A stretch of DNA of 60,766 nucleotides, the filler included, from Catajapyx aquilonaris (taxonomy: Eukaryota): assembly GCA_000934665.2 (NCBI GenBank). It is 3 parts of 3 records of this genome, joined end to end, with 100 filler letters (N's around TTAATTAATTAA, not from the genome) between each part and the next. Parts side by side here need not be neighbours in the genome. Positions count along the whole stretch, not along the records: positions 1 to 20,178 come from JYFJ02006319.1; 2 more parts are not named here. One strand, given 5' to 3'. The notes under the pieces are model-generated. The model worked only from the letters and a program-made list of their open reading frames with translations. It was not told where the DNA came from and made no database searches. Of the stretch, positions 1 through 60,766 are shown one piece after another. The translations under genes were made by a program, and so were the position numbers. Position 1 is the first letter of the stretch. The number at the start of each line of letters is the position of its first letter.

Positions 1-3000
1 GTTTTTGCTGTAAAAGGAATTGGCTGTCAGGGAAATTGGCGGCAAAGGAAAATGTGTGTTGGCGGTAAAAGTTTTTGGCTGTCAGGCAGGCGACCCGGTC
101 TCAACCAGTAGTTGGGTCACCATGATGTGTTTTAAGGGTTAAGGGGAAGGCCTGGAAAAAGTAATAGACAGGAAGGAAAGGAAAAGAAAACCAAGAAGTA
201 AGAGAAGAACGGTAAAGAAAGAAAAAGGCAAAGAATTATTTTTTCGGGAAGTTCATCTCAAATCTACACAAGCATTGCATCTGTTTGAACATTTTATTAG
301 TAGGTAGAATAACTTTTTTGGCGATTTTCAGAGGAGTGTCTGGCACAAGATGATCTCATTGCATGATTTATTGTACGTAAATCATTCTATTGTGAAAAAG
401 TGCTGCGTGTTCATTTATAACCCATACATTAAGTACCAGACGTGCAATTACCTTATGCTCTATTAAGGGAATATTGATATTCAAGCTTCAAGGCTTCCTC
501 GATGAAAAAGGTAAAAAGTAACACCTAGAACCAGCAGCAGGCATATTAAATGAAAGGAATTTTCAGTATTCCCTAGCACTTTTAATTAGTAGCACGTCTC
601 ATTTCACAAGACTTCACTGTGATAGATCTTGGTGTGAAAGTCGGACATGCTTTACAGGAGCTCACTCCTTGAAACAGACATCAGAAAGGTGTGATTGGTC
701 TCCAACAGCTGTCCATCCGGATCCGACAAGACGTCTCCAGGTTTATCAGTTTATATGTATTTAGTGAATATGGTGAGTTTTTGCCCCACTTCAATTTCAG
801 TTCACCGATTCCATAATTATAAACTACATAATCATGAACATTGCACATATGTGTATGCCCTTGACTCTTGGGAACAGCATCGAACACTACTGTACTCACG
901 ATGATTAATACCATTCGCTCAATTATCTGGCCGGGGATCCTTTCCAAGAATTAGAATAAGTCAGACAATTATTCTTATGTCCTTGATGTGATTTAATATA
1001 AGATCCTTGCAAGCAAGAAATTAAATTGCGTGGGTTCAGAGTGTTGCAACGAATGTAAAAGGTGCTTCTCTTGGAACATGCAATATTTTCCGATGTAATT
1101 TACTTGGTGTTAAGACTTCATATGACAGCCGTAAACATCGAGGTGACAAAAATATCTGGATTACAAAATAATGCACTAAATTTTGCTAAACAAGATTCGG
1201 CACAAAACTTGGGAGATATTTTCACATAGAGTTTTCTTCAGGTTTACATAAATGTCATTTATTCCTGCTACATTATTGTCAGTTATGGATGGCCATCATG
1301 CAGAGCTTATGGCACAGCCAGGTCGGTATGTTACATAATGGAGGGATTTCTATTTAAATGAACATGCAAATTCTGGCGGCCATTGGAATTTTGAAAAAAA
1401 AATGCAGATTCCCAATATCTCTGTGTCTATTGTTGCCACTAGTTTTTCTCTAATCGTGTTGATCTACAATTCTAAAAAACCATATCAGGACAATCTTATG
1501 GGTTTGCGATGATATTGCTTTGAAGTGTCTACATGGCAAATAGGCTGCATTTACCTTATTCATAAAAGCTGTGCAACACAGTTGGCGAGTATTGGAAATT
1601 GCTACCACCCAGTAGGTGTGCATAATAATTTTATCTACAGCCAGCAACCAGTCTCTTGTACAGTATAGCTGCTAATTGTCCATATGTTACTGTTGCAAGT
1701 TAGAGCTGTATGAACTGTGCCAGACTTAGTAAGTGAAATACCTGAAAAATGTAGAAGATTGAGGGGAATGGTGAGATGGGGTGAATGAGACTTGAGAGAT
1801 CCGTTATTGCATATTTATTGACACACTGTGGTAGTGGATTAACAATAATTCAATTGGGATCTATTAGTTTGACAGCTATGCATGCTTATCTATAGGGAAA
1901 GGGGGAAGGGTTGTCCATATTCCTAAAAAAAACATCTCCATGATTGTGTAGGCCTACTACCAAGTCAATCACTGCAAAATACAAGTTGCTTGTGTTATTA
2001 ACTTGGTATGGCACATCCATCGTTTCAATTTGACATCAGGTGGTAGGTACATCCCACTATTTTGCAGCACATAATTATATTTTTCTTCCCTCAGTCTTTC
2101 ACAGTCCTTGTCAGTCTCACACTTAACATAAAACCTTCAGTATAGGCGGAATAGATCCTATGAATAACTTTTTTGCGATTTATATAAGTGTCTGGCACCA
2201 GATATCCGTACAGTACAAGCATGATTCATTCCTTATAGTGAGTGGAGTGCTGTCTGTTCATTTATATCCCACATACATTATGTTCGAGGTGTTGAAATGG
2301 CAATACCCTCCTGAATATTAATTCTAACAATATATTGCCTGGCTCTGAAGTTCAAGGGTTGCTCAATAAAAAGTACCACCTGCATGGATGACTTTGCTAC
2401 TCTCATTAGTGTATAGCACGACGTGTCAGTGCACAAAGACTAAAAGAATGTGGGTATTTTTAAATACTCATGGAGTATTGAACGTGTCCCAGCATGTGGT
2501 TGGTCAGGACACGCCCCATCATGTGCACAATGTCACTCAGGTCATCGGAGGATACCACGTTTGGGGTGACAAAATGACTGTCCTCGTCGGTGTGATTTTC
2601 TGTCTCCTGTGCAGCTCTTGGAAAGTATAGTCTATAATATATGGAAAAAGTTAACAAATGAGACAGCATAAACGGAAACGCCTCCAATATTTTCCTATAC
2701 TACGTATTTATTAACACTCGTTCCATCGCCTATTTTTATTTATATTTTCTTGATGCCTGGACCGTGGAAAGTGTTTCCATTTATTTATTTACTTCGCACG
2801 GCCTGTTTCCATGGTAATCGGCACCAAAATCCCGTTGCCATGGGCAAACAGAAAAACAAAGAAACTTTGCCTTACGTACGTAGATATTGAAGAATAAGAA
2901 AAATATGTTTATTAATTTATAGCAGCAAACCCGTGCGTAATGTCGGGTACATATAATATATTATGCTGAACTTGGTGTCAGGCAACGTACGCAGAAGTTA

Positions 3001-4136
3001 TTGAAAGCGGAGGGATATCAAATACAGTAGGCACCCTTTTAACGCCCGATCCATTTCAAGCCGTTTCACATTAACGCCGGTTTGAAAATGATATTTTAAA
3101 ATTGAAAAATACGGAAAAATAGTGAAAATCTGGTGATAGCAACACAATCTGAACATAAACACATCACTTCAACACTTCAAGTCCAAACACACGTCCATCA
3201 TAAAATAATGCTATTTTTTGGTCTTTCGTGGTTCCTCGTAGCGGGGTCTATCGATAAAATAATGCAGTGCGGTATTGTTGGTCTGGGCACTCTCCGAAGT
3301 CTACTGCAGTTCTTGCCAAAATAAGGGAAAAAAGGCCTCAGAACTATCTGACCCTTAACCTGGAACCTCCCACCATTGACCTCAAGTGTCCCAGTGGTTC
3401 AAAAGCGGTGACTAAGCAGCAATTGATGGTAATATTAATATACTGCACTTCAGTGAGTGCTTCCAATCAATGTGTTACTAGCACAGCTAATATTATTTCT
3501 GTCTAGTTTCCCCCACAGATTTGTCAGAACTGTTAGTGTCGGGTAGTTAAATTTGAAAATTACCTTATTTTTTGTCAGGGTCTTCAATAAAATTGTATGG
3601 ATAAAATTATTGCTTTTATTCCAGATTACAACGCCATTACAACGTGAAATGCATCACCTTTTCCATGAAAAATATATGCCCGTTGGTGAGTTAATTGGGC
3701 AATATAATTACAGAAGAGGACATGCAAAATAATTCAAAAGTTCACACTCTATATTTCGGTTATGAAACTTGGTGTGAAACAGTGTGAAATTTTTTATGGA
3801 TTTGTGGCCGAATACAGAGAGTATTTAAAATCATCTTTTAAGATTGGCTCTCTCTTTTAGATTGAACCGCGTAGTACGGACAGTAAAACTAGGCTACAGA
3901 GTCCTTAAGTAGGCTACTAAATCATGCAGTAGGGCCTACTGCATAAAAAATTAATGGGGACAGGTTCTTGAAAATGCTTCGTGGAAATGAGTAAATTGTA
4001 AGTTGCATTTTATTTAAACGTTTCATAACTACATTTTCCATAATACACCACAAACCTCTACGGGGGATAAGCAAAAGGCTAACAAAAGACTATAACCATA
4101 ATATTTGTGCATTATGTAACATTACTGACATGAATG

Positions 4137-5743
4137 TTATTGCATGCATTGTTCATTTGCGATTTTTTTGGCATACTCAGTATTTCTAATGTATATTTCA
4201 TCAATAACTCGTTCGCATAATTTCTGCAATTTCTCGGAAGGAAGAGTGCGGAAATCAGCAAAGAGAGAAGAACGCAGCTCCTCTGCATATTTCTTGTAGA
4301 CACGACGAAGATTCAACTCATTGTACAGTGACTTCACTCGACTCACATCATCTGGATCGTTACTTCCGTAGCATTCCTATTTTAAGAAAATAGAGCAGGA
4401 TTATAATGTTTGTTCTCTCTCTTGTTAGTCAGAATTTACCAAGGTTTGTACTTAATTATTGAATTGCGGAACTGACCTCGAGGACCTTTCGCTGCTCCTC
4501 ATTGGCAAGCTTCAAGGCAGTGACCACAAGCCAGGTGCATTTCCCTTCCTCAATGTCAGTTCCAGCCTTCCCTGTCACCTCCTCCTCTCCATAGCAATCA
4601 AGGAAGTCATTCTCAGACTGGAAAAATATTCCAGCCTTCGTAAGCACTTCTACCACTTGGCGATGGAGTTTCTCCTCGCTAATTCCAACCACGTGCATAG
4701 CTAAGGAGATTGGCAGAACGAAGCTGTAGTAGGTGGTCTTGTATTTACACATCAATGCAAATCTCTCCTGGGTGAACAGGTGGAGCCCTGGTTTGGACTT
4801 TGAAGTAGTAGTCAGGCTATCAATTGCTTGGCCAAAATTTGTGTTGCAATGCACCTGTAACAAACGACCCGAAAATATTTACATACAGTAGTATGAAATG
4901 TTCCAGTTTGAAAAACGACTTGCCATCTTAAATACGGCCAAACACTTGGTATAATACGGCTGCTTCTCGTGGTACTTCTTCAATAGGCTATAGACGGCAG
5001 CCTTCAGCAAAAAGCTGTCGTTAATTGCCTCCGAGCCAACGTGCTTGTACCAGCAAAGTTTCCCTCTGCGAGTTTCACTCCCATCCATGATGTCGTCTGC
5101 CACTAATATGGCAGCCTGCAGCTTCAGTACATGCAATCAGACGAGTTACAATTATTCAGTGACAGAAAATTATTTGACAGAATGGAATTTAAATATAATA
5201 ATAGCTCATCAGCTCAGACACCGGCATCTTTGGCATGTATAATGAGATTAATGACATTATCTCGCATAGTGTATGTTGAGTTGTTGACACTGCCCAGGTA
5301 GCACAAAAAGTTGGGTCAATATTGGACGAATGTTGGCCCAATAGGGCCAATATTGGCCCAACTTTTTGTGCTACCTGGGTGCGTTCAGAACTCATTATAT
5401 GGGCCTCACTGAATGACTTCAACCGTTTTCAGTATTTTGAATCAGATATGTAATGCAAATACGATATGGGGAATATTGTAAGAAAAAGGCTTACCAGTTC
5501 GATGCACCATCCCATGCTATAAATCAGCTTTGATTTGGTTTCATTGAAAGAGCCTTCCATCAGGTTCGTGCAGGCCATGACGAATGTGAGTGCTCTGATC
5601 ATCTTTCCTCCCACGACGTTGTAGTGAAGCACCTCTGCGTACCGTTTGGTCAAATCTGTGAGTCCAGGATGGTCAACATCTTGAGTCAGATCGTTCACCA
5701 TTTGAGAAAATAGCGAGAAAAGCTTTTCACGTTCTTCCTTCAT
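4137..5743 (-). CDS. FPPS-type trans-isoprenyl diphosphate synthase-like protein (~354 aa); exons 5743-5495, 5121-4924, 4854-4477, 4376-4137
   Basis: Spliced product has [28 protein letters not shown] (FARM), [25 protein letters not shown] (SARM), [14 protein letters not shown] and IYIR. All junctions are phase 0 and total 1065 nt. Intron 2 donor is ATG|GCAAGT. Confidence 0.93.
5293..5379. mobile_element. Palindromic MITE (CCCAG...CTGGG termini, 2-bp TG TSD; CACTA/EnSpm-like) in an intron of the IDS-like gene
   Basis: cccaggtagcacaaaaagttggg ... cccaactttttgtgctacctggg flanked by TG on both sides. Confidence 0.75.
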
Positions 5744-6081
5744 AGGATTCTTCACTACGCTGTTGCTCCTGAAATGGAAAAGTGCTGCTGTTTGTTAAAT
5801 ATTCTGGGAAAAAATAAGGACACTCAAATTGTGTTGTAATCCTTAAAATAATGTGATCGTGATGCGTAGTGATCGCTATATAGTGATGTTAGTGAACTCA
5901 CGCAGTCAATCTGGCCATTTCCTTTTCAATAACAATTTCTGCCATTCCCATTGACTTGAATGAGAACTGGAGCACGCTGAAGTCGACTGCAAATATAGGC
6001 TACACTGATGTAGCCTTATAAACAGGCTACCATTATTTCATTGTATCACAAAATTTTGAATGAAAAGTCACTGATTCTTAC

Positions 6082-6145
6082 CAGTGGAAAATCAGCAGCC
6101 GTCCTTCAAGAGGAGTCTGGAATAACTATACTCGGTGTATTTATA
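6082..6145 (-). promoter_or_regulatory. Putative TATA box and short 5'-UTR exon of the IDS-like gene
   Basis: TATAAATA on minus strand at 6145-6138, strong donor CTG|GTAAGA at 6082/6081, acceptor TTTCAG| at 5769/5768 upstream of ATG 5743. Confidence 0.5.
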
Positions 6146-6976
6146 CCACCCCCACCTTTCCGTCGCTTCTTATTATACTCTCCGAGTACAGGGACACATG
6201 TTTGCTTCACATTGTTTATGAAATTTTGCAACCAAAAGTAATTCCCTGATATACGTGACACATTTATGCCTTCACGCGTCGTTAATCTGACAAAAGTATG
6301 AATTCAACATGGTTGCTCAAAGCGAATTATGGCCTCTGATTAGCATCATCAAGTGTTGCGTCGCACTCTGACAAAATGGCGAACTCATGGGACACATTAA
6401 TGACGTCAGAGTTAGAGCCGGAAATCAAACCGTCTAAGTCAGGATCGGAAATATCATGCAGAGGACTTTATAATACTCACATGTCAGTGCATCATGAAAT
6501 GTACCAAGGCCATTGACGACATAAATTAATTCAGGCACTAAGCTATAGCACTTCATTAAGTCATCGCCAGGAATATAAAGGGGAGTGTGGCCATACAATC
6601 CAACAGAATTCTTCCTCAATTTCTTTCAAAAGCTGTGTTTTATGGCATAATAAATCATGATGCGTAGCTTGCAATCTGCAAGCAGAGTTAAATTATGATT
6701 ATTTTGACCTTTGCTATATATACTTATACGTAATGTGTTCACGTGTAGTTTAAATGAACTCCAATTACCTGGGCCCCCAGCTCCCAAACCGTTTACCCGA
6801 TTACAAAGGAACCTTTTGAGATGAATAGACTGTCGACATTAAACCGTCAGCTTGACATGATAACGGGAGTGCCATTGTTTAATAACACTGCGACAATCCA
6901 ATACAAATGGAACCCCCGATAAAGATACCCAAGCAGTCTCTAGGCCAGACGAGCTGAGGAAGGACCTGTCGTCAAG

Positions 6977-9060
6977 ATGCTGGTAATCCACGTATCTATA
7001 TACATACTTGCGCTGCTTTTCTGTGCATTCGGGTCACCTATAGTCACCCATCCGACTGGTGACCCTTTGGAGATGGTCGCCTCCTTGATTGCCACAATGC
7101 ATCGACAGAGGAACGACTGCCTACTAGTGGTTGGGCATGATTATCCGATTGTTCCGGTTGCCATTAACGACCTGGTCAGAAACATCACCACTGGAGGAGG
7201 CATCGTGGTTCCTGTCCAATGGTCCGAAACAACGGTTCTTCCTCCGCCGAATCCCAACCAAGACGGAGTCTTTGAATACTGGTTCTCCTGGCTGGAAAGA
7301 CCCACCGCCAGATGGTTAACGAACTGCGCTTTGTTCGCCTTCATCTATCACCAGGCAAGTGTATAGGCCTATCATATACGCGAATGAGCTAACTTACTTT
7401 CGAATCACGTGGTATGATATGTACAATATTTGTTACGCTTTTTCAACAGGGTCACTTCCAGTCGGTCGTGAAATATACGGCCAGCGTGGTCAGAATGAAC
7501 CCAAGATCAGATAGGTTCCTGTACTACAGCCCGGAGAACGCGGACATATCCAAGGACATGCTCAACCTGGACTACGAGTTCCTGTTCCAGACGGGACTTG
7601 TCTACGATGAGTCTGACACCTTAACCATCATCACCAACTGTCACTTCTGCAACAAAGGTGGCAGACCCATGATCGTTGAAAGAGGGACCTACAGAAAGCA
7701 AATAGGGCTGAATCCGTCTAATTTGGAGTACTTCCCGGACTACTCCAACGACCTGAATGGCCGCTATATCAATATAACGTTCTCGGTCGGATCGAGCAAG
7801 GAGGATTTAGCCTATTTCCTGGCGAACGACATGCCCGTGTTTCCTTACGTCAGAGGTTTTTACCTTGGGTGTGTCGTCCGAAACTGCGATTTTCACATCG
7901 AAGCTCCTGTGGAAGAAGCGGGCCTTGATCCTGTCCTACCAGACGGCAATTGGACGGGCCTTGTTGGCCCTATGCAACGCAAGGAGAGTGAATTAGGGGC
8001 TGCACTCTGCACAGGTGGGGTACTTGAGGTGATTGATGTCACAACCTGCTTCTTCTCCACAACAATCACTCTCTCCACCCGAACTCCTCGGCCTCTGTTC
8101 ACCTGGAGTGCAATAGCAAAACCCTTCACCCTGGACATGTGGGCCGCAATATTCTGCACAGCCATCATCGTCTGCATCTGCTTCTACTACATCCTGAAGG
8201 CGGAGTATGCCATGGGAAGAAATCCTTTTCCTGAGGATGCCACACCACCGACCCACCTCTCCTTGTACTCCCTCCGATTCTCCTTTTCTGCCCTGATTGA
8301 AGAAAACCCAAACCTGACCCCGATCGTCGACTCACTCAAGCTGCTTCTCTGCTTCTACTGGCTCTTTTGCGACCTGCTTGTCGTGGCTTACGATGCCATG
8401 TACTTCGGATTCATGGTGTCACCAGCACTTGAGCCTCTGCCTCAAAGCCTGAGGGAGATGGTGGACTGGCCCAACTGGAAGTGGGACACCATGGATTACG
8501 TCACGGATTCGACTAACATGCTGACGGAATTCTCGGAGGAAGAGTACATCAGGAAGATGCGAGCTGGGATGCAGGGAGGACAGGACATGACCAAGTGCCT
8601 GGTGAAGGCCATCGAAGAGGACTTCAGCTGCATCGCCTTCGATCAGATCCTGGATGCCATGTCCTTGCAATTCATGGACTTGGATGGTAACTTTCCTGTC
8701 CAGACCATTCCCGACTCGACTCTGTGGGTCACGGCCGGCTTCGCCGTGCCTAAGTATTCTATTCTCTTTCATTCTTTTAAGCGATATGAGCTTGGACACG
8801 TGCAATCCAACATGTATGCAAAGTTTACGAGTGATTTTGGCTATCTGATGGGTCTGGCTGCCTTGAAGGGGGCCAGGGAGAAGAATTTGTCGTATGCACT
8901 TTCCATGGCTCTCAGAATCAGTCAGTTGAAGGCTCCTTTTGCCATTCACGCAATCATCATGGGCATTGCTTTCTTAGCTTTCATTGGCGAAAACGTCAAA
9001 TTCCGCGTGGACAAAAGAAAAAAAATTGCAAGCATCCCTGGCAATACGTTACAGATTTGA
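6977..9060 (+). CDS. Divergent ionotropic receptor (IR; iGluR-related chemoreceptor), ~662 aa; exons 6977-7354, 7450-9060
   Basis: Hydrophobic signal peptide; S1 motif PDGNWTGLVGPMQRKESELG; pre-M1 KPFTLDMW; M3 LLVVAYDAMYFGFMVSP; pre-M4 LRISQLKAPF. Phase-0 intron CAG|GCAAGT...CAACAG|G. Confidence 0.9.
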
Positions 9061-9804
9061 TCAGGCGACGCGAGAAACACCTCGTAAATCTTAAAAATAT
9101 GCAGCACTTTATTCGCGGTGATGCAAGTTACACGGGAAAAATTGCTTATTCCCTTAATGCACCTTATACCTTCATCCAAAAATAGTAAAAGGCATAATTT
9201 ATTTTTGTAATGTATTTTTGTGTGCATCTATGTAAGTATTTATTATCCCATCAAATTGAATTAGTTCAATGCCTTCACTGTACATAACTACTCAAAACCA
9301 CTTCCTAACGTTCCTCTATATATAGTAGTCCATAAGAGGTTCATTTCGGTCAATTTGGGTCAATCGGTCTGGTACCTATATGCTCTTAGGCCTACATTTC
9401 CCATAAGCATCAGTGCCTTAATTTTCTTAATTGTCACTTGGCCTATTTATTAAATATTGCAGTCTTGATGGATAGTCGACACGTGTGTAAATAAAACAAG
9501 TGAATAAAACCAACGCAAAGAGACGCAAACCAGGTGCCTAATTTCCAGGATGCGTGACCACCCCTTCTCTTATTCACATAGCTATCAAGAGTTCAGCACT
9601 ATACTCGTTCAGAATTAATTATTCAGTCCAAGAAGAAAATCGCCTCAGAAATAGTGTGGCGAAATCACTCTCAATGCTCAACTGACTTAACTCCAACTCC
9701 AACATAAAGATTATTTGTAACTCGTAGGCCCTATATACTCTATAGCCGACCGAGAATTCACGTTAATGTATACTACCCACGGATATGCACTCGCTGCTTC
9801 AACA

Positions 9805-9868
9805 CTCGAGCAGTGTGTGTGTGCTGTGTAGCTCACATGCTACACAGCACACACACACACTGCTCGAG
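9805..9868. repeat. Short palindrome built from (TG)n/(CA)n arms
   Basis: ctcgagcagtgtgtgtgtgctgtgtagc...gctacacagcacacacacactgctcgag. Confidence 0.7.
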
Positions 9869-11924
9869 TCGAATCTTATTCGGAAAAAAATATTTCACCG
9901 TTGTGGGACCATGACACCCTCGTTAACTTGTCAAGCTTGGAGCTTTTTGTCTGGACTCCAATCATACGAGATGAAAGAGTCTAGTTGAAAAAGCAGCACA
10001 CTTTTTTATTATTTATTATACCTGGACCAGGATCGATAGTAAGGTGGAAAGCCTTCACCTTCCCACCACCACCAGCAGCAGAGCAACATAATGACAATTT
10101 CACGTCATGAATCATCATGCTGTCATTTTCTGATAACCAAATTAAATTTAAGGAGCCCCGCGCCGCTCTAGACGTTAGATACTCCAAAGTTATTTTTTAG
10201 GTTCTTGTTAATCAACTTCGAAAATACACATTAATTGCTTGAAAATCGTATACGTCTAAAAACAGGTCGCGTGGGAATCGGGTTTTTAAATATCTAAACA
10301 TATGTGTAAAACCTAATACTATACCATCACATGAACTGCGATGGGCTCAAAATCTGCCTTAAATATTCTGCTTGGAATACTGTACACTGTACTCCCGATT
10401 ATCCGGGTTCGGATTATCCGTGCATCGCCAAAACCAAAAAAATGTCAATGTCTCGCAAACAAAGACAGAGATTAGAGTTGATGCACATTATGCATCAGGA
10501 CCATTTATTGCTGCTTTCATTTTGCCCCAGTCCTTCGCCATGCTGTCGATGGTTGGAATAATCGCCAAGAAGCTTTTTCGGCAAATGGTAGCTATACTGT
10601 AAACAGGTCTTTGCAAAGAGTGGAGTTGAATATTTACATCGGCTCTGTCCCTGAAATACGATGTAACTTACAGCTGAGTTCTTTCCCTCTTTGATGATGA
10701 TTTCTTTACGTACATCATTTTTCCCTCCCGAGAAAGATCGTTTGCAACCAGTAGTAGATGATACATTTGTCATGACAAGTCACATGCTAAGGAAATTGTC
10801 GAAGTCGGGTTGAATGAGCATCATCGTTATTGCTCTGTGTAGAAGTGTCACATGAGGCACGTGGCACAGCACGCGAGCAAACACCACGGGGGAATAGTGG
10901 GAGGATGGTAGAGGGGGAAAGAATAAACGAACGTACAAAGGGGATCTGGGAAAACAAACAATCTATTCTCACAAAACAAGAGCGAAAGAATGGCATGAAA
11001 TCCCACAATCATCATACCACACGTCTCTCTATATAACAATCACGTGTAACAATGAATGACTCGCAGGTGTCCCCCGCCCCCTGTCAGTATCATATAATTT
11101 TGGTACTATCATCTCTATACGACACAAAGTGACATCGACAGAGCTTCAAAACCTAGTAAAGTTCATATCTGTAACTCGTTTTCAAATGAAAAGGGTGGGA
11201 CACTTTTGGGTCAAAAATAGAGTCTGGGGGGCGGGGGCGGGGGTTCGTCTTTTGTTTCTCTCCCCGGCCCTCCCGTGATTATTCCGTAATCTGCATACCT
11301 CCACATACGGTATGTATAGACAGCAGAGATTAAAACTAGATAAAAGCCATCTTTATTGTATAACCTTTCCAGTTTCCGAATAAAACAAACGCAAAGTTTC
11401 AATAGCATTTCGCAGGGGCCTATATTATTCTGTCCAACCCTTGTAAGTTACCATTAATTTTCAACGACCCAAGTTCTTGGACATGTGACGCGGGTATAAA
11501 ATGGTTGAGGGCGTGGGGAGAGCAGCCCTCGGGGGCCAATGCTGGGCAAAGGTGGAGCTTACAATAGCCTTGGACTATTATAGTCAAGGACTTTCGTGCC
11601 ATATATTGATAATCCTGTAGAACTCATAATGAAACATAATTACCCTGTTATATTATTGTCATTCTTCCACTAAATAAGTGGAAGAAAATGCTGGATGCAT
11701 CGCACAGTACGTGTGGCACAAATAGCCTAACACAATTTGGGCAATTGGGCCCAAATAGCAGTGAAAGAGAGACCAATAATGGCATCACGACGCATGCTCA
11801 TATCCCATGTTAAAAAGTAACAGACAGCGAGGCAGGAACACGAATGAATTGTGTTAGCTGAATTTATTTAGCTGCAGTGCGGCACTACATTTAGTGGGAG
11901 CAAGAAGCCAATAACTTATTAGCT

Positions 11925-12538
11925 CTTGGTGGGAGCTAATTAGTCAGCTAGCGACCTTAAAGTTAGCGAAAACAGCTAATCAGCTAGCGAAACGTTAGTT
12001 AAGCTATTAGCTGCTGTTTGAACTTGTCAATACAGTGAGCATGCGGAAGTTTATTTTCGGCCCATGGTTTCCACTCTATTAAAATAGACCAAAATGCACC
12101 AAAATTGAAAGTCTTCCTTTCAATCACTTTCAATGTCCAAAAATGTGCGGGACTTCAAGGTCATATGGCCAACAGTCACTCCCAAATGATAGAGTAAAAA
12201 TGTAAGCATAGTATCATCAGTATGTGACCAATGTGACCAATAAGGCAATTAACCTTTTTTGCTCTTTGGATTTGTTTATTACTTTTTTTACGGAACAGTA
12301 AGTAACTAAACGTGTAGCAATGTTCTCAATAGGCTTTATCAGCTTTGGTCTGTTTTTTAAGGGTCATCGGGCCAAAAAAAGGTTCCATTCCAAAATAAAA
12401 GTTACCTGTTAGCTGTTTACATTAGCTTACGCTAATTTTCTAGCCATTTAGCTTTAGCTATTTAGGAAGGTCGGATTTTTTAGTTAGCTGATTAGCTGTT
12501 AGTGAAGCCAATTTTTCGGTTAGCTGTGCCCACCTCTG
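11925..12538. mobile_element. Non-autonomous hAT-like element with many TTAGCT/AGCTAA subterminal repeats
   Basis: Right end ttagctgtgcccacctctg (reverse complement CAGAGGTGGGCAC), degenerate left end ggtgggagctaa, dense TTAGC motifs at both ends. Confidence 0.5.
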
Positions 12539-12718
12539 GTCACGGGTCATGTCTGGGTAGAGTGACCCCAATGTGACCTCTTCTCCCTCCCTGTGTACCC
12601 CCATGTCCACCACGGAAGTGTGTCCCGGCCACTATGTCTCTTGGACTAGCCTACACTAGAAGAAGAGTCTCTAGATCCTACGATCCAGGTCAGATCCTCC
12701 TCATATCTTCCCGGCCTT

Positions 12719-12815
12719 TGCGCATGCGTGTTGATCACGTGACATATGGTGTGATGCGCATGCGTCAATCATTAGCCTAGTCCGTTGGGTCCGTTGGGTC
12801 CGTTGGGTCCGTTGT
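12719..12815 (+). promoter_or_regulatory. Likely promoter of the Myb gene: two NRF1-like TGCGCATGCG sites around a CACGTG E-box, followed by a 9-bp tandem repeat (TCCGTTGGG x3.5)
   Basis: Motifs seen directly, 50-150 bp upstream of ATG 12868. Confidence 0.55.
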
Positions 12816-12867
12816 GCGTGGGTGATGCCGTCGTTGGCTCTGGGGGAAGGTCAGCAGTCCTGTTGTG

Positions 12868-15145
12868 ATGGAGTCTCTTCCGATGGCGTCTGCACCAGCA
12901 GATGAAGAGAGCACCATGAGAGGGCGAACTCCAATCCAGTGCTTCCAGTCTGACCAAGAGACGGACTCAGAGGATGTAAATGAGAGCAAGGAGAGTAGTT
13001 GTGATAATCCACATCCTTCAGTAAGAGTGAAGTGGACCAAGGCAGAAGATGAATTGCTGATGTCCCTTGTGGCCACAGCTTCTGCCGATGGAAAAGCTGT
13101 GAGTTGGACTGAAGTGGCTTCTCACATGCCAAACCGAAGCAAGAGACAGGTGCATGGTAGATGGAGTTATTCTCTCAAGGATACCATCAGGAAGGGTCGA
13201 TTCTCTGCTGATGAAGATAAGAAGCTTCTGAATGCAATTGGTGAGGTGGGACAGGATTTCCCAAGGATCTCCAGAGAAGTGATACCATGGCGCACTTCAG
13301 TACAACTGAGGGATAGGTACAACACGGCTTATCTACGACCTGGGAACAAGGTTGGCTCATGGTCTCGGTAAGTGGTTTTTCATTAGGTGTATGTAGTTAT
13401 ATAGACCCAAGCATGGATACAATATAATTATATGAGAGGTGACGCATAGACTATCTAACCTCCTGATATGGTGTCCAAATTGATATACATTGCTGAGGAC
13501 AGACAGGCAGACACGACAGTACTGAATAATAATAATAAGCTTGCTCACAAGATATTCTCACAATCTGGATATCGTATGATATCTAGGCAGATTTTATACT
13601 TGTTATGCTGTTTGTAAGATGAGAATTGTTCAACATTTACGAAATTTACAGTGAGGAAGATGTGAAGCTGTATAAAACAGTACAAGAGTGTGGAGATAGG
13701 AACTGGAGCCAGGTTGTAAAGCAACTGCCTGGTCGAACTAGAGCAACTTGCAGGTTCCGATACAAGAAAATAATAAAGGAACTTGAGGCTCATCCTGGAA
13801 AAACTGTGAGTATAGTCTACTATATATTCGATGCAAACTGAATTTCTGAAATTTGAAACATTCCAAGTTAAACTTTTTTCAAAAATGTTAGCTCATTATT
13901 GCCAACCCAGAATAATTTAAACTTGGACTTCAGATGTCAGTTTTATCCCAAACTTCAAGACATTGTTTAAAAAATGTTCTGCCCAAGAAAGAAACACAGT
14001 CCTTTTTGTTTTAGTTGCAATTTCCACACCAAAATTTTGTATGCCAGGTAATATTTAAAAATTAAGTCACATTTTTCTTAATTACATTTTGCAATCTTTG
14101 AGCCAGAAATTGTGCTGGACACAATATTATTCTGTTGATTTATAGCACATGCAAGTGAAACAGGCTTGTCCCTATTTGTAAAGTAGATAAACATGAAACT
14201 TCCCCATCTTTCTGATATTCAAGTTATGATTACTGATTGATTGACCACAATAATTGACTTTTATATTTGGAAATTTTATCTGTGACCAGGTTGAGGATGT
14301 ACCGATAAAACGGTACCGCAAAACCAAAAGAATAAACCAGGCCACATCAGGAGATACTCATGATACAGACCATGTGGAAAACAATGCTAAGGATAACAAG
14401 AGTGATGAGCATATTAGTAATGCTTCAGTGACCAGAGTCCAGAAGAAAAATGCATTTTCAAAGGAGATTCTAGTGAAAATGGTGAGTACTACAGGGAGTG
14501 GGCAATGTTTGGACCTTTTTTCCCTTTTCTACTTCTGACACAATATTGTGCTTAACCATATTATTGATATTAATATGAGCCATTGGGATCCATCAGGAAT
14601 CCAATGCAGCTGAGGCAATGAAGCCTCAACGTGGAAGGAAGAAGATATGTCAAAAGGAGGACCCTCAACAGTTGAAGGACTGGTCGAGTGAACAATTCAG
14701 TCAGGGTCTTCAGGAGTCGCGGACAACCATCTCACCAAACAAGGAGATGACGAGGTAGTTATAAAATGAAAAATATTTTCCATGTTTTGACATTGCCTGT
14801 ATTAATGGAGTAATTAATTATTAACCAGGAATTTTTAAATCACAAGTAATGGGCGAGACTGTCATTGTATGGGGAAAATTAATAGTGTAACTTTTGCTTG
14901 AAAATTATTAATACTCAAATCCTGAATATTTCATATTTAGCAATATCCTTTACATTATTGATTGTAATTTATGTTTCAGTGACATCCCCGAGGTAGTAGA
15001 ACAGCCAAAGGGAATAAGAGTCAGCACCAGGAACGGAGGCCATGTTTCATCATCACCAGTGAAGGGAGCAGCATCAGCTAAAAGGAGGAGGATAATACCG
15101 CGGCTAGCAAAGTCATCTCTTGAACATGAAACTATGGGTGATTAA
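12868..15145 (+). CDS. Three-repeat Myb/SANT DNA-binding protein, SNAPC4-like (~389 aa); exons 12868-13367, 13652-13805, 14290-14481, 14597-14754, 14980-15145
   Basis: KWTKAEDELL...WTEVA...RW; KGRFSADED...QLRDRY; WSREEDVKL...WSQV...CRFRY. GT-AG junctions in consistent phase total 1170 nt. Basic KRRR near the C-terminus. Confidence 0.85.
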
Positions 15146-16344
15146 AAGGAAATAAGGAAGGGTGATGCAGGTAGTGCTACGTAGATCATGATGTGAAACA
15201 GAGCGTGGCTGGCCTATTATATATTTAGGAAGACTGCTGGTGCTGTGTGCCTGTTTTTTTTTTTTTTTTTTTTTTTNTGTCTGATTAAAGTTCAAATACT
15301 AAACTGTTGGGAAGTAACCGCTTGTCAGAAGACCTCTATAGTAGGGCTTTAGATCATTTCCTGTAGTTCACATAATAATTATGTGCTTTTGCCATTTTAT
15401 GTTTCTTTTCATAATACACAATTCTGGATTTGATTGTTTCTACTATAGTTGTACAGCATGGCTTTCGTAGTACTTTTAAGGATATTTAATGGTAGACTTG
15501 ATTTCATATTTAAAGAAATTAACACCCACATTATATAACCAGCAGTGTTGTAGTGTGTTTATCATTAACGTGCAATTGCAAAATGCAACTTATTGTATCG
15601 CCTTGCAAATTGAATAAAGAGATGAAAATTTCATAGAGTAATTTCTTATTGTCTTGTAAATGTCGTGAGGGTCAAGTTCAGCAACTCCTGCAAATAAAGG
15701 GATCGATGAATCTGTGGATCTTCTGCAGTGACTGTATAGCCTACTATATTGTATAAGCAAATTATTTTCATAGCCTTTGTAAAGACCACAAGTGTATCCA
15801 GTGTTTGTGAATAAATTATTATAATATTAAAATCCTATTCATGGTGTTTGTGATTAAGCGCCTTCTGATTGGTCCGCCCCATATTGTTATTACCCCAACG
15901 CTATTTCGATTGGACCCCGCACAACTAAAATACAAGTAATCACTAAATAGTGCATCTCTCATTGACACTATTTACTCATATTGTAATCTGCAGAGGGGGA
16001 GGTTCATCCAGAAGCGATTAACAATAAATACCGGGTAGCTTCCACCCCAGGCCGCAGGCCTAGAAATAAAGCGAGCGAAGCTAGTGGCTTTCTATACCTG
16101 CGCCTAGTAATGTTTTTTTTTTTAAAAAAAAACATTGCATAAAATTTTTATGCAAATTTAAGACCCGTCACGTGTTGTTAACCTTGCATGGCTCTAGAGA
16201 TCTAGACATGACTGTACATACTCCAGAACCAGGAAGAAAAATGGCCGACTGACTTTTGCATCGCAGACCTTTTCCCTTCCGAACCTTTGCCAAAATCCCA
16301 CCTGGATTGAAGGATACTGCGGACATGTACTTTGGTTAGAGTAA

Positions 16345-16479
16345 ACAGTTGAATCCGGATGTAACAGACTGGAGAGCAGAAGGAAAAAAAAAAAATGTTG
16401 TAACCGAGGTCTGTTATAACCAAGTCGACACGTGTGAGTCTGTTATAGCCAAGGTTGTTATGTCCAGATTCAACTTTTG
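16345..16479. mobile_element. Small Tc1/pogo-type MITE (CAGTTGAATCCGG TIR)
   Basis: cagttgaatccggatgtaac ... gttatgtccagattcaactt; the same terminus recurs at ~57467-57488 and ~59155-59177. Confidence 0.55.
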
Positions 16480-16530
16480 AGGCCGAGGCAAGCCGATAGT
16501 GATGTTTCAACTGCAGGTTACTTTTTAGCG

Positions 16531-18666
16531 ATGGATACTGAAACTCCAGCAACTCCCAGCAGTCCTTCACCGGCAAAGGAAACTACAAAATCAAGGGATT
16601 CTCCAAAGCAACGGTCGAAGCCAGTCGCTCTCGGCGAAGTTGAAAAGAGGAAAGAAGCGACTGAACCCTCAGCAGAAACATACCGGCATGTCAAATAGAT
16701 ATGATATGTAGTAACAGTTGCGTAGCATTTGAGGATGAATCTTGCAGTAATTATATGTCTATTGTGTTACAGGAATGACAGTGATGCACATGAGTTGGAA
16801 AGTGATGATTCAGCAATGTTGCATTCACCTCTGGTAGAAGTAGATGATGAGCCAGGCAATGATGAAGTACAAGTTGTGTATGAAGCGAAACGAGTGTCAG
16901 ACGTGAGCAATGCGGATGGATTGCCTTGGGTGTGCAGGAAATGTAAACAGGGTTTCACCACAAGTTCAGACCTCAAGAGTCACGTGTCCATAACCCACAA
17001 TGTGATTGTGTTTCCATGTGAGGAATGCAAGAAGCAGTTTCAGAGCAACCAGACGTTACGGACTCACAAGAAGTTCTGCGGGAAGGGTCAGGGAATTGCG
17101 GCGCCAAAGGCTAAACGAAGCAAGCAGTTAGTTGATTCAAATCATGCAGATGCTGCAAAGAAAGTTCAGGTTGCGAGTACCAATGGGACTCATCAAATTG
17201 GCCAGCGTGCTAAGATAGCTGGAGAAACACACCGAGATGTACCTTCAGATAAGATCAAATTCAGCGTAGAGGCGAAGAATTCGGTCAACATCAAAGCTGA
17301 CCAGAAGAAAATTGTACCTTCCTGTCCGAAGCCAGCACCAATTTTCCAGTGTGAAATGTGTGGAAAACAACTCCAGTTCAGTTCAAGCTTAAAGAACCAT
17401 GTACAACGTGCTTGCCCAATGCTGGACTCTGTGGCCAAAATGAATTCTAAGCACAAATGCGAAACATGCGGTGAAGGCTTCAGAACCAAGAAGAAACTGG
17501 CTGATCATTCCTTATTGGTGCACTACAAGTTGTTCAAGTGCCAGATATGTGAGAAAAGGTATTTTTATAAGATCTTATTCATGCGGCATCTTCAGACTCA
17601 CCTGGATCAATAGACACAATGCGGAAGAGATAGTGGCGTGTGAAACATGCGGTAAGGCATTCCAGAGTGATAAGTTGCTGCAGAAGCATCGTGCAGTGCA
17701 CAACTACAAGCCGTACTCATGCGAGACATGTGGGAAGAAATACGAAATCGCCAAGGCATTTGAGGCACATTGCGCATCACACAAGGAGCAGTACTTGTGT
17801 GACACCTGCGGGAAGATATGCCGCAATAAGGCTGCACTGCAGATGCAACACCGCATTTGCCACAAGAATGAACGGCCTCATGTGTGATATATGCGGCAAG
17901 TCATTCGTTGTAAGACGTAATCTCGTGATCCATCGCAAGAGGCATGTAGGAGATAAGCGTCACTTGTGTTTAGTGTGTGACAAGGCGTTTTACACAAGGA
18001 ATGTGCTGAAGACCCACCAGATGCTGCACACTGGGGAGAGACCATGGAAGTGCGAGACGTGTGGGAAGGGGTTTAGAGTCCGGCAATCTCTGACCATCCA
18101 TGTGAAAACACACATGCAGAAGTCACACCAATGTGGCATTTGCGGGGACGGTTTGCCACAAAGGAAATGCTGGACTCGCATCAGAGAGTTCACGATAAGA
18201 TCAAGAAGACTCCAGAGCCTTTTACATGCAAGTGTGGGAGAGGTTTCCATAAAGAGAGTAGCCTGAAGCGCCATCAGTCTCATCACCTGAAAGGCGGCAG
18301 ACCTGTAAAATCCACCACATCGATTAAACAGCGTCGCACCAAGAGGACATATGATTTCGTCAGGTGCGGTGAGACACTTACCACTCAGTAGCCTACTGTC
18401 TTAGGATGCATGAACGGACTCATACAGGTGAAAAACCTTTTGCTTTCAGCGCTTGCGGAAAAGCCTTCAACAACCCGCAGTCGTTGAAATTCCATGTAAT
18501 GATACATACTGGAGAGAAGCCATTCAAATGCTGCTTGTGGTCGCAGGGATTCCGCAACCGCCCATCCCGGGCTCTTCATCGCATCTTGTGCAAAGAGAAA
18601 CGTGATGAAGGCCTTACCAGTGATATGTCCACATATGATGGTCCAAAGAAGGAAAGCAGTTCATGA
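16531..18666 (+). pseudogene. Multi-C2H2 zinc-finger gene with frameshifts and stops in its 3' half
   Basis: More than 12 CxxC..HxxxH units and HTGEKP linkers spread over ORFs 16729-17613, 17471-17887, 17640-18266, 18131-18391, 18406-18666. Frame changes near 17610, 17880, 18145; stop at ~18390; late fingers have lost Cys. Confidence 0.8.
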
Positions 18667-19379
18667 ATAATGTGGAGTGACGTCAGGTGAAGTAACGTTC
18701 ATGCAAAGGAAATCCCTCTTCTCTTCAGTGTGGAAGTAAAGATGTCTGGAGAGTAGACGTACTGTAGCATTACAGATGGGCTTCGTGATCCATTGTTTAT
18801 GCCCCCTGAATATTGTTGAGCATGTTGGCAAAAACCCATGCAAAACGTAATAACATGTACTACATGTTGTATGCTAAATAAAACTGGTGTGTCTGACAGT
18901 ATTGTGCGATTATTAATTTCAAAATGTTTGCAGCAATATCCTGAAAGGGAGAGACGTTGTCAGCATATTTCAAGGAATAAACCAATGTCCTCTTTATTTT
19001 TCCTAGTCTGACTCTCTTTTTTTATCTACAATATTTACAATGTTTATTTTTTATAGTAGTTATTTTTACAGTACTGGTATTTCTTTTAATTTACAGCATT
19101 TAATTTACCTTGCAGTATTTACAGGATTTAATTTGCCTTACAGAATACACAGAATTTATTTTTATTATCATTACACAATTTACTCTTTACAGTATATGTA
19201 TTTATTTTTTAGAATAATTGTATTTTTTACAGTGAATTATATATTTTTTAGAATAACTATCTTTGTACAGTAAATGTATTTATTTTTACAGTATTAAATT
19301 TACATTACAGAATGTACGGTGTACTTTTATGGTCGCGTTGTTGCATAATTTACTTTTTTTTACAGTATGTGCAGTGTAC

Positions 19380-19572
19380 CGAAGCAGGTTGGCATAGTGG
19401 ATAGGGCGTCTGCCTGCTAATCGGGAGGTCCTGGGTTCGAATCCCGGGGCCGGCAAACCTGACTGTGGTTTTCTGTGGTTTTCCACGGTCTTTCTAGGAT
19501 AATTCCGGGGTTGCTTCTGTATAATAGGCCACAGCCGCTTCCTTCCTTCCCTATCCTTGGAGGTTGAAAGGC
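19380..19572 (+). mobile_element. tRNA-derived SINE
   Basis: A box TGGCATAGTGG, B box GGTTCGAATCC, followed by a non-tRNA body (gtggttttcc...aggccacagccgcttccttcc). Confidence 0.75.
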
Positions 19573-20178
19573 AATGCTGGGCCAACCTCCTTAATATCAA
19601 ATGTGCAGTGTCCATTTTATGGTATTTACATAATTTATTTGCAGCAGATGCTGTAAAAGTAAATAACATCGTTAAAAGCTGAAAACCAAACTGTAGCATT
19701 TTCTGAGGAAGTTCACGAGATATAATAATAAACATGTTAAAATTCATTAATATATATTTTTTTGTAATTAATTTTAATTCAGTCCTCGGGTTTATTGTGT
19801 TGGCCCTCATGACTCAGGTTCTCTATTAAAATTACTAACTAACAAACAGATGAATGTATATAGCGGCAGGAAATTTTACCAGGCCCCACTAAAATTTCAT
19901 TGTCCAAGCTTATGCTGCTGGACAATGAAATTTTTGAAGTTTATTTTATTTCAGTTGTTAAACGACAAATAAACTGCATTTTTGGCTTCCTCGTCCTAAC
20001 TCCATTGTTGCAATTCATAATTATTCGTTCTAATGTCCAGATATAATCTTAATTAATATTTTTGAATCACATATTGTTTATTACCCGACCAGCACTCCAC
20101 TTTTTTGAGGGGAGGGTTATTATTACCTATATCCTAGCTACCTTCTTGGGGAAGGGCAAGTACAATCTCATTTATCTT

Positions 20179-20278
20179 NNNNNNNNNNNNNNNNNNNNNN
20201 NNNNNNNNNNNNNNNNNNNNNNTTAATTAATTAANNNNNNNNNNNNNNNNNNNNNNNNNNNNNNNNNNNNNNNNNNNN
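20179..20278. other. Artificial contig spacer
   Basis: 44 N + TTAATTAATTAA (stops in all six frames) + 44 N. Confidence 0.97.
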
Positions 20279-20839
20279 GGCAACAAAATTTCACAAAATA
20301 ATATTGTTGCTCTAAAAATAAATAAAGGCCTACCACGTACATATGATATTGCGAGAAAGCCTGATTCAAGAACTCACCCAGTCCAGTTTTCCTATCTACT
20401 TGAATGGGATCATTTTTCAACAAGCCAAATAAGAGGGTACATCATGAGAGATCAAGGGCCCGAACCAGTAAAACAAACAAGGCGTACCATGAGAAATGCC
20501 ACCTTCGGTACCTCGCCTGTGGTGACAAGGTGTTGGGGAGAGGTTGGGTTATGTTATTTAAGTTTGGTTAGGTAGAAGCAAATGCCAAAAGAGACTGCTC
20601 CAAGAGGCACGGCACTGAAAGCAAAAGGATCTGTCATACAGCAGATTGCAGTGGTTGTTCCAGTTTGCTCCATGGTGCTGTGGATCTGAAAACTGGAACT
20701 GAATGGGATTTAACGATTTGGTATCCACATCCGGGTATGCGGTACTCCACATATGGGGATAGGTGACTCGCTAAGCGCACGGCCTTCCCCACATGGCTAT
20801 ATAGGGAGTTGCGGGGGGGCTGGTCTGCCATGTTTCTCT

Positions 20840-21400
20840 TACTGGTGAACATGATTATCTCATTATGGAGGCGAGATCTTGCCTTCTTCCCAGGCTTGCT
20901 GCCTCCATCCTTCATCTTCATGAAGTACCAGGCCACAAACTGAAGGAGGTTTTTCCCTGGGTTGGGATATTCCAACCACAGGACGTATGTTACACAAAAC
21001 AGTAGAACCACTGCCTCCGTGATGTCCGCAGCTTCTGCCACCACCTGCCCCTCAGCCACCTCTATATCATATGTCGATTCCAGTATGTTATCACCATTCC
21101 TGATGACTGCTGGGTATGACTCTCTCTGATGAAGGAAAACAATGAAGAGCACTTATGAGTTTAATATTACCTTGTTACTAAACTTACTCTGCTGTCCTGC
21201 CTCAGGAAGAGCTTTTCTGGAGGCTCCCCAAGCCTACATGCCAGTATGACTAGTGCAGCATTGACTTCCAATCCTGCCATTTCAGGGTCACTGCCACATC
21301 TAGGCTTGACAGCCTCCAAACTCTCCAAAACACTTGAAATCGACTTGGTCTTCCTAGACCCCAAGAGCTTTGGTACAAGTGGCTGGAGAGCTCCCTAGAA
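20840..21400 (-). mobile_element. SAMD3-like accessory ORF fragment of the kind carried by CACTA/EnSpm-type transposons
   Basis: EGQVV..DITEAVVLLFCVTYVLWLEYP...LLQFV motif in two exon-like pieces. Confidence 0.5.
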
Positions 21401-21919
21401 CATCTTGTCCACATCCCCATAATCATCATAGATTGGTATATACAACCAACTCAACGCTGTGTGCGAAAACGTGGGGCGTGGAGTCACTTCAGTTGACGTG
21501 AAAAATACGCATATACACGGATAATAGGCGAATGCGATTATTACAGCTACACCGGTATTTATATACCGGTATCTGAAGTTTACGGCTATGATGCTATTTA
21601 CTATTTGCTCCCAAAGATGGGATGCACTACTTCTGCATACACTTTTGAACTGAAGTATGCTGCCGTGGGGCCTATGCCAAAACTAAAATTATCATGAGCT
21701 CCGCATTCTTACCAGTTACACAAATTTCATTGCTCTAATATGTTTGTGCACTCCTAAATTACTGCTATGCCAATTTATTAAGTCACTATAGTGCACAACC
21801 TTAGTCCACATGCCCATCATTTATTCACCAGTTAATGCAACATACACAATAGCCTTACAAAAATAACGCACTGCAAAAGTTGTGACCTTATTATACCTCG
21901 GTATAATCACAGTCTGCAG

Positions 21920-22800
21920 TCAATTGAAATTATTTCCCACAACTCTTGAATATAATAAATCAAATACCACACCAGACAGAGCGTTGTAATTGGTCCTGTA
22001 TGAGCGTTTTGACCAACACCCATCGCAAACAACTGTTACAAGAGGGACTCCATCTACGTCTACTTCTCCTCTTTCCGTAGCAATAGTTGCTTCCATTTTT
22101 GCGGCCTCCTCCATCTACAGTGCCGTCTTCTTCCACCCATCGCATACAATATTGTGGTGCTTGGTGTAGGTCTTATTGGCCAGCGGTGGTACATTCAAAG
22201 CAGCGGAAAATTCCTCTAACTGCGACTGCCCGCCCCCAATACTTATAATGCCTGCCACTGCTGCAGTCGTCACGTCCATTGAAGTTACATCATTTCTGCA
22301 GGTGGAGAGTCGCTGTTGTACGTTGCACATATTGCAAGTTGCTGTGAGAACACTCGCGTACCCTTTCCTCACTTCACTGGTCAAATCCATATCCTTCAAG
22401 GAACACTCGAAAGGACCTGGATGGTGGTCCATACTCTTCAACTGTTCAAAGAAGAAGTCTATGTCCACAATACGCCTTCCTTCTACCTTGAAGGGTTCCT
22501 TCCTGACTGCTTTCTGTGGTGTTTCACCAACAGCGGTTTCCCCAGGAACAGAACTCTCTGCCATACATGCTTCATAAACTTCACTGGCGATGCTTCGAGA
22601 GATGACTTGAAGACTGTCATTGTCATCAAGTGAGGCACATGAATTCGGAATGGTATCCGATAAATCTGCAGCAATTTCACCAGGAAACGGAATTTCTTCC
22701 AAGTGACTGTTTTCCGAGTTAGATCTTGTCTCGTCAGAATCCCGGATACTGAGAGAGGTGGATGCTATTTCCCGGGACGACTGCTGTGCCACCGAGCTAG
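21920..22800 (-). mobile_element. Kolobok-type (Mutator-like domain) transposase fragment with in-frame stop
   Basis: GRRIVDI.FF.QL, CNMC, V..DGCWSKRSY...YNALSG; TAG at 22115-22117. Confidence 0.7.
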
Positions 22801-24449
22801 AATGTCAGTGACGACACATGAGTTTTATGAATAACCTATTTCCACGACTATGTAGATGTCCGGGAAAATATTCAGAATTGTAAATATTGTACAACAAAAA
22901 GCTCGTACCTTTCCTTTTGCTGCACCCGCCAACTGGCTAGGTTCTCACCCCTTTTCTTCCTCCGAGGTGCAGAAAGTTTCAGACGCGCCTTGGTACCGTT
23001 CCGCCACGTACGACCCATGGTAGCCGACTGCAGTGGTAAATGGCTGGCCCTCTCTGTCTCCAGACCTCACATTGTCCGGATTTTTTTTGTTTTGTTTTTT
23101 TATTGGCCGGATTACCTCCGTTCAATGATCTCTCTTCCAGTACTTGTTTGGGCTGGTGGTAAAACCCGCAGGCAAGGACGCTCAGACGAGAAAATACGCA
23201 CCACGGTGGTTCCATATTGGCTCCAAATAATTAGAGAAACGCACAGAGAAGATTTGGTTAAATGGAATGTACCGTTACAATCAGGAAACAAACCCTTCCC
23301 TCAAAAGGGGAAACCTTGCCGATCATAGCAATAACAACCAAACCAATACACTGCGTTGGATGTAGGCGAGTACGCCAAGACACAACCTTCTCCGCCAGAC
23401 ACTCGTGTCACTCTCTTTCTTTACACACACAAGCAGTATCGAAGTAAACACGGCTACAAAAAAAGAAAGATAACCCAAAAAATATAATCCACAATGTCCG
23501 TTGCATGTTCAAACGGGGCAATCAACTGGGAACATGTTACAGTGCCACAACATTATGCGGTTGTGGAATCCACAGACCTTTCCATTGACGCCAAGCAAAC
23601 ACAAGGAGCTGAATAGGTGACAACGGAAAGGGCCCTCGTTTCTCCCCCAACGGTGATATCGGTTAGCTGTTGTTATTATTATTGACTGTCCTGAATACAA
23701 TTACTTTGAGCCACACTAAATTCGCACATCATCCTGTATAAAACCTGGTCATTATAATATTGCCTGCTGTAAGCGGCCGAGTCTGAAGCTAATACAACAT
23801 CTCATAAATATACAATTCACGCTTGTTATGCTGGGAACAGTGTGTGTTATAATTATCTTCGCTTTCCCAATGTTCTGGGCTGAACTGAAGAAGGGCATCA
23901 AATATCTTCGTGCCGCGGTTGTGCTGCAGAAGTACTAACGTGTAAGTTATATAACGACTAGTTGAATTTGGTCCCGTCATTGTTCACACTCAGCAAAGGC
24001 GAGTAAGGCCGACTGGAACTGATTATAACCAGGAAAATAATATTGTTCTTTTTTGCTGCCACTCGTCGTTCTAGTACATGAAGTGTAGGAAAGAAGGACT
24101 GCAACAATACGTACTCGATTAAGCCTGGGAAGAGGGCTTAAAGCCTCGAATCTTTCTCTTCTTCCTCGGGATAGAATGCTTTTCAGCTGCCTGTTTCGCC
24201 CGTACTATGTGCGCTCCTTCGCGAATGTCGTCGATGCTCAGGCGTAGGCCATAGCGTGGACTGGCTAATTCCGGCAACAGGCATTCCATGTAGAAACTGC
24301 GAATAAGAATTTTTTAAAAAATGTAAGCTGCTCACAAGTTCTATGAAACCAGCCAACCATTTCATGAGGCATAAGGCATATTCACTTACGTTCTCAGCTT
24401 CTCCACCTGTCCTTTCCACCAGCTGTCATCTCGGGATATTCTTTCCAGG

Positions 24450-25406
24450 AGCACATGCCATTTCTTTGTATATATATAAAAGGGCTTCCCTGCGACCCGT
24501 CATGTGCAACTGACTCTGGCTTGCCAGAAGTAGTTGTGTTTCTCATTCAGCACCCATTTCCTGCCCTCTCTTCGCACGTAAGGAACCTGGAAGAAAAAAG
24601 TAAGATTCTGTGTAAGGATTGGCTGGCTTCTATAGAGCTTATCCTAATCACTGGCATTTGGCTTTCATCTGTTTTCGTGCTTTATAACTTACGCGTTTGT
24701 CCTGGGCAGCTGCCTTCTGCCCATGGCACTTTTTCCACGGTGGCGTAATCGCCAACGAGGCCATCTGTCAGATGGTTGTTCTTATTAAACATCAGGCCAG
24801 GAGGTGTACGGTAAGTACACAGTAGGAAGAGAATAAAAATTACCTGGACTAGCTGACAGGAATGGGTAGTCGTCGTCTACGAAGAGGCCGCAGGGCTCAA
24901 CATGAAGGCCATACTCCCTCTCCAACGCATCTCTTGCCTCCGGTTCGGTGTCTATCCCGTGCCTCATGTCAGTGGTACAAATGGGCCCATATATTATGTT
25001 GTGGACCATTTTCTTACAACTGGTACCAGGCCGCATATGGCACACCGCACCGTTGCTTGAAGAAGACAGGCGTTTTCGGCGTTCCGTGGCCCAGAGGCTG
25101 GTCCGGAGCTGCCTCTACTCTGCCTTTTGTAGATCCTGAGACTCTTGTGCACTCATCGTCAACGTTGCCAAGTACCGGTCTTTCTTTGCTTCCAGAAGAG
25201 CCTGATCATCGTCTGATATATGCTTTCAAGCCGTAATCAGCATCTGGTCCCGAGGCAACGCGCGTCAATTTCTTGGCAGTTCCGTGGAACTGTAGGCGAC
25301 GTTTCCGAGTCCTCAGCAGGTCTGCTCTTCTTTGGGCGTCGTACTTCTTAGTGAAGTAACCTGCGAATCGGGGGTGGGGGTGAGGCGAGACACTGCTGTG
25401 TTTCAA
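24450..25406 (-). mobile_element. YqaJ/lambda-exonuclease-like domain fragment (Kolobok-type element), frameshifted
   Basis: GPDADYG, WATERRKRLSSS, HGIDTEPEAR, CGLFVDDDYPFLSASP|DG, HNYFWQ. Confidence 0.7.
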
Positions 25407-25489
25407 TGCTACTCCCAGTAGTGTATCTACCTGGGCTGTCTCTATTCCTCATTTTCTTGTGGACGTGGCTCTTGAAGTTCCCTGAGGTG

Positions 25490-26050
25490 TTAAGGGAGAG
25501 GACAGCAGAGGTCAGAAACGCATGCCCTGACTTTGTATCCGACTGATTCTAGCTGCCTAATGCTCTCCATGAGAAGACCCACTGACATTGGCGTGTCAAA
25601 CCCATAAAAAATGGGTTGCTTCCACTTGCAATTGAGTCCGCGGGCCTCAGTAACTTGGACACTGGAATGGGGCCCAAGAATCATATCCCTCTCTTGGTCG
25701 TAACAGACTCTAGCATCTATGCTCATTTCATCGAAAGAAATAACGCACTCTCGTTGGAAGGTGGTGTATCCTTGCGTTCTCATCAAGTCTAGCATTTCTT
25801 AGAAATCCCGGGGGACACTGAAAGTTTTTCGTCAAATTACGGAGCGTGCTTGGTCCAGGCATGAGAATGTTACCTTTCCTTCTCAAATACTTGTAAGTTT
25901 TTTTGCTCAAACATCTGATAGCCAAAGCTTTGAGGACGTCCTCCTTCGCCCACTTGGTTTTTGTAGTATTCCGCACAAGGCACTTTATTTGTGCATTGGT
26001 CCAGACTTTACTTTACGTCACACAGGCTCGTGACGATAACACTTTTTTCC
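25490..26050 (-). mobile_element. P-element/THAP9-like transposase fragment
   Basis: SKKTYKYLR..MPGPSTLR, CVISFDEMSI, RGL..KWKQPIFYGFD, VRACVSD; frameshifted. Confidence 0.8.
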
Positions 26051-26340
26051 CGCGCATCGAGTATTGCGCTTCCTGGCCTTTGGCCTATTCACTGTTCCTT
26101 GAATGTATAGTCCTGAGTAGAATAGTTTGGCCTAAAGGCTTGTTCTTCCGGTATTATTTTATTGAAATTGGGATGGGCAATTAGTCGTTTCGCCAGAATT
26201 TTTGTAATCAGATAATCACTGGTTTGATTGCACCTCCAATGGCTTTGTATGTACAGTAGTTATTCTAACCTCAGAGGTGTAGGAATTTCATTCAGTACAT
26301 AATTGCACACTCCTTTAAAAGAAGCAATGCAGACATGAAA

Positions 26341-26545
26341 TCACAAGAATCTCGTTCTTCGTTTCGATCCAAGCATTGATGGGCCATCCTGGGATGTCTT
26401 CAAAGCAGCTATGTAATGGGAAGCCTCATCAAGGAATTGGAAAGTCTTGTTCACATTGTTATTGTTGATGGCTGCTTTCCACCTTCCCGCTGTGCAATTC
26501 TTTGAGTTTAAGATGTCAAAGAGCCTAAAATAAACACCTATCATG
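26341..26545 (-). mobile_element. Second P-type transposase fragment
   Basis: RLFDILNS...WKAAI motif. Confidence 0.55.
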
Positions 26546-26689
26546 AGACTTACTCGCACAAAATGAAATATTTCTTAATTTGATTTAAAAAATATATATA
26601 ATTACTAATGCTGCACAACAGTTTAGTGTTCCATTATGTCATATAATGAACTTCATTTAGTGTTGCATAATTCTTGCATGGCAAAAGAT

Positions 26690-27150
26690 AACGTGGGGTT
26701 TTCCAGCTTCTTCGCAGTTCAGTTTGCCCACAACCACACTGGCGATGTACCTTCCGCAGGCATCGGTTGCTTCGTCTATGCTTATCCAAATTGACTTTTC
26801 TCCAATGTGTTCCCTTATCTCCCGGATAGTTTTCTCGTGCAGTTGAGGCAGGTAGTTTTTTTCTTAGGGTTGACTCGTCTGGCACCTTTCAATTGCTAAA
26901 GTCTTCCAGAAATCCTTTGAAGACTGGGTTCGACACAGCCGCAACGGGAATGCTGGCGGCTGCTAGCGCCTCACACAATCGGAAGTTGAAGCTGTCAGCA
27001 GTTGATGTGGGCTGATCTGTCGAACCTGTGAGGCTGACAGTGAGAAAGGTCTGCCTCTTCTCCTTTGCTTCCTTGCTTGACACATTCTGCACATGAACTG
27101 CAGATTTACGGTGCTGCACAATATACGACTTCTGGGCTGCATTCACCTGA
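26690..27150 (-). mobile_element. hAT/CGGBP1-like transposase fragment
   Basis: FNFRLCEALAAASIP..V.NPVFKGFLE, PDESTLRKK, WISIDEATDACGRYIASVVVG across a stop and frameshift. Confidence 0.65.
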
Positions 27151-28992
27151 AACACAAAATTACCGGGCTTAAAAGACGTGCTGCTGACTTTTCATTGAAA
27201 AATTTACAAATGGAGAGGGATGATTGGATATCCTGTGTAAAGTCGGACGGAGAAGTGCCAATAAAATCTTGGCCACGTGGTTGACAGTGACTCGTCGAAT
27301 CAAACCAGCAATATTCAACCGGCAAGATGGGTTGTTACGGCAATGCAGTAGTCGTTGACACTCGGATAGCTAGATTTGCTGGATTTTAGGGACAGTTGTA
27401 GCACCTGTTCTGATACGGCAAGAGCTCACCTGCCGCTTAAGCGCGGGTGGTAAAACCCGCCTTTAGACATGATCAAAAAGTGCACGTTTTCTGTACCAGG
27501 GTCCAGTAAGTTACATTCTTTTTACGTATGTATAGATCTAACTTTCGCAAATGAATTGATTCAAAATAGTTTTCAAAATGTCTTAGCTGCTTTTGGCATG
27601 CCTGACCTTTATTGTCTGTCAAAGTCTGTCAAAGAGACCCTTTCCGGGCTAGGCTCGTGGCGGGCCTCCACCTCCGCACACGCCTCCTCAATCAGCTGCC
27701 TAGCACTCACCCGCTCACCCTCCTGCCTAATTCCCCGGACCTTCTTCCGACTTCGACGTCCAACCTGCACCCGATCAGGTGCCTGAGCCGCCCTTTGTTC
27801 ATGGAGGGGCTGCAGCATGGTTCGAGATCTAGGCCACGTCCCGGTGCTCACATCTCTCTGGGACTGCCTGGAGTCATCCCTCTTCTCCTTCCGCCCTGGT
27901 CGAGGACCTCTAGGTCCCCTTGGAGGACGGTCGTCAGGCGGAGGAGGTGGACCAGAACCTCCGTTCCGGGGAGGTCCGCGGGAGCCCCAAGGGCGACCCT
28001 CTCCACCCCGAGGCCCCTTCGAAGCATTGAGCGCCTCCATTTGCCCCAACACCAGTCGCTTGGGGAAGCGGCATTTGGCCGGAATCCCCGGGTCATAGCC
28101 TCTTTGATTCCGGACATAGCGGTCCGCCGCCTCTCTTCGGTATCGTTCCATTTCGTCCCGTACTCTGACCTGCCCCTCCCTGGGGAGGCCGGCGACGAGC
28201 TTCATCCTCTGCTTCATAGTTCGCTCCAGCAGTCCCCTCCGCTGCTTGTAGAGCAAGGTGGTCATTTCCACGCTAGCAACACGTACAAACGCATCTAGCT
28301 CGTTCCAGTCCTCCCCAGAGAGGAGGTCCATGTTGGGGACATAGTGTTGGGGGTGGAGGTGTAAGGTATGGAGCGGGTCCCCCGCCATCAAACTGCGGAT
28401 CTCATCATCGAGGACAGTCCTCAAGCAAATCTCCCGTTTGAAGAGAGTCATGAGACCCCGCACCACCAGGATTTCGAGGCGGAGGCCCTGTACACCCCTT
28501 CAAGGGGTTAGGGGTGAGCGGCCTCCAACCTTGCATCAGCTCGGCAGTGGCCGGCAGAAGAGGAACAAACTCGTGCGTATCAAGGAACACACACACGGGC
28601 CATATGTCTGGCCTGATGACCCGGCGGGGGCCCCCTCATGGCACCCTGCCAAAAGTCCGGATAAAGGTTTTGCATATTGCGTGTGGGAGCCGTGGGCAGG
28701 GCCAGTGCCTTCGACGCAATTAGGTTAGGTTTTCTGTCAATCTAGTCGGGTACTGCCAAGGCCTGGCTCTCAAAGAATGGTCCAGACAGTTGGACGGATG
28801 CCTGACGCTCTGGGTACACACCCGGCGAGGCAGCACCGGATCGGCCACTCAACCGACCCGGGCTTACGGCTGAAAATGACTTTTTCCGGAGAAGAATGCG
28901 CCTTAAGCCAAATATTGCGAGAAAAAAGTTTTTTGGTAAACACTTACTAGTACACACGAACCATTTTATCTGAATATACTTTGTTTTTTAGG

Positions 28993-29125
28993 CCTTCTCC
29001 ACAGTTTGATGATTTTACGGTGGAGGAAGGGTTTTACTTTCTCCCCAGTTTGGTTGATATTACGGAGGAGGAAAGGGATTGTTTGGCTTCGTCCCCAGTT
29101 TGGTGATTGTACGGGGGAGGAAGGG
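28993..29125. repeat. Three imperfect ~45-bp tandem units, each a stem-loop
   Basis: cttctcc.cagtttg.tgat.ttacgg.ggaggaaggg repeated three times. Confidence 0.7.
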
Positions 29126-29203
29126 AAAGGGAAGGCTATAAAAACATATACACACTAACAGTTAAAATACACTTTTGCCACACAAATTAGGAATACTCCG
29201 GTA

Positions 29204-29240
29204 CCCGACCGGTTTCGCTTGGTGAGAAAGCTCGTCAGGG
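29204..29240 (-). ncRNA. Minimal type I hammerhead ribozyme
   Basis: Minus strand: CC-CUGACGA-GCUU(UCUCACC)AAGC-GAAA-CCGG-UC-GGG. Confidence 0.8.
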
Positions 29241-29749
29241 AGCGTGGTGTGCTTCGTGCGGGCTTCAAAAAATACAACAAAACCTCAAAAAAACTTAATC
29301 TAACATAGGAATACCAGTGGCCGTGTAGAGCTGCCCGGCCGAAGCCTCAATAACCGCTCACACTGCCTGAAGGGCGGCCTACCTCCTCGTGTCCGGATAC
29401 CAGGACGAGTCCTCAAAAACCTCCGGACACCGCCAGAAGGGCCATCTAAATATATAGGTTGTGAATCTCAGGTGGAATGGGGACCTCGAGCCGCACAGTG
29501 CAATGCGTCCAAGGAGCCGGCTGCCTCTACAAGGCGCTGCTTGAGAGCAGAAATTATTCCGCTCTGATCCATAGGAAAAGAAGGCATGGACATATAGGTG
29601 GATAAATGCAATTTCAGCAAATGTTTTAGTAGCAGCATATTTCTTCGTGTTATCGGTCATTTTTTAAATTGCTGGTAAAAGCACTTCTGGATTTCCTTTT
29701 AGTGCATCTCTCAACCGTTGAGCATGGGCCTGTATTAACAGTATACCTT

Positions 29750-31380
29750 CATCAATCTTCGCTTGAGAGGAAGAAGAGTCCAGGTTGGGATCACGACAAT
29801 TGGTGGATACCTCATCAATGGAACTCTTGATCTACATGGATCGGTAGTCCTGCCTGTTCCTTCAGTGCAGTTTGGCTCTGCAGAAAGTGGAAGCAAAAAT
29901 CCTGGAGGAGGATCTTTGCTGTAGCCAGGCGAAACATTAATGTTTTGCTTGCTTCTCCCCCACAGATATGGACACTGTCAAAATCAGTTTTTAGGGCCAC
30001 TGCAGATATATGCTTGCACAATTTTCCATTCATGCCAATTGGACAGGTGCACATGAAGGCTTGACCTCATAGGTTACACCTGGCTCCTTGCAGCTGGGAA
30101 CAACATACCCCACTCACCGAAGTTTCTGTGATGCTGTCCATATTCACGTCACTTTCGATGTGTGTGAACTTTCTTGTTAAGTTCCGGGACATCCCTGAGT
30201 TTGCATATATGACATTAGTCTCACTTGAATGTATCTGTCATATCTTGTGACAATATAGTCTGTGAGCTGGGTGATGTTATATGGTTGCACGCGGTCCAGG
30301 ATGACGTGAAAGGCAGCTTCCACATAGTTCGTTGTATTGTTGCCCCTTGTAGTCAATCCTGCCCTGAAGCAAGTTGCCCAGCTCACCCGACTCAACCAAA
30401 CACCTTCAATGTACTGCCGGAAATTTGGGTATGTTTTGCACAGATCACTGTCTACCAGGGTTCTATACATAACTTGACAATCACTCTCTGTGCGAGCATC
30501 GATAACAGCTTTAAACATGTAATAGAGTCCCTGCCTGTCACTAGCCCCGATGTGATGTTTCGTTGTGTTCGTTATCCAGCTCCACACTGCCTTCTTCATG
30601 TGAAACTGGCATAGCAAAAGACTACTTGTGGGAAATAAACGTGCCAGGGGCATCCGCTCCTTCATGTCATTATCTGTCATAATGATTGCAGGGCTTCCCT
30701 GTCCAAAAAAAAGGCCTTCTCAGGGAAGCATCTCTCTGTAAGTATATACAATGCTTCTTCAAAGACTGACTCCTTCTCACAGTCAGTGATGGCCCCAAGG
30801 GGTAGGCCACCTGCTGGAGTTGATGTTATGAGCAAGTACAGCCTGTGCCGGTGTCTATCCATTCCCCCTGATGCATCAGTGTACATTATCTCGTAACTAT
30901 GTATGGCTTGTTCATGTATCCTGGCCATCAGAGATGTACATAAGCAAACGATTGTGTGCCCATCTTTAGTAGTTTCCACTGCATACCCCTTCATTAGTGC
31001 CATGGGTTTCCAGAAATGTGTTCAGCTCACTAATCACGCCATCTCCTGATCTTGTTCCGTATTGAGAGTGAAACACTTCGTAAAATAGTGATAGACAGTG
31101 CTCTTTGTAGGTAGATACCTCTTGTCACCCTGAATCGTATACCAATCAGGATGGTCCAGGTACAAGTCTGTTTCCAGGCAGTGGAGGGCTGAAGATGGGG
31201 AATGACCCATGCGGAACAGGTCTTCTAACTTTCATCTCTAAGCCTCAGGGCTGCAGCGCTGTCCTGGCGATGGTTGTGGGTGTTGTTCAGTGTGACTACA
31301 CATGGCCAATCCGGGAGGAGTGGATCAGAGGGCTGCTTCTGCTTGGTCCGCGGCTTGACATCAGTTCTGGCAATAAATTA
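29750..31380 (-). mobile_element. Degenerate MULE (Mutator) transposase with SWIM zinc finger
   Basis: YTDASGGMDR, PAGGLPLG, IMTDND, LLCQFH, TRGNNTTNYVEA, CTCPIGMNGKLCKH; several frameshifts. Confidence 0.85.
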
Positions 31381-32387
31381 TGAATGTTTGTTGTTAAACA
31401 AATGAGTAATATAATAATAGTATAGTATAAGTAATAACAGTTAATTTTTTTACAAATATTGGCTACCATTGAATAGGATCATTATTTTCTATCCTAAATT
31501 GCATAGATTCACAAATTTATACCATTCAGCTTTATTGAAAATAATTGATTTGTGGGTAGTTTAATTTATTGACATTTCAAGCTGTTGGCGCAGTCGCACA
31601 ATGGCGTCAATATGGCCATTAGATATCACTGTCGTTCATATCATGCTGGTATGCCTGAATAGGGCTTCTCCAGTGTTCCAGACTTCCGCATCTAGTTCAT
31701 GCAGGTGCGGGATAACTTGTCCCGAATGAGGCGTAGCACAATATAACGGTTGTAGTGCTGCCAAACTTCTTTCCATGTCCTCTGTGCGATTGCCATAAGG
31801 TAAATATTTCTCATACAGGAACATCAATCGTTCCGCTGGGGTTGCACCCTTGATCTGGATTGGTCGCGCATGGGTGACTGGCTTAGTAAGGTCTTGATAT
31901 GGGCGTAATAAATCCACAAAAGGCACGTCATATTTCACAAGTACATGGTCTGGCCTAAACCATGATTTGTCCTTATCACAGAACTGACGTTGTAGGGATG
32001 TAGCACCCTCCTCTCCAATAGGTTCATGTTCTGTATTGTCTGTATGCTGGTTGTGGCGGCAAGCCAGAAGTAGGAGCTTCCGGCATAACTGGAGGTTGGC
32101 CATGATCTTTTCCAACAGGAAGTTCAATTGCCGGACATTCTGTCTCACCCTGGATGTCCATATTGGACGTAAGGTTTGTTGAAATAACCCAGGGCACGGC
32201 AATTTTTTCAGTAGTTTATATTAAATGCTTCTCATTATGTCCCTTACATCAATGCTGCGCCTGACAGCTGTGGGTGTTGGTTGGTTAGGTTAGCTGCAAA
32301 AATAATGACGGGGTGCGTCAGAGGGCCAATCACACGAAGTAAGGTAGGTCAGACATTTCTATTCCGGGTCATGTGCATACAGAGCCA

Positions 32388-32429
32388 GCACCTGACATGT
32401 TTCGCCTTTATAGGCTCGTCAGAGATGCC
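32388..32429 (-). ncRNA. Minimal type I hammerhead ribozyme
   Basis: Minus strand: GCAUCU-CUGACGA-GCCU(AUAA)AGGC-GAAA-CAUG-UC-AGGUGC; 6-bp stem I. Confidence 0.82.
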
Positions 32430-32431
32430 AT

Positions 32432-32891
32432 TGTGACCTGGCTGTGGTATAGGTTGAGCGCATAAACGACAAGGGTCCTCACTGACTCTGATTTATTCCA
32501 CGTAAGATCAATATCGAGACACCACAGGATAGGATGGAAGTACTTGATTATGGGAGGGAAGGAGTAAGGACAAGGTCCAATCACCGACGGAGCTAGTCGG
32601 CAAAAGGCCTCGTTACAATAGTGGTCATGACTTATATAGGTTTGGTTTGCACAGGCCTGATGGGAAGGGATGAATAGGCTCGAGGCACGTCATACATACA
32701 ATGATACATGGTAATGAGAAAGGCACAAGGTTGTATGCCCGTGCAGTCATAATATATAAAATGGGTACAATAAAGACGAGTTCGAGGTGAAATACAGCAA
32801 CTGGGGAAGGTTATCCCAGCGACGGCAGGTGAGAACGGTACAAGTGTCTGTCGGTAACCGTGTCAATGCGCCTCCGTCAAATACGGTCACA
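32432..32891 (-). mobile_element. LTR-like sequence (TGTGACC...GGTCACA) without a clear TSD
   Basis: Terminal inverted 7-mers, TATATAA and AATAAA on minus strand; start resembles the LTR at 46297. Confidence 0.55.
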
Positions 32892-33039
32892 CTGGCCTCA
32901 ACTGCCACTTGCCCAGCTGGATAATTGAAAAGACGAATGAGCCATGTCCATAGGAAATAACGAAAGAATACCACAAAGAATGAGGTTAATAAAACATTAA
33001 ATTTCCCACTGTGATCATGCATTACCCTTGAGCTGGGTT

Positions 33040-33640
33040 GCGGAATCCTCCCTTTCATCCAAGTCTTCTGCAGTGTCATCTTCCAATGTCAGCTGACTAT
33101 CTATAGGCGGGGGTCGCAGCAGCTGGCGACTTGGCTTCAATATTCAGTCCATCGCTTGATCTTTTGAGTTGGTTCATCCTCAGGCAGTTCATCATCAGAC
33201 GATGCAGCAGACATGTACTTGGAGTTTGAGAATCGCTTCCTTCTTATATGCTTCAGGTTCCGGGTTTCTGCGTCACTCGTTTCTACCTCGCTCGTGAGCA
33301 GAGATGCGTCAGCTTGTGTTATAGCCTTGACCAGATCATCTAAAAGTACATGTTCGAGAGTGGTAGGCATAAATAGAGTTATTGTGAGACTGTTACTACA
33401 GTTGTTTTACTTACCCGACTCATATAGTATCCGTCGGACACTATACATAACTTGCAGGTTTTTTCATTGGGCACAACCCCATCCAATAGTGCCTTATTCA
33501 GGTCCTTTGACAATTTACATGGTGGCCAAAATGTCTCTTTCTTTAGTGGTGTTGGCCCCACTCTGTGGATTGCTGAGACACTGTACGTACCATGACTGTC
33601 TTTATCCTGAAACTCTGCCACTTTGAACATTTCCAGAACT
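33040..33640 (-). mobile_element. CACTA/EnSpm-type accessory ORF fragment
   Basis: FKVAEF....WPP.....P motif followed by an acidic/basic tract; frameshifted. Confidence 0.45.
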
Positions 33641-33699
33641 GCTAAAAAAGAGAAAGAAATTAACACATATGTCTAATGATTACAGCTGGGTTATGGCAA

Positions 33700-34436
33700 C
33701 CTGAGAACATGTCGGTCACATGGGTAGATCCCTGTGCGGGCAAAACCATTAATTGCGATGGAAGCAGTCTGCACTTGCATATAGGCATTTCGGAATAGTT
33801 CCGCAATGTCATAAATATATTGTCACTTTCCTGCCTGTCTCCCTGCTGAACAGCCGCGCCTGCTCACTGTAATAGGTCTTAAAAGCCCCCATGAAACCTT
33901 TGTCTAGTGGTTGCATCTTGTGAGTGCTGTGTGGTGGCAAGGAAATTATCGTCACAAAGTTTTTTCTTGACAGTTCAATGACCTCTGTGTCTTGTATAGG
34001 TGATGTGTCCATCTAGCACCAGTAGCACAGGATCTTCCTCACTTGGTTTCACTTTGCTCAGAAAGTGATTAAACCACATCGTTAAAATCGGCAACTGGAT
34101 CCACCCAGATGGGTGGTAAGCCGCAATGGATCCAGCTGGAGCATGCTTCATGAGGAATGCATTTTCTTTTTTGCGTGGAAAAACAAGAAGTGGTGGCACA
34201 AATAATGGTGACCAGCGAACCTCTTTCAGCCGATGTCATTACTCCCACTTGACGCTTACCTCTAGTAGCAAGGACTTTCGGCAGTTTACTTTGTACAATG
34301 GATAAACCGGTCTCGTCGACATTGAAGATGCGATCTGGTTGGAAGTTATGCATTTCAAGGGCCTCTTCAAGGAGGTCGAAGAAGCGTGCCACATTTTCCC
34401 TGGTGAAAGCCTTCACTCGTGCAAATGAGGTGCCTG
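33700..34436 (-). mobile_element. pogo/Tigger (DDE_1) transposase fragment
   Basis: IFNVDETG, AERGSLVT, PPLLVFPRK, PSGWI, LLVLDGH, LPPHSTHKMQPLD; frameshifted. Confidence 0.88.
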
Positions 34437-35449
34437 TGAAATAAATTTGTTTTAGATGGTACATAGGGGGATTCTGAGTCACTTAAATCTTTAGATCCTC
34501 AACTCTCTGGAAAGGAATTCGTGCAACAAGATTACTTGTGACAGTACTACAAACTGTAACATTACAGCTTGTACCATTAAAAGAGAGTGTTTCTGTGTCT
34601 CAATTTGTTTCTCCTGAACTGGTTCCTTGACATTGTGCATCATCTGGAGGGACGGTTTTCTGTCCGTCTGTAATGCATAACAGCAAGTAGAGCAACAATT
34701 TTTCAATGTGAATCTGAGGCGTGCAAGCGAACTTTATCATGTACCTTCACCAGTTGGGGATTCAGAATCCGTGTCCCCTGGTGGATCTCTCACATTGATT
34801 TGTTGTGAAACGGCCAGAACTGGTGGGGCTGCTTCATGGAAAAGCATTATGTTATAAATATAAACAGCAGACAACGTCAAATTATACGAAAATTACCTTC
34901 ATAATTGAGTCTACCTTCCTGTCGTGTAGCAATCAACGTCCTGGCCATTGTCACCAGCATCTTGCCTCGAGACATTCTTTGACCTGCACAGGCAGTTTAT
35001 GCCAAGACATGAACATTATTAGAGCCAATACTTACTCCTTAACTATGCCACTGTTGAAAACCATGCCTTGCAAAACCTCTTACATGATGATGTTCAAAGG
35101 CATATGTTATGGCAAAACCTCGTATAATGAATCAGCACATTTCGTTGCAACATGCTTTCGGTGCTGTTGTCACATGTAACAAAGTGTCACCATCACGAAC
35201 CAACGGGGAACTATGTCCCACTTGTGTGCCAGTAACTGCGGCACTAATTACGCCTTAGGTGTAGGGTATTGAAGCCCACTTCGGAAGTGGCCACCTTTGA
35301 TTGCTGCTAATATTTCCCGGATGTTTGAGGCGAGCTTTTGTCACATACCCAGATGGCGCGCTTTGGGTTGTCTAGGGAATATGAGGTTTTCCCAGCAGAT
35401 GGGGCTTGTATTGACTACTACAAAACCATGGAAAACTGGAAATCGGTCA

Positions 35450-36632
35450 AAGTGCGAGATACGAGGCCTTGGATTGCCAGCGACGACATGTTTCAGTAGA
35501 GCAGTATAAAAGTCCTTGTCAACCTGGGGCATGTACTTGTACATTCCCTCCAAATGCTTCTTTTTTTCCATCAAGTTTGACAATAACGTTTTGTTTTTTT
35601 AGGTTTAAGCATCCCAACATCGAATGAACCTTGCAGCTTCTTGGAACGAATATTCCTCTGTGCCAACACACTGACTTGAGTGTAGGAGTAATGCGCAAAG
35701 GATTCCTTATATCCTACCTGAAATGGCTTTTGACGTTCGTAACACAAGCTCTTCACTTTTGTATACGGAACCTTGTTGTATGCGAATTTTTTGCCACCGC
35801 TTGGTAGTTAAAGATAGCCCCTTTTTTGCATGTGAATGACATGGCAGAGGTCTCTTTCTGTTCACACCCTTCAGCAAACGGCTGAAACCTATGGGACTGT
35901 AAACCTCTGTCACTCGCATGGATTTCTCTATTTGAGAGTCTGCATTGTCCACCTCTTGAATTAGAGAGTGGCCAGGCTCACAAAATTTTTGGATGATCAC
36001 CTGGATTTGTTCGTGGTCAATCATGAACTGTTTCATAGCTACTGTAAAATGGGAGTTTCGGTTTTGTGCTACACGTGAATCTGACCACAAGACAATCTTT
36101 TGCACTCCAGGGTGGGCAGTTACAATGGCATGCAAAATCGTCGACATTGCACTGACCAGATCATTTGCCGACCTGCCGCATTCAGCCTCATTCCATACGG
36201 CACAGTAGATTACCTTATTTAGAGAACAATGTGCTGTCATGTTATACACATTGAACTCATAGAAGAAATTGCTTACATTAGCAATGGGCACAGCTATCAC
36301 ATTTTGCATATCTAAACACACATGAGCTACAGTGGCATCTCTCAATTCCCTATCCTGCCTCGATGTTTCCTTTTCTCATGTGCTTATCGTACACCCTTTT
36401 CTGTTTGTCAGACAACACCTTTACATTGCGAATCTCTTCACATAAGTCACACCTATCTTTTTTTGGTTTGTGAGAGTCCACATTGAACTCGCGGTTGAAA
36501 ATTGACCTGTACTTACTTTCCTTGACTTTCGGCTCGTTTCTTTCATCACATTGCTCACAATACATTTCATATAACTTGGACGTGTTCAGACTCCCATCGA
36601 TGTATTGTTTCCTCGTTCTCTGCCTACAATAA
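35450..36632 (-). mobile_element. Sola-like transposase fragment
   Basis: YCRQRT..YIDG, PKKDRCDLC, DMQNV...P, WNEAECGRSAND, LWSD....QNRN, GHSLIQEVD; several frameshifts. Confidence 0.7.
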
Positions 36633-37130
36633 TTTTTATTATTATTATTATTTTCAGTACCCCGGAGGGCTTACAGGCCTTTGGGGGGAGACGTAGACCA
36701 GCAGACTACATACGTTTACAGTTTGAAAGACACTAATCAATAAAGTTTATGCGTTTACATACATTAATCAAAAAATGTTGCAAATTATAAAAGTTTGTAC
36801 CGGAAATGTTATTTACCATCACAAGTAAGTTCAGATTTGGCGCCGGTGGAAAGGAATACAGAAAAGATGTTCTTGGAGTAATAAAAAAGGACAATCGTAT
36901 AGTATGTGTATTAAATCAAAGGCCACTTGCTGGTTGCAATAGGTACAGTTCTGCTCGGGTGTGAGGGCAATATAAGAGGAGCCAATCCTGATGTAGATAG
37001 ATGCATTTTTGATGTTTATAAGAGTCCGTTTGATAGGTAGCGGGAGTTGAGGGTCTAAATAATTAGTATTATTACCCTCATTAATAAATATGCATAAAAA
37101 TGCATCTGAATGACTGTCCTTGAATACAAC
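36633..37130 (-). mobile_element. 5'-truncated LINE 3' end with (TAA)n tail abutting the Sola fragment
   Basis: C-terminal CTYC....DLIHILYDC zinc motif, followed by a 3' UTR and taataataa tail. Confidence 0.6.
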
Positions 37131-37637
37131 CATTTCACTGCACAACCCTCAAATTTAGCATTAGCAATACACACCACTCAATCCGTTGTCACTTATGACA
37201 TCGCTCTCTCCTTCACCGAGTCGAGGAGGTTCATAATCCGGATCATGATCACTGTCGTCACCTGCAGACAAACCGGAAATGTCCTCACCCTCGCTGCTTA
37301 CTCTGTGAAAACCGACAGTTATATTAGCGTAAACTGTACACTTCGTCTTGCAATCACGATCAATTTACTACTAGGCCCACCACAACGCCTGCCATTGCTC
37401 AAAGGTTACTTCTTTACACCTCGCTTTACACACTGCATTTTATATGATAGGTCAGGCATGGTGCGACCTGAAGACGTAAACCAACGTGGGAAGGCCACAC
37501 AGTCTGTACTTACGGAGTCATTTTGGTAGGCCTACTACCAGCCGAAGCGGACGACGACATCCCTGCAACGGTGGGGGCCATCATTATTTCCTTGTACTTG
37601 ATGGGCCGGAAATAGCAAAAACAGTTGGAAAGTGGAG

Positions 37638-38698
37638 TTAGAACAAACTAATTCTCAGGTAGCGATATGGCAGTTGTCCATAAACACGTTCCAAAGACTC
37701 AAAATAAACATGTTCCATGTAATCTATAGTCTGAGTCATTTGTGCTCGAGTAATGTAAGTGGGAGCCACAAAACAGATTCCATGTTGCAGATATTTAAAC
37801 ACATAGCCAGGGATTCGAAATTGTGATTGATTCACAGTGGTGGAGAAATCAGTTCTGTAAAATCTCGTTGGCTGTATTATAATATTACAATCAACAGAGT
37901 CCAAAAATTTAGTTAAACGAAATTTCAATGAATTCAATCTTAAGTGAAGGAATAGTTGTGTCACCCAAACGGGTGTAAGGATACGACAAGGTTCAGCTTA
38001 AGTCCTCTTTTATTGGCGTGTCAAGGTACAAGGGTTAGGAAATGATATCAAGGTAAGGTATAGGGTGGAATGACCAGCGGGTCCCCCATCAAGGAGGAGC
38101 ACCGACTGGCCTCGAGTAGTATAATGCGACAGTATTTATAGCAACGATATAATATGGCATGATGGGTAGATTTATCGAGGCGAGCGGTCAGGATAGCCAA
38201 AGTGTATATCGGTTGATCAAGGACAAAGGATGGACAGGAGGAGAGAGTAAAGTTGGTTCAGGGAAGCATTGAATCGGCGTCAAAAAGGACTTTTGGTCAC
38301 AGTTGCGTAAACTTATTCTGCAACAGTTCCACATCATACTCTTGTGAGGGAAAATTGCTCACGCAGTCCCAATTTACCGATTTTTTTACAAACTTATCAG
38401 AACCAAAAGAACTTGCAAGTGGCGGCCATTGATCTACATGGTGCGCTGGAATATCCATAAATGCCCTATCATGGTAGATTGGACTACCAGAAGCAAACAA
38501 AGTACCGTGGCCATCCTTTTCAAACAACCGAAATATTTCAGCCCATACATGTAGTAAATGTAACCGAAGAATTTGGGTAGCAGGGGGTTCTATCATCCCA
38601 CTAGCTGCTGCCCCATCATATATTCGTCTGATTGCATCATTTCTAGCAGTCAACAATGTATCCCACCTCCCTGCAATATATTGTCTTTTTATTGGCAA
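37638..38698 (-). pseudogene. Unidentified ~237-aa ORF interrupted by a solo LTR
   Basis: ...QNKFTQ|L and TQ|LFLHLRL join in frame when 37959-38301 plus one GTTG copy is removed. Confidence 0.55.
37959..38301 (-). mobile_element. Solo LTR (343 bp) with 4-bp TSD GTTG
   Basis: Minus strand TGTGACC...GGTGACA, internal TATAAATA and AATAAA; GTTG at 37955-37958 and 38302-38305. Confidence 0.85.
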
Positions 38699-38849
38699 GT
38701 TTTGATAAAAACGTCCTACTATTTAAGTCTGCAGATAACCCATCCAAAGAAGGTGAAAAAAATCTTGTAGGAGGCTGAAACGCCATGTCATGTTGAGGTA
38801 TGTCGCTTCGTAATGGAGGGCTCTCTGGGGAGAAGATGTTCTTTCAGCT

Positions 38850-39740
38850 GGGCTCTCTCACGGGTCCATCCTCTTGGGGAGGTTTACTCACCCGGCCTGC
38901 CCGGGTTCGGTTCCCTGGTGGTGTTGCTCCTGTGGATGTCGGGTGGCTCTCCGCATCTGATGTCCCCTCTGCTCCCTCTGTCGCTACTGGGAGTTGCACG
39001 ATGTGGCGTCGGTTTCTCCGGAAGCTCCCCGTCTTCATCGTCACCTGGTATGATCTGGGCCAACTCGTGCAACTCACTGGGTACAATGCCAATGGTCTCT
39101 TCAGCATGTAGGCTGGCCAATACCTCAATCGCTTGGTATTCTTCTCTTTCGTAACCAAATTCTATCACGAGCACGCCTCCAATCACTCCTCCTCCTCCTC
39201 ATCATTGACTGGGTTGAAAGCCATGAGTTCGACCACCGCTGGTTGCTTCCACCAGCCAGATCGGGCAACCAGACGTTCTCCTGGGGTTGTAGCTCCTCCA
39301 GGGCCCTTGCACGGTGTTTCCTGTTGAAGTCTGCAGCCATCTTCTCTTTGTATCCTTATCCTTTGTATCCTCCTGCATCCTTATCGTTGACCTTGGTTCA
39401 CTCCTTCTGGGGTCAGGTTGGCAGGGAGAAGCGGTCGCAGCCTTCTGCCCATGAGGAGCTGGCTCGGACTCCATCCTAGTGGGCCCGGGGTGGTATTGTA
39501 CACCGGGGCCGCCAGGTATGGGTCTTGGGACTTTTCCCATAGCGCCTTTACTATGTGGACTCCCCTCTCCGCTTCTCCATTGCTCTGCGGGTAGATCGGG
39601 CTTGACGTTGTGGTTTGGAAGTCATAGTATATGGCCAAGTCCTGGAACTCTTTGGACACAAACTGTGTGCCATTGTCCATGCGGATCACCTCAGGTATGC
39701 CGTGAGTGGTGAACATGTTCTTCATTTTGTGGATGACCAT
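38850..39740 (-). mobile_element. Gypsy/Ty3 integrase core and C-terminal fragment
   Basis: FTTHGIPEVIRMDNGTQF, SSPIYPQSNGEAERGV, YNTTP...SPSQLLMGRRLR. Confidence 0.85.
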
Positions 39741-39779
39741 TCATTTATTACAACGATAACAATTACTTTGTGTTCACTA

Positions 39780-40380
39780 TTTTTTATTACCCAAAGGGGC
39801 AGAAGCCCTCTCAGGGAACATACCAAATAATATAATAAATTATAATAAACTATACGATGAAATAAAAATAAATAAATAAGATAAAATAAAAATAATATAA
39901 AATGCATGAACATTATATATTCTGATTGACATTAACAGCAGGCACCAGCAACTTTAAATGTTACTCGTGCTTTTGCAGGCATTAGTGTGTTTTCTGGGAA
40001 TACTTCTTCCCAGGGAAGGAGAAGTGTCTGCAATGTACCCAATACACCCCCATAAGCAGACGGATAGCTCAGATTTAACAAGTAATAAGTACATAGGTGT
40101 TATAGTTCTCACTGTGGGTGGGGCTCCAAGTAAGTGAAGACACAGGGACTGAGCTCTGAATACAGTGGCCGTCTGGGTAGGACTGCTGCTCGCTGGCAGC
40201 CAGGGTTGGTGTAGTGGGCAAGGCATGACCATACTATGGTCGGATTGGTGGGTGGGGGTCTACGGGGAAAACCCTCGAGCCTTGTACAATGGGTGACAAA
40301 TGTATTGGCCGGGGTTGATGGGTAGATAGCGCCGTCCATCGGCATGCGGCAAGAGGAGGAACTGACATGCTGGTGACGAT
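39780..40380 (-). mobile_element. Degenerate I-group LINE 3' end
   Basis: Remnant of the TRLRIGH-like motif and C-terminal ...CIGYI, then AT-rich 3' UTR. Confidence 0.45.
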
Positions 40381-40451
40381 CAAGTTACGAACTCCTGCCG
40401 CTATTAGAGGCGCGTCGGTCGGGAGCCGAGACTGGGAGGGAGGGGGGCGGG

Positions 40452-40551
40452 NNNNNNNNNNNNNNNNNNNNNNNNNNNNNNNNNNNNNNNNNNNNTTAAT
40501 TAATTAANNNNNNNNNNNNNNNNNNNNNNNNNNNNNNNNNNNNNNNNNNNN
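40452..40551. other. Artificial contig spacer
   Basis: 44 N + TTAATTAATTAA + 44 N. Confidence 0.97.
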
Positions 40552-41408
40552 CGGGAGTGATTTTGATGTTACAACATCCTTGACGGGTTGACCGGCTTTC
40601 TTGTCATCAGTACTGGCGGTCCCGGTCAGCGTCAGGCTGTTATTTGCATCTACTTGACTGCCAGGGATGGAAGTTGTTGATAGGTGAAAATCTTGCCTTT
40701 TCATGCCACTGTGCTGGCCATGTTGCCTTCAAATGGAAAAAAAAGTTTTAGAATCCTGCCTCAGGAGAATATCTCCCATGCAGACTATTATCAAATGTGA
40801 AAGCAAGGGTACAATAATTTCAACAGGCACCCATGAAAAACTTTTTCCTGATAATTATATTTGGATGGTTTCTATACGTAGCCTTTTATAACCTCCACCA
40901 CTACACGACAAAAGCCGTGTCAACAAAATTAATGCAATACGTGAGAATGGGAGGCGTATATCTCTGAAGTGTAATAATTTCGACACCACTCATGCAGCTT
41001 CTGGCACTGGCAAAACCTTTATCAATGTGCACAAAGTGATGAATTTGTTATATGAGGTCTAGATACATTTTCATAAAAGTTGCACTCGAGCAAAACTAAT
41101 ATCTATCACAGAGAGCTGAAACAGAATTTCCCTTACTCTTCCTGCTCCACTTTCTGTATGTCACGATCTTCAGTCATTCCTAGCTTCTCATAATGGGGCT
41201 CCATGATTGACGCAACTGAAGTTGAGCGTGACCTGTACCTGGGAGCACCACGCTGTGGGGGATTCAAATCACCCAGAGACTGACTTCTCCTTAACGGTGA
41301 AATGTTGACTTCTGTTTTTCAAAAAAAACAACAGGATTAGTTTTAGTGTGCGTCTGTGCTTCATCATAGCTGACATAAAGGACACATTATAATTATATTC
41401 GGACCTTT

Positions 41409-41600
41409 CCCGGGTTCGATCCCAACCCGGGGACAGCCCCCTTCATCTCGTGCAGAGTTCATGAGTCGTCTCCGACTTCGTCTCGGGTGGAATTTCCTTA
41501 GACTAATCCACCCGGGGGAGCTCACAAAACGACCACATTTCAGACAAGGCACTGCACTTGCATATCCCCTCCTGTCATCCTGTCCGTGGGCCCGGGCGCT
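41409..41600 (+). mobile_element. 5'-truncated tRNA-derived SINE (same family as 60270-60512)
   Basis: Starts at B box GGTTCGATCC; body matches the reverse complement of 60270-60463. Confidence 0.75.
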
Positions 41601-41949
41601 TCAATAATAGGATTCCCAAAGTTGTACCAACGTTAAAATAAAGGTCTGGCTGAAAACCCCTAGGGGTACGCCTATCACCCAATTATTATATTATTTTGTA
41701 AAAAAATATTCGGACCTTTTAACATGACCACAACTGACCCTAGACATTAATACAACATAACAAGCGAGTCTGAAGAGGAACAAGCACTTGTAGCTTTGCA
41801 ACAAAACTCCGAAAACTGGGATAATGATATACGGTAGGCCTACCGGTAATTTTGATAAGAATAAATCGGAAGCAAGTTCGGAAGTACAAAGGCATGGTCG
41901 CTGGCGCACTGCGGTCATGTAATATTAAACCTATTGAGGGCTAAGTTTC

Positions 41950-42001
<52 letters not shown>

Positions 42002-42002
42002 G
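41950..42002 (+). repeat. (TTG)n microsatellite
   Basis: About 17 perfect units. Confidence 0.95.
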
Positions 42003-42324
42003 ACTTTTTCTCTCTCTCTCATTTTTGTCCAAAATTCGATGTAGGAGTGATAATAATGAATAACAACTTCGCGCCAAAACTAATCATTTTAATTCGTGGT
42101 GGTCCTTTTGAATGTAAAATGCAGGAAAAGATACATCTACAAGGTGTTCCAGAATTATTATTTTTTAGAATCGTCCGGGTCTCAGAACGTCGGTTGGGTT
42201 AACAAGTTTACATAATCGCTATACACTGTTATTATGGTTGAATAATATTACCACAACACTGTACCATGAGAAACTCCCAAGGGTCCAGACCATGGTCTTA
42301 TAATACTAAGGTCTGGTCACTACC

Positions 42325-42635
42325 TCTTATCGCCTGCCGGGGCGTTTTACAAGAGGTTCTCACTTGAGAGCGCCATGAGACAGCTTTTCACTGTTACATT
42401 ATGTGGCGACCCTGCCGGACCGCGCTGAACGTAGGTAGAAGAGAAGCCGCTACATGCGGGCCCAACATGGCCGCCGGCGACCATGTTGGGTCCCCAATGT
42501 AGCGCTTCCCTTTTGTACCTATAAAGTTCAGCGCGGTCCGGTAGGGTCGCCACATAATGTAGTAGTGAAAAGCTAGCTGTCTCATGGCGCTCTCAAGTGA
42601 GCGCCTCATGCAAAAAGCCCCGGCAGGCGATAAGA
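42325..42635. mobile_element. Foldback element / ~310-bp imperfect palindrome
   Basis: tcttatcgcctgccgggg...ccccggcaggcgataaga; arms complementary to the centre near 42475. Confidence 0.85.
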
Positions 42636-43392
42636 TGAGATTATAGGGGTAGTGTCCGGGGGTAGGTCCAGACTTTACGGGCCACCCTGTACGCAGGGCG
42701 TTTGTTTACATAAAAGATGACGCGGCAGCCGCGTGACCTTGGCATGTTCGACTCAGCTTGGCTCCCGCCCAGTGGATTGTGGGAGTTTCATGGTAGTTTA
42801 GTCACCATCCAAGAGATGGCAGGAGTATAATTATTGAACCGAATTTTGACCGCCAAAGTTCGACTTCACACTTCACTTTTTAGCGCGTGAAATTCAGACT
42901 TCCGCAGATCAACGTCGCCCCCAACAGGTTAAGGCTCAAAAGTGCTATAGATTAAAATAGAAGAATACATTTTAAAATTTTCATTCATACTGTTACATGA
43001 CTCAAAAATCCCCCTATTTTTACGGTACTGTATGCAGAAGTCATTGGTCTATTGGGAAGAGTTGCTCTCCCTAGTACTTGTTGATCTTGTTAATCCCAAG
43101 TGTATTTTGTCCACTATGGTCCTACGTCACCTATGATTTTTGTGATAATTTCTCTACATTTATATTTTTCTGTCGCTTTGTAATTGAATGGGCATAGTTT
43201 GTAGTTTTTTCCTATCAATAAAACTAATTGACATGCTTTTTATTGTAGTATTGTTTCTTCCACCCCGCCTGAGGATACCTAATTTTTGCAATAAATCGCA
43301 TATTTATTGCACAGGGGGACCCTAAAGTCAGAACACAAGTAGGCTTTATGTATTCAGTGTATTGTTGATTGACAACAAATTATTGGTAACCT

Positions 43393-43742
43393 GCGGGGAG
43401 GTGCGGTGGCCGAGATGGTAACGTCTCAGCTTGCTGAGTGAAAGGTCCCAGGTTCGATCCTCGTCTGGGATTTCCCTTTCACCTGCGTCGGGAGGGTCCC
43501 TGACCTGCACCAAGGAGGTGTCTGGCAACCTAACCTCCTGGGGAACAGCACATGACCCATTTGTCGGTCGGTATTGCACTTGCACCTACGTTCCCTCCCC
43601 AAAAATCCCTCTCCTTACCAATTGTCCTTGACTTTCCTGCACCGAAGTTTGAAGAAATGGAACATTCTCAGGAAATCCAAATTGTGGTAATCCACCCCCC
43701 TAAAAGGGCTCAGCCCCCTCTAATGGGGTAAAGAAAAAAAAA
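43393..43742 (+). mobile_element. Full-length tRNA-derived SINE with A-tail and TSD
   Basis: A box TGGCCGAGATGG, B box GGTTCGATCC, tail AAAGAAAAAAAAA; TGGTAACCT(GC) duplicated at 43384 and 43743. Confidence 0.85.
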
Positions 43743-44629
43743 TGGTAACCTGCCAACCAACAATTTACAAAACAATCTTAATCTATAAATGAGGAGATTT
43801 GTTTGTGTGTGGATTCGCTATAGAAATGCAGGGGAAGGCCCCTACACCGCCTTAAACTAGCTCATCGGGGGTTACTTTTTTCGAGGAATTTAATGGCGCA
43901 TGCTTCAGCTTCCGAAAATGAACCGAACTCCCACAACACCTATACCTCCTCTTCATGCACATTATCCGACAACAATATATATCATACTTTTTGTTTGGAG
44001 GCATATCCATAGGTGCATTCTCGACGATATCGAGTGTACGCTTTCTATTTATCGATCAAATGCCTCCAAATGAGGAGGTCATTTTCAAAACCAAGCTAGA
44101 TTCGTGATAAACAAATTTTCAGGAAGCAGCATTTTCTTAAATCACAGGTTTTATCAAGATATTGGTTGAAATGAGATGTGGATATTGTTCCCATAAATTA
44201 ATAAGCGTTACAAGTTTGGACAATTTCCTGGTACAGTGTTGGACATAAATCGAGGCATATTGCTGGCGACATTTTCCGAAGCGGCAGAAGAAATCGAAGA
44301 TAAGGATATTGCAAGCCGGGCGAGCAAGATGGCTCGATTTATGTCCAACACTGTACCAACGGCCAATGAACTAAAAGGCAGCATGACACAGACAGTCAAT
44401 GCCAGTCCCACCTAGCCAGACAAGCTGCACAGAAGCAACAACACAACAATGACTTTCCATTTCTACATCCTGAGAAGCAAGTTGTGTCGAACAATATAGA
44501 CACCCGACTTTACAACATGTGCAACAGCTTTGGCTATGGAATCATCAAGAATTGCTGCATTGATATTGAAGGGTATGGTGCCAGAAGCCTGGGGTAAGTC
44601 AATTGTTAATCGACGTTCATTTAGGTATA

Positions 44630-44748
44630 TAGTCTGGTGACCCGGGGTAGCTTGCCCCCTGGGGTAACTGGTTGTTTACTGCTATCCTTTTACATATGCT
44701 GCCATGGTGATTGCCCCTGGGATAGCTTACCCGGGGTCATCAGACTAG
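44630..44748. mobile_element. Small palindromic MITE
   Basis: tagtctggtgacccggggtagc ... gcttacccggggtcatcagacta. Confidence 0.6.
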
Positions 44749-45436
44749 GGGCCTTAATGGATAGACTAGATTAGAGATCCTTGAAGAAGGCTCTCTGCCT
44801 GATCGTTTAGTACAAGAATGGGAATGATCGGCCTGTGCAGGGTGACACCCTTCTGCCCTTCACAGGTAATGACAAACGAAAGTTCTTCAGGGCAAACATA
44901 TGGAATCAGGTGGGGGTGTGAGGTGGGTTTGGGGGGGGGGGGGGNGTGAAGGGGTCAAAAATTCTGGGGGAAAAACACCTGGCTGATGTGCAGTCTTTTC
45001 CTGGGCCAACTCGATCCGCATTCCTCTTTTTACACATCCAATCAACATATCTGCGTCGACTATGCTATAACCGAAGCAGGCAATAAGTGACAAACTTTGC
45101 CTTATTGAAACTTATAAGCCCTATTTTAGGGCATATCGAGTTTCGAGTGTATGGAACTCAAATTTTACAAACAAACAAACTTCCTATAATATACTGTATA
45201 CGTACGTACCCCTACCTTTACCAGCACCCCCAACATACCCTGGCAACGCCAGGTAACCTGCTAGTTGTAAATACTTGAGGGTCACCCTGTAGCTGCAGTA
45301 AGTGCATTAAATGGGTGATAACTCGATAAGTACGGTACTGTCTTATCGATTACATACATTAGCTCATGCATTAGCTGCACAAAGAAATCGACAAACAATG
45401 GGGGATTCATATTTATCGATACTCAGTATTGGCAAG

Positions 45437-46296
45437 TGACACAAAAGTATCAATAGAGTAAATAATTAAGGTCTCTATGTTTTGTCTCACCCATTAGCGT
45501 CCCAGGCAGTGGTGCCCGTAACGGAAGTCCGACCTCACTCATGCTGGTACGGAGTAAATCTTCGTAATCTTCCTCCATTTTACCACAGGCCATGATGGCT
45601 TCTGTCACAAACAACCTCACTATGTTTTGTCGCTTGACAACGGCAATATTGTTGCCTGCAAGAAGCCAATGCTCGACAGATACTATTGATGTTTGTTGTA
45701 ACTCGTAAGTGTACTGTATGTGTCAATCCTGGTATACCTATTGTTAAAGCTCAAAGAGTGCAATCCCCTGCTGTACTTAAAAGAAGGTATTTGCATCGTT
45801 CTGAGACTGATTAACTCTTGTCTACCAGTGACTGATTAAAAGGTATACACAGCCTCTTTCAGAGCAATCTTTGTGATGTTTCATGTGGCAGTTGGTCAAC
45901 TGTAGTTTGACATATAATTAATTTTGTTGCATTGTGTGAGCATAAACCATGAACTGATAACCTTTTTGCTTGCTTTTGTCAGACAACAGTGCATGCGACC
46001 CCCAGACAGCCGCAATGGAAGATGCATTCCTAAATTGTGGTTCTGTGACTTTGACAACGACTGTGGAGATGACTCTGATGAGCCAGCCCATATCTGTCGG
46101 CTGCATCGCAACTGCACCTTGGGATGGCAGCGTTGGTCCTGGGTGGCCCAACTACCATTACATCCCCAAGTGGCTCTGTGATGGCAAGGATGACTGCAGG
46201 GATGGCAGTGATAAGTTGGCAGAGAACTGCCCCAAATGCCACGACACACGCGACTTCACTTGCAAGAACAACCGTTGCATACCCAGGCAATGTTTG
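45437..46296 (+). repeat. Copy 1 of ~860-bp direct duplication (includes a megalin exon piece)
   Basis: Near-identical to 55172-56048, with about a dozen substitutions or indels. Confidence 0.92.
45982..46296 (+). pseudogene. LRP2: Megalin/LRP2 LDLa-repeat exon fragment, frameshifted and cut by LTR insertion
   Basis: [60 protein letters not shown]. Confidence 0.75.
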
Positions 46297-46908
46297 TGTG
46301 ACCGTACCAGTTGGAGGCATCGAACTATACAGACTCTAATAGTGCTCTGCTTGTCATGATGTTCCTAGAACCGTATGTTGCATCAGCCCTCTCTCCACTC
46401 CCATCAACCAGTGGGGTACCAGTGGTATATAAACCAGCCCCACTTTCCCCTCGAGGTCCTCGACACTCGACTCATCAGCTCCACATTGGAAGAAGAAGAA
46501 GAAGAGAGAAGCTCGGATCCTCCGAAGTCGCGTGTACCTCCCGCCCCTTGCCTACATACCCGCCCAAGGGGCTCCACCCCCCCCCCCCCCCCCCCCCCCC
46601 CNACCCGGCAGAACCAACCCACTCCCCCCCCCTCTTCCCCTCAGGGGATTGCGGGCCAGAGCAACCTCCCCCCTACCCGCCGCCGGGTACATGCACTAAC
46701 CAGAGCATACCCACATCCTACTCACCCAAGCAATAACACCTAGCCTTCAACCAGTCCTATAGCATAACACAACCGAAACCCCCACAACCTCCCGCCACTG
46801 GTAATGCGAAAACCAGGGTTACCATCCACTTACCAGGGGCGCCTGCGGGGGGGACCTGAGACGCGGGAACCACACCGCTGGTAACTACCAGCTGAACCGG
46901 CGACCACA

Positions 46909-48702
46909 ATGGAGGAGGGGAGGAAGGGCGTGACCATAACCATGGGAGGAGAAGAAGACAGCACCGGGGGGAGACTCAGCACAGACGGCGATTCAACCGC
47001 GGAAGTAGACGACGCGCCTCAAGACAGCGACCACATGGAAGACGCCCCACGTACCTCCAAGAGGGGCAGACATTCTTCAGAAAGCGTCGCGCAACTCGGG
47101 ACCGCAGAAGAACATGGAAAAGACTCCTATCAGCGGGTGGGGAAGAAGAAATGCAACGCTCCACCCACCCCCCCGAGGATCCCGGAAGGGGACACGGGGG
47201 AGGGAGTGAACGGGGATGACCCGCACGCCACACCAGCCTCTACGCATGAGGGCCAACAAACGCAGCAGAACGGGCTGAGCAGGATGGGGGCGACCTCAGC
47301 GAAAGGGGGAGATGACAGGAACGGGACCGCCGTGCTCCTCACCCCAAGAGAACAGAGCAGGGGATACGGAAGCTGCAACCCTAACGCCCTGCTACAACAC
47401 CTGTTGACATTCGGGGTGCGGCCACTCGACATGAATGCCCTGAAGTCTGGGGCTCTCAGGATCCGGGTGGCAAACATAGAGGAGGCAACAAAACTACTCT
47501 CAGCCCCGGAAGTGCACGGGATACCCTGCGCGGCCAGAATCATGGAGGAGTCCAGGACCTACAAGGGAGTCATAACGGTCCCTGAGGTCTACACAGAGGA
47601 AGCGATCCTAGACGCTCTAAGGGACATCGGGGCGGTCAGGGCACACCGCATCGTACATAGGGCGGGAGGAAGGGAGTACCCCCAAAGAAGGGTCATAGTG
47701 ACATCTCGACAGCCGTTGCCGACCCAGGTCAACTTCGGCCTACGCATCCTCAGGATCACACCATTTGTCGCCCCCCCGCTGCAGTGCTGGAGGTGTCAGG
47801 GATACAACCACGTGGCAAAGCACTGCGCCAACCGCCCCCGATGCCGCATATGCGCCGGGGACCACAAAACAGCAACATGTCAAGCGGAGGAGCAGAAATG
47901 CGCCAACTGTGGTGGGCAACACGTCTCCACCAGCCGCACATGCCCCAGGTTCCTGGTGGCACAAGAAACCAGGCGACTGATTGCGGAAGGCGGAACCAGT
48001 AGGAAACAGGCAACAAAAACAGCCAAGGCCACCTACAGGGACATGCTCATAGGTCGACCCCCAATGCAAGCAGCTGCTACGGTGTCAAGCCCATCGGAAG
48101 CCGAACAAGGGACGACTGGCCAACCAGACAACCCCACACCTGACGTCACCACCTCCAACCCTGGCGACCCCACCCTCGCAGACACCTCAGCAGACCCAGG
48201 CACCCTCGACCCAAACCCGACCTTGCCCGAGACTTACCCCTCGAATGGGGCGAAAAAGGGAGCGAAGACGAGGACGAGGACGGGGGCAGACAACGTGCAG
48301 GAACACAGACCAGGGAGGTCGCTGAGTCGGCGGCGGGGGAACAAAGGGCCCAGACAGCCCCCACCACGGGCGAGAGAGACCAGCCAGGCGCGAGGCAAGG
48401 ACACGAGCTGTAATCGAGGAGGCGACAGGAACGCCGCAACACGGAACAAGGCCGGAAGAGCAGCACTGGTAACGCCGGAACAGGAGCGCCCTACAGCGAC
48501 GGAAGTCACCCTCACCAGGGAATTAACATTGCGCATAGTCACCGCAGTGGTGATGGTGATGGTGGAGGAAGGGGCGACACTACCACAACTCACCAGGATA
48601 ACTGACCTCCTGCGCTCCATACTGCCAAACGAACAATTACTGCCGGATGCAGACACCATCACGGCAGCGATGACCAGTACGATAGAAGAGATGCGGAACT
48701 AG
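46909..48702 (+). CDS. LINE ORF1, gag-like nucleic-acid-binding protein
   Basis: 597 aa; three zinc knuckles CWRCQGYNHVAKHC, CRICAGDH....C, CANCGGQH......C. Confidence 0.9.
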   Translation: MEEGRKGVTITMGGEEDSTGGRLSTDGDSTAEVDDAPQDSDHMEDAPRTSKRGRHSSESVAQLGTAEEHGKDSYQRVGKKKCNAPPTPPRIPEGDTGEGVNGDDPHATPASTHEGQQTQQNGLSRMGATSAKGGDDRNGTAVLLTPREQSRGYGSCNPNALLQHLLTFGVRPLDMNALKSGALRIRVANIEEATKLLSAPEVHGIPCAARIMEESRTYKGVITVPEVYTEEAILDALRDIGAVRAHRIVHRAGGREYPQRRVIVTSRQPLPTQVNFGLRILRITPFVAPPLQCWRCQGYNHVAKHCANRPRCRICAGDHKTATCQAEEQKCANCGGQHVSTSRTCPRFLVAQETRRLIAEGGTSRKQATKTAKATYRDMLIGRPPMQAAATVSSPSEAEQGTTGQPDNPTPDVTTSNPGDPTLADTSADPGTLDPNPTLPETYPSNGAKKGAKTRTRTGADNVQEHRPGRSLSRRRGNKGPRQPPPRARETSQARGKDTSCNRGGDRNAATRNKAGRAALVTPEQERPTATEVTLTRELTLRIVTAVVMVMVEEGATLPQLTRITDLLRSILPNEQLLPDADTITAAMTSTIEEMRN

Positions 48703-51700
48703 TATGCTGGAACGCGCGGGGCCTGCAGCCAAAAACACCGGCACTACTCAAGCACATAGAAGACAACTTCGCAAGGCCCCCAATCCTAGTAATCACCGAG
48801 ACATGGGAAGGGAAACGACCGATCCGGATCACAGGATACCGGAGCTACAGCACACCACGCACGGACGGCAGGAGGGGCGGAGGAGTCGCCATCTACATCC
48901 CTCAACACCCCTACTTCATACCCAGCAGCGAGGTCCCATTATCACCCAGTCAAGGGTCACTGGAGGCGGTGGCGTGCACCACCAAGCTCCAAGGCCGCCG
49001 AGTCACAATAATAGGATGCTACAACCCCCCGGTCACAAACCTAGACAGGGAGGTTATTACAAACATCCTGGACCAATGCCAAATCCAGCAGGCGAGCAAC
49101 CAGGCCATAGTGTGCGGGGATTTCAACGCACATGGGCAACTGTGGGGCGGGTCCAACACCATACAGGACACCTCCGGCAGTGTATTGGAAGAAACGCTCA
49201 GGGCATTCGACCTAGTAGTGCTAAACGACGGAAGCCCCACCTACCACCGGGTGAACCCCCCGGCAACCTCCAGTCTGGACGTCACGGCAACCAGCAAGGA
49301 GATGTCACTCCACTACACATGGGAGGTCGGCTTACAACAGTGGGGGAGCGACCACTTCCCAACGTTCCTCATACCCACCCGACCCACGAAGGACGGAAGA
49401 GGTGAACCACAACGGAAGTACCACATACACTGGAAGGAATTCCGCCAGGAAGTCGGAGCCCTAAGACGCCTAGGCGAGACGGACCTGCGTGCGGCGGCGG
49501 ACACTTTCACACAGGTCATCACGGGAGCGGCGGCAAGGGCTAAAACGGAGCTCAAAACACCAAAGAAGTACACAGCCACAGCCTGGTGGAACGCAGCCTG
49601 TGCGACTGCTATGGCGAAAGAGGAGGCAGCAAGAAGGGCGTCCCGGCGACACCCAGATAACGTAACGCTACACATTCTAAGCAAAAGGGAAGTGGCTCAC
49701 TGCAGGAGGACCCTCCTGAGGACAAAGAGGGCATGCTAGAACCGATTCTGCATGGGCATAGGACAGAACACGCCCATGGCACAAGTATGGAACTTTGCCA
49801 GGAGGATGACTGGGGAGGGAAGCCGCGAGAGCCCTGGTGGGCATTTGCCCTCGCTCACTGCGAAGGGGACCGGGCCAGGACAGCGCGGGAGCTACTAGCG
49901 GCCATGTTTCCTCCAGTCACGGAAAAGCTACCACAGCTCGCAGAGGAGGAAGAGGGGACCCTCATGGCAGCCCACACAAGGGACGGAGGGCCTCTAGATG
50001 ACGACATAACCCTGCCAGAGGTACAAGCGGCGCTCAGGAGTACCAGGGACTCGGCGCCGGGCCCGGACGGCATAACCAACAAAATGCTGCGGGCGCTGCC
50101 TCTAGGGGCACTAATGGCACTGCTGGACCTGTACAACGCAAGCCTCAGGGAAGGAGATATACCGGATGCGTGGAAAATAGCTAGAGTAGCACCCGTCCCT
50201 AAACCGGGAAGGGCCCCCTCGGAACCAACATCCTACCGACCCATCTGCCTTCTGTCCTGTGTGGTCAAGACAATGGAAAAGATACTGGCAAACCGGCTCA
50301 CCTGGCACCTGGAGAAAGGGGGACACCTCCACAAGTCGCAGGCAGGATTCCGCAGAGGACGGAGCACACAGGACAATCTCCTAGTGCTCACTGACGCCAT
50401 AAGCACCAAGCTGGCCCAGAGGAGGGGGGTCGTACTGGCGGTGTTCTTCGACATCAAAGGGGCCTTCGACGGAGTGTGGCACAAGGGACTGCTCTTCAAA
50501 CTGGCGAGAGCTGGAATCACTGGCAGACTCCACAAGTGGATTACGGAATACCTTGTGCGAAGAGGGTACTACGTACAGCTAGGCAGCGACAAGACTGACG
50601 TCCTCAGGTCGGGTGGTCGTGGAGTGCCCCAGGGGAGCGCCCTATCACCTACACTCTTCAACGTCATGATGGCGGACCTACCCACCGAACTACAGGAGCG
50701 GAAGGGGATCGGCATATCGATCTTCGCGGACGACATTGCCATATGGTACAGTGGACCCAACAACAGGCAGGCCTGCCTCAAGAAAATAGGCTGGGCAGTG
50801 GCACAGGTGAAGAAATGGGCGGACAGATGGGGTTTCCAGCTGGCGCCCGACAAATGCAAGCTATTACCCTTCACCCGAAGACCGCCTCCACCAGGTGGCT
50901 GGGTGGTCCGGATCGACGGGCAAGACATCCCCGTCAGACGAGAGGTCAGGTTCCTGGGAATCACTCTGGACGCCCACCTCACCTGGCAACGGCATGTAGC
51001 GGACCTGAGGAGGAAGGCATCGGCCAGGCTCAACCTGCTCCGGAGTGTAGGCGGCCAGATGTGGGGAGCATCCAGAGCGGCGCGGCTGAGACTCCACCGA
51101 GCAGTACTCCGCCCCCACCTGGAGTATTGTGCTCCTGTCTTGATGGCGATGGCGCCGAGCCTCAGACAGGGTCTAGAAAGGGTACAACGAGCCGCCCTAC
51201 GTTCCTGTCTAGGGGCAACACTCAGGACGCCTAGCAACGCGCTGTACGTGGAGGCATATGAACCCCCCTTGCTACTCAGGTGGGCATATCTAGCTCGGTG
51301 CTACGGAGGCAGGCTGCAGCACGCACCAGAGGCCGACCATCCCGCCTGGGTAGCTATTGTGTCAGCCAAACCACCACGGCGAGGAAGGAAGGAATCCCCA
51401 GCATGGCTCCTACACAAAGCCCTGGACGGGCTGAGCAACCTCGGCCCTGACCCAAGCCCCCTCACAACCCCACCACACCTCGCAGCCTCTCTGGCCCCCC
51501 CATGGCGCACACCAGCACCTGACTGCTTCCCGGCCCTCATCCAGAAAGTACACAAAACCAGCACCCACCCCCACACACTCCGCACGGCCACCCTAATAAC
51601 ACTGGACGACCGACACCAAGGCCGGCTGAGGATATGGACGGACGGGTCCAAAAACGCAGCACGGGGGAGGACGGCGGCCGCTTTCGTGGTCCCGTCCGAA

Positions 51701-52485
51701 GACATCCAGGAAAAATCAGAGTACCCGACGACTGCTCCATCCTCACCGCAGAGCTAGTAGCCATACTGGGAGCGCTACAATGGGGAGCAAACTTTGCTTC
51801 CCAACCCATTGTGGTGCTCACTGACTCACGGGCGGCGGTGCAATCCATTCAGGCGGTGCCGGAGAGAACATCCAACCCGGCGCTGTGCTGGAAAATCAGA
51901 CTGGTATGCGAGCGACTGGGGAGAGCTGGAACAGGTGCCACGATACAGTGGGTCCCTGGACACTGCGGGCTAACAGGGAACGAAACGGCGGATCAAGAAG
52001 CCAAAGCAGCGCTGGGGGAGGCCCAGATCGATGAGGACCTCCCTATCCACCACCTGGACGTAAAGAAGACGGCAAAACCGGCCATGCTGCGGGAATGGCA
52101 GGAGGAATGGGACAGGTCAGCCCTGGGACGCCACCGCCACGGGCTACGCAGGGAGATAGGCCCCACCAAGCCCATGCGTCTGAACCGACAGTTTGAGGCG
52201 GCCATCACGCGACTTCGACTAGGGCACCTCCGACCAGCCTGGCAGGGAGAAGCGACGAACGACTGGCACTGCAGGTGTGGCGAGCCAGATGACATCCGCC
52301 ATATGCTGCTGCACTGCCGGTTGTACACCTCCGCACGTGGAACCATGGTGTCCACGGCGACGGCGCTGAGGTCCGCGGGCCTGCAGGAGCTGCTCTTCCC
52401 GTTGGGCACCCACACGCAGCAGAGGAGACTGCTGCAAGCACTTGCCACCTACCTGCTGGAGACGGGTCTGGTGGCGCGGCTGTGA
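48696..52485 (+). pseudogene. LINE ORF2 (AP endonuclease, reverse transcriptase, RNase H, C-terminal zinc motif) with three lesions
   Basis: VCWNARG, GDFNAH, GSDHFP; YRPICLLS, FFDIKGAFD, GVPQGSALSP, FADD; WTDGSK, AELVAI, LTDS, WVPGHCGLTGNETAD. TAG at 49737; frameshifts near 49815 and 51712. Confidence 0.9.
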
Positions 52486-52895
52486 AGACGGAGGGCACCG
52501 CTGACGACCGAGGCCGGAGACCGCTACAAGCGATAACCTAGCAGATGCGAACGTAGACACCCTCCCCAGACCCACAGCCGGATCCAGGGCTGTGGCGACC
52601 GTACCACCCTATCCCATCCTCACTCCCGACCCCTATCCCCCCTTTTCCCCCCGGTTAACAAGGCCCCACCACCTGCGGGCCATACCAACCGGGGTAAACC
52701 CCCGATTTTAAAGCAAAAAGCTCCTCGAGGTCTTTCCGGCGTATCCTTCGGGACGCGCCGGGGGTCCACCCTAATCCTTCACACACACCTTTTTGTTTAC
52801 CATATCCTCTTTGTTTGTATCATAGCGTTACGTAATAAAACGATCGTGTACAAGTCACCCACGTGTTTTTCCTGCCGTCCCGTACGGTCACAAAG

Positions 52896-52913
52896 TGGTG
52901 TCAGAAGTGGGAT
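52896..52913 (+). promoter_or_regulatory. Primer-binding site complementary to the tRNA-Leu 3' end
   Basis: TGGTGTCAGAAGTGGGAT 3 nt after the LTR end. Confidence 0.8.
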
Positions 52914-53926
52914 TTAAGCACTTGTATACGATCGTAACGCTCTTTTCCCTCCTTATCCCTATCGACGTGCCTGCCTTGCACAGGACCTACCCGTCCTTTT
53001 CCTTTGCGAGTAACCCAACTCGTATCCCTTTCTGAGCCATACAGCGCTCATCCCCTTTTACGGACTATCCCTTCCTCGTCTTTACGAGTTGGTCCATCCT
53101 TACGTACACTCCTTACCTATGAGCTGTTGCTCTTCCTATACCTATTCCTATTTCCCTTTTTGTCACCGTTGGTTGATTCACGGTTGACACTGTCGTTTGA
53201 CTGCGTACGTCTCCCTGTACATTGTACATTGTTGTCAGCGACACGGCTAGACGTGTAATCGTTAATACACGAGAGGCCACAACGACCCTGTACGCATCCC
53301 AGTACAAAAGGGTCACCCTAGCGAAAGCAAGCCTTTCGAGTGAACGTGTCTGTTACATCAAATGGCATTCATCATCCTCGCCTGGTGTTTATCTCGTTCA
53401 TCAAAAGACAGTGTGTGAAGTTCGGAGTGATAGGAGTGCAGGATAGGGGTTATTTGTTTGTATAAATACGATTACACACGGGGCTCCCCCAGGAAGAAAA
53501 TTCCACCTTAAAGAGAACCTAAGCAATGTGAATTTGTGTGTGAGTATTCACTATGCTTTGTATTTCCTTGTATGAAAGTAATGTGGTTCCTAGAAACCCC
53601 CATTGACGCCAGTCACCCTTGTGCCACACATAGGATAGTGGGCAGTGTTTGATGGAAATTGAGGCTGGGTCATCTTCCATCTATCCGACTGTTACGGATC
53701 CAAATTAGTCGGGTGGATTTTCTCGGGTGCATTTCACTCGGAAGCATTGGAGGGGGGGGGTGTTATTGTTTGGTGGTGAATAAGTGCGGCAGAAAAAAGA
53801 AAAGTGAGAGGAGAGGGGGAGGGGGAGGTCAATATAAATTCTGGAAGTCACAGCGAAGTATCACCAGACGGACTGGATCTTCAGACGTGCCCAGTTGATC
53901 GCCTCCATTTCCATTTCTCTGGCGAA

Positions 53927-54505
53927 ATGGCCCAAGCCAACCCAGCCTCCCGTACGGTAGCAGCCACCACCATCTACGTCCGTATCTTCGGGCAACGGAC
54001 TATGGCGCTCCTGGACTGCGTTTCGGCGAAGTCAACGATAGCGGCCGGTTTCCTGCAGACCATTCCTGCTGACCTGCAGCCCCCTGTCCGCAGTTCGGAT
54101 ACCGGCCTCATCCAGCTTGCTGATGGCCATGAAGTGCGTCCAATGGGCCGCATCTCCCTCTCGTTGGAGGTGGGGGGGTTAACCATCCACAAGGACGTCG
54201 AGATCGTGCCGGATTCTATCCTGCCGGTTGCCCTCGCTGCGGATTTCTTAACCCGTTGGGAATGCGACGTGGATTTTGGTCGACGCATCTTGACCGGGAC
54301 CAACCCCTGGGCGGAGACCAGGACCCGCTCCCGGAGGTCGTTTGCTGCCCGCATACGTGTATTCCGGGGCATCTCTGGTGCCCGCCGCGCCGTTGGTCCG
54401 TCCTGTGCTGCCGGTGCTGGACCATCTTCTGCATCAAGGCGTCCTGCCCCTGAGACAAGGATGGAGGGTGTCGTTGACCTGGACCCTTCTTCTTCTGAAG
54501 AGTAA
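53927..54505 (+). CDS. Degenerate retropepsin (aspartic protease)-like ORF of the LTR element
   Basis: ALLDCVSAKSTI (cf. LLDSGA), IQLADG, LAADFL (cf. ILGxDFL). Confidence 0.65.
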   Translation: MAQANPASRTVAATTIYVRIFGQRTMALLDCVSAKSTIAAGFLQTIPADLQPPVRSSDTGLIQLADGHEVRPMGRISLSLEVGGLTIHKDVEIVPDSILPVALAADFLTRWECDVDFGRRILTGTNPWAETRTRSRRSFAARIRVFRGISGARRAVGPSCAAGAGPSSASRRPAPETRMEGVVDLDPSSSEE

Positions 54506-55171
54506 GCCGCCTGTAAGTGACGTGCGTGGGAAAGGGTTATTCCCTTACGCGCGTGCGGAGGCGTGCCCACATGTGTGTCTGTGTAAACTGAGTGTTGTAT
54601 ACACACGGTGCCTGGTCTTGGACATCAAGGCGGCATCAAGGCGTCTGAATGAACATGTCACATGAAGCAGATGACGCCAACTCTATCCATGTTACTCTAC
54701 CATGGCAGTCGTGATTGTTAACATCATGTTTCTTTTCCCCCTTTTGGCATTTTTTGACTTGTGCTCATTGCTACTGTGGGTGCATGGAAGGTTTATGGGA
54801 CTATTTGACGGCCTGAAGACCCTGGGCCGCCATCTCCGCGGGGTGGTGTGTGACCGTACCAGTTGGAGGCATCGAACTATACAGACTCTAATAGTGCTCT
54901 GCTTGTCATGATGTTCCTGGAACCATATGTTGCATCAGCCCTCTCTCCACTCCCATCAACCAGTGGGGTTCCAGTGGTATATAAACCAGCCCCACTTTCT
55001 CCTCGAGGTCTTTCCGGCGTATCCTTCGGGACGCGTCGGGGGTCCACCCTAATCCTGCACACACACCTTTTTGTTTACCATATCCTCTTTGTTTGTATCA
55101 TAGCGTTACGTAATAAAACGATCGTGTACAAGTCACCCACGTGTTTTTCCTGCCGTCCCGTACGGTATTAT

Positions 55172-56048
55172 GTGACACAAAAGTATCAATAGAGTAAATA
55201 ATTAAGGTCTCTATGTTTTGTCTCACCCATTAGCGTCCCAGGCAGTTGTGCCCGTAACGGAAATCCGACCTCACTCATGCTGGTACGGAGTAAATCTTCG
55301 TAATCTTCCTCCATTTTACCACAGGCCATGATGGCTTCTGTCACAAACAACCTCACTATGTTTTGTCGCTTGACAACGGCAATATTGTTGACTGCAGGAA
55401 GCCAATGCTCGACAGATACTATTGATGTTTGTTGTAACTCGTAAGTATACTGTATGTGTCAATCCTGGTATACCTATTGTTAAAGCTCAAAGAGTGCAAT
55501 CCCCTGCTGTACTTAAAAGAAGGTACTTTGCATCGTTCTGAGACTGATTAACTCTTGTCTACCAGTGACTGATTAAAAGGTATACACAGCCTCTTTCAGA
55601 GCAATCTTTGTGATGTTTGACATGTTTCGTGTGGCAGTTGGTCAACTGTAGTTTGACATAACTTATAATTAATTTTGTTGTATTATGTGAGCATAAACCA
55701 TGAACTGATAACCTTTTTGCTTGCTTTTGTCAGACAACAGTGCATGCGACCCCCAGACAGCCGCAATGGAAGATGCATTCCTAAATTGTGGTTCTGTGAC
55801 TTTGACAACGACTGTGGAGATGACTCTGATGAGCCAGCCCATATCTGTCGGCTGCATCGCAACTGCACCTTGGGATGGCAGCGTTGGTCCTGGGTGGCCC
55901 AACTACCATTACATCCCCAAGTGGCTCTGTGATGGCAAGGATGACTGCAGGGATGGCAGTGATAAGTTGGCAGAGAACTGCCCCAAATGCCACGACACAC
56001 GCGACTTCACTTGCAAGAACAACCGTTGCATACCCAGGCAATGTTTGT
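55172..56048 (+). repeat. Copy 2 of the ~860-bp duplication
   Basis: Begins ~5 bp after the truncated 3' LTR and continues into the uninterrupted megalin exon. Confidence 0.92.
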
Positions 56049-56574
56049 GTGACTTTGAAAATGACTGTGGAGACAATTCGGATGAAGACGATGAGCTCTG
56101 CCAAGAACAGTACAGAGAGTTCCGGACCTTCCGGTGCAAGAAAAACAAGTGCATTCTACACCGAAGGTGATGTGATGATGATGATGATTGTGGGGACAAT
56201 TCTGACTCAAGGAGGATTGCAAGGACTTCAAGTGCAGGGTATAATGTTATTGAGTTATTGAGTTGGGTGCTTGTGATGGGTCCAAATTTATTCTTGATTT
56301 TTTAAAGGCTATGATAGAAATTCCTCAGCTTGAAGCTGCCATGAAATTGCTAAAGCCCCTTGTAAGAAAACATGGTGAATTAATGTCCTTATATTGTTAT
56401 TTGAAGGTTGAGATGTTCCAATGCGCCAGTGGGCATTGCATAGCAAATTACTTCCGCTGTGATGGTGACACCAACTGCCGTGACCTCAGTGATGAAATGA
56501 ACTGCCCTCCACGTTTTCCTGATGGACGTTACTGTGCACGAGAGCGCTTTGAATGTGACTTCCATCACTTGTGA
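55733..56574 (+). pseudogene. LRP2: Megalin/LRP2 two-exon fragment with frameshifts and stops
   Basis: LDLa repeats ...[13 protein letters not shown]..., [36 protein letters not shown]; recalled as closely matching insect megalin. Confidence 0.78.
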
Positions 56575-56593
56575 ACTTCCTGACTGTATGCTT

Positions 56594-57141
56594 CTCCATG
56601 AATCAGCGGCACGTAAACCATCAGTGTGCCAGGGTTCGTCGCACGGGGATTGAAAAATGAAAGAAGTCTGTAAAACCTGAATATAAGGGAGATCGGGGTC
56701 GGTTGTAACAGGGTACTGTTGTAACATCGCCAATAATAAATACATTTGGACGGACCTGAATCTGAAAATCACACGTAGGCCTATACTGTGTGATTTTCAG
56801 CATTAGGTCCTTCCAAATGTATTTATTAATGGCGATGTTATTACAGTAGGCCTACCCTGTTACAACCGACTCCGATCTCCCTTATATGCAGGTTTTACAA
56901 ACTTTCGGAATAAGAAGGGCAAGACTTGGAGGGATTCCAAATCTTTCTCCAGATAAGATTCATTTATTGTTTTCATCCATGCCAGTGTATGCAATACATC
57001 AAATTTATGCCTTTTTTTCACTTTTGGTGGCGAGATTGCAATTTTGTGACATTGTACTTTGAATATAAGGGTCGGAGATTTATTTGTAGAAAAGTGGGGA
57101 AGTCTTCCCCGATAATGCCTTCGGGCGCAGTGGGAATAAAC

Positions 57142-57220
<79 letters not shown>

Positions 57221-57296
57221 AAACTTTCATTTTTCAATCCCCGTGCGACGAACCCTATAGCACACTGATGGTTTACGTGCAGCTGATTCATGGAAA
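56594..57296. mobile_element. Foldback/palindromic MITE interrupted by a retroposon
   Basis: tccatgaatcagc..cacgtaaaccatcagtgtgc ... gcacactgatggtttacgtgcagctgattcatgga; centre near 56780. Confidence 0.8.
56907..57216 (+). mobile_element. 5'-truncated LINE/SINE 3' end with long (TTA)n tail
   Basis: AATAAAC followed by ~26 TTA units; TSD TTACAAACTTTC ending at 56906 and 57228. Confidence 0.8.
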
Positions 57297-58300
57297 GTCC
57301 GGGACTGCACTTTCTTGAATCTAAATGACTACAATTTAGGATTTTTTCGGTCTGCGGCAATTCTGGCTTACTTTACCATGGAAATTGGCCTTGCGAAGAA
57401 CGGACTCCACTGCTATAGTTCTGTATATTACAGGATTTGCACAGTCAGAAAATAGCAGAAATGTCTGTTATATCCGGATTCAACTGTATATGTACTTGTA
57501 CATTGGCACTATATATTGGATATATGAAGGGACTGATCCTTCTACTTGCTTATATCCGATGTGCTTACATCAGTATAGGAGGATTCCATTGTACCATATC
57601 AGTTACATTCATCTGAGCTTGTGTGACCTTGAACCAATTTTTTTAAGCCTGTGGCGAGCTTTTTGTTACCAGTCTCATTTTCCCTGTTTTTGTCCATAGC
57701 AGTTTGTCAGTCGCAGTTGACCAAAGTCGCATTTAACAGTAGCTGCGACAGCTGCTGCTGCTACTCAAAGTCGCAGTTTTCCAAACCGCTACATTCCATA
57801 CCCTGTCGACAATGGTCTGACTTGCCTCAGAACACTGATTGGTGAATGAAAAATTGAAGAAAATGAATCCTAAGTGGAGCCATTATTTTATGAGGGTAAA
57901 AATTAATCAAGTGCACTGGAATAAGTCAAAGATATTATTGTTTAGAAATTCTGTTAATATTGGTGCTAATGCAAAACATGCTGCATTGGCATCAGATCTT
58001 CCATTAATACCTAGTATATTTCCCCCCCAAAAAACTTTATTCACCTATTGAGTACCATACACAGCATAGTCCCCCCCCCCCTCAAAATTGGGTCACGAGG
58101 TCATTTTGATCAGGTAACTATAGGTGCGTTTTTCATCCCTTGATGTGGGGCTACCAATGCACCGAATTTGAAGAAAATCGGTGAGGTCATAAAATTTCCG
58201 GAAAAGGGGGGGGGGGGGGGGGAACCCTACTGCGGAAGGGCGAGAAGCGGAAGGAATGAAGCTGTGCAATGGAATTTTCCTGGCTTTTCTTCCTTTAGGC

Positions 58301-58403
58301 CAGTGGTTTCCAACCGGGGGGTCACGGACAGGGTCGCGGGTCCGTGANGGGGGAGACGCACATTTATTGAAACATGCAGTTGGCAAAAGGTTGGAAACCA
58401 CCG
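58301..58403. mobile_element. hAT-type MITE
   Basis: cagtggtttccaacc ... ggttggaaaccaccg. Confidence 0.65.
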
Positions 58404-59246
58404 GTCTAAACTGTCCAAACAATCTCAAAAGAAAACGGTGTCATGCGGGCAGTACTTCCTGCAGTAGGCCTACTCATTGCAGTATGACTTTCTGCGACCC
58501 GTACTTACGAACGGGCTCCCAAAAAAAGGCTCCCCATATTTGCGGAGGTGGCCGCCAACAGCGTATAACTTCCATTTTTGTGGTTCTTTTGTTAACGTCA
58601 CCATTAAAATCGTCAAGTAAAACCGCACTTAATGAGCCAAAGAGCCAGATCGAAATGAGCTTTTTTTTTAGCCAGATCAAGAGGACTAAATCTGGAAATC
58701 CCATTTAGCGCCATACAAATCGAATCTGCAAAAATGGTATTTTCTCGGAGTAGGGTGCGGTAACGACAATAATATTCAACGTTTTCTGCTTTCAATGTGC
58801 CTATAATGCACACTATTGATTAATGAAACTATCCACAAAAATTCCAAATTAGCTCACACAAAAATGAGACAGGACCAAAAATGCGTAATTTTCTGAACAG
58901 AGGACATGATTGTGTGCCTCAACCTTGCGGTGCAGAAATTGCGAGTAGGAAGCTTAAATCAGTGACAGATGCGAAAATCACCCTCGCTCCATGAAAAAGG
59001 AAGCTGAGTAATCAAAATCTGCCTATTTTTCTACCGAGGGGCCAAGAAATGGTGTAAGCCGACGTGAGATGAAAATGAATATAATTATGTTACTGTATAC
59101 GTAGGAGTAAAAATACACAGCGCCTTATGGAATGATGGGCAGGCCTTTCGAGTCTGTTACAACCGGATTCAACTGTATTAACAAGTAATGCAATTCTCTG
59201 AATCTATCAAGCGTGCCTTATCGGAAAGAAATATGCATCCGAGTTA

Positions 59247-59315
59247 AGGCCCATTCACACAGGCCGTCGACGGTTTCGGTTTTAGTTCTCGTCGACGGCC
59301 TGTGTGAATGGGCCT
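59247..59315. mobile_element. PIF/Harbinger (Tourist-like) MITE with TTA TSD
   Basis: tta|aggcccattcacacaggccgtcgacg ... cgtcgacggcctgtgtgaatgggcct|tta. Confidence 0.8.
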
Positions 59316-60269
59316 TTAAGCTCCAATGTTATATCTTTGGAGTTGTAGTCAGTGTTTTTGTCATGTTCTGTTGTGCCCTTGCTTTGGCAACCATGTTTGT
59401 TCTCCTTTCCCAGCAATATAATTATTTGGCTACTTTTTCATCACAAATATTTTTTTAAATGGCACGATATGCTCCCTTTTTATAACTTGAAGACAGTTGA
59501 CGTCTGTCTGTCGGATTTAATACGGTCTACATTACCTAATTTCGCGGAAATTCTGGCTGCTGCACACCCTTATTCGGGCCACAACAGGTCTTTCTCATGT
59601 GACATGTTCGAAGCCTTCACTACCATGAGTATACAGAACATTTACACTTTTTACAAAATTAATCGCCTGACTTGGGCCCTTTGGAAAAACATTAAGTGGT
59701 TATGGAATCCTGGATAACACAAGAGGTAGCCTCAGCATTCCCAGACTAATATTGAAGTCAATACCACCTGCTAATGCATTTTGCAGTACATGGACATCAT
59801 GAAATCATATTTTGCAGGCACTACTGCAGGCCATACCTGCTATTTTTGTGATGTCCTTTCATCCGTTTCATGCAGCTAATAACTTACCCAGCTCATGCTT
59901 TCCACTATCGCCGCCTGCCGGTCGTTCTACAATATGTTTTGCCCTTTCTACCAAACATCGAAATTTCCCAATGCCATTTTCCTCCTGTTCGAATGGGACT
60001 TGGGCCTTCCCATGGGCCTTCCTATGCAGCATACATATGCAGCCGGGTACTGTGAACAGATATCCGGTCTTACCTCAGTTTTGGCCAAACAGACGACTTG
60101 GGCCCTTTGGAAATTCATGTGTTCAAATATTCAAGAAGAGTTATGGACTTTTTACTCACTTTATTTTTTGTTATTTTTTTTTAATAATCCGGGGTAGTGC
60201 TTGACCTCATCTGAGGTATGCAGCACGGACCTTTATTTATTACATCAAGTACATTTGAGCATTTTTACG

Positions 60270-60512
60270 TAGCGCCCGGGCCCACGGGCAGGATGACAGG
60301 AGGGGATGTGCAAGGTGCAGTGCAATGTCTTTATGTGGCCATTTTTAGTGAACTCCCCCGGGTGGTTTAGTCTGTGGATATACCACCCGAGACGAAGCCA
60401 GAGGTGACCCTGAACTCTGCACGAGATGAAGGGGGTGTCCCCGGGCTGGGATCGAACCCGGGAGCTTAACATCCGTGGGCGCATACGTTACCGCAGCACC
60501 ACTCCGCCTCCC
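60270..60512 (-). mobile_element. tRNA-derived SINE
   Basis: Minus strand ggggaggcggagtggtgctgcggtaac...GGTTCGATCC head; body shared with 41409-41600. Confidence 0.78.
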
Positions 60513-60766
60513 CTACTCACTTTATTTAGTACTGATCCTTCTTGCACCCTTCTTGACTCTAGTTGACTTGAAAAAATTATGCAAAAGGAAACTTGTCATT
60601 GTAATGTGTCAGGATGCTGGAAGACACATATTAGGAAAATGACACTCTTGCTTCCCAATTGCATATGGCAAAAATAGCCAGTAATTGTGACTTTAAATCA
60701 GAAAACAACACAGCCACATTTACTGTCATCATTGGTGTCTGCGTACAACTTGAATGTTTCTCATCA

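Follow-up and report, generated by a model that had tools for sequence, protein, structure and literature searches.

The window, a stretch of 60,766 nucleotides from Catajapyx aquilonaris in which three parts of the genome are joined, holds at 4137-5743 a four-exon gene on the minus strand, predicted from the sequence to encode 354 residues (1065 nt with the stop codon; Table 1). Its introns are 373, 69 and 100 nt long. Introns 1 and 3 have GT-AG ends and the donor of intron 2 is GC (ATG/GCAAGT); no other donor there preserves both the frame and the homology. A second AG lies 6 nt downstream of the intron-1 acceptor, and its use would remove Leu84-Gln85; the upstream AG was picked on homology alone. 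In the alignment, the predicted protein is collinear with its relatives and the exon junctions are gap-free. Judged by its sequence, the product is a member of the trans-isoprenyl diphosphate synthase family (Pfam PF00348). The E-values of exons 1, 2 and 3 are 2e-4, 4e-18 and 5e-29; against the cut-off of 27 bits, exons 2 and 3 score 66 and 101.6, and exon 1 alone, at 20.9, falls under it. A tblastn search of the window with the 354-residue protein returned a single copy, the gene itself.

Table 1. Parts of the predicted gene and features within or beside it, in positions of the window
Feature	Position	Strand	Remarks
AATAAA poly(A)-signal-like hexamer	4009..4014	-	122 nt past the stop codon; sequence match alone
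Exon 4, aa 276-354 and TAA	4137..4376	-	IYIRNT tail and 13-residue extension
Exon 3, aa 150-275	4477..4854	-	11-residue stretch; altered 13-residue stretch (Glu230, Asn231); GKAGTD
Asn231 codon AAT, replacing the first SARM Asp	4609..4611	-	preceding codon, 4612-4614, is GAG (Glu230 replacing Gln)
Exon 2, aa 84-149	4924..5121	-	13-residue stretch with intact FARM, -5 Ala87, -4 Ile88; also SETRRGK; GC donor
High-copy inverted-repeat element (MITE-like), within intron 1	5293..5379	.	33-nt arms, 97% complementary
Exon 1, aa 1-83	5495..5743	-	start at the first in-frame ATG, 5743-5741; holds GGKMIRA (aa 45-51); donor CTG/GTAAGC
Leader, from acceptor-like TTTCAG (end ~5769) to ATG	5744..5769	-	sequence inference

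Motifs were compared with those of 95 relatives, some columns being scored over 91 or 94 rows. The FARM, DDIMD at residues 92-96, fits the published FARM expression, and RR (101-102), GQ (156-157) and KT (188-189) are retained. The second DDxxD, the SARM, is absent; the region reads F-Q-S-E-N-D-F-L-D, with NDFLD at residues 231-235. Asp occupies the first SARM position in 83 of the 95 relatives and Asn in 8, and the Glu at position 230 is found in none of them. Canonical FPPS carries an aromatic pair at -5/-4 relative to the FARM; the gene has Ala87 and Ile88 there. A non-aromatic -5 residue is present in 46 of 91 rows, the query included (45 are aromatic), and a non-aromatic -4 residue in 25 (66 are aromatic); both together occur in 20 of 94. 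At the Asn position of GGKxNR, a motif that reads GGKMIR here, Ile occurs in 8 of 91 rows, Asn in 49 and Thr in 13. The C-terminus also differs from that of canonical FPPS. Thr341 stands where 61 of the 95 relatives have Lys, and 13 more residues follow at positions that are empty in 87-92 of the 95, so that at most 8 have residues past the canonical end. The sequence-only reading had listed Ala-Ile before the FARM, an altered SARM, GGKMIR and an IYIRNT tail with 13 extra residues, next to intact RR, GQ and KT motifs, and the alignment bears out every one of these. Its view that the four sites are diagnostic held in part: Glu230, Asn231 and the tail extension are rare, but a -5 residue other than an aromatic one is common in the relatives, and so is Ile in GGKxNR.

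Among the 65 columns conserved in at least 80% of the 95 relatives, 59 are kept, and the six misses include the adjacent changes Q230E and D231N. The residues that contact IPP, as defined over IBM-1 to IBM-5 and the SARM (Rebholz et al. 2023, PMC10108439), are kept at 14 of 15 positions, Lys47, Arg50, Gln85, Arg101, Arg102 and Lys245 among them, and the sole change is at D257, which is Asn231 here. All 15 contacts are present in 64 of the 95 relatives; the bruchid terpene-synthase-like proteins P0148 and P0201 have 5 of them. Part of the same work gives a conservation of these contacts of about 10% in characterised insect terpene synthases versus 98% in IDSs. Loss of the IPP diphosphate-binding residues in IBM-1, IBM-2 and IBM-3, by which that part of the work recognises insect terpene synthases (PMC10108439), is not seen in the gene, which has Lys47, Arg50, Gln85, Arg101 and Arg102. 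The whole-motif IBM expressions were also tried as a classifier of IDS and terpene synthases. The 354-residue protein passes three of the eight and the FPPS of Hyalella and of Tetranychus five; as these named canonical arthropod enzymes thus miss three, the expressions were rejected as too strict.

No database protein exceeds 45% full-length identity to the predicted product. The FPPS of Tetranychus urticae (P0001/P0151) is 45% identical over 312 residues and that of Hyalella azteca (P0008) 41% over 342 residues. With these canonical arthropod enzymes the gene shares the fold family, the length, the FARM, RRG, GQ, KT and GKxGTD motifs and 14 of 15 IPP contacts; it differs from them in having Ala-Ile, E-N-D-F-L-D and the 13-residue extension, whereas they have an aromatic -4 residue, DDxLD and an end two residues past the conserved Arg. 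The nearest solved structures are PcIDS1 and avian and human FPPS. In the tree, the branch of the gene product is moderately long (0.64 versus a median of 0.45), and its partner is P0007 (SH-aLRT 95), not the clade of bruchid terpene-synthase-like proteins, which stand in for the characterised insect terpene synthases. P0007 used as the query gave 107 matches, none more than 41% identical, which indicates that it is itself an orphan with no orthologue series. A homologue search with exon 3 gave one match among proteins of near length (168 residues, 53% identity); among longer proteins, none of the 271 candidates scored.

Four DNA runs, from a single sample and a single study, and no RNA run are listed for the gene. 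Logan contigs of three of them (X1, X2 and X4) cover 4500-4867 with no difference and no variant listed. The possibility that the Asn codon at 4609-4611 is a sequencing error, which the sequence-only reading had raised, was checked in this way, and AAT is matched by the contigs of all three runs, which come from one sample and one study and are possibly the source reads of the assembly itself. From a further run of 2022 and of unknown kind (X5) comes a single contig of 567 nt; it belongs to a related copy and is 86-90% alike to positions 4074-4344. The DNA sample of the other runs also holds fragments of close copies, and one carries a stop codon and a 4-nt insertion in the frame of the gene; the local family thus has decaying members. 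The differences to the paralogous contig fragments comprise 8 synonymous and 11 non-synonymous changes in exon 4 and 1 and 5 in exon 1, from incomplete difference lists. As evidence on selection, these counts were set aside as not decisive.

Paralogues with Asn for the first SARM Asp have already been described in mealybugs, in beetles and in the plant chrysanthemyl diphosphate synthase, and FPPS paralogues of this kind are known from insects. Among solved structures, the IDS1 of Phaedon cochleariae (PDB 8A6U) matches exon 3 best (E = 4e-35 to 2e-34). In the part of the structural report used here, D319 of PcIDS1, the first SARM Asp, binds Mg2+ at site B, the C-terminal carboxylate helps to hold the IPP diphosphate, and all variants but D319A are stabilised by zoledronate (PMC10396970). 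According to the alignment, PDB 8A7B is a PcIDS1 variant with Asn at the first SARM position. Wild-type PcIDS1, a GPP/FPP synthase that metal ions switch, has DDFLD and a normal C-terminus; there, Asn occurs only as an engineered variant. The FPPS-like paralogues of Planococcus citri (transIDS8-13 and 18), which form a family expansion beside the true FPPS genes and were compared by their description in part of the source, resemble the gene in having a canonical FARM and an Asn-Asp start of the SARM, but their SARMs are also altered later (NDYND, NDYYD, NDGVAL), unlike NDFLD (PMC10960109). The portion of that work drawn on here reports that Asp-to-Asn in a mealybug FPPS left C10 coupling at the wild-type level, hampered the C15 step and abolished the weak irregular activity. 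Among the three natural ND-type proteins tested in that portion, one carried out regular coupling, two were inactive in vitro and none showed irregular coupling, which appears there as a trace activity of a true FPPS alone. In the stink bug, F95M/F96S is reported to have made the FPPS a GGPP synthase (Lancaster et al. 2018, PMC6140472, in part).

We tentatively propose, with somewhat less than even confidence, that the gene is a selectively maintained, lineage-specific arthropod FPPS paralogue encoding a two-substrate condensing prenyltransferase that would no longer act as a standard (E,E)-FPP synthase and whose prenyl product is probably a different one. The 59 of 65 conserved columns and 14 of 15 IPP contacts, compared with 5 of 15 in the beetle terpene-synthase-like proteins, give it the look of a maintained, still-condensing enzyme and not of a typical IDS-derived terpene synthase. 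Since both sets are kept despite an identity of at most 45% to other proteins, they carry the signature expected where purifying selection has long acted on the active site. The claim of the sequence-only reading that this is not the housekeeping FPPS is plausible though not proven, given the identity of at most 45%, the moderately long branch and the replaced site-B Asp of the SARM. Its long-chain prenyl synthase alternative would fit the -5/-4 rule.

In the proposed mechanism, the intact first DDxxD would serve two of the three metals, and the lysines and arginines for both diphosphates are intact. The predicted site-B metal ligand has Asn for Asp, beside the unique Gln-to-Glu change; the floor of the allylic pocket has Ala-Ile in place of the aromatics; and the C-terminus no longer stops at the lid position. 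The three-metal cluster might still ionise the allylic substrate, and the second diphosphate substrate might still bind. The deeper pocket could permit chains past C15 (GGPP or longer) or a bulkier allylic substrate, while Asn as a ligand, together with the shifted terminal carboxylate, may loosen the closure of the IPP site, giving a turnover and a product spectrum unlike those of the housekeeping enzyme. The SARM and pocket changes have opposing effects on chain length among the mutants cited above, so the product is not predictable from them.

In arthropods, spare FPPS copies have repeatedly given rise to enzymes that make pheromones, defensive terpenes and hormone variants, and the gene would represent a useful intermediate state, in which the diphosphate-binding residues are all intact and the changes fall on the site-B metal ligand, the floor of the pocket and the lid. 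It bears on the question of which residue changes convert a condensing enzyme into something else. The recurrent combination of Asn in the SARM with a non-aromatic pocket bears on whether such changes act on chain length, coupling geometry or rate alone.

An IDS-derived terpene synthase, which would bind and ionise one prenyl diphosphate (GPP, FPP or GGPP) and, with no condensation step, release a terpene as hydrocarbon or alcohol, was the other candidate of the sequence-only reading; we regard it as unlikely, and as the weaker half of that proposal. The insect enzymes of this type (Murgantia histrionica TPS and the Phyllotreta striolata TPSs, with bruchid P0148/P0201 as stand-ins) share with the gene their descent from FPPS, the non-aromatic -4 and -5 residues and an altered C-terminus, as far as the sources used here describe them. 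The part of PMC6140472 used here gives non-aromatic -4/-5 residues, as in Ala87 and Ile88, as a feature of such synthases that is required for MhTPS activity, and SARM substitutions are known there from the terpene synthases of Ips and Phyllotreta, so that the beetle enzymes resemble the gene in the SARM too; the bruchid relatives carry the very same Asn. Against this, the lysine and arginines that bind IPP are gone from the insect enzymes (P0148/P0201 retain 5 of 15 contacts), whereas the gene keeps 14, with every basic diphosphate ligand among them. In the same partial account from which the figure of about 10% comes, characterised insect terpene synthases have on average at least three motifs altered (PMC10108439). 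IBM-1, IBM-2 and IBM-3 of the gene show no gained aromatic replacements, and in the tree the product lies outside the bruchid terpene-synthase-like clade. That account does, however, describe characterised lepidopteran terpene synthases that retain the basic residues of IBM-1, and one leafhopper terpene synthase with nearly all IPP contacts. A catalytically weakened copy, either a duplicate drifting towards loss or a partner that has no catalysis of its own and modulates another IDS subunit, is in our view doubtful. The replaced site-B ligand and displaced lid would suit it, as would the two inactive proteins among the three natural ND-type mealybug proteins tested (PMC10960109, in part), the stop codon and frameshifting insertion in close copies of the same sample, the incomplete substitution counts given above, and the presence of one GC donor and one weak acceptor in the gene itself. 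The retention of the conserved columns and IPP contacts at such low identity argues for function, however, as do the open frame of 354 codons, the usable splice sites and the poly(A)-signal-like hexamer; in the mealybug heteromer tests, such paralogues were without regulatory effect in the portion of that report used here (PMC10960109).

The sequence-only reading omitted both the weakened or regulatory copy and irregular, chrysanthemyl-type coupling. In the latter, the retained diphosphate site would take a second DMAPP instead of IPP and yield branched or cyclopropyl C10 products, which we consider distinctly improbable. The Chrysanthemum enzyme P0116 and the gene have in common GGKM-[V/I]-R-A, a small -5 residue, Ile at -4, Ser or Thr after KT/KS, and N-D-x-L-D. 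P0116 departs from the consensus (at least 60%) at 24 positions; the gene is identical to it at seven, the most among the 95 other rows (the nearest relative of P0116 shares six), but several of these seven matches involve conservative exchanges (L/I/V, D/E), and at 14 of the 24 the gene departs from the consensus in any case. An aromatic -4 residue is lacking in 8 of the 9 rows with Asn, compared with 17 of the 82 other rows. Tests of correlated change between Asn231 and other sites, however, gave two to three supported independent pairs, too few for significance, and the comparison with P0116 was picked after the shared Asn had been noticed. Mapping from the P0116 motif, we take the Val of GGKMVR to be residue 103V of chrysanthemyl diphosphate synthase (CDS). 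Residue 103V is among three sites on the CDS branch with a posterior probability >95% and lies, with 102M, in conserved region I (Liu et al. 2012, PMC3518182). D243N is one of four active-site changes of CDS in that study, and the gene has both Asn231 and a hydrophobic residue for the region-I Asn (GGKMIR, compared with GGKMVR in P0116); the other three, T201G/S, F239Y and R351G, are absent, since the gene has Thr189, Phe227 and Arg339. The mealybug data also stand against irregular coupling, as Asp-to-Asn removed the weak irregular activity and the three natural ND-type proteins were without it, in the portion of PMC10960109 used here.

The Asteraceae enzyme (P0116; PMC3518182) resembles the gene in being an FPPS-derived paralogue with retained basic diphosphate ligands, but it comes from plants, carries a plastid transit peptide and arose independently, forming a separate clade in the tree. 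That the gene is an animal counterpart of plant CDS, with convergent changes in region I, the pocket and the SARM, both diphosphate sites kept, and DMAPP joined non-head-to-tail to DMAPP or another allylic unit, would be a bolder and very unlikely proposal. Our literature search found no animal enzyme dedicated to the irregular coupling of terpenoids, and the proposal, if true, would answer a question about animal irregular terpenoids.

Two minor features accompany the gene. The leader directly upstream of the ATG suggests that an unseen non-coding exon precedes it on the 5' side. Within intron 1, contig word depth reaches 2772-3899 at 5306-5379, compared with about 20-35 in the bins flanking the MITE-like element.

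The FPPS-like gene is a real, intact and divergent paralogue of farnesyl diphosphate synthase (FPPS). Translation of the minus strand across positions 3600–6400 gave four exons (listed in the table), which amount to 1065 nt, encode 354 residues followed by TAA, and are separated by introns of 373, 69 and 100 nt. Two introns are GT-AG; for intron 2 a GC donor (ATG/GCAAGT) was chosen because no other donor preserves both frame and homology. The intron-1 acceptor is weak, and an alternative AG 6 nt downstream would, if used, remove Leu84-Gln85; the upstream AG was adopted because it restores the family spacing E-L-L-Q-A. An AATAAA lies 122 nt 3' of the stop, and an acceptor-like TTTCAG, 26 nt 5' of the ATG, suggests an unseen non-coding first exon. 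Pfam PF00348 matches exons 1–3, and a tblastn search of the protein against the window found no second copy there.

Features of the FPPS-like gene and its surroundings
Feature	Position	Strand	Basis or description
Exon 1	5495–5743	-	minus-strand translation
Exon 2	4924–5121	-	minus-strand translation
Exon 3	4477–4854	-	minus-strand translation
Exon 4	4137–4376	-	minus-strand translation
Asn231 codon	4611–4609	-	AAT
MITE-like inverted repeat	5293–5379		inside intron 1; 33-nt arms, 97% complementary
Ionotropic-receptor-like exon	6944–9060	+	555-aa open exon; weak ligand-gated ion channel match (PF00060, 30.3 bits vs cut-off 30.8)
Myb-domain exon	12826–13371	+	
C2H2 zinc-finger open frames	16726–18266	+	run of frames
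Mutator-like and MULE transposase fragments	22115–22804; 30177–31021	-; -	
LINE	46885–52485	+	GC-rich; endonuclease, reverse transcriptase, RNase H
Direct ~1-kb copies flanking the LINE	45436–46458; 54847–55960		98–100% identical; with LDL-receptor class A exon

The four departures from canonical FPPS that the sequence-only reading had singled out, namely residues -5/-4 before the first aspartate-rich motif (FARM), the second such motif (SARM), GGKxNR and the C-terminal tail, were all confirmed in translation and alignment, as was retention of the RR, GQ and KT motifs. The SARM begins with Asn231, and the stretch 4500–4867 that includes its codon shows 0 differences in Logan contigs of three DNA runs, all from one sample and one study and possibly the assembly's own reads. 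This agreement rules out an assembly slip, though a library-wide artefact is still conceivable.

Present as they are, the four sites proved unequal in weight as diagnostic features, some being common among the 95 relatives aligned with the protein (the 300–480-aa matches among the best 150 of 2759, plus six cluster members). Position -5 is non-aromatic in 46/91 rows, -4 in 25/91 and both in 20/94, and Ile occupies the GGKxNR position in 8/91. Rarer are Asn at the first SARM position (8 of 95 relatives) and residues past the canonical C-terminus (at most 8 of 95 at any position), and none of the 95 has Glu directly before the SARM. The Asn occurs in fireflies, bruchids, a swallowtail, a stick insect and the chrysanthemyl diphosphate synthase (CDS) of Chrysanthemum (P0116), recurring in separate insect lineages and a plant enzyme (relatives P0007, P0056, P0039, P0116, P0148, P0201). 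SARM-Asn rows lack an aromatic residue at -4 in 8/9 cases (17/82 of the others), and in 7/9 (19/85 of the others) no basic residue stands at the final canonical position. Independent-pairs tests of the Asn against other sites gave no significance, because only 2–3 pairs fall on supported branches.

Full-length identity to database proteins reaches 45% at best, and the top match of exon 3, in a search of 1.84 billion representatives, is a Tetranychus FPPS (55%). A rapid maximum-likelihood tree, built from 94 rows once the scrambled P0010 and P0049 had been set aside, gives the protein an end branch of 0.64 against a median of 0.45. Its partner is P0007 (SH-aLRT 95), a protein derived from a transcript, whose SARM likewise carries Asn, and a homologue search with P0007 as query found no relative above 41% identity; rows nearby include FPPS or FPPS-like proteins of an amphipod, termite, cockroach, stick insect and beetle. 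Despite this divergence, 59 of the 65 columns conserved in at least 80% of the relatives are kept, the misses being G51A, L146V, I184M, Q230E, D231N and E306A, a pattern that argues for an active site long held under purifying selection, with change concentrated at the SARM. FPPS paralogues of this kind are already well described, and the present one adds one more member.

Is it then a terpene synthase, as had been suggested from its changed motifs? Rebholz et al. 2023 (PMC10108439), in the sections drawn on here, define IPP-binding motifs (IBMs), omitting the variable C-terminal one, and report the IPP-contact positions as 98% conserved in insect isoprenyl diphosphate synthases (IDSs) versus 10% in characterised insect terpene synthases. 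Whole-motif regular expressions proved too strict as a classifier, since named canonical arthropod FPPSs fail 3 of 8. Mapped onto the alignment, 14 of the 15 contacts are kept, the sole loss being D257 (Asn231); all 15 are kept in 64/95 relatives, and only 5 in bruchid proteins with beetle terpene-synthase hallmarks (IBM-1 ablated, R127Y). The residues predicted to hold the second diphosphate substrate are thus intact, which favours a condensing enzyme over a typical terpene synthase. Terpene synthases of Lepidoptera and one from a leafhopper, in the same sections of PMC10108439, show that retained IPP contacts and terpene synthase activity can go together; a terpene synthase is the less likely reading here.

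Replacing the aromatic residues before the FARM of avian FPPS (F112/F113) reportedly lengthens the product. According to passages of PMC6140472, a stink-bug FPPS became a GGPP synthase when given non-aromatic -4/-5 residues, and MhTPS requires such residues. In excerpts of PMC10396970 on Phaedon cochleariae IDS1 (PcIDS1), the first SARM Asp binds the site-B Mg2+, and the terminal carboxylate, flanked by an Arg and by the Lys of IBM-1, helps hold the IPP diphosphate. We infer that Asn at this SARM position could still hold metal, because zoledronate stabilised all PcIDS1 variants except D319A (same excerpts) and PDB 8a7b carries Asn there in the alignment. In mealybugs (PMC10960109), transIDS5 D308N retained C10 coupling and was hampered in the C15 step; seven natural FPPS-like genes combine a canonical FARM with an Asn-Asp SARM start, and one of three such proteins tested had regular activity. 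Read together, these findings link the altered SARM with chemistry that is slower or stops at shorter products, and the altered pocket with chain lengthening; as the two pull in opposite directions, sequence alone does not reveal the product.

Tentatively, and with somewhat less than even confidence, we regard as the likeliest reading a prenyltransferase that still condenses but whose product has changed. A weakened or regulatory copy is about as unlikely as a terpene synthase, given the purifying selection for which the retained columns argue. An enzyme of irregular coupling seems more doubtful. P0116 and the protein both carry GGKM-V/I-RA and NDxLD, together with Ile at -4 and a small residue at -5, and at 7 of the 24 positions where P0116 leaves the consensus the protein has the same state, the highest count among the 95 rows other than P0116, in a comparison picked post hoc. 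However, of the four CDS active-site changes in the portions of Liu et al. 2012 (PMC3518182) used here, where D243N and 103V (the latter in conserved region I) rank as key or selected, three are missing, and D308N abolished the weak irregular activity of mealybug transIDS5 (PMC10960109). The boldest version, an animal parallel of plant CDS, would be a long shot.

The paralogue has company. Contigs of X1, X2 and X4 (DNA runs) and X5 (a run of undeclared kind) over 4074–4381 and 4918–5702 are 86–92% alike to exons 4, 1 and 2, and reveal that the organism has at least one or two further copies, closely related to this gene, at other places. Compared with the frame here, one copy contains a stop and an insertion of 4 nt, and one has Ala in place of Ile49; such fragments indicate a local family still turning over. 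The MITE-like element in intron 1 has contig word depths of 2772–3899 in 5306–5379, against ~20–35 in flanking bins, and is thus very high-copy in the Catajapyx aquilonaris genome. Around the gene, the window is animal and arthropod-like in content. The ionotropic-receptor-like exon and the FPPS-like gene are arranged head-to-head, with ~1.2 kb between the exon and the ATG of the FPPS-like gene; the direct copies flanking the LINE reflect a recent duplication or else an artefact of assembly.
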